Virus record (IMG/VR): IMGVR_UViG_2585427716_000002
Location: 1 to 64,000 of that record
DNA length: 64,000 nt
Origin: a virus
Taxonomy: Duplodnaviria > Caudoviricetes
Strand: one strand, 5' to 3'
In this document: in pieces, positions 1-64,000 of the stretch
How the letters are laid out: each line of letters starts with the position of its first letter
Position numbering within the stretch: the stretch's first letter is position 1
Notes under the pieces: model-generated
What the model was told of the DNA's origin: nothing
Databases searched by the model: none
Seen by the model: only the letters and a program-made list of their open reading frames with translations
Program-made: the position numbers and the translations under genes

Positions 1-134
1 CCTGTCAAGGTAGCGACAAGGTATTTTAGCTGGTTTAGTTTATCTAGGAGATACCTGAGAAAATGCGAGAAAGTCAGTGGTATCAAGGATTTGTCGAAAT
101 TAAAAATTAGTAGGTAGTACCTTATATAAAGATC

Positions 135-362
135 GTCACCAAACAGGTCACCAATATCGTCACCAATTTGGTCGCCACTGTTTTACCTCGTCGCCAAAGC
201 AAGTATGTAGTTTGGTCGCCACAAAACACCCCTTACAATGCTGATACAGCAGGGCTTTCGCTAATCCCCTTGAAAGGGGGTGATGAAATGGCGGTGACAA
301 GAACTACATCTAAAAAAGGAGTGGCGACGATGGCGACAATGGATAGTAATATAAAAGGTGAC
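135..362. repeat. Cluster of GTCRCCA(A) repeats: direct copies at 135,147,159,171,190,215 and inverted copies (TGGCGAC/GGTGAC) at 293,322,331,357
   Basis: Read directly; the first four copies have exact 12-bp periodicity next to an AT-rich tract (~100-130). Confidence 0.75.
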
Positions 363-818
363 ATTTCGATGGCATGTGTGATAGCAGCTTTAACTAAGAA
401 AGGGATAAGCGTTGCCGTACCGACAACAGACAACAAGAGATACGACTTAGTAATGGATTACAACGGGAAACTTTACCGTATGCAGGTCAAGACGATACTC
501 TACAAACCCGAAGAAAATGGTCTAATGGTGTTTAAAACAGTGAGTTCAAATTCAACTAAATCTAAAGGTTATTATGAAAGAAGATACCGACATGAGGAAA
601 TTGAGGGGTTTTTAGCTTACTGTTTGGAACTAGATAAGGTTTACTTGGCTTGGGTAGGTGAAGTCCCCTCCACTAAGTTTTTCATGAGGACATCAGAGAC
701 ACTAAACGGTCAGAAACAAAAGGTACGTTACTCTTACGAGTACGAGTTAGATAAAAAATTAGCAGAATTAGAAGGTGAATTTACTGCTGCTACTCTTATA
801 GAGAGTGTCAAAAAATGA
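288..818 (+). CDS. PD-(D/E)XK endonuclease (PDDEXK_5 / group I intron-associated type)
   Basis: KGDISMACVIAAL..KGISVAVP..DNKRYDLVMD...RMQVKT motif; RBS AAAGGGGGTG before ATG 288. Confidence 0.75.
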   Translation: MAVTRTTSKKGVATMATMDSNIKGDISMACVIAALTKKGISVAVPTTDNKRYDLVMDYNGKLYRMQVKTILYKPEENGLMVFKTVSSNSTKSKGYYERRYRHEEIEGFLAYCLELDKVYLAWVGEVPSTKFFMRTSETLNGQKQKVRYSYEYELDKKLAELEGEFTAATLIESVKK

Positions 819-831
819 CACTCTCTTTTTT
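800..831 (+). terminator. Intrinsic terminator
   Basis: AGAGAGTGTCA-aaaaa-TGACACTCTCT followed by a T run. Confidence 0.8.
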
Positions 832-842
832 ATGTCTAGCAT

Positions 843-1610
843 TTATTTTGATTTTTCAAAACGAATTTTTTCTTCTTTAATACCATCTATAATTACTTGC
901 ACTTCTTGGAGAGTATCTTTAATAGTTTGGCGGCACCCTTCATCAAGTTTCTCCCACCCCTTCTCCCTAATATGGTGATGGTAATTAAGTTCATTCTCTA
1001 ACTGCCAGGATTTCTCTAACTGTTCTATCGGTGTCCCAGGTTCCCCACCAAGGTGTATACCTAAAGCAATAACAAGCTCAGCAAATTTCTTTTTCTCCGT
1101 GATAGCGTCATACCGTAGAGAACTGGACCATTTTTCATAGAATTCTTGTATTTCGATAAGCCTCACTTGGAGATCTATATTCTGTACTCTGTCTAGATAA
1201 ACCCATTTATCCTTATCAAGCAGATCTACTTCAATTTTAACTTCCTCAGGATGTACATCCGTTCCTGCACAGCTCTTAATATTATTAGCCCTAGCATTGT
1301 AGGCTTTTTCGACATTTCGTGTGATCTTCTCCATCTCCATCTTTATCCTAACTAAACCAGGTAATTGCCCTACCCTTGTATCGTAACTATGTTTACTTAT
1401 CTCAGCATTCATCGTCATCCTCGCCACAATAAAAGCGACGACAGCACTTAGTATCCCACCGGAGTAGTTACCCCAAAATGAAAGCCAATCCCCTCCTTGG
1501 TATGTAAGCGGGGTAGTAAATTGAAATAGCGTGCTGTTTAAGATAAAAGGGACTAGCAGCACAGCGGCCAAAACAGCCAACCAAAAACCTTTTGTTTTAT
1601 TCAGTTTCAT
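843..1610 (-). CDS. Membrane-anchored hypothetical protein
   Basis: Two N-terminal hydrophobic segments (GDWLSFWGNYSGGILSAVVAFIV), 255 aa ORF. Confidence 0.7.
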   Translation of the reverse strand: MKLNKTKGFWLAVLAAVLLVPFILNSTLFQFTTPLTYQGGDWLSFWGNYSGGILSAVVAFIVARMTMNAEISKHSYDTRVGQLPGLVRIKMEMEKITRNVEKAYNARANNIKSCAGTDVHPEEVKIEVDLLDKDKWVYLDRVQNIDLQVRLIEIQEFYEKWSSSLRYDAITEKKKFAELVIALGIHLGGEPGTPIEQLEKSWQLENELNYHHHIREKGWEKLDEGCRQTIKDTLQEVQVIIDGIKEEKIRFEKSK

Positions 1611-1708
1611 GTTCCTTCGTACCTTTCCTTGTTTTTTTTATTATATATCCTTGAGAAGGTCAGCAGGGAAATTATATCTAAATATTTAATTTTTTAACTC
1701 TAAATCAC

Positions 1709-1737
1709 TTGACCTAGGTAAAGAGGTTTGGTATAAT
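1709..1737 (+). promoter_or_regulatory. SigA-type promoter
   Basis: TTGACC-17bp-TATAAT with extended TG. Confidence 0.8.
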
Positions 1738-1762
1738 AATAGTATAGAAAGGAGGTGCTAGA

Positions 1763-1906
1763 GTGGACGATCTAAGGAACATAGTTCTAATAATCGCTTC
1801 AATCGTCTCCATCATAAAACATATCTACGACATATGGCAGAAGGAGAATGAAAAGCGAGAAAAGAACAAGAAAAAGCGCTCCCGCCGGCAAAGCAAGAAG
1901 CGCTGA
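1763..1906 (+). CDS. Small type I toxin-like peptide (YonT-like), 47 aa, absent from ORF track
   Basis: RBS AAAGGAGGT; MDDLRNIVLIIASIVSIIKHIYDIWQKENEKREKNKKKRSRRQSKKR = one hydrophobic helix plus basic tail. Confidence 0.75.
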   Translation: MDDLRNIVLIIASIVSIIKHIYDIWQKENEKREKNKKKRSRRQSKKR

Positions 1907-1940
1907 TACAAAGTGAGCCAAGGGGAGAAATCCCCTTGCT
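1868..1940 (-). ncRNA. Putative antisense antitoxin RNA (SR6-like); ends approximate
   Basis: Minus-strand TGGTATAAT at 1954-1946 and a minus-strand hairpin AGCGCTTCTTGC...GCGGGAGCGCT plus T run overlapping the toxin 3' end. Confidence 0.55.
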
Positions 1941-1968
1941 CAAATATTATACCACGTCCACGGTATGT

Positions 1969-2169
1969 ATGAAAAATTATTTTAAACATTACAGTACATC
2001 AGATATATTCACTTTGATTATAATAATAGCAGGTATTGTGGCAATTAATATTGGAGAAGTCAGCACTATTGGAAAGATCGCATGTGTACTCCTATACCTC
2101 GCTGTAATTACCACTATACTGAAAGGTTTTATCCTTGTATGGAGGGAGAGGAAAAATGACCGAGGATGA
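1969..2169 (+). CDS. Small 2-TM membrane protein (YoyJ-like position downstream of toxin)
   Basis: Two hydrophobic segments; gene order matches a yonT-type locus. Confidence 0.6.
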   Translation: MKNYFKHYSTSDIFTLIIIIAGIVAINIGEVSTIGKIACVLLYLAVITTILKGFILVWRERKNDRG

Positions 2170-2386
2170 AAAAATAAAGTTTATTCAGGATGAGGTTTTA
2201 ACCGCAGTCGAAGTCCGGGAGTTACTTGATATTTCAAAACAACGCCTGAGTCAGATTGTAGACTCAGGCAAACTCAAACCAGTTAAAAAAGTAGGCTTGA
2301 TAAGCCTATACCTCCGAAGTCATGTTGAAGCTCAAAAGAAAGAAGCGGAGGCCAATCGAAAAAAATACCGACCTTACGACCAATAA
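2156..2386 (+). CDS. Helix-turn-helix DNA-binding protein (excisionase/MerR-like)
   Basis: LTAVEVRELLDISKQRLSQIVDSGKLKP motif; RBS GGAGGGAG. Confidence 0.75.
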   Translation: MTEDEKIKFIQDEVLTAVEVRELLDISKQRLSQIVDSGKLKPVKKVGLISLYLRSHVEAQKKEAEANRKKYRPYDQ

Positions 2387-2413
2387 AGCCCTACTCCTTC
2401 CGAGAAGGGTTTT

Positions 2414-2602
2414 TTATATTATCCAAACCTTTTTATCTTTATCCCATGACAGCTTACCTTTTATAATTAAATTTTTGGTTGCCTCCCTTATCCCCTCTTC
2501 TGTTTTTCCTGTCTTTCTTTTTAAGTCCTCTAATGATGGTGTTTTCCCGTATAGGTGCATGTTAACTATTATCTGATAAAGTTTTCTTTCAAAGTCATTC
2601 AT
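2414..2602 (-). CDS. Small winged-helix protein
   Basis: PSLEDLKRKTGKTEEGIREATKNLIIKGKLSW; RBS AGGGGTG. Confidence 0.6.
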   Translation of the reverse strand: MNDFERKLYQIIVNMHLYGKTPSLEDLKRKTGKTEEGIREATKNLIIKGKLSWDKDKKVWII

Positions 2603-2687
2603 GAGTCCATCCACCCCTAACTTTCAATTCCGCTACCAATTTAACCAGCAAACAGTTCAAAGTCAATACCCACCCGTCAAACATTTT

Positions 2688-2719
2688 CGCAACTACCTAT
2701 CCCCCTGTAGCGATCAATA
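2688..2719 (+). promoter_or_regulatory. Phage-specific promoter, class 1
   Basis: CGCAACT-N16-CGATCAATA; one of 12 copies. Confidence 0.8.
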
Positions 2720-2739
2720 TTCGTGAGAGGGGAGATCAG

Positions 2740-3558
2740 ATGATTGCCATTACGAAAAAATACTTAGAGCAGATGAATGCAAGCGCTAATGACAAGGTTC
2801 AAATGATTCAGTACATCGCCGGGGATACCGTCCTGGATGTCGGTATTGGTGGGGGTGTTTTAGGTAAGTTAATCCGCTCCCGCAAGCCATGTATAAACGT
2901 GATTGGCGTAGACAAGAAGATAAGTAGCCATACCGAGGATAGGCTAAGCTTCTACCACGATGTTTTCGAACTTGACGCACGTGATCTTCAAAAGGAAATT
3001 GAAGTCGGTGAAGTGGATACGGTTATTTTCTCATCCGTACTCCATGAGGTTTTTTCATACAACGGCTACTCCATTGAAGCGGTATACGAAGCGTTAAAAA
3101 GTGCATACAACATTATCCCTAAGGGCGGGCGTATTATCATCAGAGATGGTGTGAAAATGGAAGACAACAGCAAAGTCCTAATTAAATTTAAAAACCCGAA
3201 CGACTTGCAAAAAGCGGCACAATTCGCAACGGACTTTAAAGCAAGACAGATCGAATTGACCATAGGGGACTACGATTCAGTTACTATGCCGATGAACGAC
3301 GCTATGGAATTCCTTTACACATACACTTGGGGAGACAAGGATTATAAACGTGAAGTTAAAGAGCAATACGGTCTCTTTACACCTAAAGAGTATATAGCAG
3401 CTGTTAAGGATTTACTCGATCTAGAGCTGGTAACATACAACCACTATTTACAAGAAGGGCATAATCGTCACTTATCTAGAAAGGTGGAGCTATTTGATGA
3501 GAAGGGGCGCCGAACTCGTTTTCCTGACTCCAACATCTTATTAGTTTTTCAAAAGTAG
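2740..3558 (+). CDS. Class I SAM-dependent methyltransferase
   Basis: VLDVGIGGG motif I, DTVIFSSVLHE, GGRIIIRD. Confidence 0.85.
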   Translation: MIAITKKYLEQMNASANDKVQMIQYIAGDTVLDVGIGGGVLGKLIRSRKPCINVIGVDKKISSHTEDRLSFYHDVFELDARDLQKEIEVGEVDTVIFSSVLHEVFSYNGYSIEAVYEALKSAYNIIPKGGRIIIRDGVKMEDNSKVLIKFKNPNDLQKAAQFATDFKARQIELTIGDYDSVTMPMNDAMEFLYTYTWGDKDYKREVKEQYGLFTPKEYIAAVKDLLDLELVTYNHYLQEGHNRHLSRKVELFDEKGRRTRFPDSNILLVFQK

Positions 3559-3618
3559 GCGATTAATACAAAGAATAGCGAGTTACTGAATTAGAATAAC
3601 TAAGGTGGTTAACCAACA

Positions 3619-4023
3619 ATGGATAAATATTTTGAGTGGTGGGGAGTTACCCTAACTGGAAACCATAAAGCAGTGAGTGTTTTAAGTGATCTATTAGATA
3701 TAAATAAAGCATTGTTCGAGAACCTCTACAAAGTGCAAGAAAACACAATTGAAGAGCTTGTAGACAAACTATATGAGCAGGTCCCTGATTATGAGAAGTT
3801 GTTCTTGAATTTTGTCAATGAACAACTCCCTAATTTGAGGAGGCACTTACAATGCGAGCTACCTTCTAGTCCACAGCTAATATCCAGCATAGAATATGAA
3901 ATTTATATATCTAGTGCTGAAATTGATTGCGAATATCCTTTTGACACTAGGGGTTGTATTATTACTTTCTTTCAACGAGTGCCAGAAATTATTGATTCGT
4001 ACGAGGAGGGGCTCAGTTGTTAA
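3619..4023 (+). CDS. Hypothetical phage protein
   Basis: ORF with RBS AAGGTGG. Confidence 0.6.
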   Translation: MDKYFEWWGVTLTGNHKAVSVLSDLLDINKALFENLYKVQENTIEELVDKLYEQVPDYEKLFLNFVNEQLPNLRRHLQCELPSSPQLISSIEYEIYISSAEIDCEYPFDTRGCIITFFQRVPEIIDSYEEGLSC

Positions 4024-4373
4024 TAAAGCTATTTTCTTGGATTTCAGGTATAAGTGCTACTGGGTTACTTCTAGCTTTGTACACAACTGGATTCTTTTCT
4101 TCTTATGCCTGGCAACATAAAAAGCGGTATATTCAAATTTGGTTTAAGTTTCACACCCTTGTAACCAAGAGGTCTAAAGGCAAACACCTATGGTATTTCT
4201 TCACCCGGAAGTGCCCCCGCTGTAAACATAGAGGACATCTAAAATTGATTCACCAGAATTGTGCATATGTGGACGAACTCTCCAACTATTATTGGATGTG
4301 TGATTGCTGCCATGAAGAAATCCATGATATGTATCAGGATTGGTGGGACGAATACAACGCTGGGAGGTTTTAA
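4017..4373 (+). CDS. Hypothetical protein, N-terminal TM plus CxxC..CxxC zinc ribbon
   Basis: CPRC and CDCC motifs; overlaps upstream stop. Confidence 0.55.
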   Translation: MLIKLFSWISGISATGLLLALYTTGFFSSYAWQHKKRYIQIWFKFHTLVTKRSKGKHLWYFFTRKCPRCKHRGHLKLIHQNCAYVDELSNYYWMCDCCHEEIHDMYQDWWDEYNAGRF

Positions 4374-4374
4374 G

Positions 4375-4674
4375 GTGGTTGGGAATCGGATAGGTGTATT
4401 TATTGATTTTCTCCGTGCAGGCAATGAAGTTGTGGTCGATGGCCACACCTATGTTTGGTTAGATAACCACGTGAGTATGGAAACAGAGACCCACCAATAC
4501 ATTATTGATGGGCTAGCTATCAAGACATACCCTTGGAATAACCAAAAAGATACTGTCCATTATATTGGAGCCTCAAGGAAAACATTGGATGATTTAATTG
4601 ATTTAGTCAATAAAATTGATTATCACGAATTTGTCCGCATGTACACGGAACTTTTAAGATCTGGTCACAGATAA
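4375..4674 (+). CDS. Hypothetical phage protein
   Basis: RBS GGGAGG before GTG 4375. Confidence 0.55.
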   Translation: MVGNRIGVFIDFLRAGNEVVVDGHTYVWLDNHVSMETETHQYIIDGLAIKTYPWNNQKDTVHYIGASRKTLDDLIDLVNKIDYHEFVRMYTELLRSGHR

Positions 4675-4710
4675 CTTAAAGAATACGACGTAAATAAGGG
4701 AGGGCTTCAA

Positions 4711-5232
4711 ATGCCTAAAACATGGATTGTAGCTGATACACATTTTAATCACAGTAACATCATTCTTTATGAGAACCGCCCTTTCAAAGACAATGATGAG
4801 ATGAACAAGGAACTCATCAAACGCTGGAATGAAACGGTAGCCCCTGAGGACACCGTCTACCATTTAGGGGATGTATCCTTTGGAGGAAGAGCTATTCGTG
4901 ACAGTATCCTACCCCATTTAAACGGATATAAAATACTTCGTCTCGGAAACCATGACTACCGGACCTCTAAGCCCCAATGGCTTAAATACTTCGATGAAGT
5001 TTACGAGGATGATATCCTGCTTGACGATTTATGCCTATCACACTATCCCCTTGATGAGGAAGTACACGCCAAACTATCATTCACCGGGCTAATTAAAGGC
5101 AATGTTCACGGCCACGTCCACTCTCAAATCGACGGACTTGACCAAACCAAATATAAATGTGTATCAGTTGAATTGACCGACTACCGTCCAATTGACTTTG
5201 AAATTATTAAAGCACATTTTGGGGTGATCTAA
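4711..5232 (+). CDS. Calcineurin-like metallophosphoesterase
   Basis: DTHFNH, HLGD, GNHD, HGHVH motifs. Confidence 0.9.
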   Translation: MPKTWIVADTHFNHSNIILYENRPFKDNDEMNKELIKRWNETVAPEDTVYHLGDVSFGGRAIRDSILPHLNGYKILRLGNHDYRTSKPQWLKYFDEVYEDDILLDDLCLSHYPLDEEVHAKLSFTGLIKGNVHGHVHSQIDGLDQTKYKCVSVELTDYRPIDFEIIKAHFGVI

Positions 5233-5435
5233 TGAACAGGTATGGAGATACATTAACCAAGATAAGCACCCTAGAGGTAGGTACTAAATTTTATGTGGTA
5301 AACGGTGCATGGGACGGAGAAGTAGTAGAAAAAGACGGGATTAAGCAGCTCATTGTTGGTAGAGGGCGTACCATCCCTTTAACAGGAAAGAACGCTGAAT
5401 ACGAACTTTATATCGACATTAAAAAGAACGCCTAG
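5232..5435 (+). CDS. Small hypothetical protein
   Basis: Coupled start/stop overlap, 67 aa. Confidence 0.6.
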   Translation: MNRYGDTLTKISTLEVGTKFYVVNGAWDGEVVEKDGIKQLIVGRGRTIPLTGKNAEYELYIDIKKNA

Positions 5436-5452
5436 TTTAAGGCGTTCTTTTT
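5421..5452. terminator. Bidirectional terminator
   Basis: AAAAAGAACGCC-tagtttaa-GGCGTTCTTTTT between convergent genes. Confidence 0.85.
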
Positions 5453-5454
5453 CA

Positions 5455-6246
5455 TTACTCTTCGGTACCTCTTTCTTCAATCTTTAGGTTATGTTTGATT
5501 TGCTCCCACTCTTCGTCTACCTCAGGCTTAATCTTAGAAAAGATCTTAGTGGACTGCTTAACACCTGAATATGCTTTTGCTGACTCATACTTAACAAAGC
5601 AATCAATTATTCGGGCGGAGATACTCTTTTCATTAGTTCCGTCCTGCCCTCTCTGTAGAAAAATATTATACAAGCAATTGTAGATATCCTCGTGCTTTTT
5701 ACGAAGAACCTCTAACTTAAAATATGCAGAAAGTAATGTGCTGGCAAAAAGCGTCTGAGCAATTATAGAAATAAACTCTATATCAGTATTCCTAATCATT
5801 AGGGAGACCACCCAAACTAATCCTAAGAGAATCATTTTCCATCTTTCTTGCTTAGCCATCTCAGCAGTTACCCTAGAGGAGAACAGAGAACTTTCAAGGA
5901 TATTTGCCCCCAACTTTAGCAGCGACGGTTCTAAGGTGTTGTTATAATACTTATTTGTTCTTTCGTTGTCTAAAGGGACACCGAAAGAGTTTGTAAGTGT
6001 GTGGGTTCTTCTTTTCTCTTCTACCGAGGGGATTAAACTTATCCCCAAATAATTGTCCACTGCAAAATAAAGCAGTGTAGTAATTATGACTAAGCCGGTT
6101 AAAACACTATTGGCCCAATCATAATTATCTAAAAAGTACACAGCTACAGTTAAAACAACGTTAATCCAAAAAAGGACCTTCGATAATAAGTCGATTTTAT
6201 TTATAGGTTTGTAGTGTCTATCCAAGGAATCAATACGGTCACTCAT
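5455..6246 (-). CDS. CBASS membrane effector, SMODS-associated 4TM (S-4TM)-like
   Basis: Four hydrophobic segments in 2+2 layout, immediately downstream of a CD-NTase. Confidence 0.7.
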   Translation of the reverse strand: MSDRIDSLDRHYKPINKIDLLSKVLFWINVVLTVAVYFLDNYDWANSVLTGLVIITTLLYFAVDNYLGISLIPSVEEKRRTHTLTNSFGVPLDNERTNKYYNNTLEPSLLKLGANILESSLFSSRVTAEMAKQERWKMILLGLVWVVSLMIRNTDIEFISIIAQTLFASTLLSAYFKLEVLRKKHEDIYNCLYNIFLQRGQDGTNEKSISARIIDCFVKYESAKAYSGVKQSTKIFSKIKPEVDEEWEQIKHNLKIEERGTEE

Positions 6247-6257
6247 GAATTACTCTC

Positions 6258-7055
6258 CTATAGCTCAGGGAATAGTTTTTTGATTTCGGTCTCTGCTAAT
6301 CCAGGGTAGGCCGATAATTCATATGCTTTGCAGTTACTTACCGCCTTTTTGGCAGAATCTAACCGATCTTTAAAAGTCTGACTATCGTTATAATTATAAT
6401 TTAGACCTTCAATGCTATCATACACATATTCCTTTAAAGACGATTTAGTGAAAAAACTGTATCGATTCACTAACCACTTCTCTAATAAATAAGACGAGTA
6501 GTAACCCTTCAACTTATTAGTATTCCAGTATTTCATCAACCTAATTAACGGTTTTAATTGATAATTATTGTGGACATTCGCAGTTGATAGGTCTGAATTA
6601 AATCCCCCAGGGTCTGTTGAAGTCCATTCTAAAAAGTCAGTAGCTGGGGCAGGGATTGAAAGGTTTCCCCAATCATCCTTTACTGCGGGAACTAATTCAA
6701 ACTTAATGTGGTTTAGCTCAAGCACCATAGTAGGGCTGCTCTGGTAAATTTCAGACCTAGAGTAGTATTTCTCCATAAATTCCTTGAGGTATTTTAATAA
6801 TGTTTGAGGTTTGTACCCATTCGGATTCTTGAAGACAACCATGTAGTCTACATCAGACCCTGAGTCTGCACTCCTTGGGAGAATTGTACCTCTTGTACTT
6901 GACCCAAATCGGAAATGTTCATGCAAATCATTGCTGTCAAAGTACCAGTTGAGATATTTACTCAAGGTGTTGATCGATTTCTTTATACTTTCGTTTTCGA
7001 TCGATGATAGTACGAGATTACTTGATAGTGTTGTTAAATACGTATTTACTGACAT
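6258..7055 (-). CDS. cGAS/DncV-like nucleotidyltransferase (SMODS CD-NTase, CBASS)
   Basis: FGSSTRGTILPR...SDVDYMVVF, FELVPA, TDP, LIRLMKYWN, SSYLLE motifs; RBS AGGGGGAAAGG before ATG 7055. Confidence 0.9.
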   Translation of the reverse strand: MSVNTYLTTLSSNLVLSSIENESIKKSINTLSKYLNWYFDSNDLHEHFRFGSSTRGTILPRSADSGSDVDYMVVFKNPNGYKPQTLLKYLKEFMEKYYSRSEIYQSSPTMVLELNHIKFELVPAVKDDWGNLSIPAPATDFLEWTSTDPGGFNSDLSTANVHNNYQLKPLIRLMKYWNTNKLKGYYSSYLLEKWLVNRYSFFTKSSLKEYVYDSIEGLNYNYNDSQTFKDRLDSAKKAVSNCKAYELSAYPGLAETEIKKLFPEL

Positions 7056-7103
7056 GCCTTTCCCCCTAATTGTTTTGTTTTTCTCGTTTACCGCCAATAA
7101 CCC

Positions 7104-7136
7104 AAAAATAAGATCGCCTAATTAAAGACGATCTTA
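7104..7136 (-). terminator. Terminator-like hairpin directly upstream of the CD-NTase gene
   Basis: Minus strand AAGATCGTC-tttaatta-GGCGATCTT-ATTTTT. Confidence 0.6.
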
Positions 7137-7321
7137 CTTAGAGCTATAATTGAGAATTTATCGCAAAAACCAGTTTCAGAAATCTTCAAACAACTCCGTT
7201 GATTAACTGCCTCTTACGGTAAATCTAAGATAAACTTGGCAATTTTTACGAGATTTCTAGTCTATCCATACTATACCATATTTATGGCCTAAGATTCAAT
7301 CTCTTCCTTTTCTTCCCGTAA

Positions 7322-7456
7322 ACAAAAAAAAAAACAGACCTCCCTTGAGCCCTCAGAAAGTTCAGGGAATGGTCTATCTCAACTAAGAACCAATGAGCAA
7401 GCCCTTAGATGGGCAGCTTTTTGTACATAGCCGGGGTGTTGGTAGCACCCTGACGT
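7322..7456 (-). ncRNA. BsrG/BsrE/BsrH-family type I antitoxin-like sRNA, no intact toxin ORF seen
   Basis: TTGAAA-17-TAAGAT promoter (7489-7461); GGGGTGTTGGTAGCACCC and AGACCTCCCTTGAGC...GGGAATGGTCT hairpins typical of these loci; long U tract. Confidence 0.55.
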
Positions 7457-7740
7457 CTTTATCTTACAGCAAATTATTTTAATTTTCAACAATTTCTCTT
7501 TATAAAAGCTAAGCAAGAAAATAAAAAGGGTTCTATGAACGCCTCTCTTTTCATCAGTCAGCAGTAATTTGTAGTTGAATAATTACAAAACCTATTGCTT
7601 GTGACAACCTCACACAATGTCTCTCACTTTATGTTTTTAACTGTTTTAAAATTTCCGACAATGTGTGAGTATTTTCTCTTTACATTTCTTTCCTGCAATG
7701 TAACTATATAAATAAATAGGACAAGAAAGGGGTTTGCGAC

Positions 7741-8874
7741 TTGGGTACTGAGAAAGTAATCCCTTATGACTTAGTGGCAACTAAAATGAATCACTGGTAT
7801 GTAGCATTAAAGAATAACTGGGTTGCCAAGGCTGAGCAGATGAGGGATGAAGTCAAGGAAGAAATCGAGCTTATGGAGGAAAACCAAGACGCCGTCGTTT
7901 ACTACCAACTATTGAAATTCCGTCATGAATTAATGCTGGACTATCTCCATCCTGACAATGTCAGAGATATAGAGAAACAGTATGAAAGGCTAAGGGAACT
8001 GAAAAGTAACAACCAGAACCTCACAGGAATTTTAGAATACTATTTTTATTTTTTTATGGGGATGTACTATTTCAGGCAGCATGAATTGGTCTTCTCATTA
8101 AACTGTTACAGACAAGCTGAAAAATGTCTTGAAACAATTGAAGGAGAAGAAGTTGAAAAAGCGGAAGCTTATTTTAAATTGGCCGAAGTTTATTACCACA
8201 TGAAGCAGACATACTTCTCCATGAACTATGCGAAACGTGCTTATGACATATACTGCAAGTATCCGACATACGGTATAAGACAAGTACATTGTCAATTCGT
8301 TATTTCAGGTAACTGGTTAGATAACATGCGGCATGAAGAGGCATTAAAACACGCCGAACAGGCCCTAGAGGACGCTGAAAAACTTGGCGAAAATTATTTG
8401 ATACGCAAGGCACTTTTTAACATTGGAATATGTTATGATAAACTTGAAGAACCTTCAAAAGCTTCCCTTTATTACACTAAATCCCTTAAAATTGAAGAAC
8501 CTGAGAATCTGAGTTATGAAGCTAGAGCTTATTTCATGCTCGCATTTAACGAAGGGAAGCAGGAAAACCCTAAAAAAGCTAGGGAGTTCTATGATAAGTC
8601 TAAACAAAAAGCCTTAAAGTGCAATGAAAAAATTGTATTGGCTAAGCTAAAAATGGTTGAGGGCCTATACTTATCAAATTCCTTGGATCTTGTAAGGGAA
8701 ACTTTCCAGTTCTTCGAAGAAACAAGCATGTACCCGGACATGGAGTGGTACGGGGTGTACGTCGGTGACTACTTGTCCGCCAAGAATGAACTCAAAGGTG
8801 CGACTGAGTTTTACCGAAAAGCTATTGACGCACGTATAAAAATCCAACGAGGTGAGCTGTTACATGAAATCTAA
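7741..8874 (+). CDS. rap: Rap-family response regulator aspartate phosphatase (TPR)
   Basis: IPYDLVATKMNHWY, MEENQDAVVYYQLL.FRH, TPR repeats, 377 aa, overlapping phr. Confidence 0.92.
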   Translation: MGTEKVIPYDLVATKMNHWYVALKNNWVAKAEQMRDEVKEEIELMEENQDAVVYYQLLKFRHELMLDYLHPDNVRDIEKQYERLRELKSNNQNLTGILEYYFYFFMGMYYFRQHELVFSLNCYRQAEKCLETIEGEEVEKAEAYFKLAEVYYHMKQTYFSMNYAKRAYDIYCKYPTYGIRQVHCQFVISGNWLDNMRHEEALKHAEQALEDAEKLGENYLIRKALFNIGICYDKLEEPSKASLYYTKSLKIEEPENLSYEARAYFMLAFNEGKQENPKKAREFYDKSKQKALKCNEKIVLAKLKMVEGLYLSNSLDLVRETFQFFEETSMYPDMEWYGVYVGDYLSAKNELKGATEFYRKAIDARIKIQRGELLHEI

Positions 8875-8983
8875 ATTTTTACTTAGTGCAGTCCTGCTAT
8901 TGGGTATCGCAGGGGTAGTTGGAACATCCTATCTTCATCAGGAAAACGCAACTTACAAAGTCGCTGAAAGAATGGAGACTTGA
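8864..8983 (+). CDS. phr: Phr signalling pre-peptide, 39 aa, predicted mature peptide ERMET (absent from ORF track)
   Basis: MKSKFLLSAVLLLGIAGVVGTSYLHQENATYKVAERMET: signal peptide, VA processing site, Arg at position 2 of pentapeptide; overlaps rap stop. Confidence 0.88.
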   Translation: MKSKFLLSAVLLLGIAGVVGTSYLHQENATYKVAERMET

Positions 8984-9011
8984 ACAAAATTTAATATCAA
9001 ATACACATACC

Positions 9012-9043
9012 AAAAATAAGAGGGCCTCCCTCTTATTTTTTTT
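9012..9043 (+). terminator. Intrinsic terminator
   Basis: AAAAATAAGAGGG-cct-CCCTCTTATTTTTTTT. Confidence 0.85.
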
Positions 9044-9120
9044 GTCTAATTGTTCTTACCTTTAAGGTACCCACCTTACACCCTCTCTTCAAACAAATCT
9101 TTTCCTACACCTAACCATAT

Positions 9121-9152
9121 CGCAACTCCTTTCGCACATAGATCGATCACTA
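9121..9152 (+). promoter_or_regulatory. Phage-specific promoter, class 1
   Basis: CGCAACT-N16-CGATCACTA. Confidence 0.8.
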
Positions 9153-9176
9153 CGGTGCGAAGGGGGTTGTCATTAT

Positions 9177-10184
9177 TTGAATAAAATCAGAGTTTTAAGC
9201 TTATTTTCAGGTCTTGGTGCATTTGAGAAGGCCCTCAGAAGAGTCCACGCCAATTTCGAAATAGTTAGGTTTTGCGAGAAAGAAGCCGCAATTGCTAAAG
9301 CTTACTCGACTCTGCACAACATACCTGAATCAAAGAATTTAGGGGATATTAAGTCGGTTGTCCCTTCTTCACTTCCTGAGTTCGATCTCATGACTTACGG
9401 GTTCCCTTGCACAGACGTATCTGTTGCAAAGGTTCGTGGAGAAGGACTCAAAGGAGAGGAATCTAGTCTTCTCTTTGACGCTTTGCGTATCGCTGAGTTC
9501 AGCAAACCCAAGTACATGATCGCTGAGAATGTAAAGAACCTTATCGGGAAACACAGAGAAGGTTTTGAGGACATGCTTAGACGTCTAGAAAAGATGGGTT
9601 ACAACAATTACTGGAGTGTTCTAGACGCAAAGGACTTTAACATTCCTCAGGAAAGGCTACGAGTTTTTGTAGTATCTATTCGAAAAGACATAGATGACGG
9701 TAGCTTCTCCTTTCCTTCTCCACGTCCTGATTTAAAGGGGGCTTCGTGTTGGTGGAATTTTTTAGATGTCAGTAACACCCGAAATATTACAAAACGTCAG
9801 CAGCGGGCCATCGATGTCGCAAAAGGGAAAATTCAAGACCCCTCTGTGAAAATCGAAGGCGAGATTAATTTTGATCGTACGGTTATTAGCCACAGAACAT
9901 CCGGCTTACGATTTCAATCAAACCCACACCACCCCACTATCACTTCTTATTACGGCACTGGCGGAGGGAATTTCACTGTCTTGGCCCATAAAGGAAAACT
10001 TGGCGGAATCACTCCGAAACAGTGCCTATTACTAATGGGCTTTGACTCAGAAGACTACGAAAAGCTAATCAGTGCCGGTATTTCCAAGTCAACAATCTAC
10101 ATAATGGCAGGTAATTCTATTGTCGTTAATGTACTTGAGGACATTTTCAAAAACTTGTTTAGAGAAGGTGCTAAAGATGAATAA
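9177..10184 (+). CDS. DNA (cytosine-5)-methyltransferase
   Basis: LFSGLG, GFPC, ENV, Q.R.R, AGNSI motifs. Confidence 0.93.
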   Translation: MNKIRVLSLFSGLGAFEKALRRVHANFEIVRFCEKEAAIAKAYSTLHNIPESKNLGDIKSVVPSSLPEFDLMTYGFPCTDVSVAKVRGEGLKGEESSLLFDALRIAEFSKPKYMIAENVKNLIGKHREGFEDMLRRLEKMGYNNYWSVLDAKDFNIPQERLRVFVVSIRKDIDDGSFSFPSPRPDLKGASCWWNFLDVSNTRNITKRQQRAIDVAKGKIQDPSVKIEGEINFDRTVISHRTSGLRFQSNPHHPTITSYYGTGGGNFTVLAHKGKLGGITPKQCLLLMGFDSEDYEKLISAGISKSTIYIMAGNSIVVNVLEDIFKNLFREGAKDE

Positions 10185-11262
10185 TGAATATCCACTAGAT
10201 GAGATCTTGTTACCTATGGGCGGTACTACTGTAAAAGATCAACGTAAAATGGACGAGCTGTGGGAGAACGATGATTATATCGCAGAAGAAAAGTACGATG
10301 GTTCCCGCTACCTTTCTATTGGTGGTCGTTTCTTTTCTCGTCATGTCTCAGTTGTCACTAAACTGCCTGTTGAAAAAACTGCGAATGTACCTCATTTAAA
10401 TAAAGTCTTGTCTGACTATCCTCTATTGCTCTTAGACGGAGAAGTTTATATTGAGGGTGGTAAGTCCAGTGATGTTGTATCGATTATGGGTTCGTCGCCT
10501 GAGAAAGCAGCTGCACGCCAAGAAGAGCGTGGTTATGTGAACTTTGTGGCCTATGATATCTTACGTGATATGGATGGTAATTGGTTAACTGACCTTCCCT
10601 GGATTGATCGTAGGGGTATTTTAGAAGAGCAGATGGAATTGATTTTCACTGACCACCCTGACACTACTCATATCTCAATATCAAAGTACGTCAAACATAA
10701 TAAAAAGGAATACAACGCAGAAATTATGAGACGTGGTGGTGAAGGAGTTATGCTGAAAAACATTAACGGTAAGTACCACCCTGATAAGAAACCTAGATGG
10801 AATTGGATCAAAGTGAAACAAGAGATTACTTCCGATGTAATTATCACTGGCTTTAAAGAACCAGTCCGTGAATATACGGGCGAAGAATTAGATAGTTGGC
10901 CTTATTGGGAGGCTGAGGATGGGATTCTATACACCTTAAACGGGCAACAAGAAGCTCAGGAAGAATGTTGGTCAAACGGTATAAAAGTAAGCCCAGTAAC
11001 CAGGTTTTATTTTTATGGTTGGGTTGGAGCAATTGAGTTTGCTCAATACGATGATAAGGGCGAACTTAAACATGTGGGGCATTGCTCAGGTATTAGAGAT
11101 GAATTACGCAAAGACATGACAGAAAATTCCGATAAGTATATTGGAACGTGTATGGAGATCTCTGCAATGGAACGGACTAAAGACGGTTATTTCCGCCACC
11201 CTCAGTTTTTACGATTACGTCCCGACAAGAATGCGAAAGACTGTGTAATAAATGAGGATTAA
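10177..11262 (+). CDS. ATP-dependent DNA ligase
   Basis: EEKYDG, LDGE, EGVMLK, WIKVK, RHP.F.RLRPDK. Confidence 0.92.
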   Translation: MNNEYPLDEILLPMGGTTVKDQRKMDELWENDDYIAEEKYDGSRYLSIGGRFFSRHVSVVTKLPVEKTANVPHLNKVLSDYPLLLLDGEVYIEGGKSSDVVSIMGSSPEKAAARQEERGYVNFVAYDILRDMDGNWLTDLPWIDRRGILEEQMELIFTDHPDTTHISISKYVKHNKKEYNAEIMRRGGEGVMLKNINGKYHPDKKPRWNWIKVKQEITSDVIITGFKEPVREYTGEELDSWPYWEAEDGILYTLNGQQEAQEECWSNGIKVSPVTRFYFYGWVGAIEFAQYDDKGELKHVGHCSGIRDELRKDMTENSDKYIGTCMEISAMERTKDGYFRHPQFLRLRPDKNAKDCVINED

Positions 11263-11308
11263 TTATAAGGGCTGCCTTGGTGGCCCTTTTTCATAGAGGT
11301 GATTCAGT

Positions 11309-11986
11309 TTGGCTTTATACCCCAATGGTTCCAGGGTTTATTGTGATAAAAAACTTCCTTCTGAGGCTGTACTTACAGGCGAAGAAACATTGGAGTTCGT
11401 AGTGGATGGACAGAGATATTCAATCACCCTACTTCCAGGAGCATACCTAACTAATCATGACCAGTTTTACAGCGACCTCCCTCCCATGATTACAGAAGCT
11501 TTATCTTCCAAACACACCCCACTTATCTGTAAGCTCGGGGGAATCCACGACTATGAAAACAACAGAACTGTCCTGGTCTTCGAACATACGGATACCAAGC
11601 AACACCACGACATAGACGTACTTGGAGGATCAGCCTACGCACAGCTAATAGAAGGTATTTATAATTTCGATGAACATGAAGACGGTACTTTCAAAAAGGT
11701 TACCGACATTGTGGCTCAAGCTCTGATTGTTAATCCAGGAACAAGCGAAATGTACTCCGCTATTGATGTGAGGATGTTAGCAGAATCAGACCTCCCGAGT
11801 AATATATCCGCCCGCAAATCAGGGTCACTCTCGGTGCAGGGCAGTATAAGTATTGTCAATGCCGCTCACATTGCCGGCTCAATTTCTGTGCGGAAAACAG
11901 ACAAAACACAGCTAGTATCTGACTTAGCAGTACAAGTGTCAGAGACGTTTGATCTTGGTTCTTTCTTAACCGTGAATTCAAATTAA
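11309..11986 (+). CDS. Hypothetical protein with C-terminal fibre-type repeats
   Basis: C-terminal SDLPSNISAR/GSISI/SDLAVQV repeats resemble those of 35991..39845. Confidence 0.6.
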   Translation: MALYPNGSRVYCDKKLPSEAVLTGEETLEFVVDGQRYSITLLPGAYLTNHDQFYSDLPPMITEALSSKHTPLICKLGGIHDYENNRTVLVFEHTDTKQHHDIDVLGGSAYAQLIEGIYNFDEHEDGTFKKVTDIVAQALIVNPGTSEMYSAIDVRMLAESDLPSNISARKSGSLSVQGSISIVNAAHIAGSISVRKTDKTQLVSDLAVQVSETFDLGSFLTVNSN

Positions 11987-12003
11987 GACTTCTAAAAAAA
12001 TAT

Positions 12004-12035
12004 CGCAACTCTACCGTACGTCCCTTCGATTACTA
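12004..12035 (+). promoter_or_regulatory. Phage-specific promoter, class 1
   Basis: CGCAACT-N16-CGATTACTA. Confidence 0.8.
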
Positions 12036-12065
12036 GGCTGTAAGGAGTACAAAGGAGGCTGCGAC

Positions 12066-12431
12066 ATGAGTAGTGATGGATTAAATAAAACAGGAAGTTC
12101 TTACGGAATTCTCAAGAAAAACTTGGTGTTAGATATGCTCAAAAAAGCTGGAAAAGAAGGAGTTAAAAACTCCGAACTATTAAAAGTGGCTTTAAGATTT
12201 TCAGGTATCTTACACTCTCTCCGTAAAGACGGTCACATAATTGAGTTGGTTGAAAAAGGTCAAGGTCAAATTAGCTATGTCTTAGTTGGGTTCGAAGAGC
12301 CAGGGCACCATGTAAGTGCTTATGAGAGATTATTCGACCTGGTAGCAGAACATGATAAAATCTCCACTTCCCAACTTCTTTCTATTTTGAAACAAAATAA
12401 CATCTGCTTTAAGCGGAAGGCTATTCGCTAG
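12066..12431 (+). CDS. Winged-helix protein, paralog 1
   Basis: GVKNSELLKVALRFSGILHSLRKDGHII. Confidence 0.65.
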   Translation: MSSDGLNKTGSSYGILKKNLVLDMLKKAGKEGVKNSELLKVALRFSGILHSLRKDGHIIELVEKGQGQISYVLVGFEEPGHHVSAYERLFDLVAEHDKISTSQLLSILKQNNICFKRKAIR

Positions 12432-12445
12432 GAGGGTGAAATTAA

Positions 12446-12844
12446 ATGTCATTATATAAAGCAGCGCTAGGACGGCTTGATTCACAGCAAAAAAGAATCT
12501 TGAGATTGTTGGAAGCAAGGGACTCAAGGGGAGCTTATAACTTTGAGTTGGCAAAAATCGCAATGTCTTACCAGCGAAGAATCCATGAGCTAGTAGAGCA
12601 AGGTTATCGAATATTGGTTCAGAGGGTAACTCAAGGAACCTATAAGTATGTACTGATCGGGAAACAATCCACCCACCCCCAAAACCAGCCTATTTTAGAA
12701 AAGATTATCCAGGAAATAGAGGAGAACTACGGAGGTTCGGTTGACGCACTTGAGCTTTTGGATATTGCTGAAAAAGTTGGAGCAAACATCAGCTATAAGG
12801 GTGTAGCTAAGGTCAAAAAGGAGGTAAACGATGAAGTTAAATAA
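12446..12844 (+). CDS. Winged-helix protein, paralog 2
   Basis: GAYNFELAKIAMSYQRRIHELVEQGYRI; aligns with preceding ORF. Confidence 0.65.
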   Translation: MSLYKAALGRLDSQQKRILRLLEARDSRGAYNFELAKIAMSYQRRIHELVEQGYRILVQRVTQGTYKYVLIGKQSTHPQNQPILEKIIQEIEENYGGSVDALELLDIAEKVGANISYKGVAKVKKEVNDEVK

Positions 12845-13247
12845 ATTTCAAGTCTCTACAATCCTCTACTTTAAGAGTGGCAACTCTAAAAAAATCGATT
12901 GGGTTGAGGAACGTCTAGTAAAGAAGATTGACAAGGAGACGGAAGAGGTAACTCAACCACTTACTTTAGAAGAAGCTGACCTTTTCTTTCAAAGCAGGTT
13001 TAAAGAATGGATCGATAAAGGTGAAACTATCGTACGTAAAAATGCTAAAAAAGAAACCTCAGTAATTCCGTTTTCAAGTGTAGAGTATGCGACAGTTTCT
13101 GTCAAACTTCTGGGCGAAGACAATTTAACCGCAGAGGGTGAAAGAGATCAGAAATATTACGAGGACTTGCCTCTCCCTCCTCATCCCCCTTCTCCACCAA
13201 ATGAAAAAGGGACCCGTATTGAGAACCATCCCGCATATAAAAAATAA
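12831..13247 (+). CDS. Hypothetical protein
   Basis: RBS AAGGAGGT, Pro-rich tail. Confidence 0.65.
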   Translation: MKLNKFQVSTILYFKSGNSKKIDWVEERLVKKIDKETEEVTQPLTLEEADLFFQSRFKEWIDKGETIVRKNAKKETSVIPFSSVEYATVSVKLLGEDNLTAEGERDQKYYEDLPLPPHPPSPPNEKGTRIENHPAYKK

Positions 13248-13271
13248 CCGATAGATTAGGAGAGAGTTAGA

Positions 13272-13925
13272 ATGGAAAACTTAACAATCATGGTTCGTGG
13301 TGAAAAAGTAGAGGTATCCGCTACCGAATTAAAAGACTATCGTGAAAAAGGTATGGCACAGTTCCAAAAGTATCTAGATTTAATGTCTCTTAGCTCTGAA
13401 ATTAAGAATTTCGCAAGATTTATGTTGGAGAAAGCCCCCGACTATTTCTTCATCGTCCCTGCCTCAGTTTCGGGAAAATGGCACGCCCCCTGGTCAACCG
13501 ACAAAGGCGGTCTAGTCAGGCACGTCCTAATGGGTTGTCAAGTAGCTTACGATTTATCCCGGACATTTGGGTTAAATGACAAAGAGACTGATATGGCACT
13601 TGCAGCGATGATAGGCCACGACATCATCAAATACGGCTTAGACTTTGATGATCGATATATGGACATGCACCCATTTATGCCACGGTCATACTACGGACAC
13701 TACAAGTCTGCCGGTTATGTCGGTGATTATGCTAAAACCCCGGAATTCGATACAATCATGTCTGCCATTGAGCGACATATGGGAAATATTATGACCGGTG
13801 AATGGACTTCTGTTGGAGGGGTAAAACCTGAGACACCTCTACAGTATGTAGTGCATTTAGCTGACTACATTGCCAGTAGGAAGAACTTAGTTCACACAGA
13901 TTTCATCAGCGGATACCAATACTAA
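13272..13925 (+). CDS. HD-domain phosphohydrolase
   Basis: PAS.SGKWH...GGLVRH...HDIIK...HMG...VHLAD. Confidence 0.85.
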   Translation: MENLTIMVRGEKVEVSATELKDYREKGMAQFQKYLDLMSLSSEIKNFARFMLEKAPDYFFIVPASVSGKWHAPWSTDKGGLVRHVLMGCQVAYDLSRTFGLNDKETDMALAAMIGHDIIKYGLDFDDRYMDMHPFMPRSYYGHYKSAGYVGDYAKTPEFDTIMSAIERHMGNIMTGEWTSVGGVKPETPLQYVVHLADYIASRKNLVHTDFISGYQY

Positions 13926-13929
13926 GTAG

Positions 13930-14181
13930 GTGATTATAATGAAAAACCTAATAAAACTTTTCTTGAGTTCGTTTATTGTTTTAATAGCTTGGTTTTATTC
14001 CATCATGCTACTAAAAAAGGTGGGGCTAACCCATATTCAAGTTCTTTACGTAGCACTTATTTACTTAGGGTTAACTGTCTTCTCTTTTCTTCCCGCTACA
14101 ATTTTATCTGCCTTAATGTCTAAGCTGGAAAGTAAGGAGAAATTCAATTACAGAAAAGCCTTAGAAGATGACGGAAAATAA
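13930..14181 (+). CDS. Small membrane protein
   Basis: Two hydrophobic segments. Confidence 0.55.
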   Translation: MIIMKNLIKLFLSSFIVLIAWFYSIMLLKKVGLTHIQVLYVALIYLGLTVFSFLPATILSALMSKLESKEKFNYRKALEDDGK

Positions 14182-14192
14182 GGAGGGTTATC

Positions 14193-15050
14193 ATGAGAGA
14201 GATACGCAAACTCTCAAACTCGGCATTGGAGCGATTTACCCAATGCCCCCTCTCTTTCTTTCACCAATACGTGAATGAGGAAAGACCGGGACAGGAAGGT
14301 GTAGAATCTTTTTACGCTGATTATGGGATTCTAATGCACTTCTTGGTTGAGATGTATCCAAGAACTAACTTCTATAAGGACTCCCTCCCATTTAAACCTA
14401 GCAACTTTGTTAGCGATGGAGATATTAATGGCGTGCTTAACGGTTTCTCGAACCAACTTATGGAGCGAGAAGATCCGCTTACTTTAGAACAAATGCTGAT
14501 TATTTATGAGGAACTATTCCCCATGATTGATTTCCCCAATCAGGAAAAACGAGATGAATACTATGAGCAAGGCTTGACCTATATAAACAGCATACCTGAA
14601 ATGGACTGGTCAAAAGTGGTCGGCCTAGAAGCAAAATTCAAGATCGACTTACAAAACGGAGTCGTCCCCTTAAAAGGGTTTATTGATAAAGTCGAAAGAG
14701 ATGACAAGGGTCTTATAGTTACTGATTACAAAACATCTAAACCCTACAGTCATAACGCCATAATGGCAAAGCCTCAACTTCCTATTTACGGCATGGCTTG
14801 CTTTTTGATGTATGGTGAACTCCCTTACAAGTACCGCTATGACTTTGTCAGGTTTGGGAAAGTCGTTGAAGTGGAGATACCCATAGAGCGTTTAACCGAA
14901 GTCAAGAACGTCATTAAGTTCAAATACATGCAAATGCTTGCATATCAACGTCAAGGTTCCTTCCCTGCACAGTACCAAGATTTTTATTGTAAGAATTTCT
15001 GTGGTTTTAATAGGCTCTGCGATAGATACAAACAATTCAACGGAGGTTAA
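14193..15050 (+). CDS. RecB/Cas4-like PD-(D/E)XK exonuclease
   Basis: LSNSAL..F.QCP, GFIDKVE..D YKT, Q..IY, C-terminal CxxxCxxxxxC. Confidence 0.85.
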   Translation: MREIRKLSNSALERFTQCPLSFFHQYVNEERPGQEGVESFYADYGILMHFLVEMYPRTNFYKDSLPFKPSNFVSDGDINGVLNGFSNQLMEREDPLTLEQMLIIYEELFPMIDFPNQEKRDEYYEQGLTYINSIPEMDWSKVVGLEAKFKIDLQNGVVPLKGFIDKVERDDKGLIVTDYKTSKPYSHNAIMAKPQLPIYGMACFLMYGELPYKYRYDFVRFGKVVEVEIPIERLTEVKNVIKFKYMQMLAYQRQGSFPAQYQDFYCKNFCGFNRLCDRYKQFNGG

Positions 15051-15055
15051 CACTT

Positions 15056-15127
15056 GTGACGAAGAGACTTAACGGGCCAACCGATAAAGGCGAGCTTGTT
15101 AGAGACTACATTAAGGAGACCAAGTAA
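15056..15127 (+). CDS. Possible 23-aa microprotein
   Basis: RBS GGAGG, GTG start, fills the gap between two genes. Confidence 0.3.
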   Translation: MTKRLNGPTDKGELVRDYIKETK

Positions 15128-15130
15128 CAG

Positions 15131-15316
15131 ATGTACTTTATTTACACTTTACTTACAGCCTGGCTCCTTACCAAGATTGATTTAGACCAAGTCTTGTTAA
15201 GCGGGTTCAATGAGGTGGCTCACACTAACTATTCAATTAATGTTTATTGGTTATTTTTTGTTGTTGTCGGATTAGTGCTATCAGCCTTAGATGTCATAAG
15301 TTCATCACGCAAATAA
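15131..15316 (+). CDS. Small membrane protein
   Basis: RBS AAGGAG, hydrophobic. Confidence 0.55.
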   Translation: MYFIYTLLTAWLLTKIDLDQVLLSGFNEVAHTNYSINVYWLFFVVVGLVLSALDVISSSRK

Positions 15317-15372
15317 CAAACAACGGTCTCTGCCTATAATGGTAGGGACTATTTTATAAGGGAGGAAACATA

Positions 15373-16422
15373 ATGAAAGTTACAGATATTCTTTTAGAGT
15401 TAGAAAAGCTAGAGAAGAAGCGGGATGACATTGAATCCGTGCTGTCCGAGGCTACAACAGAAGAAAAGGAATTAGGGGCGGCCGAGATTGTTCTACAACA
15501 GGGACTAGAAAAGAATAATAAAAAACTAACGACATTTCTTAACTCTGAATTCGAACCGGCCGCCACACTTCTTTACCTGACAGTGACTCCCTCCACCCTA
15601 TCAATGAACGCAGAAGACACCTCTCCCCTATCTGTGATCGCCACCTACAGTGACGGAACCACTAAAGACGTGACTTCTCCGAGAAAGCCCGTAATGTTCT
15701 TTAGAGATTTTAATGAATTGGCTGACAACAAGGGGTTTATCACATCTGTAGATATAGCGGGTTACTTAGGTGAGGACAAAACATTTGAAATTGTAAAAAC
15801 TAGCGGTGGATTCGATATAGATGACAGCTCGGATACACAAGGACTTCAAGTAGTTCCGACATCAAATTCAAATGAGTACATGGTTGTCGATGTAGGAGGG
15901 TCACCAATCGGGATTAAATTTACAACTAACGGAGAAGAGGCCGTTGGGGATAACTGGTTGGTTGATATTTATTTAGTCGGTACAGGTACAACTTATGAGG
16001 TTGATGATACTTCCTTAGCAAGTATTAACGAGTCAGGGGTTGTGACTGCATTGGGTGGCGGAGAGGTAACTATAACAGTCCGAAACGGGCAGCAATTAGT
16101 AGATGTTCCTCTAACTATTGTAGACACGATTCCGCCTGAGCCGCCAAGTATCGAAACAATAACTCCGTTGGTCGGAGGCGCAGAGATCTTATTTGACCCG
16201 AGCACGTCTACCGACGTTGTTTCCTATAACATTTATGTCGATGGTGTACAAAAAGTAACAGGTGTCTTGTATGACGGTAACCCCGTTTCTACCGAATTAG
16301 TGCCAGCTGACGGAGAAACAACGTACTTAGTTAGTCTGAGTGCAGTCGACGGTAGCGGTAATGAATCAGAGCAATCTTCGGCAGTAGAAGTCACCCCACT
16401 TCCAATCGAGACAACAGAATAG
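15373..16422 (+). CDS. Ig-like (Big_2) + FN3 domain protein with N-terminal helical hairpin
   Basis: LTVTPSTLSM...ATYSDGTTKDVT; ASINESGVVTALGGGEVTITV; DTIPPEPP...YNIYVDG...AVDGSGNES. Confidence 0.8.
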   Translation: MKVTDILLELEKLEKKRDDIESVLSEATTEEKELGAAEIVLQQGLEKNNKKLTTFLNSEFEPAATLLYLTVTPSTLSMNAEDTSPLSVIATYSDGTTKDVTSPRKPVMFFRDFNELADNKGFITSVDIAGYLGEDKTFEIVKTSGGFDIDDSSDTQGLQVVPTSNSNEYMVVDVGGSPIGIKFTTNGEEAVGDNWLVDIYLVGTGTTYEVDDTSLASINESGVVTALGGGEVTITVRNGQQLVDVPLTIVDTIPPEPPSIETITPLVGGAEILFDPSTSTDVVSYNIYVDGVQKVTGVLYDGNPVSTELVPADGETTYLVSLSAVDGSGNESEQSSAVEVTPLPIETTE

Positions 16423-16463
16423 TGCTTAAAACCCTTGGTCATACCGAGGGTTTTATTTTTGCC

Positions 16464-16495
16464 CGCAACTATACATTGCAGCAGAGCGATCAATA
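16464..16495 (+). promoter_or_regulatory. Phage-specific promoter, class 1
   Basis: CGCAACT-N16-CGATCAATA. Confidence 0.8.
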
Positions 16496-16516
16496 ATTTG
16501 TAACGGAGGTGACTAG

Positions 16517-16699
16517 ATGAAATTTACAAGTATCCCTACTATGTCTTTAATTCTAACCTTACTTAGCGTGGCTACTGCATTTTCCCTGCATGGAAGGCAC
16601 CCGGTTTTCTCAGCCTTACTTGTGCTTTTGTCTGTAACAGATCTGACTCTACTACGGATCTACATATCACTTAAATGGAGGATCGAAGATAATGCTTAA
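16517..16699 (+). CDS. Small membrane protein
   Basis: RBS GGAGGTG, hydrophobic. Confidence 0.55.
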   Translation: MKFTSIPTMSLILTLLSVATAFSLHGRHPVFSALLVLLSVTDLTLLRIYISLKWRIEDNA

Positions 16700-16925
16700 A
16701 AGAATCGGTAAAAAACTAGTTGCTGATTTCCGAGAGTACCTAAGATTCTCGGAAGTCTTTCCAGTACCCTACTACACTTACTGGATTATGTTACTCTCGC
16801 TTTTTGCACTCATACGCTTTAAAGAAACTAATTACCCTTGGTTTGTGGTGTATTTACTTGCCGCTAGTATTAATGCATTAGGTCTCTACCGTTCACTAAA
16901 GAAGAAACAAAATCACCGCAACTAG
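16692..16925 (+). CDS. Small membrane protein
   Basis: RBS GGAGG, two hydrophobic segments. Confidence 0.55.
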   Translation: MLKRIGKKLVADFREYLRFSEVFPVPYYTYWIMLLSLFALIRFKETNYPWFVVYLLAASINALGLYRSLKKKQNHRN

Positions 16926-16948
16926 CCCCTCCCATAAAGCGATCACTA
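16917..16948 (+). promoter_or_regulatory. Phage-specific promoter, class 1
   Basis: CGCAACT-N16-CGATCACTA. Confidence 0.8.
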
Positions 16949-16966
16949 CTGTACAGGAGGTGCAGA

Positions 16967-17521
16967 ATGGCTAACAAAAAGAAACAACCACCGAGTATTG
17001 ACACACAGAAGAATTATCGATTCATGGTCGGGTTTGATCCCTCCCTTTCCGGCACAGGGTACGCAGTTTTAGATACCTTTTATAAAATGCCCCGCATTGC
17101 CGAGATGGGTGCTGTAAAAGGGAGAACTAAAACCTGGCCTGCCGGAACACCTTATCAAATTAAGCTTGCTCTTATTCAAGCAAAGGCCAAGGAACTTCGA
17201 GCAAAATACGATCCTATATTTCCGATCGTGTTCTTAGAACGAGGACATACTGGCCCTTTCAATAATGATACGCAAGCTGTATTCCGTGCAAGGGGTGCAT
17301 TAGAGTCCGAACTTGTCGGTAACTACATTCAAGAGTACCCTCCCCGGCAAGTTAAGAAAGCTATTACCGGAAATGGGTCAGCTGAAAAAGAAGAAGTTGC
17401 CGAACACTTAGCAGAAATTTTCGGTATATCTCTGGATCATTTTGAAACTTTCGATGTAAGTGACGCTTTAGGTGTAGTTTATACAGGCTACTTAGAACAC
17501 GTTAAAAAAGGAGATAAATAA
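16967..17521 (+). CDS. ruvC: RuvC-like Holliday junction resolvase
   Basis: GFDPSLSGTGYAV, FLE, VKKAITGNGSAEKEEV, DVSDALGV. Confidence 0.88.
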   Translation: MANKKKQPPSIDTQKNYRFMVGFDPSLSGTGYAVLDTFYKMPRIAEMGAVKGRTKTWPAGTPYQIKLALIQAKAKELRAKYDPIFPIVFLERGHTGPFNNDTQAVFRARGALESELVGNYIQEYPPRQVKKAITGNGSAEKEEVAEHLAEIFGISLDHFETFDVSDALGVVYTGYLEHVKKGDK

Positions 17522-17523
17522 CC

Positions 17524-17910
17524 ATGGCAGAAAATAATCAATCATTGCAAACTATCGAACAGAAAGCTCTTCGTATCTTTGAAATCAATAGACAACAGGC
17601 TGCGGCCGAAGAAGAGAAAACCCTCCTAAAGAACTCTATTAAACTAGCAATGAAGGAAAATAAAATAGCGGAACACCTCCTCCCTCTTGACGGGAACTCT
17701 GATTTGAAGATCAGCCTGAATGAACGAAAAACTAAAAAGGTTGATAAAGAGGAACTCGCCACCGATTTAGGTATTTCCACCGAAGCAGCGGGGAAAAAGG
17801 ATGTCCTAATCAAAAAAGTCGAAGAAGGTCGACTAACTCACAATCAATTCCTTGGATACCTTTACGAAGAAACATCCGAACAAGTTCAAGTACGCAAAGT
17901 CAATGCCTAG
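17524..17910 (+). CDS. Hypothetical phage protein
   Basis: RBS AAAGGAG; coiled-coil N-terminus. Confidence 0.65.
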   Translation: MAENNQSLQTIEQKALRIFEINRQQAAAEEEKTLLKNSIKLAMKENKIAEHLLPLDGNSDLKISLNERKTKKVDKEELATDLGISTEAAGKKDVLIKKVEEGRLTHNQFLGYLYEETSEQVQVRKVNA

Positions 17911-17920
17911 GGGTGATGTC

Positions 17921-18457
17921 ATGAGTAACCCCTTCGAATGTCTAACTGATGAGCAGTATGCTCTACTGGAAAATTTCATTGATAACGAGTTTTCAAAAGT
18001 TGATGAACCTAATCTCGATCACCTCACTAACTCAGGGGTACTCTTCCCTGACCGACTCCCACACGAGTGGGATACTCTACCGGACGAATGGGACAGAATG
18101 ATGGAGAACCAAGGGATCGTTAATTTAGAAGACCATGAGTTATCTAAGTATCTAGAGAAGTGGCTAAGGCTCCTTGGATATGCGTATTGGGTCAGAGGTA
18201 TTAGAGAGGCCAATTTCAACATCTTAGAACGCTGCGCTAACTATGTGAAGGATTACGTGTTTGCTCATGCCCAAGGCGGACGTGAGCAGAAATCTGCTGT
18301 TGCAGGTAGCCATCCCCTTTACCGAACGGTTTTAGAGAGATTGACAGTAGCTCAGGAACAGCTATACACACTAAATGGAATGATATATAAGTGGGAGAAG
18401 ATTGAATTCTCTATTTCTCGTGCAATTACCAATAGAGCCGGGAGGCCCTCACGATGA
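17921..18457 (+). CDS. Helical protein, possibly UvsY-like recombination mediator
   Basis: Long helical ORF upstream of RecA/UvsX; family call tentative. Confidence 0.4.
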   Translation: MSNPFECLTDEQYALLENFIDNEFSKVDEPNLDHLTNSGVLFPDRLPHEWDTLPDEWDRMMENQGIVNLEDHELSKYLEKWLRLLGYAYWVRGIREANFNILERCANYVKDYVFAHAQGGREQKSAVAGSHPLYRTVLERLTVAQEQLYTLNGMIYKWEKIEFSISRAITNRAGRPSR

Positions 18458-18648
18458 ATGACATCTTTAACGACTTTTTCGATTACAGGGTTAGAGAGTA
18501 CATATCTAACCTAAACAAAAAATTCGAGAATAACGCAATTAGTGCCGACAGGTATGAATTTCTTTTCTCTAAGTTGATGTCTTGGGTCGATGTTTACGAC
18601 GAAAATGAAGAAAATCGCAACGATTCAGGTCTATGCAGCGATTACTAA
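18454..18648 (+). CDS. Small hypothetical protein
   Basis: RBS GGGAGG, ATGA overlap. Confidence 0.5.
   Translation: MNDIFNDFFDYRVREYISNLNKKFENNAISADRYEFLFSKLMSWVDVYDENEENRNDSGLCSDY
18616..18647 (+). promoter_or_regulatory. Phage-specific promoter, class 1
   Basis: CGCAACG-N16-CGATTACTA. Confidence 0.7.
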
Positions 18649-18688
18649 AGTGTAGGTAATAACAACAATTGATGTGGAGGAACTCACA

Positions 18689-19438
18689 ATGAAAAACATT
18701 ACAGACAAAGTAAACAAACTAGCCACTACTCTGCTTAACAATGACGACATCCAAGTAAACGTCGACTTAGAAAACGGATCTGTGGGGATTAATGGTGTTG
18801 AATTTAGCCAAGAGGATCAGTTGGAAGTTATAAAGCAAGGCTTTAACGATCCTACCTTATCTACTTTGCTTGCTCAGATTGGAAAAAGTCCTGAGGCAGT
18901 CGGAATTAGAAATGCAGTTAGTTTTGACGGTGGAAAGCTCAATGTAGACGAAGCCGCTATTAAAGACTTAATTAAAAAGACCGAAAAACCTTCCCCACAA
19001 CCGGAGAAAATGCAAGGCATGGCCGATACCCGCAAGGAAGACGACCTACTTCGACGTATCAACCAACTGGAGAAAGAACTAGAAAACAAAAACGAATTCG
19101 TTGACCGTATGTCTAAGAAGTTTGAAGAACAAAAGGCTGTCGCTAGCGCACTCAGGGACCTACTGAGATTAGGTGATCAGTTCCATGTCCCTGAGAAAGA
19201 TTTGATTTTCCCTGAAACATTTTCAGATGTGGCAACTATCATCCACCCCGACGATAAGATCACTGACCAGGAGATCAATGAAATGATTGAAGAAATGAAA
19301 GATGTCTATGTTCCGCTTAACTCCTTTGCAACAGACGTATACAAAGACGTCGTCATCATCAAAACTCATGACGATGACGGCATTAGATACTACGTTTCAA
19401 GGAACTATCACTATGTCTATACAGGTGAAAGTGAATAA
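18689..19438 (+). CDS. Hypothetical coiled-coil protein
   Basis: RBS GGAGGA; long ORF. Confidence 0.7.
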   Translation: MKNITDKVNKLATTLLNNDDIQVNVDLENGSVGINGVEFSQEDQLEVIKQGFNDPTLSTLLAQIGKSPEAVGIRNAVSFDGGKLNVDEAAIKDLIKKTEKPSPQPEKMQGMADTRKEDDLLRRINQLEKELENKNEFVDRMSKKFEEQKAVASALRDLLRLGDQFHVPEKDLIFPETFSDVATIIHPDDKITDQEINEMIEEMKDVYVPLNSFATDVYKDVVIIKTHDDDGIRYYVSRNYHYVYTGESE

Positions 19439-19489
19439 ATCTACACTACGGCCCCTCCTTTGAGGGGCTGATTTTAAGGAGGCTATAAC

Positions 19490-20707
19490 ATGTCAAGAAA
19501 ACCAAGTACAGGGGAGTCTATAGGCACTGATGACTTAATGTCATTAATGGAAAAAGAAATGTCTAAAAAGTTCAGAGACCACCAAGGCGCGAGGTTGTCG
19601 GATTACCGTAAGGATATTCCGAAGCTATGGTACTCTACAGGAATCATGACGCTGGATCAGGCACTGGCCGGAGGACTTGCAGGAGGACGTGTATCTGAAT
19701 TTTTTGGCGCACCTAACTGCGGGAAGTCTACCTCCCTCTACTCTGCAATTGCTGAAACCCAGCGCCGCCATCCCGAGGGTTATCACGACTTCCATATCAT
19801 CGCAGATCCTGAAAACTCTTCATCTGACGCTAAAGCCCATATGGAAAAACTAGGCGTCGACGTGAGTAAAGTTTATATTATTGCCCCTAGTGACGGGAAG
19901 CCAATGTACGCAGAACATATTTTCGAACGTATTGAATATTTACTACGTAACCCTGCATTGAAAGGACGTATTGGAATTATCGGAATCGATTCAGTAGGTG
20001 CCTTAGTAGCAAAAGATGAGGGCGAAAAGGGTTGGGATAAATCTGCACGTGTTGGTGGTATTTCAGGTATCATGTCACGATTCCTACAAAATATTGTTGA
20101 TAATGGCCTCTTGCAGGAGTCAATGGGACACTTGATGTTACTGAATCAGGTAAGAGCAAATATCGGGGATCAGTGGAATCCATACCGTACCCCTGGAGGA
20201 TATAAATTGGAGCATGTCGCCTCCCAGCGTGTAGAGGTTCAACGAACTATGGGACAAGACTTCAAAAACCCTAACTACAACTCTAACAACGAAAATGCCG
20301 GGGAAGCACAATTTATTGGTCAGAAGATTAAATTTAAACAGGTTAAATCAAAAGTCGGTGGCCGCTTTGGAGCAACTGCCTCCGTTAACTTCTATTATGA
20401 CCATGGACTGGATTTAGCACTTAATGCTATTCAAGTTGGCCAACAATACAACATCATTGTTGGGACCAGTTGGATGTCCATGATAGACATTGGGACAGGA
20501 CAAGAAGTCATCAAAAAGCAGGGTATCAACAACTTAAAAAACGCGATTTTGGAAGACGAGGACTTATACGCCAAGTTTGACTATATGTTGACCTATGCAA
20601 TGAGAGGTCTTGAACCAAAGTCTGTAATAGACGAGTGGGAAGAAATAAAAGCAACTGAGCTTAATCTAGATGAAGATAATGGTTTGGCGGAGAATCTAAC
20701 GGAATGA
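19490..20707 (+). CDS. recA: RecA/UvsX-like recombinase
   Basis: STGIMTLDQALAGGLAGGRVSEFFGAPNCGKST (Walker A), IDSVGAL, LNQVR, TPGG. Confidence 0.92.
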   Translation: MSRKPSTGESIGTDDLMSLMEKEMSKKFRDHQGARLSDYRKDIPKLWYSTGIMTLDQALAGGLAGGRVSEFFGAPNCGKSTSLYSAIAETQRRHPEGYHDFHIIADPENSSSDAKAHMEKLGVDVSKVYIIAPSDGKPMYAEHIFERIEYLLRNPALKGRIGIIGIDSVGALVAKDEGEKGWDKSARVGGISGIMSRFLQNIVDNGLLQESMGHLMLLNQVRANIGDQWNPYRTPGGYKLEHVASQRVEVQRTMGQDFKNPNYNSNNENAGEAQFIGQKIKFKQVKSKVGGRFGATASVNFYYDHGLDLALNAIQVGQQYNIIVGTSWMSMIDIGTGQEVIKKQGINNLKNAILEDEDLYAKFDYMLTYAMRGLEPKSVIDEWEEIKATELNLDEDNGLAENLTE

Positions 20708-20889
20708 AATTTGCATTTAGAGTGTTGATAATTCTCATAATGTCGGCCGTTGCCGATTCTATAGGAATAATTCTGGCGTATTATTTCAACAATCCGAGTT
20801 TGAGATTAAATTGTGTGTCAGTTACCGCGGCTGTCAGCGGGTACTTGGTTCGTGGGTGGTGGCCTCCGAAGCAGGAGGTCCCGAAGTGA
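20704..20889 (+). CDS. Small membrane protein
   Basis: ATGA overlap, hydrophobic. Confidence 0.5.
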   Translation: MKFAFRVLIILIMSAVADSIGIILAYYFNNPSLRLNCVSVTAAVSGYLVRGWWPPKQEVPK

Positions 20890-20941
20890 TGGATGGCAAC
20901 GACAAAATGGCGTTCTGCTTCTATAAGAAGGAGGGTTCAGG

Positions 20942-21130
20942 GTGAAGAAAGAGTTCAGTGCTTCCCTCATTTATTGGTGCCCCAAGTGTTCTTTAGAAGG
21001 TAAGCAAGCAACCTTAGTTGAAAACTCGATATTAAAGCGGTGTGTTCGTTGTCTAACTGATTACAAGTCCCCTATAAAGACAGGAGAAATACAACAGCCT
21101 GTGAGAGGACTTAAAGCTATATTGAGGTGA
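20942..21130 (+). CDS. Small zinc-ribbon protein
   Basis: CPKC...CVRC; RBS AAGGAGG. Confidence 0.55.
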   Translation: MKKEFSASLIYWCPKCSLEGKQATLVENSILKRCVRCLTDYKSPIKTGEIQQPVRGLKAILR

Positions 21131-21134
21131 TTGC

Positions 21135-21335
21135 ATGAGTATAAAAGAGTTACTGTCATACTTCCAGGGACTAGGTGTTCGATGTAACTTAATATATGGT
21201 GAGGACTCAACCCAAACTCTCCGTCTAAGAAAAAGTGGCAGAGGGGTTTCTCTTAGTTTATACGAATGGCACAACTACCCTCCGCACAAGAAGCAAGAGT
21301 GCGTAAAAATCCTATCGGAGGAACTTGGCTTATGA
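21135..21335 (+). CDS. Small hypothetical protein
   Basis: RBS GAGGTG. Confidence 0.5.
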   Translation: MSIKELLSYFQGLGVRCNLIYGEDSTQTLRLRKSGRGVSLSLYEWHNYPPHKKQECVKILSEELGL

Positions 21336-21724
21336 ACAATAGACCTAGAATGAACTATCGGAATATTGATAAAGTCCAGAATAATCGTATCGCCGCTAAT
21401 CTCAGCAATGTGGGTGACTTAGCCCACCGCCGAAGAGGTTCAGGCTCTAAGTGGTACGCCAAAGGAGATACCATTAGCAGTATGTTCTTGGTTGAGGCCA
21501 AGGATAAGGCGACCCCATCAAAGCAGCGCACCATTCACAAAAATACCTTCGATAAACTTAAATTAGAAGCTATAGAGGAAAACAAAATACCGCTGTACAT
21601 TGTCGGGTTCGGGGATGGACGGGATTTCATTATAATGGATGACCTAGACTTTTATGGTTTAGTTGATCGTCTCATAACTGCTGAAACTGAACTTGCAGAA
21701 CTTAAATCTAAGGAGGAAAAGTAA
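21332..21724 (+). CDS. Hjc-like PD-(D/E)XK resolvase/nuclease
   Basis: RRRGSGS..AKGD....FLVEAK motif. Confidence 0.7.
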   Translation: MNNRPRMNYRNIDKVQNNRIAANLSNVGDLAHRRRGSGSKWYAKGDTISSMFLVEAKDKATPSKQRTIHKNTFDKLKLEAIEENKIPLYIVGFGDGRDFIIMDDLDFYGLVDRLITAETELAELKSKEEK

Positions 21725-21894
21725 TGTTAGGAAAACGTAAATACCATGTATCAGGGCATGACCCAAAAGGAGACTACGTTGAAGGTGAACTTTGGGCGTC
21801 CAGTGCCCGTGAAGCATTAAAGATTGCTCAAAGTTGGGACGATGGCAATACTTATACTGTCGCTCGAAAAGTCGGCTGCGGGTGTGGGAGCTAA
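21724..21894 (+). CDS. 56-aa protein ending GCGCGS (absent from ORF track)
   Basis: RBS AAGGAGG; MLGKRKYHVSGHDPKGDYVEGELWASSAREALKIAQSWDDGNTYTVARKVGCGCGS. Confidence 0.6.
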   Translation: MLGKRKYHVSGHDPKGDYVEGELWASSAREALKIAQSWDDGNTYTVARKVGCGCGS

Positions 21895-21895
21895 C

Positions 21896-22216
21896 ATGAT
21901 TGACGTTACTGGCATGGATTCATTCAATGAAGAGATTAAAGAAGGCGTTTCTCTTGTTTATGTTTACGCCCCTTGGTGTGGCCCTTGTAAACTAATCTCA
22001 CCTGCTTTGGTTAATCTGTCAGAACAATGCCCCGACGTCAAATTCCTTAAAGTCAATTCAGAAACAGGTGCTGACATCTTAACTATGTTGAATGTCTCCA
22101 CCATCCCTACTGTCCTCACCTTTAAAGATGGAGAAAGATTCAGCGAAGATGTTGGCTTCCAGCCCAGTAATGTATTCGAGGACAAACTAAAAAACGCAAT
22201 TACGGTATCTGGATAA
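21896..22216 (+). CDS. trxA: Thioredoxin
   Basis: APWCGPCK active site. Confidence 0.9.
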   Translation: MIDVTGMDSFNEEIKEGVSLVYVYAPWCGPCKLISPALVNLSEQCPDVKFLKVNSETGADILTMLNVSTIPTVLTFKDGERFSEDVGFQPSNVFEDKLKNAITVSG

Positions 22217-22294
22217 CAGTACAAAGAGGTGTGCCATTACGGTACACCTTTTCTTATAATGTCATTGCAAAATTGCTAGATAGGAGGTAACTAA

Positions 22295-23326
22295 ATGGCT
22301 CAACTTAGGACTGTAATGAAGTACGTTAAAGAGGTTGACGGTTTTATCAAAGACTTGCGGAAGGGTATGCAGCACAGCCACCCCTACTCCGTTGACGCTC
22401 TTCGTTATCATTTAGATGAATTAGAATATGCTCGTGACACGATAATGAACTCTGATCTGGAGTCAGGAGAGAATCTTGATAGGCTTATGGATAAACTAAG
22501 AGAGTGTGTCCGTGAATGCTTGCGCCCATCCTATTCAGGAAAACCACAGGTGCTTCCTAAACCTGTACCTGATCCTTGGAAACCACCCGTAACTGTTACC
22601 GGGGTAAATCTTATCCTTGTTTGTGATATCTCTGATTCTATGTTTGAAGGCGGGGGTCTTGAGAAAGGCGGCCGAGTTCGTAAATTACTTATTGCTTTTG
22701 CTCGTGAGGTAGAACGTTATGCAAAGATGGCTAAGATCCCTTGTAAAGTATCTTTAGTGACTTACACTGACCCTACCGATATAAGAGGAAAGAACAGGCC
22801 TATTTACTACACGGTTGAACTAAATAAAGCCGCCCCTAGTAAACTAGATGGCGCTATTAGTAAAATCAACCGAGGTAAGTGGGCACGAGGCGGCGACTGG
22901 CATGAGGCTGGGATGACTTGTATGTATAAAACAATCGATAAAGTTATCGACAAAAGTATAGTGAACGGAAAGCCTGTAGAGAATTCTATAATCTTGGTTT
23001 CTGACGAACGCCAAAAAATGAAGAACTCTCAATACCCTCCCCACCCACGTTTCCCGAATGAGGTAACTCTTGCTCAATTAGACGGTAAATTCGACAAATT
23101 AAAGATCCAAAACCGTTATGCGCTTATTCCAATGAAGTACGGCTATACTCGTTTACCTACTAGGTATGTTACAGGTAAGTGGGGAAAATTAGGTCATGAG
23201 CAAAACAAAGATGTTCAGAAATTCTTTCGTCAATGTAGGGAGTATTTCAAAGCCAGTAAATTATCAGACATTCAGGATTGGGTAGCTTGGACACTAGATC
23301 CAACAAAAGCACCTAAAAAGAAATAA
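22295..23326 (+). CDS. von Willebrand factor A domain protein with N-terminal helical hairpin
   Basis: LILVCDISDSM (DxSxS MIDAS), GGDWHE, IILVSD. Confidence 0.8.
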   Translation: MAQLRTVMKYVKEVDGFIKDLRKGMQHSHPYSVDALRYHLDELEYARDTIMNSDLESGENLDRLMDKLRECVRECLRPSYSGKPQVLPKPVPDPWKPPVTVTGVNLILVCDISDSMFEGGGLEKGGRVRKLLIAFAREVERYAKMAKIPCKVSLVTYTDPTDIRGKNRPIYYTVELNKAAPSKLDGAISKINRGKWARGGDWHEAGMTCMYKTIDKVIDKSIVNGKPVENSIILVSDERQKMKNSQYPPHPRFPNEVTLAQLDGKFDKLKIQNRYALIPMKYGYTRLPTRYVTGKWGKLGHEQNKDVQKFFRQCREYFKASKLSDIQDWVAWTLDPTKAPKKK

Positions 23327-23338
23327 GGAGGGTCATTT

Positions 23339-24073
23339 ATGGCTATTCGATTTGGAGACCTTTACGAAGAAATGCTGACCTTAGAGGAAGCTATTGAAAG
23401 AATGAAAGTAGACATTCAAAATGCTGACTGTGATTCAGATACGAAGTGTATTCTACAGAATGAACTAGAGATGTTGGAGCAGAAATACTACGATCTTAGC
23501 CTAACAGAGTTCGATTTCGAAAAACTTAACTTTGTATCGATTGTCGAGTCTATAGAGAGATGTCTACACTGTATTGAATTTGCAGGTAATTTCTCTGACC
23601 TCGCCCCTGCCCCTATTGCTGTAGCCAGCACCTGCGGAAATAAAAAAGTGCAACTATCCTTGGGTGACATTGAGCGAGTTATTGTACATGAATTTTCATC
23701 AAAAGCGACCTCTTATGATTTTGTTAAAAGCGCTATGCCTTACACGATTAAGACTAAAGACAAAGAAAAGTATGTAATCACTTGGGATTCTTATCGAAAA
23801 GGGGTTTCAATCAAGGGCTTTAATACAAATCCTGGCGGAACCGTCACTAACTTTGGAAACATCAGCAAAGTGGAAGTGGTACTTAATGAACCGGCACAGA
23901 AGAAGTACAAAAAAGAAAAAGTTATGGCGTGTAAAGTATTACTTGCTTCACGCACACCGATGACTTCTTCTGCCCCACTCACAAGAGCTGTTGATGGTAA
24001 AACCACAACCTACCCGAAAGTCGCAAAAACAACAAAATCCGAAGTGGAAATGATTTTTCAAATCTTTGTTTAA
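23339..24073 (+). CDS. Hypothetical protein sharing an N-terminal module with the vWA protein
   Basis: RBS AAGGAGGG; similar first ~80 aa. Confidence 0.65.
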   Translation: MAIRFGDLYEEMLTLEEAIERMKVDIQNADCDSDTKCILQNELEMLEQKYYDLSLTEFDFEKLNFVSIVESIERCLHCIEFAGNFSDLAPAPIAVASTCGNKKVQLSLGDIERVIVHEFSSKATSYDFVKSAMPYTIKTKDKEKYVITWDSYRKGVSIKGFNTNPGGTVTNFGNISKVEVVLNEPAQKKYKKEKVMACKVLLASRTPMTSSAPLTRAVDGKTTTYPKVAKTTKSEVEMIFQIFV

Positions 24074-24101
24074 GACAGGCCTCCCCTGTCTTTTTTAATG
24101 C

Positions 24102-24133
24102 CGCAACTTTTGCACTTTTACTAACGATAACTA
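24102..24133 (+). promoter_or_regulatory. Phage-specific promoter, class 1 (upstream of sigma gene)
   Basis: CGCAACT-N16-CGATAACTA. Confidence 0.8.
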
Positions 24134-24152
24134 GTGCACAAGGAGTGGTGTA

Positions 24153-24890
24153 ATGAAGAACAATGATGAGAACATTAAAACATTTGATGATGACGAGTTT
24201 ATTACCAAGTATGGCAAGCTCGTTCCCTACACTATTAAGAAAACATTCTCCCCTGGAGCGCTGCCCATGGTATTCGGTAATACAAGCCTTGATTATGATG
24301 ATTTAGTACAGATCGGGTTCATAGGTCTATGTAAAGCTAGGGATAGATTTGAACCCTCGTATGGTTATGCCTTTAATACATACGCCATACCTCTAATCCG
24401 TGGTGAGTTGCAACGAGCACTAAGGGATAACTGCAAAATTAAAATAAGTCGGAGCACCCATGACCTAAAACAAAAAATAATTAAAGCTGATATGCTTCAC
24501 GACCCGATACCTATTATCGCTACCCGTTTCAATGTTAGCGAGGACGATATTAAAAAAGCTTTGGAATACTCACCTAACTATCTCTATTTTGGCTCAATCT
24601 CCTCAAACAACAGTAATGACAGAGAAGCAACCCACGATGAAAATATATTTGACGACTTCGATTTAGAGGAGGAAGTCTCGAATCAAGAACTGCTTGAGAA
24701 TTTCTACCTAAAGGGTGGTCTCACTGGCACAGAGAAGAGCGTTTGGCATTTGTATAATCATGAAGAATTAAGTCAGACAAGAATAGCCGATTACATGGGG
24801 ATATCCCAAAGCCAAGTAAGCCGTGTTATACAAAAAGTCTATGAAAAGGCTGAGAACTTTGGTAAAAGAATTGGATTGCAGTCCACATAG
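24153..24890 (+). CDS. RNA polymerase sigma factor (SigB/F/G-like)
   Basis: DDLVQIGFIGLCKARDRFEPSYGYAFNTYAIPLIRGE; region 4 LSQTRIADYMGISQSQVSR. Confidence 0.92.
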   Translation: MKNNDENIKTFDDDEFITKYGKLVPYTIKKTFSPGALPMVFGNTSLDYDDLVQIGFIGLCKARDRFEPSYGYAFNTYAIPLIRGELQRALRDNCKIKISRSTHDLKQKIIKADMLHDPIPIIATRFNVSEDDIKKALEYSPNYLYFGSISSNNSNDREATHDENIFDDFDLEEEVSNQELLENFYLKGGLTGTEKSVWHLYNHEELSQTRIADYMGISQSQVSRVIQKVYEKAENFGKRIGLQST

Positions 24891-24908
24891 TGATAAGGAG
24901 GTTAGATA

Positions 24909-25235
24909 ATGTTACCTCACACATGTAGGGTCGGTGATCTTGTTGAGGTCATTGAATATGCCCACGAATACCATGGCTGTATCGGTAAAATTGTCAAAAA
25001 ATCTGATATTCAAATAACTATAGATTTTCATGGAGAACTAATTGATTGCCTCCCCTCTTCCCTAATTCTAAAAGCCAGGGCAGGCACCGCCAAATACAAG
25101 GTCATCAATGAGGCCATCGAAGCAAGTCAAACTCGGAACCTCACTAGAGAGGATCTTAATGATTTAATGGACTACGCTCTTGATATAAGGGATTTTGAAT
25201 GGGCATACGAATTAAAGCAAAGAAGAGACAGCTAA
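24909..25235 (+). CDS. KOW/SH3-like + IDEAL-like domain protein
   Basis: VGDLVEVI..G.IGKIV; DYALDIRDFEWAYEL. Confidence 0.6.
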   Translation: MLPHTCRVGDLVEVIEYAHEYHGCIGKIVKKSDIQITIDFHGELIDCLPSSLILKARAGTAKYKVINEAIEASQTRNLTREDLNDLMDYALDIRDFEWAYELKQRRDS

Positions 25236-25265
25236 AGCTGTCTTTTTATTTTACTTTCAGTAATC

Positions 25266-25297
25266 CGCAACTATACAGTACACCATCCCGATCACTA
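25266..25297 (+). promoter_or_regulatory. Phage-specific promoter, class 1
   Basis: CGCAACT-N16-CGATCACTA. Confidence 0.8.
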
Positions 25298-25327
25298 CAG
25301 TGAACCACAAAGAAAGGAAGTGCTGTA

Positions 25328-26104
25328 ATGGATCTAAAAGTAGGATCGATTTTTCAGTCAGGTGACAGAGCTGTTTTAATTTTCGGTATTTCAGAATACA
25401 CGGACCCCTTTGAGAATAAGAAACAATCAGGTATAGGTATTAACTTAGAAACCGGGCAAGTTGACAGCGTTAACCAATATGCGTATCGGATAAGAAGCTT
25501 TGATGATTTAAGCGAAACACAATTAGAGACTTTCTCGCACTACTACCCGATCCTAAGAGCAATGTTAAAGACCCCCATAGTTACTATTTCGGGTAAAGCC
25601 CGCAGCGGAAAGGATACCCTAGCCGACGAGATCGTTAATTCAAGGAGTTATAAGAAACTTCCTTTAGCAACCCCCATAAAACAAGTTCACAGTATCATCT
25701 ACGGCCAACTCGATATAAAAGATAGATCAGGGCTTATATTGATTGGCGAGACCATGTGCGAAAAAGACCCGCATATCTGGATTAAAGTTTGGTTACGAGA
25801 AGCCCTCAAACACTTTACAAAGAGTGATAAGAAGAAATTTGTTATCTCAGACGTAAGAAAGCCTAGTGAATTTACTTTCTTTAAGTCTATGGGGGCATTT
25901 AGCGTCCGTATTGTGGCCGACGAAGAAGGACGAAGAAAAGTCATTGCAAGGAAAGATGGAAAAGAGGCCTTAAATCATTTGGACGACAAGACAGAATCCT
26001 ATGTTGATAGTTTTGATACAGATATGGTTCTTTACAACGGGTACGATCAAAAGTATTTCGAAGACTTCGGCATGGTACTCAAAAGACTAACAAACGAAGG
26101 GTAG
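25328..26104 (+). CDS. dNMP kinase with N-terminal extension
   Basis: ISGKARSGKDT P-loop, A.PIK, ISDVR..E. Confidence 0.8.
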   Translation: MDLKVGSIFQSGDRAVLIFGISEYTDPFENKKQSGIGINLETGQVDSVNQYAYRIRSFDDLSETQLETFSHYYPILRAMLKTPIVTISGKARSGKDTLADEIVNSRSYKKLPLATPIKQVHSIIYGQLDIKDRSGLILIGETMCEKDPHIWIKVWLREALKHFTKSDKKKFVISDVRKPSEFTFFKSMGAFSVRIVADEEGRRKVIARKDGKEALNHLDDKTESYVDSFDTDMVLYNGYDQKYFEDFGMVLKRLTNEG

Positions 26105-26896
26105 TTGGTAGCTTTGAAGAACCTTTTGTTGCTTGGGGTAATGGCTACAAGCCTTGGACTTACTTCCGCCCAATTTGCACAACATAAAGTTGAAGACGAG
26201 GAAATTGACGATAACTCGTCTGACAGTCCTGTTGTCTTTAATAAGGACACAAGAAAAGACTTACCGTTTCTGAAAAATAACAAAGAGATGAGGGATTACA
26301 ATGTACTCCATCGACAACTTGATGATCTTAAAAAACGAGAAGATGAACGCAAACGTAAAGAACTCAGAAAACAGCAAGAAGAACGGGAACGCAAACGAGT
26401 TAAAGAAGAAAGACGACAAAGAGAACTTGCTGAAAAGAGGGCACAACAACTTGCTGCGGTAAAAGCAGAGCAACAACGTCAGGCAGAGCTGGCCGAAAAA
26501 CGAAAGAAAACCCCAGTTAGCGAACAACCTTCAAGAGAACCGCAGCCACGCAAACCTACCTCCCCCGCAACAAGTAAAGACACATTAAACATAGAATTTT
26601 CGTATTATGTTGCAATGTGTGATTCAGGTTGCACAGGTCAAACGGCGACAGGTATAGATGTTACAAACACAGTCTATTATCAAGGAATGCGTATAGTAGC
26701 TACTGATCCGAACGTTATCCCCACATGGTCAGTCATACAGTTCGATATGGGTGGACAATCAGTCCGAGCAATAGCGCTGGATACAGGCGGCTATATCAAA
26801 GGAAACAAAATAGACATGCTTGTTGGTTCAGTCGAAGAAGCGAACCGATTGGGGAGACAGGTCAAAAAAGTTGAAATAATTCGCTACGGAAAATAG
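26105..26896 (+). CDS. Secreted 3D-domain (lytic transglycosylase-like) protein with coiled-coil stalk
   Basis: Signal peptide; TATGIDV..IVATDPNVIP..ALDTGGYIKGNKIDML. Confidence 0.85.
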   Translation: MVALKNLLLLGVMATSLGLTSAQFAQHKVEDEEIDDNSSDSPVVFNKDTRKDLPFLKNNKEMRDYNVLHRQLDDLKKREDERKRKELRKQQEERERKRVKEERRQRELAEKRAQQLAAVKAEQQRQAELAEKRKKTPVSEQPSREPQPRKPTSPATSKDTLNIEFSYYVAMCDSGCTGQTATGIDVTNTVYYQGMRIVATDPNVIPTWSVIQFDMGGQSVRAIALDTGGYIKGNKIDMLVGSVEEANRLGRQVKKVEIIRYGK

Positions 26897-26913
26897 TAGG
26901 ACAACCTCGAAGT

Positions 26914-26942
26914 GTTATTTTCGGTGCTGACATCCTTATAAT
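26914..26942 (+). promoter_or_regulatory. Putative phage promoter, class 2
   Basis: GTTA-N19-TATAAT. Confidence 0.45.
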
Positions 26943-26972
26943 GTCTATGTCAAATGAAAAGAGGTGACTACT

Positions 26973-27272
26973 ATGGCAGACTATTTCCTTAAAGATTTGA
27001 AGAAAGATGTTGCGGAGAAACTCGACTATACACAAGACAGTGTGGAGAATATCTTACGTACTGCTTTCGACATAATCGGTAACAAAGTTGCCATTGACGG
27101 GGATAAAGTTTATCTTATTGATTTCCTTAACTTAGAACCGAAAGATTATGCAGCAAAGCAAGCAAAGAACCCACAAACCGGTGAACCTATGGTCATCGCT
27201 CCGTACCGCACCATCCTCTGCAAGCCTACTAAGGCAATGAAAAGAAAACTCAAATCCAAGTTTGAAAAATAA
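26973..27272 (+). CDS. HU/IHF-family DNA-binding protein
   Basis: AKNPQTGEPMVIAP...KPTKAMK. Confidence 0.88.
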   Translation: MADYFLKDLKKDVAEKLDYTQDSVENILRTAFDIIGNKVAIDGDKVYLIDFLNLEPKDYAAKQAKNPQTGEPMVIAPYRTILCKPTKAMKRKLKSKFEK

Positions 27273-27293
27273 AGAGGGCGGAAGCCCTCTTTT

Positions 27294-27518
27294 TTATGCC
27301 GTCTCTTCTATTGTGTTTTCTTCATCCTCGACATGCTTTTGTTTTGAAGTTTTATTTTGATCTGTCAACTCAGATACGATTTCTTCAACCACTTCAAGCT
27401 CATCTGTATTGAGCTTCATTAACCCTTTTTCTAATTTTTCTTTCCTGGCAACACTTAACTCAGGTGACCTATGTACTATCGAGAATACTAGTAGTTCCTT
27501 TAATTTCTTAGGTTTCAT
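27294..27518 (-). CDS. Small hypothetical protein with own SigA promoter
   Basis: RBS GAGGAGGG; minus-strand TTGACT...TATAAT near 27568-27595. Confidence 0.6.
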   Translation of the reverse strand: MKPKKLKELLVFSIVHRSPELSVARKEKLEKGLMKLNTDELEVVEEIVSELTDQNKTSKQKHVEDEENTIEETA

Positions 27519-27616
27519 TGCAATCCCCTCCTCACTGTATTATTTCCTTACCTTTCCCTTGTTCCCTATTATAACCAGTACGTATAGAAAGTCAAATGTA
27601 GTACCTCTCTCTATTC

Positions 27617-27648
27617 CGCAACTAACTACCCCCTCGTTTCGATAACTA
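27617..27648 (+). promoter_or_regulatory. Phage-specific promoter, class 1
   Basis: CGCAACT-N16-CGATAACTA. Confidence 0.8.
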
Positions 27649-27688
27649 GTTTGGAAAGTAACACACCATACTTAGGGGGAAGATATTT

Positions 27689-28300
27689 ATGTCTAACAGT
27701 AAAGAGTTAGTCAAAGAAATCTACAGCTCACCGGATGTTGTAGATATTGATGGATTGACCGAAGGAGGTCAGGACAACGTTAAAGTTTCGACTTTAGATG
27801 AAGCTACTCGCTACGCCTACGGTTTAGCAGAGACAAGGAAGTCTATTAAGGAATTTCAAGAAGTCGCTGAAAAAGAAATCGACAAATGGCGGTCTAAAAT
27901 TGCAGAAGTCGAAGAATGGTTAGAGGCTGTTCTAACCCCTCTAAAAGCAAAAGAGGAGCACCTAGCTACGCACTTGCAGCTTTACCACATTAATCAATTC
28001 AACTCCGCTAAAACAGAGAAAGAGCAGAAAAAACTCACCTCGATAAAACTACCGTACGGGGTTACTCTAAAATCTCGTGCTCAAGCTGATAAATTCGAAG
28101 TGCACGATGTGCCGACTTATAGAGCGTACGCCAAAGAAAACAACTTGTTAAAACCGGTAGTAGAGCCTGATGTAAATTGGGGTGAATTGAAAAAGAATCT
28201 TGTTGTAAGTGATGACGGTAGAGTCTTAGACAAAAGCACCGGAGAGTTTTTGGACTTTGTTAAGGCTGTCCCGCAAGAGAGAAAGTTTGAGGTGAAGTAA
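27689..28300 (+). CDS. Mu Gam-like host-nuclease inhibitor
   Basis: Coiled coil then SIKLPYGVTLKSR...VNWGELKK...TGE. Confidence 0.8.
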   Translation: MSNSKELVKEIYSSPDVVDIDGLTEGGQDNVKVSTLDEATRYAYGLAETRKSIKEFQEVAEKEIDKWRSKIAEVEEWLEAVLTPLKAKEEHLATHLQLYHINQFNSAKTEKEQKKLTSIKLPYGVTLKSRAQADKFEVHDVPTYRAYAKENNLLKPVVEPDVNWGELKKNLVVSDDGRVLDKSTGEFLDFVKAVPQERKFEVK

Positions 28301-29263
28301 ATGCCCTCAAACAAGTATAACCAACTTAGAATAGAAGGTCTTCCCGACCTCCATAACAATGCCCTTTTAAAGGCGTGCCTCGAAGATTCAGACCTCTTGG
28401 CAGAATTACTACAGAGGAACAAAGATTTTATTTTCTCCATTATCACCCATTACAAGGGTAACATTGAATCCCTTAAAGAGCGCTTCAACATTTCAGAGGA
28501 AGAGTTATTGCAACACGCCTACATTGGTATACTCACAGCTCTAAGAGACTTTGATTTCACAAGAGGTGTCCGTTTTACTACTTTCGCTTATCGCCCCATC
28601 ATTTGGGAAATCAATCAATTCATGTATAACGACTCACGTTTAGTTAGGTTGAGTAGAAGTGCTGTCAACTTAGTTAAAAAAATGGAGCAGATAGAAAACC
28701 AGTTAGGTTATTTCCCTAAACCTGATGAGATGTCCAGCATTCTAGGGGTTCCTCCAAGCAAGATCGAAGAAGTTCTGAGATTTGCTAAAGATCTTACTTA
28801 TATAGACTCACTTCAAGATTTCGATCTAGAGGACTCTGAAATCGACTTTGAAAATGAGGTTGACGACAAAGTCTATGTACAAAGTCTGCTAGAGGAATCA
28901 GATTTAGATGAGTTTGAGTCTAAAGTGGCTGATCTCATCATGGATGGGCTTAACAACTCTCAGATAGCTGAGGCTCTCGGCGTTTACCCTATGACGATAA
29001 ACAGAGCAATAGAACGCATTCGCAGTAAAGTAGCAAATGACTTCAATGACCGTCGGATATCGAAATACGAAAAAGAAATTGAATTAATTGCAGAAGAAAT
29101 GGAAGAACGAAGTTGCATAATGCACATCGACGATATCAAAGACCTTTTGGATGTGTGTGGGTATACCATCGAAACCTACACCCCACGCATTCTTTACTAC
29201 ATTAGACAAAAAGCAATGATACGTGTAAATGAGAATCTAGTCGAATGTGGAAACCAGCATTAA
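28301..29263 (+). CDS. Second sigma-70-family factor with C-terminal extension
   Basis: EELLQHAYIGILTALRDFDFTRGVRFTTFAYRPIIWEI; region 3 and region 4 HTH. Confidence 0.9.
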   Translation: MPSNKYNQLRIEGLPDLHNNALLKACLEDSDLLAELLQRNKDFIFSIITHYKGNIESLKERFNISEEELLQHAYIGILTALRDFDFTRGVRFTTFAYRPIIWEINQFMYNDSRLVRLSRSAVNLVKKMEQIENQLGYFPKPDEMSSILGVPPSKIEEVLRFAKDLTYIDSLQDFDLEDSEIDFENEVDDKVYVQSLLEESDLDEFESKVADLIMDGLNNSQIAEALGVYPMTINRAIERIRSKVANDFNDRRISKYEKEIELIAEEMEERSCIMHIDDIKDLLDVCGYTIETYTPRILYYIRQKAMIRVNENLVECGNQH

Positions 29264-30690
29264 AGGAGAGGTTGAAGTTGGATTACCGGATACAACTAGT
29301 TATTTCAAACGGTTATGCAGCAGACAAAGATATCTACTGCACGTGTGGTTACAATAGGAAAGTAAAGTACAGAGAAGAAGCAGGACGTTGCCCTAAATGT
29401 GGGGTAACTGAGACAAAGAAAATCAACTACATCCGTACGAACTACACGTATATAGACACCTTATTCAAAGTGATCAGTAAAACTGATCAAGGGTTTCACA
29501 TAGAAGGAGAGGAATTATTTATCTCATTTGATTTACCTGAGAAGAAATTTACAATCGAATCGAAAAATGTTAGAACCTTATCCTTTAAGCTAAAGGATAA
29601 GGTAATTCAACTATCCAAGAATGGGCAAATAATGTCAGTTTCAGACTCTAATATAAACCAATTCTTTAAAGGAGCGCCGATAGAAAGAGTCCTGGACGTA
29701 ATTTCTACCGACCGCAACAAAGAGTTATATAGATTTTGCTATAACCACCTAAGCTGTATGGGATATGAACGTAACAACATGTGGGGAAGAGGTCTTACAC
29801 GTTTAAAGACCTACCCTGTTATTGAAACAATAGGGCTAAGCCCCTTGGTCAATCACCTTAATGACTTTTGGGTATTTCATACAACTCTCACAAGGTCAAA
29901 AGAAACTATGCCACCTCACAAGCTTCTAGGGGTCCCGAAGTTCATGCTTAATTATATAAGCCGCATGAGAACATACCCCACCTATAAACATGAACGCCTA
30001 AAGCAGTTGTGTCAGTATTTTGACGGAAATAGCCTCAAACTCATTATGGAGATCTTCGACGAAGAGAGTGACATAGACAAAGTTCCCGATATAGCTGAAA
30101 CTTTAGTCGAAGTACATAGGGATTATGGCTACTCAGACCTCAGACGTACCATTCTTTATATCACAAGAGAGGTCAAACTTGAGCAAGGTATCGTCAATCC
30201 ATCCGAAGCTATTACTCTCATACGTGACTTAGCACGAATGAATATTGCTATGGAAAAATCGTTCACCAAGTACCCTAAATCCTTGAAAAAGGACCATGAC
30301 GTGGCATTGGCAAACTACAAAACAAGAGAAAGCGAGTTCAAACAAAAAGAGTTTGCAAAAGTAACTGAGTACGAGGATTACAGAGACTTGTCCTTCATCG
30401 GCAAGTTCTTCTCCATTATTCGGCCATCTCATGTCAGGGAGGTAATAAAAGAAGGTGAATCCCTATCCCACTGTGTTTCCTCTTATATAGATGACATTAT
30501 TAAAAGGAAATGTAAGATACTCTTTCTTCGGGATTCTAAACAGCCTGATGAATCCCTAGTTACTGTGGAAGTCCGTGGTAACGTTGTCCGCCAAGTTCGA
30601 GGAAAATTCAACAGACGTCCCACAACCGAAGAAAGTGCCTTTATTGAATCATGGGCGAAGAAAAAGAATTTAGAAATACAATGTCACTAA
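29245..30690 (+). CDS. PcfJ-domain protein
   Basis: PKSLKKDHD...EGESLSHCVSSY...ILFLR...TVEV...QVRGKFN. Confidence 0.85.
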   Translation: MWKPALKERLKLDYRIQLVISNGYAADKDIYCTCGYNRKVKYREEAGRCPKCGVTETKKINYIRTNYTYIDTLFKVISKTDQGFHIEGEELFISFDLPEKKFTIESKNVRTLSFKLKDKVIQLSKNGQIMSVSDSNINQFFKGAPIERVLDVISTDRNKELYRFCYNHLSCMGYERNNMWGRGLTRLKTYPVIETIGLSPLVNHLNDFWVFHTTLTRSKETMPPHKLLGVPKFMLNYISRMRTYPTYKHERLKQLCQYFDGNSLKLIMEIFDEESDIDKVPDIAETLVEVHRDYGYSDLRRTILYITREVKLEQGIVNPSEAITLIRDLARMNIAMEKSFTKYPKSLKKDHDVALANYKTRESEFKQKEFAKVTEYEDYRDLSFIGKFFSIIRPSHVREVIKEGESLSHCVSSYIDDIIKRKCKILFLRDSKQPDESLVTVEVRGNVVRQVRGKFNRRPTTEESAFIESWAKKKNLEIQCH

Positions 30691-30695
30691 AATAC

Positions 30696-30727
30696 CGCAA
30701 CTATTCACCAACTAAGATCGATCACTA
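30696..30727 (+). promoter_or_regulatory. Phage-specific promoter, class 1
   Basis: CGCAACT-N16-CGATCACTA. Confidence 0.8.
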
Positions 30728-30750
30728 TTGTGGAAGGAGGATGTTAAAAA

Positions 30751-31122
30751 ATGGACATCAAAAGGTTTCAAGAGTTATCCCAAAGAACCATGCCCACTAT
30801 CGGTTCTCAAGTAAATGTCGAAGGTGATGAGGTGACAATGACAAAGCACCTCATCACAGCCAATTACGCTATGGGTCTTGCGGGAGAAGCTGGTGAGGTC
30901 ACTGACCTTATTAAGAAGAGCGTCTTTCATGGGCATTCTTTAGACAAGGAGGAGGCTGAAAAAGAGATTGGCGATGTAATGCACTACGTAGCAGGACTTG
31001 CTACGCTTCTAGACCTCGATATGGAAACGATCTTAGATAAAAACATCAAAAAACTACAAAAGCGTTTCCCTAACGGTTTTAACTCTGCGGACAGTGTAAA
31101 GCGTGCAGATATCAGTAATTAA
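30751..31122 (+). CDS. MazG-like nucleotide pyrophosphohydrolase
   Basis: GLAGEAGEVTDLIKK...EIGDVMHY...NIKKLQKRFP. Confidence 0.9.
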   Translation: MDIKRFQELSQRTMPTIGSQVNVEGDEVTMTKHLITANYAMGLAGEAGEVTDLIKKSVFHGHSLDKEEAEKEIGDVMHYVAGLATLLDLDMETILDKNIKKLQKRFPNGFNSADSVKRADISN

Positions 31123-31143
31123 ACAAACCCACTGGAGGTGTGA

Positions 31144-31449
31144 GTGATGAAAAAAGTCATTTCTAAAATCAAAGGTAAGAAAAAGAATCTCACTACATTA
31201 GGTGATGTTGTTGAACGTGTGGATTGGGCCGAAAAAGAGATCAAAGAAGCCGAAGATAAGCTGGTTGAATTATCTCAACGTATTGAAGATGGGGTGTCTG
31301 AATTAGAGAACGCTGAGAGATCCTCTGCTGCGATCGTAGAGCGTCACTTAGAGATTCAGGAAAAGGCCCGATCTCGAAAAACTGAGTTCCAGGCAAAAGG
31401 TCAAAAAGTACAAGACTTAATTAATTCTATCCAACAGGAGGTCAAATAA
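31144..31449 (+). CDS. Coiled-coil hypothetical protein
   Basis: RBS GGAGGTG. Confidence 0.6.
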   Translation: MMKKVISKIKGKKKNLTTLGDVVERVDWAEKEIKEAEDKLVELSQRIEDGVSELENAERSSAAIVERHLEIQEKARSRKTEFQAKGQKVQDLINSIQQEVK

Positions 31450-31450
31450 C

Positions 31451-31741
31451 ATGGTAGAAACTCTCTTCGCAAGCGCTACTCTTCTATTGTTTGTTGCAAT
31501 CTTGACTGAATCAATTACAGAGGTGATTAAAAACCTCTTCCCTGAGGGGTTGGTGCAGGATAAAGTCACTTATATCCTCTCCATTGCTGTAGGTATTTTA
31601 CTCGCATTCATCTTTGACTTAGAGCCTTTTGGGTTGGAAGGCGTTGGTGTGATTGTAAGTAAGGTTCTTATGGGGATTATAGCTAGCCGTGGTGCAAACT
31701 ACGTGAACGGATTCTTGAAACGGTTTGAAATCCTACGGTAA
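31451..31741 (+). CDS. Holin-like 3-TM membrane protein
   Basis: ESITEVIK...GIIASRGANYV pattern. Confidence 0.6.
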   Translation: MVETLFASATLLLFVAILTESITEVIKNLFPEGLVQDKVTYILSIAVGILLAFIFDLEPFGLEGVGVIVSKVLMGIIASRGANYVNGFLKRFEILR

Positions 31742-31743
31742 AC

Positions 31744-31773
31744 AAAAAAGACTACCATGTCGGTAGTCTTTTT
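31744..31773. terminator. Bidirectional terminator ending the flagellin transcript
   Basis: AAAAAAGACTACC-atgtc-GGTAGTCTTTTT. Confidence 0.85.
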
Positions 31774-31784
31774 TATTATAGCTA

Positions 31785-32702
31785 TTAACGTAACAATTGA
31801 AGTACGTTTTGTGGTTGTTGGTTTGCTTGAGCAAGCATAGCTTGAGAAGCTTGAGAAAGAATGTTGTTCTTTGTGAACTCACTCATTTCTTTCGCCATGT
31901 CAACGTCACGGATACGAGACTCAGCAGCTGTCAGGTTTTCACCAGAAGCGCTCAAGTTGTTGATTGTGTGCTCAAGACGGTTTTGTACCGCACCTAATTT
32001 TGAACGTTGTTTAGAAACAGTATTGATTGCGTCATCAACTGTTTTAAGTTGAGCATTGAATCCTACAGTAGCAGTGTCAGCCGCATTATCTTTGAATTTT
32101 GTTACGTCGATGTCAGATACTGCTTGTCCAGTAAGAAGTGTCGTACCGTCTGTATCTAAAGCACCAATTGCTGTAGCTGCCATGCTTTCAATGTTGACAG
32201 AAAGCTGTTGACTGCTGTTAGCTCCGATTTGGAATGTTAATGATTTACCGCCAGCTTGCGAGAAATCGCCATTAAGAAGTTTTTTACCGTTAAATTCAGT
32301 ACGGTCGGAGATACCGTTAGCGTTTGCTCCGCCACCGATTTCTTCAACTAGAGATTTGATCTCATCTTGGATCGCTCCAAGATCTGTACCATCTTGTGTA
32401 CCTGTGTTTCCAGCTTGAACAACTAGTTCACGAACACGTTGAAGAATAGAGTGAGTTTCAGTTAATGCACCCTCAGCTGTTTGGATAAGTGAGATTCCGT
32501 CTTGAGAGTTTTTAGAAGCCATATCAAGACCTCTGATTTGTCCTCTCATTTTTTCAGAGATCGCAAGACCAGCCGCGTCATCTCCCGCACGGTTGATACG
32601 AAGACCAGAAGAAAGTTTCTCCATGTTCTTTTGTGCCGCACCGTTGTTTGCGCCTAAACGGTTTAATGTGTTAAGTGCTGCGATATTGTGGTTAATTCTC
32701 AT
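31785..32702 (-). CDS. hag: Flagellin
   Basis: MRINHNIAALNT...LSSGLRINRAGDDAAGLAISEKM and RIRDVDMAKEMSEFTKNNILSQASQAMLAQANQQPQNVLQLLR; termini near-identical to B. subtilis Hag, variable centre. Confidence 0.98.
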   Translation of the reverse strand: MRINHNIAALNTLNRLGANNGAAQKNMEKLSSGLRINRAGDDAAGLAISEKMRGQIRGLDMASKNSQDGISLIQTAEGALTETHSILQRVRELVVQAGNTGTQDGTDLGAIQDEIKSLVEEIGGGANANGISDRTEFNGKKLLNGDFSQAGGKSLTFQIGANSSQQLSVNIESMAATAIGALDTDGTTLLTGQAVSDIDVTKFKDNAADTATVGFNAQLKTVDDAINTVSKQRSKLGAVQNRLEHTINNLSASGENLTAAESRIRDVDMAKEMSEFTKNNILSQASQAMLAQANQQPQNVLQLLR

Positions 32703-32922
32703 TTTTTGTTACCTCCGTGTAATGTTTTTTGGAAACCTCTTCGATATCCTTATCTGGCGAGATTTCCGTCCGATGAATTCGAAACTCTTTTGGAGCGTCT
32801 ATAGCAATTCTCACTTGATTTTTTCTATCTTTGATCTTGAGGACCGTAATCTTAATCTCATTCCCTATTGAATCTGTTATAATGAAAGATTCTTCGTATT
32901 GTCTAGATATTACAAGTGCCAT
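32692..32922 (-). CDS. csrA: CsrA/RsmA-family translational regulator (divergent)
   Basis: MALVISRQYEESFII...IKITVL...QVRIAIDAPKEFRIHRTEI; RBS AAGGAGGAG; stop overlaps hag start. Confidence 0.88.
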   Translation of the reverse strand: MALVISRQYEESFIITDSIGNEIKITVLKIKDRKNQVRIAIDAPKEFRIHRTEISPDKDIEEVSKKHYTEVTKNEN

Positions 32923-32969
32923 GCTATTTTTCTCCTCCTTGAGCTTGTCATTCATCCCTGACAATTAAT

Positions 32970-32996
32970 ATATCGACGATGGGTATTAAATGTTTA
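32970..32996 (-). promoter_or_regulatory. SigD (sigma-28) promoter for csrA-hag
   Basis: TAAA-15bp-GTCGATAT vs consensus TAAA-N15-GCCGATAT. Confidence 0.8.
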
Positions 32997-33027
32997 TAGA
33001 TTTTCTTTAAAAAATTTTTCAACAAAT

Positions 33028-33051
33028 AAAAACCGCCCGTAAAGGCGGTTT
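33028..33051 (-). terminator. Terminator after endolysin, insulating csrA-hag
   Basis: Minus strand AAACCGCC-tttacg-GGCGGTTTTT. Confidence 0.8.
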
Positions 33052-33062
33052 AATGTCCCACT

Positions 33063-34268
33063 TTAAAACATCACATTCCATGTATTGTATCCAACAATAC
33101 CGTCTACTCCCAAGAAAGGGAATTTAGATTGGTAGTTCTTTACAGCCTTTTCTGTCGCTGCACCGAAGTCACCGTCTACACTAATCTTCAATGCTCTTTG
33201 AATCGCTTCAACGTCTTTGCCGTGTGCCCCTCTTTTTACAGGAGAGCCTGGGTATGGTCTGACAGGCTTATGTTTAAGGTACTCAGCTAGCCGAGCGTCT
33301 ACCTTTTTCATTGATGTTTTCTTTGCAGTATTGGAAGATGGTGTACTTGCACTCTTATACCCAACAAGGACTTTTTGACCAACCTGCAATTTAAGTGGAT
33401 TAATTCCTGGGTTTAACTTTTCAATGTTTGCTACTGTGGTTTTGTAGTCGACTGCTAAGTGTGAAAGTGTTGGACTATTCTTAGAGATTGTCCCATAGAT
33501 TGGACTCTTACCACTATCTGTGGTTTTACTTTCCTCCTGGATAAGTAATGTGCTTCCAATTTGAAGAGCAAGAACATCGATCTCAGGATTTAATGCTTTT
33601 AGTTTTGCCACTGTAGTTCCATACTCATTTGCAATTTTATACAGAGTATCTCCTGAAACCACCTTATGTGTCTTCCCACTTTTTACAGACGCTGTTTGTG
33701 GTTTTGCTGATTTACCGGAACACTCTTTGTATTCGGCGGCCACATCAGTTATCAGCTGGTTGTAAGTTTTACCGATATGTTTCAGACCGTTAGATGGATC
33801 AATTTTACGCTTAGGGTCTAAAGTTTCGTGACCCACAATATCACGTTTAGGGTCTAAGCCGAACTTATAGCAAAGATAAGCTAAAATCCAAACATATCGA
33901 GCATAAGATTTTGCTCCATCGATGTTCCCTCCCCAACATAACTCAACTCCGATCGCTGCGTCATTTGCGTCCGCACCAAACATTCTATTATCTGTTGTTA
34001 CATTGTAGATAACATGGTATGCTCGTTCAGGCGTTCCAAGTACCGCTGGAATGCACTCTCTGATACACTCGTCATCGACAAAAATTTGGGCACTTGCTGC
34101 AATGGTTGGTGAGTTTCGATAATAGTTAATATTACCTTTCGCTGTAGATCCTGGGTTTCCAGTGTCGTGGGCTACAAGGAATCTTACGTTTATCTTTCCT
34201 CCAGGACGTCTTTTAGTGCCTGTAGGCAATAAATCTGAAATAATATCGTATTTCATCTTAAAACTCAT
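33063..34268 (-). CDS. Endolysin: N-acetylmuramoyl-L-alanine amidase + 2 LysM + PG-binding domain
   Basis: VAHDTGNP..SA...IGVELC..IVGH..K.DP; HKVVSGDTLYKIA; DGDFGAATEKAVKNYQ..DGIVG. Confidence 0.93.
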   Translation of the reverse strand: MSFKMKYDIISDLLPTGTKRRPGGKINVRFLVAHDTGNPGSTAKGNINYYRNSPTIAASAQIFVDDECIRECIPAVLGTPERAYHVIYNVTTDNRMFGADANDAAIGVELCWGGNIDGAKSYARYVWILAYLCYKFGLDPKRDIVGHETLDPKRKIDPSNGLKHIGKTYNQLITDVAAEYKECSGKSAKPQTASVKSGKTHKVVSGDTLYKIANEYGTTVAKLKALNPEIDVLALQIGSTLLIQEESKTTDSGKSPIYGTISKNSPTLSHLAVDYKTTVANIEKLNPGINPLKLQVGQKVLVGYKSASTPSSNTAKKTSMKKVDARLAEYLKHKPVRPYPGSPVKRGAHGKDVEAIQRALKISVDGDFGAATEKAVKNYQSKFPFLGVDGIVGYNTWNVMF

Positions 34269-34283
34269 ACGGCATAACCCCTT

Positions 34284-34595
34284 CTACTTTTTGTTGTTTT
34301 CAGGATCAAAATTATCCCCATCTTGATCCGCAGTCACATTATAAGTTGGAGTCTTGCCCTCTTCTCGTTTACTGCGGAAAGGTTCTGCGACAAAGTTCGC
34401 CACATTCATACCGACAATACTAAAAATCAAGACTTTGACTAAGTCTAGTAAATTAGCTGTAATATCTCCGTTATTGAAATGTGAATAGAGGGCGTAACCG
34501 AATCCGGCTAACGCCATCACAACCAATACTGAAAATCTTGTCTCGTCTACTGACAACCCATCTTTCCAGTAGCTACCTTTTTTAACCTTCTTCAA
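34284..34595 (-). CDS. Holin
   Basis: Two TM segments, directly upstream of endolysin. Confidence 0.7.
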   Translation of the reverse strand: MKKVKKGSYWKDGLSVDETRFSVLVVMALAGFGYALYSHFNNGDITANLLDLVKVLIFSIVGMNVANFVAEPFRSKREEGKTPTYNVTADQDGDNFDPENNKK

Positions 34596-34596
34596 A

Positions 34597-34962
34597 CTAT
34601 CCCCTCCTTTGCAGTTCTTCCCTTAGTTGGTTGTTAACCATAGTTAAGGAGTGTACTTGTCTCTCCAACGCTTCGTTCCGAGTCGTTAGTTGCTGTACTT
34701 GAGTCTCTAAAGAGAGATTAGATTTTGTTAAACGTTCCACCTCTGATGTTAGCCCTTTAACTTGATTTTGGTAGGCTAACATCATCTCTTTTAATTCAGT
34801 TCTAAACTGCTTTTCGTCCTCAGAAAGTAACTGACGATCATTGATAGTCAAATCCTTCTTGCTAGAGTTACGGGCTACCAGGTAACCGAACCCCCCTGTG
34901 ACAAACATCCCTAGAACAGAAGCAATAGCGGAAATAAAGCTGTCTTTCATCTCAACCGTCAC
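34597..34962 (-). CDS. Lysis-cassette membrane protein (TM + coiled coil)
   Basis: N-terminal TM, heptad repeats, position in the lysis cassette. Confidence 0.6.
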   Translation of the reverse strand: MTVEMKDSFISAIASVLGMFVTGGFGYLVARNSSKKDLTINDRQLLSEDEKQFRTELKEMMLAYQNQVKGLTSEVERLTKSNLSLETQVQQLTTRNEALERQVHSLTMVNNQLREELQRRG

Positions 34963-35009
34963 CTACCTTTACCACTAAATATAGAGTCGTGCGCCGATCC
35001 TACCAACAC

Positions 35010-35053
35010 TTGACACTTAACATAATCTCTTGTATAATTGTGTTATGTTAAGT
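35010..35053 (+). promoter_or_regulatory. SigA promoter of the recombinase overlapped by an 11-bp perfect inverted repeat
   Basis: TTGACA-17-TATAAT; ACTTAACATAA (35015-35025) / TTATGTTAAGT (35043-35053). Confidence 0.8.
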
Positions 35054-35069
35054 CGAAAGGGATGATTCC

Positions 35070-35927
35070 TTGAATTACGCTAATAGATTTGAAACACATA
35101 TGAGAGTAGAAAAAGACTTATCTGATAACACAATCTCCAACTATATGAGGGACCTTGGCAAATTTACCGACTACATAGATGTCGATCTGATAGATGTCAC
35201 CCCGGACCATGTACGAACCTTTATCTCACACCTCTCCAAAAATGGTTTAAAGCGCAACTCCATTAACCGGGCACTTTACTCACTTAAATCCTTTTATAAG
35301 TACCTCAAGGAGGTAGAAGGAGTCATACAAGCTACCCCCACTGATGGGATAAAGGTAGGTTCTCGTGAAAAATCGTTGCCTAAATTTCTCTCAAAAGAGG
35401 ATGTGTTACGTCTTTTGGAAACTGCCAGCAGAGAAGGAGTAAGAAGCCGCCTTTACGTAGAGCTTTTGTATGGATTGGGTGGCCGTGTCGCTGAGGTTGC
35501 TGCCTTACGTGTCGAAGACATAGATTTTGAAGGTAATTATATCCGTCTGAGGGGTAAAGGAAATAAAGAAAGGCATAACCCAATACACGAAAGCTGTATT
35601 CAACTTATACGGCAATATATCAAAGATCTAGGGATAACCTCAGGATTTTTATTCCCGCATAGGTTCGATAAATCAAGACATGTAACAAGGGAAGCGATAT
35701 TCCTCAATATAAAAAATATTGCTGATAAAGCCGGTATAGATAGAAACCTCGTCAGCCCTCACGTCTTCCGGCACAGTTTTGCCACACACTTGTTGGATAA
35801 TGGATGTGACATGGCCATTGTCCAAGAGTTTTTAGGGCATGAGGACATCTCAACAACTAAGATTTATGCCAAGGTTACAAGAGGAAACAAATCAAATAAT
35901 TATAAAAAATTCCACCCTCTTGCCTGA
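35070..35927 (+). CDS. XerC/XerD-family tyrosine recombinase
   Basis: GGRVAE, GKGNKER, SPHVFRHSFATHLL, LGHEDISTTKIY. Confidence 0.93.
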   Translation: MNYANRFETHMRVEKDLSDNTISNYMRDLGKFTDYIDVDLIDVTPDHVRTFISHLSKNGLKRNSINRALYSLKSFYKYLKEVEGVIQATPTDGIKVGSREKSLPKFLSKEDVLRLLETASREGVRSRLYVELLYGLGGRVAEVAALRVEDIDFEGNYIRLRGKGNKERHNPIHESCIQLIRQYIKDLGITSGFLFPHRFDKSRHVTREAIFLNIKNIADKAGIDRNLVSPHVFRHSFATHLLDNGCDMAIVQEFLGHEDISTTKIYAKVTRGNKSNNYKKFHPLA

Positions 35928-35950
35928 TAGCATTATAGTTTAATCGAACT

Positions 35951-35986
35951 AAAAAATAGCCTTACCCACGAAGGGTAAGGCTATTT
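35951..35986. terminator. Terminator between convergent recombinase and fibre genes
   Basis: AAATAGCCTTACCC-acgaa-GGGTAAGGCTATTT. Confidence 0.8.
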
Positions 35987-35990
35987 CCAT

Positions 35991-38900
35991 TTACATAATA
36001 TAGGCGTAAGGGTAAGCTGTTATTACTTCGATACCGGAGCTTAAATCGTTAGATATTTTTATCACAGCTATCGCTTTAAGATCAGAATTGTTACTAACCC
36101 TGATTCTGATTACGCCGGTTAATTCAGAGTATTCATATATATTAATTGTACTAACAAGATCCCCTTCGCCAAATGACTGAATTTCTACTGATCCGGTTAA
36201 TTCACTTACTTGGTTTATTGTAAGGGAGCCATAGATATCAAGAGATTCAAAGAATCGAACAGACACATGGGATGGTAAGTCACCAGTACCCCAATTACGA
36301 ACTGAAATTGAAGCACTTAATTGGCCTCCATCGATCCAAGGGTCATTCCATGCTCTGATTTCTGCGGAAGCCGCTACATCACAAGAATCTGATTTTCTGA
36401 TATCAATTAAGCCTAATTTATCTTGATACCTAGATTTATTCACAGACACAGTTGAAGGTAGACTATCTGTATATCTAATAAACCCATCGATCGACAGGTT
36501 AGAGTCCTGAGCTAACCGAACAATAATGTTACTAGGTAACTCGTGACCCATATTGACACGGACGCCGACACTAGATCCTAGGTTACCGGAAGCTATCCCT
36601 AGATAAGACATAAAATCAGATACACGTCTCACCCGCACCGACAGCGATCCGACTAAGTTTTTAAGCCCATTGTTGGGAACAGTCAACGAAGATTGAAGGT
36701 TACCTGAGAGAATAGTAACCGTAGAATACTTATCAGCACTCATTCGTAGATTTACAGTTGAGGGTAGCTCTTCTCGGTCTCCCTGTGGAACATGTATTGC
36801 AGAAACCAAGTCGTTAGAGAGGCTTCTTCGAACGACAACTTGCCCGCCTAGTAAAGATTTTTCGTATACTTTAATATACGATTTTAAGTTAGGGTTTCCT
36901 ATGTTACCTTTCCCAGGAAGATCATTTCTATAACGGACATAAACGGAAGATTGTTGATCCCCTTTACCTTCTGCCCGTACTACGATTGAACAAATAAACT
37001 GAGCACTCTCTTTTATCTCCAGTGTCCCATAGAGTTCAAAATTTCTTGTTACCCTAAAACCAGCAGTTAGGTTATCTCTAGTGTTTTCTCCGTTAGATGT
37101 TACCCGTACCGATAACTGTGAATCGAAATCTTCCCTATTCAATACATAAATACTTGAATCTTTGTTCGTCTCAGATATACTGAGATTTGAAACTAGCTGC
37201 CCTCCGTCCTGATCCGAGTCTCCCCACACCCTGACCTGTAGACTACCTTTTAGATCATTTCTGTACAGGACATAGACTTCACCTAGTTTATCCTTCTCAT
37301 TGGCTGCAATAAAGCTCGATAGATCCGTCGAACTCTTTTGTCTAATTGAAATATACCCATCTTTAAAATCGTAATGCCCACCGAATCGGGGTGTTACAGA
37401 TCCACTTAATTGAGGACGGCTTACTACAATTCGTGAAGTTATGTCTCCTGGAGCCTTGACATACATGTCTCCCGGGACATCTTCCCAAAAGTTGTACTGC
37501 TTGACCTTTACTTGAGATTTTAAATCCTTTTCTGTTGAATTCCTAATGCTCAATTCGGATAATAGGTGGCTATCGTCGATTGTGTATACAACCATGTCAT
37601 AATATTCGACTAGCAATTCAGGCCGTCTTTCGGTGTTTTCTCTAGTATAGAAGCCTTTCATGAGGCTTCCTAGCTCATTAACTGCCTTTAGCATAAAACC
37701 GAAATTCGCTTTTTTGCCGCTATGCCAATCCTTGACAAGAGGAGTTACATCAATTTCTGTGTACTTTCCGGTCGTATTGTCGAGCACATAAGTCGTAGAG
37801 AACCCTTCTTTAGCGACCCTAGGTTGAGAATCCCAGGTTACACTAAGCTCATTCCACTGGTCCATTAATTCATTTATCTGAACTGCTTGACTTACGCCTC
37901 TCCCGTCATTGTAGATACGGAGGATTGCTTTACCGATCTCTGTGTTATCCTGTGGCACTTCATTAATATCGAATCCAACAAGAGACCTAAACGTCTCAGG
38001 AAAAGGTGATTGGACCTTTCCTACATACATTTGCGTTTCGGTACCGTAATTAATCTTAGGGAGATACGATCGTACAAAAGCGTCTCTCACAGAATAAAGA
38101 GTCTTTATAACTTTTGGTCGTTCTCTCAAGTCGTACCTAGCCACCATACCGCCTTTTGGCGTCAATCTGATCATAGATTTTAGATCAGAAACTTCCTTAA
38201 TGCTAAGCTGAGAAGTTAGCCAACCAAAATAGATAGGGGTTATATCGTACTCGGCCTGTAAATGTGTTTTTAGGTTTATAAAAATTTCAGAAGGAAGCTC
38301 ACTAAACTCCTTGATACCTAGGTATGTTGGGAGTTCATTTAAGTAAGTAGGGGTTAACTCGTATTTAGCACCCATCGATGACTGGGTCGGTATTGAGATC
38401 GTTGAGAGAATATCACTTTTGGCTGGTACAGTGATGTCTCCCTTTAAGTCATCTAAGTGTATGCCTTGAATCTGATAAGTCGCTGTGACTAAAGTTCTTG
38501 TATTAACCTTAACAACACTCAGCATATCCTTAGTGGAATAAACTGTAATGTCTGACAGCATGTCGTCTTTGGCTATGCCGTCAATAGCGTACTTTATTTC
38601 CATATGCCTATTCGTTATTAGATTTACACCGACTACCGATGGCAAGTCTGCTCCGGTCTTAACTAAGACTTCCCCACCCAAATCTGATCCGCCTACCTGC
38701 TGAGAAGCGTACCTAGCAGACATCCTTATTTCTTGCAAGCTTACTGTAATGTTCGAAAGCAGGTTAGGCGAAACAACTTTCAAGGTAGACTCTAAATCCT
38801 CAACATGTAGCGGGTTAACCCCGTACCTTGACTTAAACGTTGCAATCGATGTGACGGATATACTCGAAAGCAGGTTATTGTGATTAGTTACCCTTAGGGA

Positions 38901-39845
38901 GCTTTGTAGATTATCCTCTGTAGAAATTTCAATCCCGTATTTGCCCCGCATAGAGACAATGGGATTTACAACTACTGTTCCTTTTACATCCCTACATTCC
39001 TTAACGTTTGCAGTTGAAGATAAATCGTCAAACTCTTTTTTTATTATTCTATATTTACTTTCCAGGTAACCAGTTATACCTATTCGGAGTGTACTTTGCA
39101 GTTCATCCCTGTAAAGGATTAAACCCCTGCCTCTTATTTCACTTTCCTGTCCACCACTTAGCATTCCTTGGTCATAGCTATCGGATATCTCGTCGAACGT
39201 TAGGGGTCTGTTGTATAAACGCAGGACGGATATCTGTCCTTCGAAATACGATTGGTTTCCGGCACAATATTTTCCAACCGCAAGGTCACAAGAGTCAGCC
39301 TTATAGTCGCCTGCCTCAGGTAAACTGAACCCCTCGGGAGCTGCATTTCTTAATCCCCAAAGCCTCTCACCGTCAAATACTAATGCGATGTGCGTCCATT
39401 TTTTAACCGCCACCCCATTAAAAGTAAAGCGACAGTTTTGCGACTCCGTTGTAATCTGTGCCCTAAACTCATTGGAATTTTGATCGTAGTACAGGGAGAA
39501 CCCTTGTTCATCTTCTTTACCAAAAGAAAGGATATACCCTGTGTTGGACGGTCTAATCCAAGCCTCCAGGGTAAATCCTTCATTTCTCGGTATTAGCTCT
39601 TCAAATCTATCAACAGTCGTGTAGTTAGACGAACCATTTAGACTAAGGGAGTAAGGGTCTCCATTTATATTCTCTCCGACCCAACCCCTGTCCGTAGAAA
39701 AATCAAAATTTGTTAAAGTAGCGCTATGATTTTTATACGTCAAGTCAAACCATGTCTCTGTAGGACGGCTATTCAAACCCTGACTCTTACCGTTGTCCGC
39801 TAAAGCAGCATGTAAATGTAGTATTAACCCATTCAAAGGATACAT
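35991..39845 (-). CDS. Large fibre/adhesin: LamG domain + DLxSxIxV repeats + central DNRLRE-like domain
   Basis: FTLEAWIRP..WTHIALVFDG..FEGQISVLRLYNRPLT; DAFVRS..NYG..W.E..VTW..P..DVT.LV..W..NFGF.L; many ~12-aa repeats. Confidence 0.8.
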   Translation of the reverse strand: MYPLNGLILHLHAALADNGKSQGLNSRPTETWFDLTYKNHSATLTNFDFSTDRGWVGENINGDPYSLSLNGSSNYTTVDRFEELIPRNEGFTLEAWIRPSNTGYILSFGKEDEQGFSLYYDQNSNEFRAQITTESQNCRFTFNGVAVKKWTHIALVFDGERLWGLRNAAPEGFSLPEAGDYKADSCDLAVGKYCAGNQSYFEGQISVLRLYNRPLTFDEISDSYDQGMLSGGQESEIRGRGLILYRDELQSTLRIGITGYLESKYRIIKKEFDDLSSTANVKECRDVKGTVVVNPIVSMRGKYGIEISTEDNLQSSLRVTNHNNLLSSISVTSIATFKSRYGVNPLHVEDLESTLKVVSPNLLSNITVSLQEIRMSARYASQQVGGSDLGGEVLVKTGADLPSVVGVNLITNRHMEIKYAIDGIAKDDMLSDITVYSTKDMLSVVKVNTRTLVTATYQIQGIHLDDLKGDITVPAKSDILSTISIPTQSSMGAKYELTPTYLNELPTYLGIKEFSELPSEIFINLKTHLQAEYDITPIYFGWLTSQLSIKEVSDLKSMIRLTPKGGMVARYDLRERPKVIKTLYSVRDAFVRSYLPKINYGTETQMYVGKVQSPFPETFRSLVGFDINEVPQDNTEIGKAILRIYNDGRGVSQAVQINELMDQWNELSVTWDSQPRVAKEGFSTTYVLDNTTGKYTEIDVTPLVKDWHSGKKANFGFMLKAVNELGSLMKGFYTRENTERRPELLVEYYDMVVYTIDDSHLLSELSIRNSTEKDLKSQVKVKQYNFWEDVPGDMYVKAPGDITSRIVVSRPQLSGSVTPRFGGHYDFKDGYISIRQKSSTDLSSFIAANEKDKLGEVYVLYRNDLKGSLQVRVWGDSDQDGGQLVSNLSISETNKDSSIYVLNREDFDSQLSVRVTSNGENTRDNLTAGFRVTRNFELYGTLEIKESAQFICSIVVRAEGKGDQQSSVYVRYRNDLPGKGNIGNPNLKSYIKVYEKSLLGGQVVVRRSLSNDLVSAIHVPQGDREELPSTVNLRMSADKYSTVTILSGNLQSSLTVPNNGLKNLVGSLSVRVRRVSDFMSYLGIASGNLGSSVGVRVNMGHELPSNIIVRLAQDSNLSIDGFIRYTDSLPSTVSVNKSRYQDKLGLIDIRKSDSCDVAASAEIRAWNDPWIDGGQLSASISVRNWGTGDLPSHVSVRFFESLDIYGSLTINQVSELTGSVEIQSFGEGDLVSTINIYEYSELTGVIRIRVSNNSDLKAIAVIKISNDLSSGIEVITAYPYAYIM

Positions 39846-39887
39846 CTATATCACGTCCAATCCCATTGTATTGAGACGACTTTCTCG

Positions 39888-42722
39888 TTAAGCAGGACTA
39901 GCCTTTGCCTTCAAATCGAAAGTCCCGCCTTCTTGTACAGTCACATTCGAGCTAAAGCGAACAAAGAACTTTTTAGAATCTCCAATAGGTACCGTCCCGC
40001 TGAAAACGATATCGTTCGTTGGGACAAAGGGGTTATCTGTTAGGCTAAGCTCAACAGTAATACCGTCTTTTACAGACTCGCTATTAACCCAAGTCTTTAG
40101 CTGGACGACTGGAAAATCCGCATTATTCTGCAACCATACAGGGAAAGAACGTGATGTTTCACCGGCCACCAACGTACCATAATCTAGATAACGCAATACA
40201 TTTCCTTTCTCGTCGGTATAATACTTACCGATTTGATTTCGAAATCCCAGTATAGGTAATTCGGGTTCCTTGAATTCTAATAGATTCGGGTCCCCTCCGT
40301 AGTTTTCATCGAAGAAGTAAGTATCCCTAAAGTCCCAGTCAGTTGACTGGTATGTCCCAGGGTGCCTGATCTCAGCTGTGTATTTAGGGGTCATCTCAAA
40401 TTCTTTCAACATGCCGCCACTGGACCGTTGTTGATCGTAATATAACTGCTCTCTAGTCACTTTATATTTGTAAGTGTAGCTGGCATTGGCAGCGTAATAC
40501 ATCGCATTACCTGCTACAGTTTTAGCAAGAACTATTACACGCCTAAACGTAAATGTGGAGTCAGTAACATAGGTATAGGAATAGCCGAACACCCCTCCGC
40601 TTTTAGAACATTGCGTTGCCATGTCCGCTGCTGATATGACATCTTCGATAACGGTACCCGTAGCATAGTTCACATATCTACCTACAATTCCTCCAAAAAC
40701 GCCGCCATATTGAACCCACTGCCCCCTTGCGGAACTTCTGTATATCTTGGCATAGCTGTCCATCTGACCTACAATGCCTCCGGCATAATCAGCGTTCATA
40801 GTCAAGGGTCCATTAAATGTACAATCCCTTACTTCTGCATATGTCTCCAAACTACCTACTAATCCGCCACCGATACCTTTAAAGTCTAACTTAAAGTTTT
40901 GGAATTTAGTGACCTTACAATTTTCAATTCTCCCGTTTCCGGTTTGAGATGAAGAGAGAGATCCAACCACTGCACCCGATGGTCCTCCAGCAGTAATAGT
41001 CACATCCACCAGCTCTAGGTTTTTTATAATCCCTTGATTGACGTACCTAAACAAACCACAGTAACTCTCATCAGGCCTGTTAATATAGAGATTTCCGATA
41101 GACCTCCCATTACCGTCAAAAGTACCGTAGAAGGCTTGATTTGCCCATCCAATCTCTTTGCCTTCGTGACCTATAGGGAGCCACCCTTTCCCAACAGCAG
41201 GATACTCAAGCACCAGGTCTGTCTCTAATCGGAAGTTAGCATACAAGTAATGCCTTACCTGCTCCAGGTCAAACGAATTTTGGATAAGGAATGGTTCTTC
41301 TTTCGTACCCTTACCTTTTGAATATCTAATAAATCGTCTGTTTTCCGGGTATCCGCCATTTACCTTATAGTCACCAAGGTGCCATTCATTCCAAAAATCA
41401 AAACCTTTCCCTTCAAATGTATCCTTTCTTTTCAAATCAGAAGTTTTTCTACCCTGAGCCGCACCAGCTGAGGTTGTAAATCCTGACTTGTCTGTATCGT
41501 AGAAGTTGTCGTCCCCGAGAACCCCTGCTTTATATGACCCTGCAAATCCACCTTTATTTGATAAATTCTGAGCTATAGTCGTGTCAACAACTTTACCGGT
41601 CGAAAAAGACTTATAAATATTTCCATTCTCCAACCTGCCGATAAACCCACCTAGGCTATCTCCGTCAGATTTTACTTGGGCATGTGAGTAGGATCTGTAA
41701 ATATTCCCTGAATTCTTGTAACCAACTAAGCCTCCAGTATACATTCCGTTTTTGCCTTTATTCTCAACCGTACCTGAGATAACTGCACAGTCATACACAT
41801 CTCCGTCACACCGTCCTGCTAATGCACCCACATAATTCCCACTAGCGTTGACGTTTACATTGGTTAGTTTAACTCTTTTAATCACTCCACCCGTTTGGTT
41901 ACCAAACAAACCAACGTTATCCCCTGACGAATTAATGTATAGATCTTTAATTTCAAAACCTCGGCCATCGAAGTATCCTGAAAAATTCTGCACTGGGCTA
42001 AATCCTGAACCTGTTTGGTGAGCGGTCATTATTATATCTCGATCTTGAATAAAATACGCAGTCGGGTAGGTGCTCAGTAGAGAAAGATCACTTTCTGTTG
42101 AAATGGTGTATGGGCTGCTCTGTGTCCCGCCACCGCCGGAGAAGTGATCCACATAGATATAAGTCTTACCTTCCGACTTCAAATAAAATGGCCGTTCTTG
42201 GTCATTTTGTGTTTTAGGCTCAACGAACAATATTTCAGGGTTACCGTTCTTATCGGGGTCCGTAGCAATAAAGACTTTGTCATAGTCATCTTTCGAAAGG
42301 ATGATGACTCCGCTGGTGCTTGACGCCCCATCTACCCAAGTAAATTCACGAGGGTAATGGATTCCCGCTTCCGCCAGCTGGTCTGAGAGGCTGGTTACAC
42401 GCTCCCTACTACGTACCGATATTGGGGATGGGTCATCAGTATCGAGGATAATCTCACTGACCATGTGGGTTTCCTGGAATACATCATAAAGCAATCCTAG
42501 GTCTTCCTGATGGACTACTTCGGATATGTTTTCCCAATTACCGTCCACTAATATCTGTATAGGGTAGTTGTATGTCTTTAGGTGAGTTTTACCATCAATT
42601 ACTTCTATAGTATAGTTGCGGATTTTTTCAGAGTCTTTGACGATACTTCCGTTCAAGTTGTAGTTAACACCGTAAATAATATTAAGTAATTCTTCTTTAG
42701 TTAGTTTTACTGAACTACCCAT
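39888..42722 (-). CDS. GLUG-repeat beta-helix virion protein (tail spike/fibre)
   Basis: GGGGTQSSPYTIST, FDGRGFEIKDLYI, repeated YTGGLVG/AGGIVG. Confidence 0.8.
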   Translation of the reverse strand: MGSSVKLTKEELLNIIYGVNYNLNGSIVKDSEKIRNYTIEVIDGKTHLKTYNYPIQILVDGNWENISEVVHQEDLGLLYDVFQETHMVSEIILDTDDPSPISVRSRERVTSLSDQLAEAGIHYPREFTWVDGASSTSGVIILSKDDYDKVFIATDPDKNGNPEILFVEPKTQNDQERPFYLKSEGKTYIYVDHFSGGGGTQSSPYTISTESDLSLLSTYPTAYFIQDRDIIMTAHQTGSGFSPVQNFSGYFDGRGFEIKDLYINSSGDNVGLFGNQTGGVIKRVKLTNVNVNASGNYVGALAGRCDGDVYDCAVISGTVENKGKNGMYTGGLVGYKNSGNIYRSYSHAQVKSDGDSLGGFIGRLENGNIYKSFSTGKVVDTTIAQNLSNKGGFAGSYKAGVLGDDNFYDTDKSGFTTSAGAAQGRKTSDLKRKDTFEGKGFDFWNEWHLGDYKVNGGYPENRRFIRYSKGKGTKEEPFLIQNSFDLEQVRHYLYANFRLETDLVLEYPAVGKGWLPIGHEGKEIGWANQAFYGTFDGNGRSIGNLYINRPDESYCGLFRYVNQGIIKNLELVDVTITAGGPSGAVVGSLSSSQTGNGRIENCKVTKFQNFKLDFKGIGGGLVGSLETYAEVRDCTFNGPLTMNADYAGGIVGQMDSYAKIYRSSARGQWVQYGGVFGGIVGRYVNYATGTVIEDVISAADMATQCSKSGGVFGYSYTYVTDSTFTFRRVIVLAKTVAGNAMYYAANASYTYKYKVTREQLYYDQQRSSGGMLKEFEMTPKYTAEIRHPGTYQSTDWDFRDTYFFDENYGGDPNLLEFKEPELPILGFRNQIGKYYTDEKGNVLRYLDYGTLVAGETSRSFPVWLQNNADFPVVQLKTWVNSESVKDGITVELSLTDNPFVPTNDIVFSGTVPIGDSKKFFVRFSSNVTVQEGGTFDLKAKASPA

Positions 42723-43318
42723 TTAAGTTCACCCCCGACATTTGGTTTTAAAGGTGCCTGTGTCTCTAGAAGTTCCCTGCCATTGCTGACGATAATAAAT
42801 TTACCGTCCATCTCCTTGTCAGCTACAAGCCAAAAAGTAATGTAGGCTGGCTCATTTAAAGGCAGGTGTACAATAGCTTTAAAATGGAAGGAGACACCGT
42901 CAATATTTAAGTTGGTCTTAAAACCTACATTGTACTGTAGAATACGGTTAGAAAAAGTACCTTGTCCTTTAAAACCCGAAGTTAGCCCCGACGCCTGAGC
43001 GTCCTTATAAGTTATGATATCGTCAATATCGTATTTAAAATCTCCGTTCAAGGGCAGCCTTTTGCCGTTCACTTCATAAGACACGTGAATACGACGACCA
43101 GCTACATTTAGAACCCCATCTCGTTCAAAGTAGATTTTCTGACCATGCCCTACGAGTCCAAAGCGAAAGAGCCTGTCTCTGTCGATCTCATAAAAACTAT
43201 TTTCTTCCTTAGTAGCGAAGTCAAATTCAGATAGGTGAGTACCGTCAGGGTACTCAGCCATCCAAATAAAGTCCTGTGCCACTGGAGATTTTGAATATAG
43301 TTCACTCTGCATAAACAT
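42707..43318 (-). CDS. Late-region hypothetical protein
   Basis: RBS AGGGGAG before ATG 43318. Confidence 0.65.
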   Translation of the reverse strand: MFMQSELYSKSPVAQDFIWMAEYPDGTHLSEFDFATKEENSFYEIDRDRLFRFGLVGHGQKIYFERDGVLNVAGRRIHVSYEVNGKRLPLNGDFKYDIDDIITYKDAQASGLTSGFKGQGTFSNRILQYNVGFKTNLNIDGVSFHFKAIVHLPLNEPAYITFWLVADKEMDGKFIIVSNGRELLETQAPLKPNVGGELKWVVQ

Positions 43319-43355
43319 TTTATCTCCCCTTACCTCATTGCATTGAAGTCTGATC

Positions 43356-43847
43356 TTAAACGTACTGGTAAGCCACACGTGTTAAGAAGGCTACGTTTCC
43401 TGCTGTTGCGTTACCCGGAACATCTGCACGTAAAATAACCTCTGCATAGTTACCTTTCGCACTTTCCTTGTTTCCATTATTTTTCACTCCCAAAATCTCG
43501 TTAGCATTTGGGGAAAATGTCCCGTCTTCGTTTGTGGTATTTCCGCTTGCTTGGATTGGGTGTGTTGTAAGGCCACCAATGTTTGTACGGCCTGTCTCTC
43601 CCGCAGAAACTACAGTTACCTGAACCCACTGGTTAGTTACAAGTTCTCCTGTATTACCTCCAGCACTATCCTTGGTAGTAATAGTACAATTAGTCATCGT
43701 AGAGAGGTCTGTCGTGCCGCCAAAGTTGTTCCAGATTAAAACTCCAAAATCTGATGAGGGTGTTCCTGCGTCTATCGTTCCAATATTCCAAGAACTTACT
43801 GCTCCTGAGTTATCTTGTTTTCGCCAATTGACCTGCGGTGCTGCCAT
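43356..43847 (-). CDS. Putative virion structural protein with own class 1 promoter
   Basis: Strong RBS AGGAGGT; beta-rich. Confidence 0.65.
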   Translation of the reverse strand: MAAPQVNWRKQDNSGAVSSWNIGTIDAGTPSSDFGVLIWNNFGGTTDLSTMTNCTITTKDSAGGNTGELVTNQWVQVTVVSAGETGRTNIGGLTTHPIQASGNTTNEDGTFSPNANEILGVKNNGNKESAKGNYAEVILRADVPGNATAGNVAFLTRVAYQYV

Positions 43848-43887
43848 AAATAATTACCTCCTAAATTAAAATATAGTGTCTACAGCC

Positions 43888-43919
43888 TAATGATCGCTGC
43901 ACACACCTCTATAGTTGCG
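43888..43919 (-). promoter_or_regulatory. Phage-specific promoter, class 1
   Basis: Minus strand CGCAACT-N16-CGATCATTA. Confidence 0.8.
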
Positions 43920-43924
43920 GATCG

Positions 43925-44371
43925 CTATTCTTCCTCCACGTCTAATTCAACAACTAACTCAACCGTTATATCCCTTACACCTTCTCCCGCTTCAATGACA
44001 TTAACCCTAAAATGGTCATCTTCATTCACAGTTTCGAGAGAGGGTTTAAAAGAGTAAGGTTCTGTAGAAGTCCTATTTGATTTGTTTTTAGCGTCAATAG
44101 TGATCTTGTTTTGAAATACACTCTCCCATCTAGGGACGGTATCATAAGCCACTTGATCACATTTCTCGATATCGATTGTGGTAGTCGTAGCTCCTGAGGT
44201 TCCACACGAGGCGTAGGAGTTTACTAGCTTCCCCCTATAAGGAAAACGGACTTCTGTCTGAACAGGTCCCGCTTTCACAAGGGAAGGGATAATAAAAACC
44301 ATTACTTTTTTTGATACTTTGCTGATTCTTCTTGAGTTGAGTTGTGCCCTGTTATACCCCATGTAATCCAT
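43925..44371 (-). CDS. Late-region hypothetical protein
   Basis: RBS AAAGGGGA; preceded by class 2 motif at 44431-44403. Confidence 0.6.
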   Translation of the reverse strand: MDYMGYNRAQLNSRRISKVSKKVMVFIIPSLVKAGPVQTEVRFPYRGKLVNSYASCGTSGATTTTIDIEKCDQVAYDTVPRWESVFQNKITIDAKNKSNRTSTEPYSFKPSLETVNEDDHFRVNVIEAGEGVRDITVELVVELDVEEE

Positions 44372-44484
44372 TAGTTCATCCCCTTTCGGATGGGTTATGC
44401 ACATTATAAGAACGAAACTGACAACATTAACCCTTAACAGAAAACCCTCCTAAGAAGGAGGGCTTAAATTACTTTATTTCGTTT

Positions 44485-45216
44485 CTAAGTGTCTACTCTG
44501 ACCGATGTACGTAATAACCTCCTTGTGGCTGGATCATATGAATATCCTTTAGTTACCTTGTTTAGAAGGCTTCCTGAGCTATCGGTGTAGTATATGGTTT
44601 CGGTCTTCATCTCACCTTTTATGTGTGGGTCTTCATCTTCGTAGTAAGTAAATTCCCGGACAAGGGAGTAGTCACCGGTAATTATTTCACGTGTGATCTG
44701 ATCTCTTGAATTGTGCTCATAGGCTATGTCTACCTCGGCAGTTCCTCCGTACACGACCTCTAGTTGTCTCTGTATCTCATCTAACCGTTCATCAAGAGTT
44801 CTAGACGGTTCATCTCCATCCTTAAATCTACGAGCGTCTGTTATTTCCTTCTTTAACTCGTAGAATTCGGTGCCGCTGACTGTTGCCTGTCCTCTGCTAC
44901 AATATTGGTTTTTATACACCTCTATATATATCTGATCGCCTATTTTGAGGTTGAGCGGGTTCCCACTTTCATCAACATCTAGCAATAACCGGATATGTTG
45001 ATCATCAACTTCATTGTAGGAAATACCTTCATTTAACCGTCTCCCGTTTAGGTACACTTTTAGAAGTCCCTTATTTATCTCATAAGTGTGCCCTGTAGGT
45101 ATGGTGGGATTAACTTTTCCGTAAGTATCAAGGAAATTCTGATCCACAAATAGAAGTGTTTCCTCCCAGTCTTTCGTTACAGGGCTGTACCTGTGTAATG
45201 TCATTTTGGTACCCAT
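44485..45216 (-). CDS. Putative virion protein
   Basis: LKVYLNG..L.EG..Y.E motif typical of phage tail/neck domains. Confidence 0.6.
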   Translation of the reverse strand: MGTKMTLHRYSPVTKDWEETLLFVDQNFLDTYGKVNPTIPTGHTYEINKGLLKVYLNGRRLNEGISYNEVDDQHIRLLLDVDESGNPLNLKIGDQIYIEVYKNQYCSRGQATVSGTEFYELKKEITDARRFKDGDEPSRTLDERLDEIQRQLEVVYGGTAEVDIAYEHNSRDQITREIITGDYSLVREFTYYEDEDPHIKGEMKTETIYYTDSSGSLLNKVTKGYSYDPATRRLLRTSVRVDT

Positions 45217-45227
45217 ATCCTCTCCCC

Positions 45228-46352
45228 CTAATCGTTATTGATTTCTAAGAAGAAGTGCGTCGGGCGCATACTCTGTTTTATATCCTCATCGACCGCTGCC
45301 GTTGATTTAGCTACTCTCACCCAAAAATCTTTTGATTCTCCGGCCGCTAGTGTACCTACTGTAAGAGAAGAGTCCTCATAAGTCCCCGGAGTACCGGAGT
45401 TATCCGGTGCAAGGTCACACCACTCCCAACCAAACTCTTCTCCATAAGCTGCTATACTTATCCGTACATTTTCTGCAATATTTCCAGTGGTATCATTAAT
45501 GATCGTCATCTTTTGCTCATTAATTTCGTTTTTAAGCGGGCCTATGTTAGTCGGGTTAATCTCACTTAGGTCATGTCCCTTCCAAGAAACTTTTAGGTCT
45601 GTACCTCTAAGGAATACGTCTCCCCCGTACATTTCCGCTACTTCTGCCTGTTCGTCAACCAATACATAATTTCCGTTTCCGTCTTTGTCATAGATGTTGA
45701 TTTTCCCTTTAAAGGGTACGCTAGGCAATTCAATATCTATTCCTGAATACCCCTGCGGAACAATCTGCTTACTTACTGGACTCATTGAATCAGCGTCAAG
45801 CAACTCCACCTTACACATACTACTAACGTTTCCTATGCTAATGTGAGTACCCCTACATAAAATGACCCTATCAATGGAGAGGGGAGTATATCCAGTTCTT
45901 GGGGTGCCTTTCAACACTACCCCTGCCATAGATGGGTCAATACAAATTGTCGAGTCGAAGAGTTCCCATGCTTTATTCTTCTCTGCGAAAAACGTCCAGA
46001 GGTTCTGCCTCTTTACGGCACGCCAAATGTTGTAGGCTCCCGACTGGACGCTATCCTCACTCTCTAAGAACTCCACTTTTTCAAGAGCATTTTTCCAAAT
46101 GACTAATCCTCCCTCATCTCCCAAATATTGAGGATTATAGTTCGCATGGACCTGGATTAGAAGTTCAGACTCGTTTTGAGGTAAAGAGAATAAAGCATTG
46201 GTACTTCTGTCGGTAGGGTTGTGGTTTAGAGTTAACCGTTTATCCACTTCACTGTAATCATAGGAGTCAGAGGGGGACACAATCCAACGTGTGTCAAGTG
46301 TTTCAAAATTGTCGTCGAAAATAAGCCCACTCTGTACTCTATGGATACTCAA
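45228..46352 (-). CDS. Putative virion protein (beta-sandwich domains)
   Basis: C-terminal GTLAAGESKDFWVRV resembles the C-terminus of the GLUG protein. Confidence 0.6.
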   Translation of the reverse strand: MSIHRVQSGLIFDDNFETLDTRWIVSPSDSYDYSEVDKRLTLNHNPTDRSTNALFSLPQNESELLIQVHANYNPQYLGDEGGLVIWKNALEKVEFLESEDSVQSGAYNIWRAVKRQNLWTFFAEKNKAWELFDSTICIDPSMAGVVLKGTPRTGYTPLSIDRVILCRGTHISIGNVSSMCKVELLDADSMSPVSKQIVPQGYSGIDIELPSVPFKGKINIYDKDGNGNYVLVDEQAEVAEMYGGDVFLRGTDLKVSWKGHDLSEINPTNIGPLKNEINEQKMTIINDTTGNIAENVRISIAAYGEEFGWEWCDLAPDNSGTPGTYEDSSLTVGTLAAGESKDFWVRVAKSTAAVDEDIKQSMRPTHFFLEINND

Positions 46353-46364
46353 TTCAAATTCCTC

Positions 46365-49300
46365 CTATCTAGTTTTCTTGTTGTCCCAATTATTCCACGC
46401 TGGGTAGTTCTTACCCATTAGCAGCCAAACCTTACCTTTTTTATTCAAGTCAGTTCCAGGATCTTTCCAAGGCGGTTCAGGAGGTAATAACCCAATACCT
46501 AAATCATCATCAATTTCTTCTACTGAATACTCCCTATTTGGTTTTTCTGAGAAAGTTTCTCTAGTTAACTCTAGGATAGCTAGACGGTCTTTTTGACCTT
46601 CATCCTCACCAGAGACAGAAATTAAGAATGATTTGGCTTTGTCTGTTACTTCGTCAACATTTATATGGATTTCCCCTGCGGATTCTCGTTTACTGTTTTC
46701 TTCATCCTCAATTGTAATACGGTATGATGAAGAACTATTTGCTGTGCTCTCCGTATCCATAGACATTATAGACGACCTACTCTTATCCGCTTCGTCATCT
46801 TCGTAAAGCTCTAAGATTCGTTCAGAGTTTTTCTCAGACTCTTCCTCTTCTGTAATACTTATTAACCGGCGGCTACCTTTTTCGACGATCTCATCTTTAT
46901 TTAATACACCATCATCAAATGTCTCAGACGATGTAAACAGAGAATGTTCTTCAACAAACGAGTCTAATTCCATACTAGGGTTAGCGTTATCTTGTACGAC
47001 TAGAGTTACTTCTGACTCTTTCTTTGAAACTGATAAACTAAAGTCTACCACTTCAATTTCCTCGTCTTTTGTTGTACCCGATCTATCAGTCCCTTCGACT
47101 ACAAGGTCTACTTTTTCACTCCCTCGTGTCCATCTGTCTTCTAATTCTAATGTAATGTCAGATGTGGATTCAGTTTTACCGTGATTAGGATTCATTATCA
47201 CAAAATCTAAATCCTTTTTAGTCTGACCTAGAGTGCCAAAGTCAAGGGTGAAGTCTTCTGTCCCCTCTAACTTGGATAACGTTAAGTGGTATTGATTGTA
47301 GAGGTCTACAACACCTTTCTTACCCTCTGCTTTTTTGTAGCTGTCTAAGGTGATGTCCGTGCAGTCTTGTATTGAAACAGCCTCCGGGGTAGGATCTAAT
47401 AAAGTTTCCTCGATTTCGTCTAAATAGCCGCTATCCAGCTCTTCATTGAAGACGTCTAAACTGCTTGCATGAGGGGCTCCAGTTTCATCCTTCTCCATGC
47501 TCGAAACTAAAGTTAGTTGGTTCACGGTACTTACATCGACTCCATCCACCTGCACATCTCCACCTGGTTTGGATGGTTCAGCTTCAACGGAAGATCTTAC
47601 TATCGTTTCCTTTGTCGTGCTTTGTTTTGAACCTCTCCCTGAACCCTCAATCACGGTAATGAGTACACTTTCTCCAGGGGACGGTATATCTTGAGACTCA
47701 GCAGCTACCTCAAATTCCGTGTAGCCCAGTATTGCATTTTTGGCGTTTTCAACAAGAACATCGCTACCACCCTTAGTTTCCGCTAAAAGTTGTCTACCTA
47801 TTTGTGCTTCATCTGAGTATCTTTTTAAGTAAAGTTGATCTTGACTCTCAAGCTCAACCCAAAAATCGGACAGTCGGTTATTGAGAGAATCTACCTCAAA
47901 CAGCGAAGTATCAAGTACATTGTTCGAGACTAAACTCACCTCTATATCGGTGGTGAAGGTATCCTGAGAGTCTTCAACGGCATACGCAGAGGTTTGCGAG
48001 AACAGAGGTGCTTCCGACATGGTCTCCGATTCTTCACTTTTTTCTCTATGTTGAATAACAACGTCGACAGATGATTCTCTCTTATTATGTGTACTCCACC
48101 CATTCAGCTCACTTTCGAGGTACTGTTCGTCTACTACAGATGACAAACCCGACTCAATTTCTATCCCACAATAACTATCAGCAGCATAGCTGGAGTTAAG
48201 CTCTAATGTCCCCCAATCAAACACCCTTGTTTGAGGAAAGGCCTTTTCCTCTGCGGTTACTTCACTTGCGTGTTCTTCAACCGTATATTCCACTAACGAA
48301 CCGTATTCAATTTTACTTTCCTTTTCTAAAGCTCCATTAAAATTCTCACCTTGGTCGATAAGAACTTCGTTTTCCCTACTTGCCGCTTCCCCTATAATCC
48401 CTGACTCAAGTGACCCATCACCAGAATAGTTTTGACTCATGCGCTCAGAGGATTCAATCGTTACATCAAACGGGTTTGTTGAGTCTCCTGCCTCTCTGGT
48501 ATACAGCTCCACATCTTGAAAATTATCCGTAAGCTCTGTATATTCTGCTTCTAAGACTACTCCGGTCGTTACTTTATTTTCTCCTCTACTTCCAGTGAGA
48601 ATCTCACCTTTATTGGCATGGTTTCCACTCATCGAATAAGCGCCTTCTATTGAACCCGCCCTTTTAGGTTGGATTTTATCTAATGCCCCACCACTACCCA
48701 ATGAGATGTTTTTATATTCAAAGCTCTTCGATATGTTCGAGCTATTGGACTGCTGTATAGGAGCCGAAGAGTTCTCCAACTTTGTCGACCTTTGCTCACT
48801 CCACAAAACCTGAGTTGTCGCTTGTGACTCACTCAAGTCTTTTGGTTGACCTGTGTAGTTGACTACATTAACATCTAAATCCTCAGTGTAAAGCCTCTGA
48901 CTTTGCTTCACTAAACTTGATTGTTGTTGCTCTGATTCTCCCAAACCATAGGTCATTCCTATTGGCGTGGTGAATGTTTCATTGAATCTCGCAACTTTAA
49001 CAAGGTCGGAGAAAGAACTTTTATCCTCAAAGGCCAATAGGGGTGAAATCCTTGAATTAACCACTTCACTCACACTACTTGGAATTATAGGCATGGCCTT
49101 GGCCCCTCCCTTTAACTCCTGTATCTCCGATTGATAGAGAATCCCCCTTGAGTCGGCCATATTCAGATCAATTATTTCAGATTTCTCAACCCCCTTTGCA
49201 GTCTCCGTCTTTATGGTATTAAATCTTGCCCCAGCATTGTAACTGGCCTCTAGGTTACTACTGTATAACCGGTGAGTAATCGCCTCCATTCTAGCAACGA

Positions 49301-49991
49301 CAAGTACAGTTTTTTCTGTATCTGCCTGAACTTCACCAACCCTTACCACAAGTAGATCGTTTACTTCTTGGGGCTTATCTCCAGTAAACACTGATACTCC
49401 AGTGTCAGGTGACTGATCAATGCCGTAAAAGGGCATTGGACTGAACCCCTTCAAATCCGACGGTAATCTTGCTTCCAAGTTAAATTTAAGATAGTCAAGT
49501 ATATCCTGTTCAATTATCTGACCGTTACCTTGTTTAACACCTTCCGTCTGTAGGCCCATTAAGGAAGTTTGTTTTATGTTCTTCGCAGCTGCCTGGTCTG
49601 CGAGTAATGCATATTTCTCATTAAGAGGATGGCTGACCTCCTGCTTAAATAAAGAACCTTCGTGGGAGGTTTTGGCTCCCTTTTCGATTTCACTGTCGGT
49701 ATCTGCTATAGAGTATGCGTTCCCAAGTTTCAGTATTGCAGGCTGAGACCCTTCAATTACACTTTCCGTTTCAACGCTAACTGCGGATTCAATATTTACC
49801 TTTCGTTTCACTTTAGTACCTAGCTTGATGTCCCTCGCCACCCAAGCGCTATACCTATTCCAAGGTTCGAAAGATACAGGTACTTGGTTAGTATTGGGGA
49901 TGTTTTCGTGGCGGTTAAACATCAGTACATAACCCTTTTTAGTATAAAAAAGGGCAGTGAAACTGAGTAAATAGCGCTTGCTTTTACTCAT
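46365..49991 (-). CDS. Very large acidic Ser/Glu-rich low-complexity protein
   Basis: ~1200 aa ORF, RBS AAAGGTGG. Confidence 0.7.
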   Translation of the reverse strand: MSKSKRYLLSFTALFYTKKGYVLMFNRHENIPNTNQVPVSFEPWNRYSAWVARDIKLGTKVKRKVNIESAVSVETESVIEGSQPAILKLGNAYSIADTDSEIEKGAKTSHEGSLFKQEVSHPLNEKYALLADQAAAKNIKQTSLMGLQTEGVKQGNGQIIEQDILDYLKFNLEARLPSDLKGFSPMPFYGIDQSPDTGVSVFTGDKPQEVNDLLVVRVGEVQADTEKTVLVVARMEAITHRLYSSNLEASYNAGARFNTIKTETAKGVEKSEIIDLNMADSRGILYQSEIQELKGGAKAMPIIPSSVSEVVNSRISPLLAFEDKSSFSDLVKVARFNETFTTPIGMTYGLGESEQQQSSLVKQSQRLYTEDLDVNVVNYTGQPKDLSESQATTQVLWSEQRSTKLENSSAPIQQSNSSNISKSFEYKNISLGSGGALDKIQPKRAGSIEGAYSMSGNHANKGEILTGSRGENKVTTGVVLEAEYTELTDNFQDVELYTREAGDSTNPFDVTIESSERMSQNYSGDGSLESGIIGEAASRENEVLIDQGENFNGALEKESKIEYGSLVEYTVEEHASEVTAEEKAFPQTRVFDWGTLELNSSYAADSYCGIEIESGLSSVVDEQYLESELNGWSTHNKRESSVDVVIQHREKSEESETMSEAPLFSQTSAYAVEDSQDTFTTDIEVSLVSNNVLDTSLFEVDSLNNRLSDFWVELESQDQLYLKRYSDEAQIGRQLLAETKGGSDVLVENAKNAILGYTEFEVAAESQDIPSPGESVLITVIEGSGRGSKQSTTKETIVRSSVEAEPSKPGGDVQVDGVDVSTVNQLTLVSSMEKDETGAPHASSLDVFNEELDSGYLDEIEETLLDPTPEAVSIQDCTDITLDSYKKAEGKKGVVDLYNQYHLTLSKLEGTEDFTLDFGTLGQTKKDLDFVIMNPNHGKTESTSDITLELEDRWTRGSEKVDLVVEGTDRSGTTKDEEIEVVDFSLSVSKKESEVTLVVQDNANPSMELDSFVEEHSLFTSSETFDDGVLNKDEIVEKGSRRLISITEEEESEKNSERILELYEDDEADKSRSSIMSMDTESTANSSSSYRITIEDEENSKRESAGEIHINVDEVTDKAKSFLISVSGEDEGQKDRLAILELTRETFSEKPNREYSVEEIDDDLGIGLLPPEPPWKDPGTDLNKKGKVWLLMGKNYPAWNNWDNKKTR

Positions 49992-50071
49992 TGTCCACCA
50001 CCCACCTTTCCAAAGAATATCCCTTGCCTCCACACTAGTGGTCGAAGCAAACGTTTATTCTGTTGAGGTTA

Positions 50072-51961
50072 TTATAAATTTTCTTTCAAAAACCCAAGCC
50101 CAATCGGTGCATAAGGAGTCATATTTGCCAACAGAAACGGCGTTCTTGGGGTATCTGCTAAGGTGTACCGATAAGTCTGTTCGTAGTCATAGTCCATAAT
50201 GACTTCAATGCCGTCAATCGGCGCTGCCCCTAGAATTAGTTTTTTATTAGACCCGTCTACTGTAAACTTTCCTTCCTCGGGAGGGGTGCTAGGATCAAAC
50301 TCTACATATTCAGCTTGAGTCAGGGTTGTACATCCTGTGTCACTGACAAGACGAATCTCAATGTCACCATCTATTACTGGTTTATGGAATAGATGAAATT
50401 CCTTAGTGAATCCGTCACCTGTACCAACGTGCTCACTGTTCGATGTCTCTTTAACCTCTAACTCATCGAGCTGAGCGATATTCTTAGGATGGATAGCGTA
50501 AACTTCATCTAACCTTCCGACATACCCGTCAGCTGGATGGACAATATACATCGGTGAAATATGGTACTTACCTGAGTATACCGATGGGTTAAATCTAGAT
50601 TCGTTACTTGGGTCAACGTCAGCGTCATGTGTAATAAATGCGAGATAGTGTTTTTGATACATTGCCCCGCCTACCGTACGTTGCACCATGACTGAGCTGT
50701 TTCCATTAGATGTATTGACTCCGTAATCCACTTTATTTCTCCCGATCTTCAACCCTGAGCTGTACCCTATTTCATCTTCGGATCTCGCTCCTCCAATAAG
50801 CACATTATTTAGTCTAGGGGTCTTCCCAATTGTAGAGAGACGGCCAATATACAACGGTGCAAAGTAAGTGCTCTCAGGATCAGGGGCAGGGTCCAATCTA
50901 AAGTAAGACACGATACGGTCTTTTGTGATATTTCCCCAAAAATAAACTTGAGAGTCACGTCCCCACCCTAATCCCATCTCTTCCTGGGGGATGAAGGAAA
51001 CTGCTGTTGGTACAGATGGATAAATAAAACGAACTGCATTATAAGCGGCACCCATCAATTCCGTCGGTACTGATGGGTTGAAAGGCAATACCTCTATGTC
51101 ACCATAGCTACCGTTAGAATCTTTAATCGCTTCGATTTCATAATCGGCGTATAAAGCTAAAGGTTCTGTCCCCTCATTAAATGTTACAGTGCCCTCATCA
51201 TGGTTGACCGTATAATCAGCAGGATCGATAGGATCGGTACCATCGACGGTTTCATAAAATTTGTAAGAGTTTTCCCTGATTCGCTGGTTACCGGGTAGGA
51301 TTTTAAATCTGAAAACTCTTTCCGCTTCGTCCAACAGTTCAGCTTGATTCGGGTTTTCTGATCGAAGTATCAACTTAGTTGGGATAAATCCCTCAAAAGT
51401 AAAAAACCACAATCGTTTAACAACGTCAGGAGCATTGTCAGTCAGTGCGTATGTAGCTCTAAGTACGCCCGACTGACTTTCCTCAAAGGTTATTGTCCCT
51501 TTTTCCCCATCTACAATGTACGGAGTCTCGGTAGGTTTCACCATCTCCCCACCCTCTCGGTACACGATGACACTTGATGGGACTATCGGTTTAACCTTGA
51601 CTTCAAAAACTGTATTTAGTTTTGTTGCCCCATTTGGCGTAACGTCCTTTAACTCTCCTAGAAACGTGTCTTTTGAGATAACCGGCTCTTCTCCAAACGG
51701 GGTTACTTTTCCTCCGTACCCCGTTGTAAAGCCAAAGTACCGGTGTTGGTTATCACTCCCCTGCGATTCAAACAGGTATGTCTCAGCAAAAGTTTTACGG
51801 TATGGGTCCTTGACTCCGTTTTTATCAGTTAACTGGGCAAATGATCGGTATTTACCTAGGGTACTCCACCCTCCCGCATTAAATAGCGCCTCTAAATCAG
51901 TCGGAAGCAACTGCACCGATAGATCAATATCAAAGAACCCATCTACATTAATTTTCGACAT
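50072..51961 (-). CDS. Virion protein, divergent member of the paralog family
   Basis: SNGNSSV..GAMYQKHYL..FNPSVYSGKYH..VHP.DG..G.L...P.GLG. Confidence 0.7.
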   Translation of the reverse strand: MSKINVDGFFDIDLSVQLLPTDLEALFNAGGWSTLGKYRSFAQLTDKNGVKDPYRKTFAETYLFESQGSDNQHRYFGFTTGYGGKVTPFGEEPVISKDTFLGELKDVTPNGATKLNTVFEVKVKPIVPSSVIVYREGGEMVKPTETPYIVDGEKGTITFEESQSGVLRATYALTDNAPDVVKRLWFFTFEGFIPTKLILRSENPNQAELLDEAERVFRFKILPGNQRIRENSYKFYETVDGTDPIDPADYTVNHDEGTVTFNEGTEPLALYADYEIEAIKDSNGSYGDIEVLPFNPSVPTELMGAAYNAVRFIYPSVPTAVSFIPQEEMGLGWGRDSQVYFWGNITKDRIVSYFRLDPAPDPESTYFAPLYIGRLSTIGKTPRLNNVLIGGARSEDEIGYSSGLKIGRNKVDYGVNTSNGNSSVMVQRTVGGAMYQKHYLAFITHDADVDPSNESRFNPSVYSGKYHISPMYIVHPADGYVGRLDEVYAIHPKNIAQLDELEVKETSNSEHVGTGDGFTKEFHLFHKPVIDGDIEIRLVSDTGCTTLTQAEYVEFDPSTPPEEGKFTVDGSNKKLILGAAPIDGIEVIMDYDYEQTYRYTLADTPRTPFLLANMTPYAPIGLGFLKENL

Positions 51962-51983
51962 TCTTAATCACCTCTTTTTGTTG

Positions 51984-54119
51984 TTAAGCAACTGTCACTG
52001 TCGGTGCTACTACACCCACTGACTCATTGCCAGCAAGGTCTACGGTTGTAATTTTTATTTCAGGGGAAAATCCCGTGGTCAAACCTGTTAACCTATACTG
52101 ATTCGTACCTGTTATGCCTTTCGCATATAGAGATCCGTCCACATAAATGTTGATATAACTCAAGTCTGCGTCAGTTGGTAATGTGTACGCTAAGTCGATT
52201 GTTTGAGCCTGGGGGCTACTTGTATTAGTAATAACTACTTCATCTGGAGGTGTCACATCGTTTTCAATATCGTGAGGTACTGCGTTAGGGTTGAAATCCT
52301 CTGCGTATATCCCTAATCCGACAGGACGGAACGGTGTGGCAGGAACTTTTGTCAATGGAGAGACAGCTCCAATACTCAAATACCTATACATTTCGTAAAC
52401 TTTTTCAGGGCAATCAGTCTTTCTGACTCGCAAATTGGCTGCGTTGACACTTTGCGCATTGAAACCAATGGCCTTGTCTAGATACCCACGAATACCTTCT
52501 TCGGGATGAACTACAGCGATCCTAGAAGAATGAATTTTACTTGAGTACCTAGAAGCATTGAACTGGTACTTATAGTTTTTAGTGTTTTCCATAGACTCGT
52601 AAGCTCTAGGGTACTTTTTGTTTCGATCCGTCATCTTTGTAGGAGGTAGCTGATTAGGTGGAGCACTCCATGATAAGTAATGTGCTTGGTAACGGGCACC
52701 AAAACGAGAACGAGATACCATAACAGAATCAACACCATTTGAAGGATGGTGCGGGTAAAGTTTCAACAAAGGTTGTATCGTTTCACCAACCTTTGACCCT
52801 GGATCATCAAAATCGAAAGTTGAGACAATCGTTTCGTTGTCCGCATTTTGACTATTCGTGGTCAGCCTTTGAACAAGAGTGTTTTTAGTATCGATTGCAC
52901 GTGCTGTGGTACCTTGTTGCGCTCTCTCAACAAGTAGTAGGTTACCAGATTTTTGAAGTAGCTTTACAATTTCTCCAGTGCCTTTATTTCCTATAATCAA
53001 GTACGTTGGTGCTTCGGGTAACTTTTCACCATCATTTACTAGAATCTGAGTTGCTTCTGATGTAATGTCTCTAGCTAAAGAAGTGGCCTCATTTGCAGAA
53101 GTAACTTTACTAGCAGGTGGGACAGTTCCTCCAAATAATGCGTATCCTTCGTCACCGTCCCCGTCAGTAGAATTTACCCTACCGAAATAAAGAGGGATGG
53201 TGGGGACTAAGTTACTCTCCCACGCAGGTGCGTTATCCGCTTGCAAGATGAGAAAAATTGTTCTGCTGTCCACATACCCCCGAACCCTAATCTCTGAATC
53301 TGTCCACCAGTTCGTGTGCCAAATCGGATTGTTTATATGCTCTAGGAATTGTGCTCTCAAGGTCGTCTTGACCATAGGTGACTGCATAACACGAGGGTCC
53401 GCTTTTGTAATTGCAAGCTCTCTCGAAGATGATTCAGGTACCCTAGAAAATTCGGTACCAAACACCTCGATATCTAAAGCAGATCGGATAACATGGTAAG
53501 GAGACGCTGATGTATAATGGCCGTCAAACTCCATGTCTGATCCTTCCGGGTCATTTACGCTATCTTCACTTGAATACCCGTACCACCACTCATACCAATT
53601 AATTCGATCATTGTCCCGGGATAAATTGTACGCAGTTCCTCCCATACCAGGGGCAGTGATGATGGATACGACATTATCGTTAGAAGCATAATTAGAGTTT
53701 GGTAACTTCTCAAGCATATAAAAATATAGGTTGGTTTTACTGGACGCCTCTGCAAATTTCTGTTTGACCCACTCTTCCCAAGAAGGTGTTCTACCAAAGT
53801 TCGAGTCCTTAGGATCTTGTTCATCATTTATCCGTCTGATTGGATCTGTTTTATCAGTCAAGTAGGATAAATAAAACTGAGCTACTGTCGCAAAACCGAG
53901 CAACTTACCGTCAGCATTCTTAAAAATGTCATGTTTTGCAATGGCATAGTTTGCTTTGCTAGTGCCTGAGACATAAGCTCGGGCGTCTACTACAGCTTTA
54001 TAAAAAGACCTGGCTTTGACCCACCCATTTTCAGTAAGCATTTTACCGAAAACATCCTGTAAATTGTCTTCCTCGAATTTTAAAAGAGATTCCTTCGGGG
54101 TCGAGTCAATATACGGCAT
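51984..54119 (-). CDS. Virion protein, paralog family, C-terminal FN3
   Basis: MQSP, TNWWTDS, HPSNGVDSV, GARYQAHYLSW, SRYS.K.HSS, SPLTK.PAT.FRP.GLG; DLAGNES. Confidence 0.75.
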   Translation of the reverse strand: MPYIDSTPKESLLKFEEDNLQDVFGKMLTENGWVKARSFYKAVVDARAYVSGTSKANYAIAKHDIFKNADGKLLGFATVAQFYLSYLTDKTDPIRRINDEQDPKDSNFGRTPSWEEWVKQKFAEASSKTNLYFYMLEKLPNSNYASNDNVVSIITAPGMGGTAYNLSRDNDRINWYEWWYGYSSEDSVNDPEGSDMEFDGHYTSASPYHVIRSALDIEVFGTEFSRVPESSSRELAITKADPRVMQSPMVKTTLRAQFLEHINNPIWHTNWWTDSEIRVRGYVDSRTIFLILQADNAPAWESNLVPTIPLYFGRVNSTDGDGDEGYALFGGTVPPASKVTSANEATSLARDITSEATQILVNDGEKLPEAPTYLIIGNKGTGEIVKLLQKSGNLLLVERAQQGTTARAIDTKNTLVQRLTTNSQNADNETIVSTFDFDDPGSKVGETIQPLLKLYPHHPSNGVDSVMVSRSRFGARYQAHYLSWSAPPNQLPPTKMTDRNKKYPRAYESMENTKNYKYQFNASRYSSKIHSSRIAVVHPEEGIRGYLDKAIGFNAQSVNAANLRVRKTDCPEKVYEMYRYLSIGAVSPLTKVPATPFRPVGLGIYAEDFNPNAVPHDIENDVTPPDEVVITNTSSPQAQTIDLAYTLPTDADLSYINIYVDGSLYAKGITGTNQYRLTGLTTGFSPEIKITTVDLAGNESVGVVAPTVTVA

Positions 54120-54239
54120 TAACTTCACCTTCTCTTCTAATTATTAGAATGCTAGAGGCATTAAAATTGAGGTACCTCTAGCACTACAGGTAAACCTATT
54201 ATAGGAAACACCTGTCTAGATATAACCATTGGTTGTCTG

Positions 54240-55925
54240 CTATGAGACATCGCCGGTGACTTCGCTACCTGTTGATTTATTCCCTGAGTAATCTACAGAA
54301 ACAACTTTAAAAGTAACTTCTCCTGCATTTAACCCCTTGAAGACGTATTCAGTAACACCTGTGACGCCCTCTACGTACTTCTCACCGTTAAGGAGTATCT
54401 CTACCCCTGCTAAATCGGTATCGCTAGGGTCAACCCACGACAATTTAACTTGACCCGGCTGAGGATTGCTCAGTTTAAGCTCGTTGACGTTTCCAGGAGC
54501 CTCTTCGTCTGTGGGATTAGGTCTAACCTTCCCATTCTGATTTAATCCTTCTTTATAAATCCCCAAACCCATAGGCCGGAAGTGAGTTGCTGGTCTTTTT
54601 GTCAGTGGGGATACTGCGCTTATAGAGACACACTGGTACACGTCGTACACTGTCTCAGATGAACCGTCTCTTAGGATACGTAGTTCACTAGAATTTAGGT
54701 TTGTTGCATTTAATCCAACTGCTTTACTTAGATGTCCTCGCAGCCCTTCTTCGGGATGGATAAGGTAAATGTGAGATGTTTGAACCTTTCCCGAATATCT
54801 AGAAGGATTGAATTGGTATCCGTTTCTTCCCCATGCACGTGGGTAATCTTTCAAATCATCAGAGTTTCCGTTATCTCTGGTTGGAGGCATGTCTTGAGCC
54901 GCCGTACTCCATGAAAGGAAGTAGCTTTGGTACCTTGCCCCTAACTTGGTTCTGTTTATAATGACAGAATCTATCCCATTTGACGGGTTTGACGGATACT
55001 TTTTAAGCACGGGCATTATACGTTTCCCGCCTTCTAACGTAATATCGTCAAAATCATAGTGGGATACCTCGGTAGACGAAGAACCCATCGGCACTGTCCC
55101 TGCAAACATCGCAACTGCTGGATCTCCTTCATCCACTGCTTCAATGTCACCAAAGTAGAAAGGTACAGATGGAACAACATTGTCCTCCCACATCGGCGTT
55201 ACATCGGCCTGTAGAATCAAAAACATGCTCTTGCTATCCAAGTGGCCCCTAATACTTATCTCAGAATCTCCCCACCAATTAGTGTCCATATAAGGAAACT
55301 CAAGATTCTCTAAAAACTTTGCACGAAGAGAAGACTCTACAATAGGGGATTGCATGACTAAAGGATCAGCGGACTTCACAAACTCTGACCCAGCATTTGT
55401 CGACTTAAAATCTATACTTGTAACCTCTACGTCGAGCGCCATCCTTAACCGTTTCTCACCTTCTGATTCAGTTCCCCAAGGGGTGAATACGTTACTCCCT
55501 TCTTTAATGTTAGGTACCCTATCTAACATATAGAAATAAAGGGTGGTTTCTTCTTTGCGTTTGTAGAATTCTCTTGACATGTAGGCTGTTAGGGCTTCTT
55601 TTTCTGAGTCAGTTGAATTAAAGACATTGTAATACGGGAATCCATTGGCATGGTCTGTATAGTCTCCCCAGTCAGCGACTACAGCTAACCCTAACAAGTC
55701 TCCTCTAGCATTCCTTAGAATGACATGATTGGCTACTAGGAATCTGTCATCATGGCGACCTGCTACGTCATGCTCTGTTACAAAATGGACGGATGTAACC
55801 ATTTTTTTAAACTCTAACGCCTTAGTCCAACCATGCTTTAGCAGCAGGTCTTTGAAGCCCTTTTGTAACTCCCCTTCTCGAATTTTGTAGGGGGAGAGAG
55901 CAGGAGCGTTATCGATATAAGGCAT
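54240..55925 (-). CDS. Virion protein, paralog family, C-terminal FN3
   Basis: Same motif series; LSWVDPSD..VDYSGNKS. Confidence 0.75.
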   Translation of the reverse strand: MPYIDNAPALSPYKIREGELQKGFKDLLLKHGWTKALEFKKMVTSVHFVTEHDVAGRHDDRFLVANHVILRNARGDLLGLAVVADWGDYTDHANGFPYYNVFNSTDSEKEALTAYMSREFYKRKEETTLYFYMLDRVPNIKEGSNVFTPWGTESEGEKRLRMALDVEVTSIDFKSTNAGSEFVKSADPLVMQSPIVESSLRAKFLENLEFPYMDTNWWGDSEISIRGHLDSKSMFLILQADVTPMWEDNVVPSVPFYFGDIEAVDEGDPAVAMFAGTVPMGSSSTEVSHYDFDDITLEGGKRIMPVLKKYPSNPSNGIDSVIINRTKLGARYQSYFLSWSTAAQDMPPTRDNGNSDDLKDYPRAWGRNGYQFNPSRYSGKVQTSHIYLIHPEEGLRGHLSKAVGLNATNLNSSELRILRDGSSETVYDVYQCVSISAVSPLTKRPATHFRPMGLGIYKEGLNQNGKVRPNPTDEEAPGNVNELKLSNPQPGQVKLSWVDPSDTDLAGVEILLNGEKYVEGVTGVTEYVFKGLNAGEVTFKVVSVDYSGNKSTGSEVTGDVS

Positions 55926-55999
55926 ACACACACCTACTTTCAGTAATTTTTGTAATACATAAAGGGCGAGGAAGTTGTGTCCTCGCCCCCTTTCACCAA

Positions 56000-56031
56000 T
56001 ATTTATCGTTATGGACTAACCCCGAGTTGCG
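56000..56031 (-). promoter_or_regulatory. Phage-specific promoter, class 1
   Basis: Minus strand CGCAACT-N16-CGATAAATA. Confidence 0.75.
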
Positions 56032-56085
56032 AGCAACTTCCTCAATCATTATAGTTTCCATAAGGAACTGTTTAACGACTGCTCG

Positions 56086-57645
56086 TTAAAATACGATTGG
56101 GGCGTTAGCTTTAACCTCATCCGGTACCGAACTAGGGCAATACAGTGTGTAAGACCACCTAGTTCCTTCATTTTTCCTGTTCATTGCAATTTTCAGCTTC
56201 CCATCAGAAGGTTTGTACTTAAAACCGAACGGACTTTTTTCTGAGTACGCATGGAATCCAGTTCTATGTTTTAATACTCCCCCCACATAAATAAACATCT
56301 CGTCAGGTTCGCTAAAGAAATTGTACTCAATGTAGTATACTCCTGATTCAGTGACATCAAACTTTCTGCTATTGTACCCCGAGTCCCCGTTAATAACATC
56401 GCTGCAATACGCTGTCGGAGCCGGGTCATTAGGTGCTGGGTCAGGCTCAGGGTCTGTAGTGCCACCCCCGCCGGTACCTCCATCTCCACCGGTGCCCCCG
56501 GTTCCAGTATCGCCAGATCCGCCAGATCCACCATCTCCCCCTGTTCCGCCTGTTCCCCCATTACCACCGTCACCATCACTTCCGGTAGGCTTGGATTTTA
56601 CAACAACAGTTGAAGTTACCGTACATTGCTGACCATCTTCATACGTTACAACATACTTTATCGGAAACGTCCCGATCCGCAGAGCCTTAAATTCACCATT
56701 CCCTAGGTCATCTATAGCTGTTTCATCAACTTTGACAGCAATTTTCAGAACGCCCGATGTGTTTGAGTGAACTAATGAAAACTTACCTTTCTCCCCGACT
56801 TTGACTTCTAAATACTGAGATGGTGATATCTTTAATCCGCATGGTTCCGAAGGTTCATCGCCAATTAAAGGGACTTCGGCAGGTTTATCTATAAATTCCA
56901 ACGGAGGTGTTGAAATCCTTTCGTAGCAATAGGCGTTTTGCAAAACACCGATTGCAGCCATCCTGAATTGCGTAGACGGTCTTTTTGTAAATGGGGAGTC
57001 TCCCTCAACTATAGTTAAGTAGTATTCGTCATATTGTACATGAAGAGGTCCCTCTACTTTCGGTGGATCTTTTGGTTCTGTCGGAACCTCTTCTCCCCCT
57101 GTACTTGGGTCTTCACCATAAAGGTTAGCCCATTGGAATGGGATTCGGACGTGAAGTTCCTTGGCTGTGTCTGTAACACATTTTAACCATACCTCGTATA
57201 TACCTTCTTTGGTCATATTCATGAAGTCGTACATCGGGGTACCGTCGCCTAGATCCTTCTGAGTAAAGGCAATACCTCTCATTACAAGGAGGTCGGGATT
57301 GTTGGGGTCACTCTCTAGAGAAATTGATTTACCACCCTCTCCTGTGAGGTAGGGTTCTTCGACCAATGTATTATCTGTTTCTGTAACGAATCGCAAGAAG
57401 GCCTTAGCAGACACAATTCCCGCACTCTTTAAGCAATAAATATCAAGGTACGATACACTATGAAGTTGTATATCTATTACGAGCGGACCTTTTTGATGGT
57501 AAGTTATTACATCATGCACATCAGGGAATATGTGTCTTGAAGGAAGATGTCTCCATCTTATGGAATGAATGATTGGGTTTTGGTCGGTATCTGTATACCC
57601 TACATTTTGCGGAATAGTTAAATCAGGGATTGGAGTAATCGCCAT
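56086..57645 (-). CDS. Multidomain virion protein: C-terminal fragment of the paralog domain, Ig-like domain, Gly-rich linker, terminal Cys-bracketed domain
   Basis: SPFTKRPSTQFRMAAIGVL; GGNGGTGGTGGDGG linker; WSYTLYCP. Confidence 0.7.
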   Translation of the reverse strand: MAITPIPDLTIPQNVGYTDTDQNPIIHSIRWRHLPSRHIFPDVHDVITYHQKGPLVIDIQLHSVSYLDIYCLKSAGIVSAKAFLRFVTETDNTLVEEPYLTGEGGKSISLESDPNNPDLLVMRGIAFTQKDLGDGTPMYDFMNMTKEGIYEVWLKCVTDTAKELHVRIPFQWANLYGEDPSTGGEEVPTEPKDPPKVEGPLHVQYDEYYLTIVEGDSPFTKRPSTQFRMAAIGVLQNAYCYERISTPPLEFIDKPAEVPLIGDEPSEPCGLKISPSQYLEVKVGEKGKFSLVHSNTSGVLKIAVKVDETAIDDLGNGEFKALRIGTFPIKYVVTYEDGQQCTVTSTVVVKSKPTGSDGDGGNGGTGGTGGDGGSGGSGDTGTGGTGGDGGTGGGGTTDPEPDPAPNDPAPTAYCSDVINGDSGYNSRKFDVTESGVYYIEYNFFSEPDEMFIYVGGVLKHRTGFHAYSEKSPFGFKYKPSDGKLKIAMNRKNEGTRWSYTLYCPSSVPDEVKANAPIVF

Positions 57646-57657
57646 AGATTTCCACCT

Positions 57658-57957
57658 CTATTCTTTTATTACTTCTACACTAAAACCCTGTAACTTTAAA
57701 TCTCTCGTCAAATACTCCGATAAATAGGTATTACTCGCCTTATTTACTTCGACAGGTTGGCCTTCCTTTCTCAAAACCAGTTCATCGGGAATTCCCGCAA
57801 GCTCGCCTTTAAATCGAACACTCGTCTTTACATTTATAATGTTATTCAGAGACTTCACAATCACATCGTTATTACCGCTTATCTTCACTTGATGTAGGAC
57901 TTCGCCATCATTGTCAATGAAAGCGAAGTTCTTACCTCTTGTGATTTTAAGTATCAT
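57658..57957 (-). CDS. Small hypothetical protein
   Basis: RBS AGGGGGT, 99 aa. Confidence 0.6.
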   Translation of the reverse strand: MILKITRGKNFAFIDNDGEVLHQVKISGNNDVIVKSLNNIINVKTSVRFKGELAGIPDELVLRKEGQPVEVNKASNTYLSEYLTRDLKLQGFSVEVIKE

Positions 57958-57972
57958 CGTATACCCCCTATT

Positions 57973-60522
57973 CTAAAGGTTAGGGTCTATTCCCATTGCC
58001 TTTAATTGATTCATAATAAAGTCATGCTTTGCTGTGAACTTGTCACGTAAGAAAGGACGGTTGATAGCGTACATCATAAATGCCTCCGCAAAATCCTCAG
58101 CTGGCCCAAAACAACCATAGTCAGATACGGGAGCTAGCTTGCCATTGTCTAAAACAGTCCCTGAACTGCTTTTGGTAAGTTCATCGAAAGTACCATCAGA
58201 CTTTCTAACCCAACCGCTGATATTTAACCATTCTTCCATTTCGTGCAGCTTGACTCCTAACTTATCAAAGCCATAGTTGGATACAGCGTGGCCCATCTCG
58301 TGAATTGCTACCTCTGCTGCTACATACGGAACAAAGTTATCGTCTGTCATCTCTTCTTTATAGTAGGTTAAATACTCACCACCAACTACAGGATTCCCGA
58401 AACCATTTGCCGATTTGATGTAGTCATAAGGTCTGTGTGCCTTGGCTGCTGATAAGGAATAGTTTAAGAGTTGAGGCTCGAAATTAACTAGTGACCTGAA
58501 TGTAGAAAGAATGTTCTCTTTTGTACCATCTGTGTAAGAAACAGTTACTACATTATCCAAAACCCAAGCACCTACTACCCCACTGTCAGATTCATCTTCT
58601 TCATATACGTTGTTGAAATCCATCCAGTCGTAAACCTCACTCGGTACTTTGCTGATTAGAGGGATCATCTTATCTAATGTATCCCCTGACAAAAATCCCT
58701 CCGAACCAGGGAAAAAGTTCACTGGTTTTTGTAGCTTTACTGACATATAGATCGAGGCTCTTTGTAGATCTGACAAGCACGATAAATTATCAGCAGACCA
58801 GTCTCTAAATTCTGTCCACGTCTTATTTAGATTTATTTTTCCGGCTTGGGCGTCGGAGATGGTCTTCCATAGAAGTTTGTGATAATCTTCTACGTTTATT
58901 TTTGAGTTGGTAAGCTTGTACTTTGAAGAAGCGTCATAAAAGAAGTCTAGCCAATCGTTTCGCCCTTCCCAAAAAGTGACGCTCAATTCCCTGCCAATAC
59001 CTTCCTCATTATTTAGCATATACTCCTGAGTAGCGGGGGAAGGTTTCCAATAAACATCGCTGATTGTATTTACTGGCACTGACCCGTCGCATAAATAATT
59101 GAACCGGTATTCCGCCGGCTGGTCTCCCTGATCGTCGGTAGGTTCTTCATCATTCGGCTGGGGACTCCAAGGACTTCGGGTAGATTCGGTGGGCGGCTGA
59201 GGATTGTACGGCAATTCATCACAATCCCCACACCAGTGAGGGAATTTCAGCCTATCTCCTTCCATTAAATTGATGAGAGGGATTAATACAATATTAGGTA
59301 TATACCCTATGACGCCGTCCTCAGGGTGCATAACTGTCGCCCTAGATGAGTGGATTTTTTCACTATACCTTGACGGATGAAAGCCGTAGTTATAGTAACC
59401 GTAACGCAGGTAGTTCCATGCTCTAGGGTATTTTCTTGCAAACTCTTCTTCTTTGTCAGTCCCTAAAGATTTTTTGACCTTTCTTAACTCTTCTCTAGTA
59501 GGAGGCATTTGGTTAGGTGGGGCATTCCAACGAAGAAAATGTTCCTGGTATCTAGAACCGTACTTTGTCTTTTTCACCATCACTGAATCAATTCCGTTTG
59601 AAGGATGGTGAACGTAATTGCGAGTAATAGGTTGTAGCGTATCAGTCTTTTCTTCTACATTATCGAAGTCGAAGAATTTCCCGACTTGCGTACCCCCTAA
59701 CATAGCTATCGGAGTTTCATTTGGCTTAGTTGTGTTTTTGGTTACAAGGTTTCCGAAAAAGAAAGGGACTAAGGTTACTCCGTTATCCTCCCACATTGGT
59801 GCAGAGTCAACTTTCAATGTAAAGAAGGCACTGGTTTCATCAAAAACACCTCTAAGTTGTATTAAAGAATCGGCCCACCAGTTTGTGTTGGTCTTGTAGT
59901 TCAATTTACCGATGGACGCTACATGTTCTCCAGTATCTCCTTTTAGTTTCATAGTGATTATAGGTGACTGTTTCATATCAGGGTGGTAGTCATTTTTGTT
60001 ATGGTACTCAATATCTAAACTTGCTTTATGGACCCCAACACCACTGTCATCACCTAAAACAGTTACTGGAGTTGCCTTTCCTCCGCTAATAAAATGGGTA
60101 TAACCCTCATACTTATCTAAGGTGTATGCATAAACGGTAGTATAGTCTACAAAGTCCTTATAAAAATTAACAAACCATTTAAGTAAATCCTTTTTATTTG
60201 TTGGTAGGTCCTTTGTTGAAATTTTCACTGCTCCTGTCGATTGAGCAAAAGCAAGTAACTGATTGTCCCATCGTCTAAAAATAAGGTGTCTTGTTATGCA
60301 TAGCATTCCTTCGGTCGGAAGTTCAGGAGAAGTGTATCCTTTACTTGTTTTTACAAACAGACCTTTTTCAAAGCTGATTTTATAAAGGTCGACTTTAGCA
60401 GCGTTCTTATTGAAGTCTTGCCACCAATAGTTACCTGATTTATCTTTAAAGCGTCTAAACACTTTATCAAACAAGTCATCTAAGAAACTATCATGTCTAA
60501 GTGTTTCTTCGACAAAAGGCAT
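57973..60522 (-). CDS. Paralog-family virion protein fused to a C-terminal zincin metallopeptidase
   Basis: TNWWADS/HPSNGIDSV/SRYSEKIHSS motifs; HEMGH plus VSDYG...EDFAEAF. Confidence 0.75.
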   Translation of the reverse strand: MPFVEETLRHDSFLDDLFDKVFRRFKDKSGNYWWQDFNKNAAKVDLYKISFEKGLFVKTSKGYTSPELPTEGMLCITRHLIFRRWDNQLLAFAQSTGAVKISTKDLPTNKKDLLKWFVNFYKDFVDYTTVYAYTLDKYEGYTHFISGGKATPVTVLGDDSGVGVHKASLDIEYHNKNDYHPDMKQSPIITMKLKGDTGEHVASIGKLNYKTNTNWWADSLIQLRGVFDETSAFFTLKVDSAPMWEDNGVTLVPFFFGNLVTKNTTKPNETPIAMLGGTQVGKFFDFDNVEEKTDTLQPITRNYVHHPSNGIDSVMVKKTKYGSRYQEHFLRWNAPPNQMPPTREELRKVKKSLGTDKEEEFARKYPRAWNYLRYGYYNYGFHPSRYSEKIHSSRATVMHPEDGVIGYIPNIVLIPLINLMEGDRLKFPHWCGDCDELPYNPQPPTESTRSPWSPQPNDEEPTDDQGDQPAEYRFNYLCDGSVPVNTISDVYWKPSPATQEYMLNNEEGIGRELSVTFWEGRNDWLDFFYDASSKYKLTNSKINVEDYHKLLWKTISDAQAGKINLNKTWTEFRDWSADNLSCLSDLQRASIYMSVKLQKPVNFFPGSEGFLSGDTLDKMIPLISKVPSEVYDWMDFNNVYEEDESDSGVVGAWVLDNVVTVSYTDGTKENILSTFRSLVNFEPQLLNYSLSAAKAHRPYDYIKSANGFGNPVVGGEYLTYYKEEMTDDNFVPYVAAEVAIHEMGHAVSNYGFDKLGVKLHEMEEWLNISGWVRKSDGTFDELTKSSSGTVLDNGKLAPVSDYGCFGPAEDFAEAFMMYAINRPFLRDKFTAKHDFIMNQLKAMGIDPNL

Positions 60523-60526
60523 AGAA

Positions 60527-60985
60527 TTAACCCCCTTGTGCGGTTGTATTATCTCTGAGTCCTTGGTAATTGACCCAAGCGTACTTAGACTGCCCGCCAC
60601 GATTATTGAATTTAAAAGTTATGGTTTCACCCGCTTTAATTGACTTTACAGCCATTAGCTGAATTCCTTCCGGTACATCTTTGGTATAGATATTCTTGCA
60701 GATGTAATTGATAGGTTGATCATCCTTAACAAAAACACTCCAACTATCGGTCGGATGGTATCTATTTGCACCTACTGCAATGCTAGTCAATTCTATATCC
60801 ATTGGAGGTGTGTATTCTGCAACAAATTCCCCAACTTGCCCCGGGATCTCCAGTAAAATCCCCTCAGTGTAGGGTACAGTCTTTGTTGGCATGAATGGGT
60901 AATCTAAACGTCCTCCATTAAGGTGTCCGACCTGCCCTACTCTATCTAACTCGCCACCAACAACTATATTTGCACCAAAGGACAT
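60527..60985 (-). CDS. Late-region hypothetical protein
   Basis: RBS GAGGTG, 152 aa. Confidence 0.6.
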   Translation of the reverse strand: MSFGANIVVGGELDRVGQVGHLNGGRLDYPFMPTKTVPYTEGILLEIPGQVGEFVAEYTPPMDIELTSIAVGANRYHPTDSWSVFVKDDQPINYICKNIYTKDVPEGIQLMAVKSIKAGETITFKFNNRGGQSKYAWVNYQGLRDNTTAQGG

Positions 60986-60988
60986 TGG

Positions 60989-61771
60989 TTACACCTCACT
61001 TTCTTCTTCATCGAATTCTTCGTATAGGTCTTCCTCGTACTCAGAACCAGCAAAATCCTCAGTCACCTCAACTTCGACATCTAAAGGTATGTCCTCGGGT
61101 TCAGAGGGATCGAATCCGTCAGCCCAACCGTTTTCAGGAGGTTCGATGTCGTCTTCGGGGAGGTATTCTGTATCTGCATAATCCTCAGCCTCATCGACTT
61201 CTGTATCATACCCTTGGTCAGATCCACCACCGTCATAAAACTCGTTAGGATCATCGAATGTTTCAGTATAGTCCTGTTCTACATCTAAATCGATCCACTG
61301 GTTATCTTCGTAATATGTTAGGTCAACTTTTTTAAAATCTCCGTAGCCGCCTTCTCTTACAATGTTGGCAGTTATACCCTGAGTCCTCTCCAGGAATTGC
61401 GTAGCTATATCCACTTGGACAATCATTAAGTTGTTGATGTATTCATGATCAGGGACTGTTTCAGGTACAGGCGGATCTAACCCACGAACTAAAGAAATGG
61501 TATCAATTGCCCCATTTCGGTATACTATGAACACTTTCTTTATAACCCTAGGGTCAATAATGTTCGAAGTATCCCGTTCAACCTGAAATGATTCTACTTG
61601 CCATTGATAAGGATTTAAGGCCGCTGAATCTGAAATACTTCCGTCTACCTCTCCTTTCAACAGAGGGCTTTCAAATTGATGGGATACCCCTTTACCTTGA
61701 TTTAACTTTCTATTTATTAAGTCCAGAATCGGGTACACATCGTTTACATTCATGTAGTTACTTTGAGTCAT
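60989..61771 (-). CDS. Late-region protein with highly acidic C-terminal tail
   Basis: D/E-rich last ~100 aa. Confidence 0.6.
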   Translation of the reverse strand: MTQSNYMNVNDVYPILDLINRKLNQGKGVSHQFESPLLKGEVDGSISDSAALNPYQWQVESFQVERDTSNIIDPRVIKKVFIVYRNGAIDTISLVRGLDPPVPETVPDHEYINNLMIVQVDIATQFLERTQGITANIVREGGYGDFKKVDLTYYEDNQWIDLDVEQDYTETFDDPNEFYDGGGSDQGYDTEVDEAEDYADTEYLPEDDIEPPENGWADGFDPSEPEDIPLDVEVEVTEDFAGSEYEEDLYEEFDEEESEV

Positions 61772-61858
61772 CTACTCACCAACTTTCTCCAAGCATTATA
61801 AGAAAAAACAAAGGTATTCCTAACAGAATGTAGGAATACCTGATTAGACAGTACCTTA

Positions 61859-64000
61859 TTAAACTATCCTTGCTTTACTTACAACACTCTTAGGGGCAGT
61901 CCCAGGGCAATACAAAGTGTATTTCCACCCGGTCCCGTAACTGACGCCTCCTTCATTAATTTTAACTTTAATTTCCCCATCTGACGGTCTGTAATAAAAT
62001 CCGATTGGTCCACCGTCACCATGACTAACAGGTTTATCAAGTGCAAATCTTTTCTTACTGCCGGTGTAGATAGCTATTCTATCCTTTGCTTCATACATCT
62101 CCCACTCAACATAAACATAGCCAGCTTTTGTCACCTTGTGTGTGAATGAGGAAGAACCGTTGCCCGATTTTACAGTCTGACCACATGCGACTTTGTTTTC
62201 ACCTTCTACATCCTCAGGAGAAGTTTCAGGAGGGATATTGTAAATCGGCTTATCCTTATAATAGGAATTTGTATCTTGCCAAGTCATTTCTAAAAAGTTG
62301 ACCATACCTTCCTTATTGCCGACAAGCCTATTACCTTTAACGATGTAGTACCCTGCGGTTGACGTTGTTTGATCGTACACATAGGCCCCGTCTAACACTT
62401 CGATCATAGGATTACCTTTTACTACAGCATTGTAAGTCCTAGCTTGCCGTTTCATATCAAAAAACAATTTTTCTGCGATATCCTCTTTCATCCCTCTTGC
62501 GTTAGACCCATAGCTCTCATCTACCCATTCAGAGACTACCTTTGCAGTTCTCATCTTACCTTTTGTTGATATTAACAAATCCTTGTCAACAAAATGCTCA
62601 ATCTGCCCCCCACTACCGACAATCATAAGATGGTTTCGTACACGAGAATGGTCTACAGAAGAGGTTAGAGAGTGAAGATTCTCACTGTCAATAAATTCCC
62701 ACTTTGCGTCTACAGCTGTTAGATTTCTTATGTTCTCTAAACGAAATGTGCCATACCTATCGCAGTAAGCTCGGTACATTAGATCACCAATCAACTCTTG
62801 AATAGCGTCAGAGGCTCTTGTACCTTCTGTAAAGTCTATCGCCTGTACGTATGGATTTTTATATCCATAGGCGTCTTTGACAGTAGATATTTTTTTCTTG
62901 ACGTACTCTTTTTTCTTAGAGTCCCATACAACGGCAGTTTTACCTCCACGATCAATATCAATATAGTAGGTTTCTTCTATAACTGCGTCCGGGTACTCTA
63001 AGTCATCCTCAACTACCCTCCAACCTATGAGTCCTGACTCGTTAACGATGTTATGCACGATTGCAGATTTTACCCACATGACGACAGGCTCCTTTTCATC
63101 CCCGTGGATTTCATCCCTCCTAGGAAATGTTAAAATCCTATCAAAGACGTGTTCCTCCAACTCATCGTACATATCTACACAATTTATTGAAATTGTACTT
63201 GCTTCTGAGTCTTCTTCTATTTCCCCCTTAATTCGTCCCGTAAAGACCCTTACTAAGTTTTCACCGTATCCAGCATAGATCCGTACAGGAGTTGCTTCAC
63301 TTAGAACGTGTCTTACCGCTCCCTGTTCATAATAAGACATGTCTGAATCTCTTCTGTTCTCAGGGAATACTGTCGTTCTTGTGTAAGTTGGGGAGTACGT
63401 ACCTAATTTGTTATCTAACGTAAATCTCGCCGTACCTACCCTGCTGTCAAAATGGGTGCTTACTTCCCATTCAGTAATATCTTTCTCTATAGCAAAGGTG
63501 GTCTCATATACAAATGCTCCAGTATCTAACCACACGTCTCTCTTGCGAGCAACAATGCTTTCTTTTACATACGCATTTTCCACCTCGACCACTTTAAAGC
63601 ACTTAATGCCGAACTCTGCTTCTCCACTTACGTTATCTATGGTGAAATCAAGAATGTGGGAATTCACTCCCGCCTGGTCACTTACTGAATATTTACCGTA
63701 AATAGGTGACTCGTAAGTTGGTTTGACCGTATTGTTAGATTTGGTATACCGTTTGACAACCAACCCATCATAGGTGACGGTTACTGAATCCTCGTCCTTC
63801 AAGTTTGCAAAATAAGCGTACTCGTAGTATCCGTCCGCAGAGAAATTATGCTTATAACCAAAGTCCTTAACCTGTCCCTTTTTTATGTTCCCGCTAAAAC
63901 CTATATACCTTTCTCCTGTTGTAAGCGATGTAAAGTGTTTTATATTTTCTTTACCAATCCAATTACTGCTAAGGTCGGCATTCTTATCAAAACATTTATT
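61859..64000 (-). CDS. Baseplate hub/tail-like protein, 5'-truncated by window end
   Basis: Frame stays open from 63802 to 64000; VRIYAGYG...VFTG.I, A..CDRYGTFRL, NPMIEVLD motifs typical of hub proteins. Confidence 0.7.
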   Translation of the reverse strand, partial: NKCFDKNADLSSNWIGKENIKHFTSLTTGERYIGFSGNIKKGQVKDFGYKHNFSADGYYEYAYFANLKDEDSVTVTYDGLVVKRYTKSNNTVKPTYESPIYGKYSVSDQAGVNSHILDFTIDNVSGEAEFGIKCFKVVEVENAYVKESIVARKRDVWLDTGAFVYETTFAIEKDITEWEVSTHFDSRVGTARFTLDNKLGTYSPTYTRTTVFPENRRDSDMSYYEQGAVRHVLSEATPVRIYAGYGENLVRVFTGRIKGEIEEDSEASTISINCVDMYDELEEHVFDRILTFPRRDEIHGDEKEPVVMWVKSAIVHNIVNESGLIGWRVVEDDLEYPDAVIEETYYIDIDRGGKTAVVWDSKKKEYVKKKISTVKDAYGYKNPYVQAIDFTEGTRASDAIQELIGDLMYRAYCDRYGTFRLENIRNLTAVDAKWEFIDSENLHSLTSSVDHSRVRNHLMIVGSGGQIEHFVDKDLLISTKGKMRTAKVVSEWVDESYGSNARGMKEDIAEKLFFDMKRQARTYNAVVKGNPMIEVLDGAYVYDQTTSTAGYYIVKGNRLVGNKEGMVNFLEMTWQDTNSYYKDKPIYNIPPETSPEDVEGENKVACGQTVKSGNGSSSFTHKVTKAGYVYVEWEMYEAKDRIAIYTGSKKRFALDKPVSHGDGGPIGFYYRPSDGEIKVKINEGGVSYGTGWKYTLYCPGTAPKSVVSKARIV

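What the first reader, a model, noticed from the sequence alone, without database searches (positions are those of the whole stretch)
31785..32996. Phage-encoded csrA-hag operon: candidate flagellin-switching (receptor/serotype conversion) system
Seen: an intact flagellin with B. subtilis-like termini but a different central region (e.g. extra GGGANAN before ISDRTEFNG) lies in the moron position just downstream of the endolysin. It is bracketed by terminators at 33028-33051 and 31744-31773, preceded by a divergent csrA whose stop overlaps the hag start, and driven by one SigD-type promoter (TAAA-N15-GTCGATAT). Established: the chromosomal B. subtilis order is fliW-csrA-hag with the SigD promoter between csrA and hag, CsrA represses hag translation, and several Bacillus phages (e.g. 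PBS1) use the flagellum as receptor. This layout (no fliW, promoter ahead of csrA, coupled genes) is not a simple copy of the host locus. Inference: in motile lysogens the phage CsrA damps host hag while the phage flagellin is built into the filament, like Salmonella FljA/FljB. That could block flagellotropic phages, including its own progeny, or change host recognition.
Basis: partly seen in the sequence, partly recalled or inferred. Interest (0 to 1): 0.92.

Follow-up and report, generated by a model that had tools for sequence, protein, structure and literature searches.

The report
Phage-borne CsrA–flagellin cargo cassette
An integrated 124-kb Bacillus phage carries its own flagellin gene behind a stripped-down copy of the flagellin translation repressor CsrA; this two-gene unit recurs in unrelated Bacillus phages and probably lets the phage change what its host's flagella are made of.

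Summary
Window 31785-32702(-) is an intact 305-aa flagellin. Window 32692-32922(-) is a divergent 76-aa CsrA whose stop overlaps the flagellin start by 11 nt. One TAAA-N15-GTCGATAT (SigD-type) promoter lies upstream, terminators bracket the pair, and the endolysin is the next gene upstream.

The element is a ~124-kb prophage related to Brevibacillus phage Jenst, integrated in a tRNA-Val gene.

The pair is not a one-off. All 10 mobile-element flagellin loci I examined have a variant csrA directly upstream and no fliW nearby. They are this prophage, phage EZ-2018a, five ~200-kb jumbo-phage-like "plasmids" and three IMG/VR contigs. The promoter, a GGA-loop leader hairpin, a second GGA-loop hairpin inside the csrA 3' end and the hag Shine-Dalgarno are conserved.

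The phage CsrAs keep the RNA-binding core but lack both known FliW determinants (N55 region, acidic D41). The phage Hag has host-identical termini. Its central region closely matches a flagellin allele of another species label that sits there without a phage-type csrA.

The flagellin-switching reading is plausible but untested. I found no expression data, and the phage hag keeps both CsrA-type sites.

The closest published analogue is the Enterobacter prophage fliCP-tldR module. Earlier notes of this scan describe similar cassettes on other DNA (Paenibacillus and other Bacillota phages).

The parts
32970..32996 (-). SigD-type promoter, TAAA-N15-GTCGATAT
   Evidence: Read. It is the only match in the window. 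TAAA-N15-G(T/A)CGATAT is present in 7 of 7 aligned cassettes and in L031. L032 has N14. Function was not tested.
32945..32964 (-). Leader hairpin 1: a 6-bp stem with an 8-nt loop that holds GGA, at the 5' end of the predicted mRNA
   Evidence: Predicted in the MFE and centroid folds. The UGUCA...UGACA stem with GGA in the loop is present in all 7 cassettes of A3. A GGA-loop hairpin at this place can also be read by eye in L031 and L032 (not folded). The fold z-score alone is not significant.
32932..32940 (-). Shine-Dalgarno of the phage csrA (AAGGAGGAG), a possible CsrA site
   Evidence: AGGAGG is invariant in 7 of 7 cassettes.
32692..32922 (-). csrA_P, a 76-aa CsrA variant with a 4-residue and a 2-residue insertion, no N55-type C-terminal helix, and Arg at the D41-equivalent position
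32731..32767 (-). Stem-loop inside the csrA 3' end: a 9-bp outer stem and a 4-bp inner stem presenting an AGGA loop. It is a BS1-like site for hag, with its GGA at -47 from the hag ATG
   Evidence: Fold. Pair counts: 87.7% of cells paired against 81.9% in shuffles (2 of 500 shuffles as high) and 22-50% when slid; the inner helix has 2 pairs with changes on both sides. L031, L032 and EZ-2018a have GGA-loop hairpins at this place on different stems, read by eye and not folded.
32711..32720 (-). hag Shine-Dalgarno ACACGGAGGU (BS2-like, GGA at -14)
   Evidence: ACACGGAGGUAA is invariant in 7 of 7 cassettes. GGA lies at -14 (-13 in L031) in 8 of 8 cassettes, and the host hag also has a GGA at -14.
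31785..32702 (-). hag_P, a 305-aa flagellin. The N-terminal 100 aa differ from the host Hag at 3 positions, the C-terminal 75 aa are identical, and the central part is different and about 22 aa longer
31741..31777 (-). Intrinsic terminator behind hag
   Evidence: -19.2 kcal/mol, z -6.6.
33030..33051 (-). Intrinsic terminator behind the endolysin; it separates the lysis operon from the cassette
33063..34268 (-). Endolysin (context): Amidase_2, two LysM domains and PG_binding_1
1..15 (.). Left 15-bp att core of the ~124-kb prophage (context). The right copy is at contig C14 171612-171626, outside the window
   Evidence: Joining the outer flanks restores a tRNA-Val(GAC).

Best explanation
**What it is (well supported)**

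This is a self-contained cargo cassette of an integrated ~124-kb temperate phage related to Brevibacillus phage Jenst. Its order is SigD-type promoter, GGA-hairpin leader, variant csrA (csrA_P), flagellin (hag_P), terminator. It belongs to a family of csrA-flagellin cassettes carried by at least three unrelated groups of Bacillus phages.

**How it most likely works (inferred)**

1. In motile lysogens the host's SigD polymerase transcribes one bicistronic mRNA.
2. CsrA_P keeps the RNA-binding core. It lacks the two features through which FliW switches Bacillus CsrA off: the N55 region and the acidic D41. It should therefore bind hag-type leaders, including the host's BS1/BS2, whatever the state of the Hag-FliW-CsrA checkpoint. 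The expected result is lower translation of host flagellin.
3. hag_P has its own BS1-like hairpin and its Shine-Dalgarno inside or next to the csrA_P reading frame. Ribosomes translating csrA_P melt that hairpin and end at or near the hag_P start. hag_P would then be translated in cis from the very mRNAs that make the repressor.
4. Hag_P has host-identical termini, so the host's FliS, FliW and export apparatus should handle it and it should polymerise. Its exposed central part differs.

**Expected net effect**

The filament shifts toward the phage-borne flagellin type (lysogenic conversion of the flagellar surface), and CsrA_P also limits its own operon.
For: **Identity and context**
- establish the ORFs and families.
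- The element is a prophage: virion proteins, an RNA polymerase sigma factor, a recombinase, ribonucleotide reductase and DNA polymerase A.
- A virion protein is 64% identical to EZ-2018a and 46% to Brevibacillus phage Jenst.
- An integrase and the halves of a split tRNA-Val mark the ends, and joining the outer flanks restores the tRNA.

**Recurrence**
- 10 of 10 mobile-element flagellin loci that I examined have a variant csrA directly upstream.
- In PLSDB, the 5 records with a close Hag (E<=1e-60) are the same 5 that carry CsrA_P.
- Those records look like jumbo phages: an annotated virion structural protein, a 6.4-kb lysozyme-family protein, and a Terminase_6N match in 4 of the 5 plasmid records.
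- None of the 5 records searched carries FliW.

**Conserved control elements**

**The csrA frame runs into the hag ribosome site**
- The csrA frame runs into or through the hag Shine-Dalgarno in 7 of 10 cassettes. In the other 3 it stops 22-30 nt before the ATG.
- The cassettes read the same Shine-Dalgarno in different frames: the window tail ends ...YTEV... and the licheniformis tail ends ...TRR. Database members end ...TRR or ...HGG.
- The overlap is therefore kept, not the tail peptide.

**Likely FliW-insensitive**
- The D41-equivalent residue is R/R/L/R/Q/K/K, acidic in 0 of 7, and the N55 helix is missing in 7 of 7.
- In B. subtilis, N55 is needed for FliW binding, and CsrA D41K blocks motility and resists FliW (Oshiro & Kearns; abstract and sections 3 and 7).

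**RNA-binding core kept**
- The R44-equivalent Arg, APKE and the E of the R-x-E motif (E46-equivalent) are invariant. The R6-equivalent is present in 5 of 7.

**Flagellin**
- Hag_P termini are nearly identical or identical to the host's.

**Precedent**
- Prophage fliCP-tldR silences host fliC and replaces it, using the host sigma-28 promoter (passages).
Against: - There is no expression or protein evidence. The only RNA runs found hold a chromosomal-type hag with the canonical leader, not the cassette.
- hag_P keeps both CsrA-type sites and csrA_P's own leader has two more. A repressor that FliW cannot switch off could throttle the whole cassette. Strict 1:1 coupling could not by itself supply the very large amount of flagellin a filament needs.
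- Stop-start proximity is not universal: in 3 of 10 cassettes the csrA stop lies 22-30 nt upstream of the hag ATG.
- FliW-insensitivity rests on an alignment and on two mapped residues.
- Sequence conservation does not guarantee that a CsrA represses B. subtilis hag. In Swarm-seq, E. coli CsrA and P. aeruginosa RsmA failed despite being conserved (abstract).
- The EZ-2018a-type CsrA lacks the R6-equivalent Arg.
Confidence: 0.45

Rival explanations
1. Self-governing extra flagellin copy. CsrA_P acts mainly on its own mRNA, so that a second, strongly transcribed hag does not flood the cytoplasm with flagellin. Host hag stays on and the filaments become mixed. The gain to the phage is the added flagellin type, not silencing of the host gene.
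For: - All four GGA sites lie on the cassette's own mRNA.
- The repressor and its target are made from one transcript, which fixes their ratio.
- B. subtilis runs Hag-FliW-CsrA at about 1:1:1 and needs cytoplasmic Hag kept low (start of the abstract of PMC6529632, search listing only).
- The phage brings no FliW.
Against: - A pure dosage governor would be expected to stay responsive to FliW. The family has lost both mapped FliW determinants in 7 of 7 members.
- The host leader carries the same kind of sites (GGA loop and GGA at -14), so spill-over onto host hag mRNA is hard to avoid.
Confidence: 0.25
2. Motility throttle. The main product is the FliW-resistant repressor. It lowers total flagellin synthesis and pushes lysogens toward a non-motile or biofilm state. 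This would resemble plasmid-borne RsmQ in Pseudomonas. Hag_P would serve mainly as a FliW sink or as a leftover target.
For: - CsrA D41K, and CsrA variants that cannot bind FliW, block motility in B. subtilis.
- RsmQ, a plasmid CsrA homologue, switches its host from a motile to another state (start of the abstract of PMC9928087, search listing only).
- Autorepression sites sit on the cassette leader.
Against: - hag_P is intact in every cassette where the gene is complete (9 of 9; L033 is cut by the contig end), and its variable regions are diversified and full-length.
- A throttle alone would not need a flagellin, nor a hag ribosome site kept invariant.
Confidence: 0.15
3. Neutral passenger or assembly artefact. 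The pair would be a piece of chromosomal flagellar DNA picked up by chance or joined wrongly by the assembler, with no role.
For: - The hag termini are 93-95% identical in DNA to the host's two flagellin genes. These are repeats that can confuse short-read assembly.
- The unitig that reaches hag from the csrA side holds only 29 nt of hag.
- The central region of hag_P closely matches a flagellin allele of another species label.
Against: - The same architecture occurs in 10 of 10 loci across three phage groups, including a PacBio assembly.
- The csrA family is far from any chromosomal csrA: 39% identity to the host's, and 0 of 60 relatives carry it at E<=1e-5.
- Frames are intact and control elements are conserved.
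- The depth of the unique central unitig equals that of the phage flanks.
Confidence: 0.04

Closest known systems
Flagellar-remodelling prophages of Enterobacter (fliCP-tldR; Wiegand et al., PMC10705468; Nat Microbiol 2026, PMC13418256; passages read)
   Same: A temperate phage carries a flagellin with conserved D0/D1 termini and a divergent exposed part. The gene is driven by the host's flagellar sigma factor and sits beside a dedicated regulator of flagellin expression. The proposed pay-offs are the same: surface change, flagellotropic phages and motility.
   Different: - The regulator there is an RNA-guided, nuclease-dead TnpB (TldR) that blocks the host fliC promoter. Here it is a CsrA-family RNA-binding protein acting, if at all, on translation.
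- No TnpB-type domain was found anywhere in this genome.
- Function is shown there and is untested here.
- The host is Gram-positive and has a FliW checkpoint.
Hag-FliW-CsrA partner switch of Bacillus subtilis (Oshiro & Kearns, bioRxiv 2020.07.02.184341, sections read; passages in PMC13443453)
   Same: The protein family, the target type (two GGA sites, one in a hairpin loop and one at the Shine-Dalgarno, GGA at -14) and the SigD-type promoter all match. The host's own locus has this layout.
   Different: - There is no fliW.
- The promoter lies ahead of csrA rather than between csrA and hag.
- The BS1-like hairpin lies inside the csrA frame.
- CsrA_P lacks the N55 region and the acidic D41.
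- CsrA_P has a 4-residue and a 2-residue insertion and is 39% identical to the host CsrA.
Salmonella fljBA phase-2 operon (FljA details recalled from general knowledge, not from a call; Hin-driven phase variation is mentioned in a passage)
   Same: One operon encodes an alternative flagellin plus a repressor of the other flagellin's expression that acts after transcription.
   Different: - The gene order is reversed and FljA is unrelated to CsrA.
- Switching there depends on an invertible promoter. No convincing inverted repeats flank this promoter.
- That operon is chromosomal, not phage cargo.
Chromosomal csrA-tldR-fliC loci of gut Bacillota (Oscillibacter, Flavonifractor; PMC13418256, passages)
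   Same: A csrA is genetically tied to a particular flagellin gene in organisms with several flagellins. That CsrA was enriched on the 5' UTR of an alternative fliC at a CAAGGAUG stem-loop. The same 8-mer is found in the hairpin-2 loop region of the licheniformis-type cassettes and in the L032 leader.
   Different: Those loci are chromosomal and include TldR and often hin. The authors found no phage association for csrA-associated TldRs.
RsmQ, the CsrA homologue of plasmid pQBR103 in Pseudomonas fluorescens (PMC9928087; search listing and start of abstract only)
   Same: A mobile element carries a CsrA-family regulator that alters host motility behaviour.
   Different: RsmQ acts globally and is not paired with a flagellin. 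It sits on a Gram-negative conjugative plasmid.

Membership tests
CsrA/RsmA family (PF02599) | Profile match above the curated cut-off | tested here: met
   53.5 bits against a cut-off of 27, E 2.3e-14. 52.4 bits in the whole-genome search. Matches to solved CsrA structures at E 8.5e-07 and weaker.
CsrA/RsmA family (PF02599) | RNA-binding core residues: the N-terminal strand with Arg, and the Arg equivalent to R44 in an xHRxE-type motif | tested here: met
   LVISR and IHRTE align to the solved CsrAs. The R44-equivalent is invariant in 7 of 7 cassette CsrAs and the R6-equivalent is present in 5 of 7. Which residues matter for RNA binding is partly recalled.
CsrA/RsmA family (PF02599) | Binds GGA-containing RNA and represses translation | not testable with these tools
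   Only candidate sites were mapped.
FliW-controlled CsrA of Bacillales (partner switch) | C-terminal extension with the N55 contact region for FliW | tested here: not met
   The host CsrA has the ...EENN... helix. All 7 cassette CsrAs lack it.
FliW-controlled CsrA of Bacillales (partner switch) | Acidic residue at position 41, which forms a salt bridge to FliW K123 | tested here: not met
   R in the window and R/L/R/Q/K/K in the relatives, so acidic in 0 of 7.
FliW-controlled CsrA of Bacillales (partner switch) | fliW encoded with csrA | tested here: not met
   One FliW in the genome, beside the chromosomal csrA. 0 of 5 related mobile-element records carry one.
Flagellin (Flagellin_N + Flagellin_C) | Both terminal helical domains intact and an open frame | tested here: met
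   E 6.5e-45 and 2.4e-34. The C-terminal 75 aa are identical to the host Hag and the N-terminal 100 aa differ at 3 positions.
Flagellin (Flagellin_N + Flagellin_C) | Exported and built into the filament | not testable with these tools
   Inferred only from the host-identical termini.
SigD (sigma-28 type) promoter | TAAA, then about 15 nt, then (G)CCGATAT-like -10 element | tested here: met
   TAAA-N15-GTCGATAT, conserved in the homologous cassettes. The consensus itself is recalled. The host hag promoter shows TCCGATAT.
SigD (sigma-28 type) promoter | SigD-dependent transcription start | not testable with these tools
   No RNA run holds the cassette.
Prophage flagellar-remodelling module (fliCP-tldR type) | Flagellin encoded within the boundaries of a temperate phage | tested here: met
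   The cassette lies 32 kb inside a prophage bounded by att cores in a split tRNA-Val, with an integrase.
Prophage flagellar-remodelling module (fliCP-tldR type) | TldR (nuclease-dead TnpB) with a guide RNA | tested here: not met
   PF07282 gives 0 matches in the genome. The neighbouring genes are an endolysin and small ORFs.
Prophage flagellar-remodelling module (fliCP-tldR type) | Selective repression of the host flagellin gene | not testable with these tools
   This is the central untested claim.
Hin-type invertible flagellin switch | Inverted repeats flanking the promoter segment, plus an invertase | tested here: not met
   Only weak scattered inverted repeats, 71-92% complementary, and none bracket the promoter. 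The nearby recombinase (35070-35927) is a tyrosine recombinase.

The most novel reading that the evidence does not exclude
Temperate phages of Bacillota have repeatedly spread a compact 'flagellin conversion' unit.

- Its repressor is a CsrA that has lost the host's off-switch (FliW).
- The repressor's reading frame has swallowed the regulatory hairpin and ribosome site of the flagellin gene behind it. Only the phage's own flagellin mRNA, opened in cis by ribosomes making the repressor, would escape, while host flagellin mRNA is shut down.
- This would be a Gram-positive, translational counterpart of RNA-guided (TldR) flagellar remodelling.
- It would also be a vehicle that moves flagellin surface alleles between Bacillus species by recombination through the conserved termini.
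Probability: 0.35. Interest if true: 0.85.

Novelty: new variant of a known kind. Interest (0 to 1): 0.72.

Why it matters
- **Role of flagellin.** Flagellin is the receptor of flagellotropic phages, a major surface antigen and a very costly protein. A phage module that rewrites which flagellin a cell makes would be a new form of lysogenic conversion in Gram-positive soil, plant and food Bacillus.
- **Position in the literature.** The only published prophage flagellins, in Enterobacter, are called the first known example in the 2026 paper. They use a completely different regulator.
- **Natural variants for a studied checkpoint.** This cassette offers a family of natural CsrA variants that appear to be FliW-insensitive. 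That bears directly on the B. subtilis Hag-FliW-CsrA checkpoint.
- **A testable design.** A regulatory hairpin sits inside the repressor's own reading frame, so translation of the repressor could gate translation of its target.
- **Evolution of flagellin types.** The central part of the phage flagellin closely matches a flagellin allele of another species label. Such phages may therefore move flagellin types between species.
- **Tractability.** Every step can be tested with standard B. subtilis genetics.

Tried and rejected

I could not see the contexts of the CsrA_P homologues P0001-P0007 or of the near-identical Hag proteins P0008-P0014. I used plasmid and phage records and IMG/VR loci instead.
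CsrA_P-FliW binding was judged from the alignment only.
- A viral-contig scan with the single CsrA_P found nothing.
- A genome-contig scan with the CsrA_P alignment used one degenerate pattern. It returned only 6 CsrA-like matches in MAGs of other phyla, whose context I did not inspect.
- Megablast of 24 kb around the cassette and of the structural genes found no close phage or plasmid relative beyond hag itself.
- The EZ-2018a CsrA against plasmids gave no match.
- CsrA_P against 60 relatives gave 0 matches at E<=1e-5. These are species representatives, so strain-level carriage is unknown.
- PADLOC gave no defence family for either protein.

**Weak statistics**
- The SigD motif count in the window is not significant alone.
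- The fold z-scores of leader hairpin 1 are -0.4 to +0.3.
- The covariation support rests on 6 distinct, related sequences in a coding region.

**Sequencing runs**
- Runs X3, X10 and X4 showed no cover over csrA_P. I treat the absent cover as no evidence.
- I use only the positive loose ends, which run into a canonical chromosomal leader.
- No RNA evidence for the cassette was obtained.

**Readings considered and rejected**
- A hin-like invertible promoter.
- TldR involvement.
- The 200-kb records being ordinary plasmids: they carry virion and terminase-like genes.
- Misassembly.

**Not examined**
- 10 of the 11 'phages' records that matched Hag. These are fragments of 1.4-43 kb from human faecal, Listeria, E. 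coli and Salmonella entries.
- The full list of 34 plasmid hits of the virion protein: only 15 rows were seen.

**Literature**
- Searches for a published Bacillus phage csrA-flagellin cassette found none.
Full report
**1. The observation**

- A 305-aa open frame at 31785-32702(-) matches both flagellin terminal domains (Flagellin_N 6.5e-45, Flagellin_C 2.4e-34).
- A 76-aa frame at 32692-32922(-), starting at the ATG behind AAGGAGG, matches CsrA. Pfam gives 53.5 bits against a cut-off of 27. PHROGs gives 'CsrA-like regulator' at 6.2e-13.
- The csrA stop lies 11 nt inside the flagellin frame.
- TAAA-N15-GTCGATAT sits at 32996-32970(-). It is the only such match in the window. One match is not significant by itself: 0.26 expected, and 23 of 100 shuffles gave at least one.
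- Strong terminator hairpins lie behind the endolysin (33051-33030) and behind hag (31777-31741; -19.2 kcal/mol, z -6.6).
- The upstream gene is an Amidase_2, LysM x2 and PG_binding_1 endolysin.

**2. The element**

The window is contig C14 47725-111724 of a 4.0-Mb, 110-contig genome.

- The surrounding genes are phage genes: paralogous virion structural proteins, an RNA polymerase sigma factor, a UvsX-like recombinase, a ligase and a methyltransferase. Beyond the window lie ribonucleotide reductase, a SNF2 helicase and DNA polymerase A.
- A virion protein is 64% identical to Bacillus phage EZ-2018a and 46% to Brevibacillus phage Jenst.
- A 15-bp direct repeat lies at C14 47725-47739 (window 1-15) and at 171612-171626. 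The 3' half of a tRNA-Val precedes the left copy, and the 5' half follows the right copy.
- Joining the outer flanks restores a tRNA-Val(GAC) that neither junction contains.
- A tyrosine integrase and an intact tRNA-Val(GAC) lie just inside the right end.
- The cassette therefore sits 32 kb inside an integrated prophage of about 123.9 kb.

**3. The host's own genes**

- The chromosome (contig C44) has fliW-csrA-terminator-promoter-leader-hag. The leader carries a GGA-loop hairpin (GGA at -38) and a GGA Shine-Dalgarno (at -14).
- A second 273-aa flagellin lies 26 kb away, next to uvrA.
- The genome holds one FliW and two CsrA genes; the second CsrA is the phage's.
- Phage Hag is 80% identical to host Hag by tblastn. 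The N-terminal 100 residues differ at 3 positions and the last 75 are identical. The host lacks about 22 residues of the central part.
- At the DNA level the termini are 93-95% identical and the centre 57%.
- Phage CsrA is 39% identical to host CsrA.

**4. Recurrence**

The pair is a recurrent phage cargo unit. Every mobile-element flagellin locus I examined, 10 of 10, has a variant csrA immediately upstream.

| Locus | Element | Neighbours |
|---|---|---|
| window | ~124-kb prophage | endolysin |
| L001 | phage EZ-2018a (118 kb) | Rap-like TPR protein, ThyX |
| L002, L003, L027-L029 | five ~200-kb 'non-mobilizable plasmids' of B. halotolerans, B. licheniformis, B. paralicheniformis | DnaA_N-domain protein, dnaN |
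| L031 | 124-kb IMG/VR contig, close relative of this phage | endolysin and the same convergent genes |
| L032 | 52.6-kb IMG/VR contig | small ORFs (not characterised) |
| L033 | EZ-2018a-like IMG/VR contig, cut 17 codons into hag | Rap-like TPR protein |

- EZ-2018a was PacBio-assembled as a separate contig at about twice the chromosomal coverage. Its announcement paper never mentions flagella (passages).
- L031 has the cassette in the same place as this phage, but with a 384-aa flagellin and a 62-aa CsrA.
- In PLSDB, the 5 records with a close Hag (E<=1e-60) are exactly the 5 with CsrA_P.
- The 200-kb records look like jumbo phages. They have an annotated 'low copy number virion structural protein', a 6.4-kb lysozyme-family protein and giant PA14-domain proteins. 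Four of the five plasmid records were searched, and each has a Terminase_6N match above the cut-off.
- None of the 5 records searched carries FliW, and each carries exactly one flagellin.
- Among species-representative genomes the variant CsrA is rare: 0 of 36 other same-genus and 0 of 24 same-order genomes at E<=1e-5.
- A profile search of 1.84 billion cluster representatives gave five close clusters (E 5e-34 to 3e-15). Beyond them lies a wider set of short CsrAs that share the same insertion before the conserved Gly.

**5. Conserved control elements**

Aligning promoter to hag start in seven cassettes (A3) shows five invariant features:

- TAAA-N15-G(T/A)CGATAT;
- a stem (UGUCA/UGACA) directly behind the -10 element, with GGA in its loop;
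- the csrA Shine-Dalgarno AGGAGG;
- an A-A-G-G-A inside the csrA 3' end;
- the hag ribosome site ACACGGAGGUAA.

Further points:

- L031 has the same promoter spacing and L032 has N14. By eye, both have GGA-loop hairpins at the two corresponding places, built on different stems. I did not fold them.
- In the window the second GGA sits in a 4-nt loop on a 4-bp inner stem and 9-bp outer stem (32767-32731).
- Across the alignment 87.7% of cells pair. Column shuffles give 81.9% (2 of 500 reach the observed value) and slid partners give 22-50%. The inner helix has two pairs with changes on both sides (U-A, U-G, C-G).
- This is suggestive only: six distinct, related sequences in a coding region.
- GGA lies at -14 from the hag ATG in 7 of 8 cassettes (-13 in L031), and the host hag also has one at -14. 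The hairpin GGA lies at -45 to -52, against -38 in the host.
- The licheniformis-type hairpin and the L032 leader contain CAAGGAUG. That is the motif reported for a flagellin-linked CsrA of Oscillibacter (passage).

**6. The csrA frame runs into the hag ribosome site**

- In the window and in B. halotolerans the csrA stop lies 11 nt past the hag ATG.
- In the four licheniformis-type cassettes and in L032 it lies in or just behind the Shine-Dalgarno, 6-7 nt before the ATG.
- In EZ-2018a, L033 and L031 it lies 22-30 nt before the ATG.
- The tails differ because the same Shine-Dalgarno is read in different frames. The window tail ends ...YTEV... and the licheniformis tail ends ...TRR. Database members end ...TRR or ...HGG.
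- The tail peptide is thus not conserved, but the overlap with the hag initiation region is.
- In all ten cassettes the GGA-loop hairpin lies inside the csrA frame. Translation of csrA must open it.

**7. The variant CsrA**

All seven cassette CsrAs compared (A6) share these features:

- The Arg equivalent to R44, the APKE motif and the Glu of the R-x-E motif (E46-equivalent) are kept.
- Five of seven keep the Arg of the first strand. The two EZ-2018a-type proteins do not.
- All have an extra residue after Met1 and a 4-residue insertion before the conserved Gly.
- None has the C-terminal helix that holds N55 in the host protein.
- The residue equivalent to D41 is R, R, L, R, Q, K, K, so never acidic.

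In B. subtilis, mutation of N55 abolishes FliW binding and inhibition. CsrA D41K blocks motility and resists FliW unless FliW K123 is charge-swapped (Oshiro & Kearns; abstract and sections 3 and 7). My inference is that these phage CsrAs cannot be switched off by FliW. I could not test binding.

**8. Origin of the flagellin**

- The central region (residues 100-225) is 97-100% identical to proteins named 'flagellin Hag [Bacillus subtilis / Bacillus]'. These occur on many contigs, some of chromosome length (P0014: 119 contigs).
- None of 48 other species representatives of the genus has the same allele. The best is 81%.
- One DNA run of another species label (X3) has two flagellin genes about 25 kb apart. 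The hag 5' and 3' ends sit on 72-kb and 164-kb contigs.
- In that run a 514-nt unitig with 11 differences covers the central region, and the 5' end runs on into a canonical chromosomal-type leader.
- The unitigs cannot say which of the two genes holds that central region. Neither 5' end runs into a phage-type csrA.
- The phage flagellin is therefore an ordinary Bacillus flagellin type, foreign to this host and carried in a phage cassette. The 93-95% identical termini would allow exchange with chromosomal genes.

**9. How it most likely works**

Shown:

- the gene content;
- the conserved signals;
- the loss of the FliW determinants;
- the position of the hag control hairpin inside the csrA frame;
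- the host-identical flagellin termini.

Inferred:

- SigD-dependent transcription in motile lysogens.
- A FliW-insensitive CsrA_P that binds hag-type leaders, including the host's.
- Escape of hag_P in cis through translation of csrA_P.
- Incorporation of Hag_P into the filament.

I put this at about 0.45. The main rivals are a self-governing extra flagellin copy with mixed filaments (0.25) and a motility throttle (0.15). A neutral passenger or artefact is unlikely (0.04).

Against the favoured reading:

- hag_P keeps both CsrA-type sites.
- The csrA_P leader looks autorepressible.
- Strict coupling cannot alone yield filament-scale amounts of flagellin.
- There are no expression data. The RNA runs found hold only a chromosomal-type hag.
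- Conserved CsrAs do not always repress B. subtilis hag (abstract).

**10. Comparison with what is known**

- The closest published system is the Enterobacter prophage fliCP-tldR module, where a phage flagellin replaces the host's (passages).
  - TldR represses the host fliC promoter about 100-fold.
  - The phage gene uses the host FliA promoter.
  - The 2026 paper reports higher motility, lower TLR5 recognition and better gut colonisation.
- The same authors describe chromosomal csrA-tldR-fliC loci in gut Bacillota and state that these have no phage association.
- This genome has no TnpB-type domain and no invertible-promoter signature.
- Six literature searches found no description of a Bacillus phage csrA-flagellin cassette.
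- I therefore class it as a new variant of a known kind.

**11. Earlier notes of this scan**

- Notes on this same stretch point to the missing FliW tail and to the GGA hairpins. I checked both here.
- Follow-up reports on other genomes describe similar 'flagellin plus CsrA without FliW control' cassettes. These are Paenibacillus phage-plasmids, a thermophilic Bacillota giant phage and other large phages.
- They are not independent evidence. I did not examine those genomes.
- My own searches independently found the Bacillus examples listed above.

Noticed in passing
window 1-15 and contig C14 170122-171650 (outside the window): The ~124-kb prophage splits a tRNA-Val(GAC) gene in its anticodon arm at a 15-bp core. 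It carries its own intact tRNA-Val(GAC) next to its integrase, possibly replacing the gene it disrupts. Joining the outer flanks restores the tRNA.
   Followed up: partly
contig C14 1-47737 (left of the window): A second prophage of about 43 kb is flanked by an 88-bp repeat (98.9% identical) holding the same tRNA 3' half, with its own integrase at C14 46365-47576. More phage genes (an SPP1-type portal fragment) lie at the contig start. Together these form a tandem prophage array at one tRNA-Val site.
   Followed up: partly
window 35004-35927: A XerC/D-like tyrosine recombinase (phrog_1 integrase, 9e-61) sits alone on the + strand between the lysis and tail-fibre modules. A perfect TTGACA-17-TATAAT promoter lies inside a 22-nt imperfect inverted repeat. 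Its role is unknown.
   Followed up: no
L031 2430-2500 and host contig C44 (leader of the second flagellin, L013): In the related 124-kb IMG/VR phage, the csrA 3' end and the hag leader carry a hairpin almost identical to the leader hairpin of this host's second, uvrA-linked flagellin. That hairpin is not of the hag type. Cassettes seem to have captured leaders of either chromosomal flagellin gene.
   Followed up: partly
window 50072-60600: Four to five paralogous 'virion structural protein' genes (phrog_9258 and phrog_11431) lie in a row, with different added domains.
   Followed up: no
L002, L003, L027-L029 (200-kb plasmid records): In the jumbo-phage-like 'plasmids' the cassette lies next to a DnaA_N-domain protein and dnaN. 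Within about 3 kb there is an LXG polymorphic toxin with a YezG immunity gene, and in one record a Rap phosphatase. This looks like a cargo island.
   Followed up: no
window 28301-30690: A phage RNA polymerase sigma factor gene (phrog_351, 1.7e-39) overlaps the start of a 481-aa PcfJ-like protein gene. MazG and holin-like small genes follow, converging on the cassette.
   Followed up: no

Follow-up and report, generated by a model that had tools for sequence, protein, structure and literature searches.

The Hag-FliW-CsrA switch is a textbook case of protein-level homeostasis that relies on exact 1:1 ratios. In B. subtilis, the CsrA sites BS1 and BS2 have been described in the hag leader (bioRxiv 2021.05.06.443043), and in published mutagenesis the CsrA replacements N55D, N55A and V51A or a C-terminal deletion abolish or weaken FliW binding (PMC7829508, PMC13407953, PMC6529632). 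Flagellin can also be remodelled by temperate phages, as in Enterobacter, where TldR-fliCP prophages repress the fliC of the host and provide a flagellin of their own under a sigma28 promoter (PMC13418256, bioRxiv 2023.11.30.569447). Some TldR loci are linked to csrA, and for these the text of the preprint states that its authors detected no bacteriophage association (bioRxiv 2023.11.30.569447). Mobile csrA paralogues that stand alongside a host copy are represented by RsmQ of plasmid pQBR103, by CsrT of Legionella ICEs and by phage 'CsrA-like regulators', and phage CsrA homologues have already been catalogued (Table 3 of PMC7366521). RsmQ and its relatives form part of sRNA-controlled systems. 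The RsmQ paper makes no mention of Bacillus, phage, Firmicutes or flagellin (PMC9928087), and neither flagellin linkage nor loss of the FliW interface is described in the accessible parts of the literature on RsmQ, CsrT and the phage homologues.

The window studied here, the whole 64-kb stretch of DNA that was analysed, carries a csrA paralogue that leads a cassette of two genes, csrA and hag. In order, the cassette consists of a promoter of the sigmaD type, a leader with a GGA hairpin and a Shine-Dalgarno (SD) sequence, csrA, and a flagellin gene. The phage nature of the window was borne out by a PHROG scan of 53 window ORFs and by further analysis. The phage, a large temperate one of Bacillus, is related to EZ-2018a and Jenst, and it carries the cassette as an accessory module immediately downstream of its lysis genes, from which an intrinsic terminator sets the cassette apart. 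When positions 36000-60000 of the window were compared with phages using megablast, no match was obtained. The features of the locus are as follows.

33030..33051, minus strand: intrinsic terminator of the endolysin gene (33063-34268), a 9-pair stem followed by a T-run
32970..32996, minus strand: sigmaD-type promoter TAAA-N15-GTCGATAT, from motif search and conserved position
32945..32964, minus strand: leader hairpin UUGUCA[GGGAUGAA]UGACAA with GGA in the loop, candidate CsrA site 1 of the csrA cistron
32932..32940, minus strand: SD of csrA, AAGGAGGAG, which contains GGA, candidate CsrA site 2
32692..32922, minus strand: csrA paralogue of 76 aa, from Pfam, PHROG, and AF2 with Foldseek
32731..32767, minus strand: hairpin in the csrA 3' end, GGAAAUCUC..GAUA[AGGA]UAUC..GAGGUUUCC, BS1-like candidate CsrA site of the flagellin cistron
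32712..32716, minus strand: SD of the phage flagellin, GGAGG, within the csrA frame (codons for T-E-V), from alignment
31785..32702, minus strand: phage flagellin gene (hag), 305 aa (Flagellin_N E 6.5e-45, Flagellin_C E 2.4e-34)

The cassette resembles the B. subtilis switch in the CsrA fold and RNA-binding residues, in the position of csrA directly upstream of a hag served by a sigmaD-type promoter, and in a hag leader with one GGA in a hairpin loop and another in the SD. It differs in that a fliW partner gene is lacking, the helix carrying I51 and N55 is replaced, the promoter lies upstream of csrA rather than between csrA and hag, and the putative hag operator lies inside the csrA frame. 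With TldR-fliCP it shares the temperate phage's own flagellin, the flagellar sigma-factor promoter and an adjoining candidate repressor of host flagellin; however, those prophages use an RNA-guided transcription factor derived from TnpB, whereas the regulator here is a homologue of a translational repressor. No TnpB/TldR-like family was found among the 53 window ORFs scanned against PHROGs.

The 76-amino-acid protein is a genuine but divergent member of the CsrA family and is predicted to bind RNA. Its ORF starts with an ATG preceded by the SD; the homologues, all of which begin with MALV, do not use a longer TTG-started frame (32692-32964). The LVISR strand occupies residues 3-7, the IHRTE motif lies at residues 49-53, and the stretch from residue 54 to residue 76 is ISPDKDIEEVSKKHYTEVTKNEN, all three sequences being just those given in the first-pass annotation. 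The protein matched Pfam CsrA (PF02599) with an E value of 2.3e-14 and 53.5 bits, against a curated cut-off of 27 bits, and PHROG 9500 'CsrA-like regulator', a family covering phage CsrA-like regulators, with an E value of 6e-13; a total of 31 phage records were matched by the CsrA search. The AF2 model (mean pLDDT 78.5) contained strands at residues 12-16, 22-30 and 37-42 and a low-confidence C-terminal helix at 57-73 (pLDDT 50-70), as assigned by DSSP on the monomer, which misses beta1 and beta5 because both strands form only in the swapped dimer. The best 15 Foldseek matches in the PDB were all CsrA, RsmA or RsmE chains, and the best of these superposed with an rmsd of 1.2-1.9 A over 52-54 residues. 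The RNA-binding residues L3, I5, R7, R51, E53 and I54 of beta1 and beta5 are kept. Their roles in beta1 (L, L/V, R) and beta5 (equivalents of R44, E46 and I47) are presumably those known from E. coli mutagenesis, as cited in PMC7829508. Across 35 CsrA sequences L3, R7, A43, P44 and R51 were invariant, and E53 nearly so.

Comparison with the CsrA of the host, encoded in the same genome with fliW and hag as neighbours, revealed 40% identity over residues 3-54, with insertions of 4 and 2 residues in two loops, and the likeness ended at residue 54. The host protein reads ...HRKEIYLTIQEENNRAA..., which is the sequence that had been quoted beforehand as the C-terminus of B. subtilis CsrA. I51 and N55 were kept in 29/29 chromosomal fliW-linked CsrAs from 29 genomes of the host's bacterial family and in the host's own copy (30/30 together). 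The window protein has K and E at these offsets, and the pair was present in 0/10 members of the mobile-element clade (the window protein, P0001-P0008 and the EZ-2018a ORF). No fliW could be found in the 64-kb window, as had been noted earlier, and the single FliW match in the whole genome lies beside host csrA on another contig (C44). The first-pass annotation had stated that the protein lacks the motif used for FliW control and that it or its heterodimers would escape FliW and repress constitutively. The first part holds at the sequence level, since I51 and N55 are replaced, and we infer from these two residues and the absent homology that the phage CsrA may be blind to FliW. The escape of heterodimers runs against the B. 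subtilis data, in which a heterodimer of wild-type and N55D CsrA is still inhibited and one FliW per dimer is enough (PMC6529632). Constitutive repression was likewise unsupported, as csrA lies behind a sigmaD-type promoter and a GGA-hairpin/SD leader of the kind bound by CsrA.

The phage CsrA could also have remained under FliW control through a non-canonical interface, or act as a FliW sink, and so join the partner switch. A predicted C-terminal helix does remain, and residues 59-63 of the H. pylori protein matter for FliW2 binding (PMC11905337), so that the FliW interface is not a matter of N55 alone. However, that helix is modelled with low confidence, no sequence similarity extends past residue 54, a 62-aa clade member ends 9 residues after the RxE motif, and the frame of the tail shifts among relatives, which is hard to square with a conserved protein interface. 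We regard such retained control as quite improbable.

The same tail coincides with the leader of the flagellin gene, and the first 11 nt of this gene overlap the end of csrA. The BS1-like hairpin encodes tail residues of about 52-64, and the block CACGGAGGTAA around the flagellin SD was invariant in 5/5 aligned cassettes. A GGA in the apical loop of the hag-proximal hairpin could be observed in 5/5 cassettes and in the host hag leader; for each sequence, loops of this type arose in 13-32 of 500 shuffles. L042 and EZ-2018a have stems of another sequence, and one stem pair reads U-A, U-G and C-G across the aligned window, L005 and L006. Clade proteins range from 62 to 76 aa and their tail peptides vary by indels, including a 5-nt indel that shifts the frame, so that relatives end in KTNNITRR, in KEREVFDF or earlier; because of this variation the tail appears to be mainly an RNA feature. 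The hairpin also persists upstream of a chromosomal flagellin paralogue without csrA. This csrA-less hairpin-flagellin locus was detected in 10/49 genomes of the genus, against 0 matches for a reversed control pattern, which argues for an RNA function. The tail of about 22 residues, read beforehand as a protein motif, seems for the most part to be a side effect of the RNA leader of the flagellin gene, its peptide changing with frameshifts and stop position.

Upstream of csrA, the motif TAAA-N17-CGATAT matched only once in the 64-kb window (0.26 matches expected), at the cassette promoter, although the motif alone is not significant, with at least 1 match in 23/100 shuffles. It occurred at a like distance from the ATG (46-50 nt) in 4/4 cassette upstream regions tested, and in L042 it is visible by eye. 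As a weak match to a sigma-70-type site, the promoter stretch scores 9/12. We also considered that sigma factors of the phage itself might use it as a general promoter, which is unlikely given the single occurrence of the motif in 64 kb. In the window, L005 and L006 the leader hairpin was the one of minimum free energy, and such a loop arose in 32-38 of 500 shuffles; under a strict criterion it was present in 3/5 leaders, and the EZ-2018a leader reads UGUCA[GGA]UGACA. Individual hairpins were no more stable than shuffled sequences (z -1.2 to +0.7). Given the sigmaD-type promoter and the GGA-hairpin/SD leader, csrA expression is probably dependent on the flagellar regulon and self-limited. As no Rfam family matched in the window, no known sponge RNA of the CsrB/RsmY type is present there.

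The cassette arrangement was shared by relatives. A csrA directly followed by hag was present in 8/8 related mobile-element loci examined, namely 3 phages or proviruses (the window, UViG L042 and EZ-2018a) and 5 Bacillus plasmids of approximately 200 kb. Only in the window-type and B. halotolerans forms does the end of csrA run into the start of hag, the other cassettes having gaps of 6-30 nt. The more distant CsrA matches L004 and L043-L045 had no flagellin within 3-4 kb, and when genome contigs were searched with the single protein, the only relative retrieved was a distant one from a Fuerstiella MAG, which has no flagellin in its neighbourhood. When a clade profile was searched against 91 family genomes, no match at E <= 1e-8 was found except in the window's own genome, so the clade CsrA is rare among species representatives. 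A literature search of main texts retrieved no csrA-flagellin cassette of a Bacillus phage or plasmid. The CsrA homologue of EZ-2018a no longer has the arginine of beta1 and, at 24.7 bits, falls below the Pfam cut-off of 27, which suggests that an RNA-binding CsrA may not be present in every cassette. This degenerate copy, together with the chromosomal relic without csrA, is what would be expected if the cassette were a captured chromosomal csrA-hag segment without present function in which csrA is drifting. Such decay seems highly improbable, as the 9 clade proteins share 30 invariant positions and are 55-93% identical to the window protein, the frames are intact, and phages and plasmids alike have kept the promoter, SD and hairpins.

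At its two ends the phage flagellin is almost the same as the host flagellin, whereas its central region differs. In blocks of 60 nt, 54-60 positions were identical between phage and host hag DNA over the first 240 and the last approximately 200 nt, compared to 10-44 in the centre. The window carries one trait of flagellin-remodelling prophages, a phage-borne full-length flagellin behind a predicted flagellar-sigma-type promoter. Candidate CsrA-type sites were present on both the host and the phage hag leaders, and since the phage hag has a bipartite GGA site of its own, the phage CsrA might act on it too; what follows assumes that the phage CsrA represses host hag preferentially.

The reading we prefer, tentatively and at somewhat less than an even chance, is that of a FliW-blind, self-limiting repressor through which host Hag gives way to phage Hag in the flagellin output. 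Precedents for it are the TldR-fliCP prophages and, in B. subtilis, the sensitivity of motility to a very small CsrA excess (PMC6529632). Host FliW would be unable to switch off the phage CsrA, which would bind the GGA hairpin and SD sites of the host hag mRNA and of its own mRNA, and by binding both it would limit its own amount and keep the translation of host flagellin low. The phage flagellin would be translated from the csrA mRNA in step with csrA, and its termini of host type could allow it to be exported and assembled. Overall, the filament would shift from host to phage flagellin.

The cassette could instead be a stoichiometric buffer, in which csrA in cis serves only to repress the extra hag mRNA as long as flagellin cannot be exported, so that toxic cytoplasmic flagellin is avoided, with minor effects on host hag and a phage flagellin that adds to or mixes with the host filament. 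In B. subtilis, Hag, FliW, the CsrA dimer and hag mRNA stand at approximately 1:1:1:1 through gene order and translational coupling, and hyperaccumulation of Hag harms cell architecture (PMC6529632). The CsrA-type candidate sites on both cassette cistrons, and csrA and hag on one predicted transcript in 8/8 loci, fit a buffer as well. Yet without release by FliW the extra hag mRNA would stay permanently repressed, and even an undetectable excess of CsrA inhibits motility in B. subtilis (PMC6529632). The loss of the I51/N55 helix in every clade member would also be left unexplained, and we consider a buffer unlikely.

The FliW-blind CsrA could also serve to shut off flagellin and motility in lysogens, for example to exclude flagellum-dependent phages or to save cost, with the linked flagellin being incidental. 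The loss of I51 and N55 is consistent with a shut-off, as is a host hag leader that has a hairpin of the BS1 type and an SD site, and the plasmid-borne CsrA homologue RsmQ turns Pseudomonas from motile to sessile (PMC9928087). However, an intact flagellin with conserved SD and start lies beside csrA in 8/8 loci on at least 3 element types, and host-like termini with a diverged centre are the pattern expected of a flagellin that is made and assembled. A shut-off of this kind is improbable.

If the switch from host to phage Hag takes place, the surface of the filament would be altered, for example in its recognition by flagellum-binding phages. More broadly, Bacillus phages and phage-like megaplasmids might share a portable flagellin-replacement cassette in which a FliW-blind CsrA silences the host flagellin mRNA, the csrA 3' end serves as operator of the phage flagellin, and the csrA-less locus of 10/49 genomes is a domesticated relic; this wider proposal is possible, though doubtful. 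It would amount to a translational, post-transcriptional counterpart of RNA-guided TldR-fliCP remodelling and to a second, mechanistically distinct route by which temperate phages rewrite the host filament. The TldR route was reportedly described only in 2023-2026. A FliW-independent CsrA joined to a second flagellin on a mobile element would also be a natural perturbation of the Hag-FliW-CsrA circuit, and the cassette exemplifies a coding sequence in which regulatory RNA belonging to the following gene appears to shape the C-terminal peptide.

The 24 sequencing runs found contained no more than 0.25 of the words sampled from 31700-33100, a fraction that fits the cassette hag having its termini in common with chromosomal hag genes.

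A PHROG scan identified the window as phage DNA encoding an endolysin, a holin-like protein and virion structural proteins, together with a tyrosine recombinase, a UvsX-like recombinase, a ligase and two sigma-factor-like proteins. A virion protein shared 63.6% identity with Bacillus phage EZ-2018a and 40% with Brevibacillus phage Jenst. The enclosing contig is 245 kb long and the host genome 4.0 Mb. The two sigma-factor-like genes (PHROG 351; 24153-24890 and 28301-29263, plus strand) were located in the early/middle phage region, and the tyrosine recombinase/integrase (35070-35927, plus strand) between the lysis genes and large tail-fibre-like genes with products of 1284 and 944 aa. The endolysin gene is followed by a terminator, csrA and then directly by a 305-aa flagellin with Flagellin_N and Flagellin_C domains. 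The csrA-hag cassette includes the following features:

32692-32922, minus strand: csrA ORF, 76 aa, ATG start, strong SD AAGGAGGAG 9 nt upstream
50 nt upstream of the csrA ATG, minus strand: sigmaD-type promoter motif TAAA-N15-GTCGATAT, by motif match

The csrA product reads MALVISRQYEES...APKEFRIHRTEISPDKDIEEVSKKHYTEVTKNEN, and re-reading of the ORF confirmed the strand, motifs and tail sequence given in the first-pass annotation. It is a CsrA-family protein, scoring 53.5 bits against Pfam PF02599 (cut-off 27) and also matching PHROG 9500 'CsrA-like regulator'. The AF2 model, built from 35 input sequences, had a mean pLDDT of 78.5, with values of about 90 in the beta core and just 50-70 in the C-terminal helix (57-73), and its best 15 Foldseek matches in the PDB were all CsrA/RsmA/RsmE chains. 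By PDB sequence search, E. coli CsrA (32.5 bits) ranked above the FliW-bound Geobacillus CsrA 5DMB (27.8) and B. subtilis CsrA 1T3O (22).

A canonical host locus elsewhere in the genome carries fliW (143 aa), csrA (74 aa) and hag (284 aa), with fliW present as a single copy genome-wide. When fliW-csrA loci were gathered from 29 other genomes of the bacterial family, every CsrA (29/29) carried HRKE(I/V)Y(L/M/I)(S/T)I..(E/S)N, so that Ile51 and Asn55 are present in each, as they are in the host CsrA. The window CsrA has Lys and Glu at these offsets, and the Ile51/Asn55 pair was found in 0/10 members of the clade formed by this protein and its mobile-element relatives. Phage and host CsrA were 40% identical by BLASTP, with similarity stopping at residue 54, and an alignment using 19 chromosomal rows (a subset of 30, picked to limit redundancy) showed two loops of the clade proteins enlarged by insertions, one of 4 residues and one of 2. 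The window csrA is a paralogue whose product keeps its RNA-binding residues intact and has no FliW helix. In the available text of PMC7829508 and PMC13407953, FliW binding is abolished by N55D in B. subtilis CsrA, weakened by N55A and V51A in C. jejuni CsrA and abrogated by deletion of the C-terminus, and N55 is identical throughout the FliW-type CsrAs aligned by those authors; CsrA-N55D is described as retaining hag RNA binding with no displacement by FliW (PMC6529632, available text). From the loss of both residues and these mutant data, it is reasonable to regard the phage CsrA as probably blind to FliW, and the earlier claim that it lacks the FliW-control residues holds. The further claim that heterodimers would escape FliW is contradicted, as a B. 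subtilis heterodimer with one FliW site was still inhibited according to the same source (PMC6529632). Control of the phage CsrA by FliW through a non-canonical interface appears quite improbable.

Phage hag (31785-32702) and host hag (host locus L001, 437-1291) matched at 54-60 of 60 nt per block over the first 240 and last ~200 nt, with the ends reaching 60/60, while identity in the centre fell to 10-44/60. Given this terminal identity, the export, chaperone-binding and polymerisation parts of the phage flagellin are host-like and the exposed part differs, which points to a flagellin able to use the host machinery with a different surface. The mosaic, with near-identical ends and an unrelated middle, suggests that the flagellin genes of prophage and chromosome have exchanged DNA by recombination or gene conversion.

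Seven close homologues of 72-76 aa could be retrieved by word-indexed search, one of them plasmid-borne, under the source names Bacillus atrophaeus, B. licheniformis, B. paralicheniformis, B. glycinifermentans and 'B. subtilis group'; an exhaustive search of representative proteins gave 125 matches at E <= 1e-3 and just 2 at E <= 1e-10. Of 91 genomes representing species of the bacterial family, only the window's own encoded a clade protein. The plasmid collection contained clade csrA on five Bacillus plasmids of 200-212 kb, with the next gene annotated as flagellin Hag in 5/5. A 124-kb IMG/VR contig (L042) was syntenic with the window, sharing the endolysin, terminator and promoter motif, followed by a 62-aa CsrA, a 384-aa flagellin and the window's two downstream genes. 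EZ-2018a has the same arrangement, and csrA was directly followed by hag at all eight clade loci (window, L042, EZ-2018a and the five plasmids); no flagellin lay within 3-4 kb of four more distant CsrA matches. The CsrA-like ORF of EZ-2018a (L003 4930-5133, minus strand) is degenerate, scoring 24.7 bits, under the Pfam cut-off, with LLLDIT in place of LVISRQ and hence no conserved beta1 arginine. That the cassette is a decaying passenger, as this ORF might suggest, seems very improbable. The EZ-2018a cassette keeps its promoter, hairpins and flagellin, and the entire csrA-hag unit is conserved across element types. The ~200-kb plasmids carrying it all belong to rep_cluster_1042 and are non-mobilizable. 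In two of them (NZ_CP114067 and NZ_CP014843), the cassette is flanked on one side by genes for a DnaA-N-terminal-domain protein and an LXG toxin/immunity pair, and on the other by dnaN; as this neighbourhood differs, the cassette travels from one element type to another as a single unit.

The promoter motif was present at 46-50 nt in 4/4 cassette upstream regions tested and, by eye, in L042. We take TAAA-N15-GTCGATAT to be sigmaD-type from the sigmaD consensus. It is the sole match in the 64-kb window, where 0.26 was expected and 23 of 100 shuffles gave at least one, and the stretch also scores 9/12 as a sigma-70-type site; taken alone, this single match is weak. A hairpin, UUGUCA[GGGAUGAA]UGACAA, was predicted between the promoter and the csrA SD, which itself holds GGA. 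The leader hairpin was found in 3/5 leaders by a strict criterion, UGUCA[GGA]UGACA was predicted in another sub-window of the EZ-2018a leader, and none of the single hairpins was more stable than shuffles. The first-pass annotation had proposed constitutive repression amounting to a plain motility shut-off. A plasmid RsmQ is reported, in the accessible part of PMC9928087, to turn Pseudomonas from motile to sessile; here, the presence of the promoter and leader counts against expression being constitutive, and a plain shut-off by a unit that also encodes flagellin looks unlikely.

The B. subtilis hag leader is described as having two CsrA sites, a GGA hairpin and then the SD 25-45 nt downstream (bioRxiv 2021.05.06.443043, available text), and the host's own hag leader shows a GGA hairpin and downstream SD. 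The last ~60 nt of csrA were predicted to form a hairpin that displays GGA in its apical loop in 5/5 cassettes: GAUA[AGGA]UAUC above a 9-pair lower stem in the window, an 11-pair stem with loop AAGGGAAG in L042, and in EZ-2018a the loop AAGGAC, identical to that of host BS1, the hairpin CsrA site of the hag leader. Such a loop also arose in 13-32 of 500 dinucleotide shuffles per sequence. The stems of L042 and EZ-2018a are unlike the window's in sequence, and one pair reads U-A, U-G and C-G across the window and two plasmid types in the alignment. As in the hag leader, an SD follows the GGA hairpin of the cassettes at a distance of 25-45 nt. These predictions show CsrA-type sites preceding both cistrons, with a flagellar-type promoter motif ahead.

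Alignment of five cassettes revealed an invariant block, CACGGAGGTAA...ATGAGAATTAA, comprising the flagellin SD and start. Compared with the B. licheniformis plasmids, the window and a B. halotolerans plasmid lack 5 nt just upstream of it, so that the csrA frame continues across the block, giving ...KKHYTEVTKNEN. The tail of the window CsrA is encoded in the flagellin leader. Because of this deletion, the flagellin ATG sits within the final csrA codons, with an 11-nt overlap (32692-32702; ATGAGAATTAA) that is confined to window-type and B. halotolerans forms. The B. licheniformis plasmid CsrAs end KTNNITRR, 6 nt short of hag; the L042 csrA stops 30 nt earlier (…EVKEREVFDF), and the EZ-2018a ORF 21 nt ahead of hag. 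The deletion appears to be a recent change creating tight translational coupling of csrA and hag.

The cassette would be transcribed together with the late flagellar regulon. Phage CsrA, which FliW would not remove, would bind the leader of host hag as well as its own, thereby limiting itself and keeping host flagellin low. Translation of phage flagellin would keep pace with that of csrA, since ribosomes passing over the 3' end of csrA would open up the hag operator and those on the window's cassette would terminate 8 nt beyond the ATG of hag; a weak point here is that the overlap is not kept in every cassette. The expected outcome, which we favour tentatively, would be a filament with an increased share of phage flagellin. 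Because a bipartite CsrA-type site precedes phage hag as well, selectivity for host mRNA is assumed. Alternatively, phage csrA could act in cis to buffer the extra hag mRNA stoichiometrically, a reading that we consider rather unlikely.

The cassette combines a mobile-element CsrA with prophage flagellin remodelling, both of known kinds. CsrA homologues of phages and plasmids have been catalogued before (PMC7366521, available text); 31 phage records had a CsrA match, and PHROG 9500 likewise covers phage CsrA-like regulators. According to the accessible text of PMC13418256 and bioRxiv 2023.11.30.569447, Enterobacter prophages replace host flagellin, with RNA-guided TldR repressing host fliC and a sigma28 promoter on the phage fliCP. 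The available text of the latter links csrA to TldR-fliC loci in Clostridia, for which its authors detected no bacteriophage association. In the literature searched, with supplements and subscription papers outside its scope, no description was found of a Bacillus phage or plasmid csrA-hag cassette, of the missing FliW interface in such a cassette, or of a CsrA tail overlapping the hag operator.

A second chromosomal flagellin lies outside the window beside uvrA (G000:C44, the host contig with fliW-csrA; L008 1105-2265, minus strand). Upstream of it are a sigmaD-like promoter motif, an L042-type GGA hairpin and an SD; csrA is absent, and an in-frame peptide, ...EIKEKEVFDF, is similar to the C-terminal end of the clade's 62-aa CsrA. 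The locus has the look of a cassette relic that has lost csrA. The uvrA-side hairpin was found in 10/49 genomes of the genus (reversed control pattern, 0), and G-U keeps pairing at most variable positions. From the conservation of GGA hairpin and SD, independently supported by this csrA-less flagellin, RNA constraint is no less likely than protein function to lie behind the conserved tail stretch S-x-DKD-(I/V)-EE.
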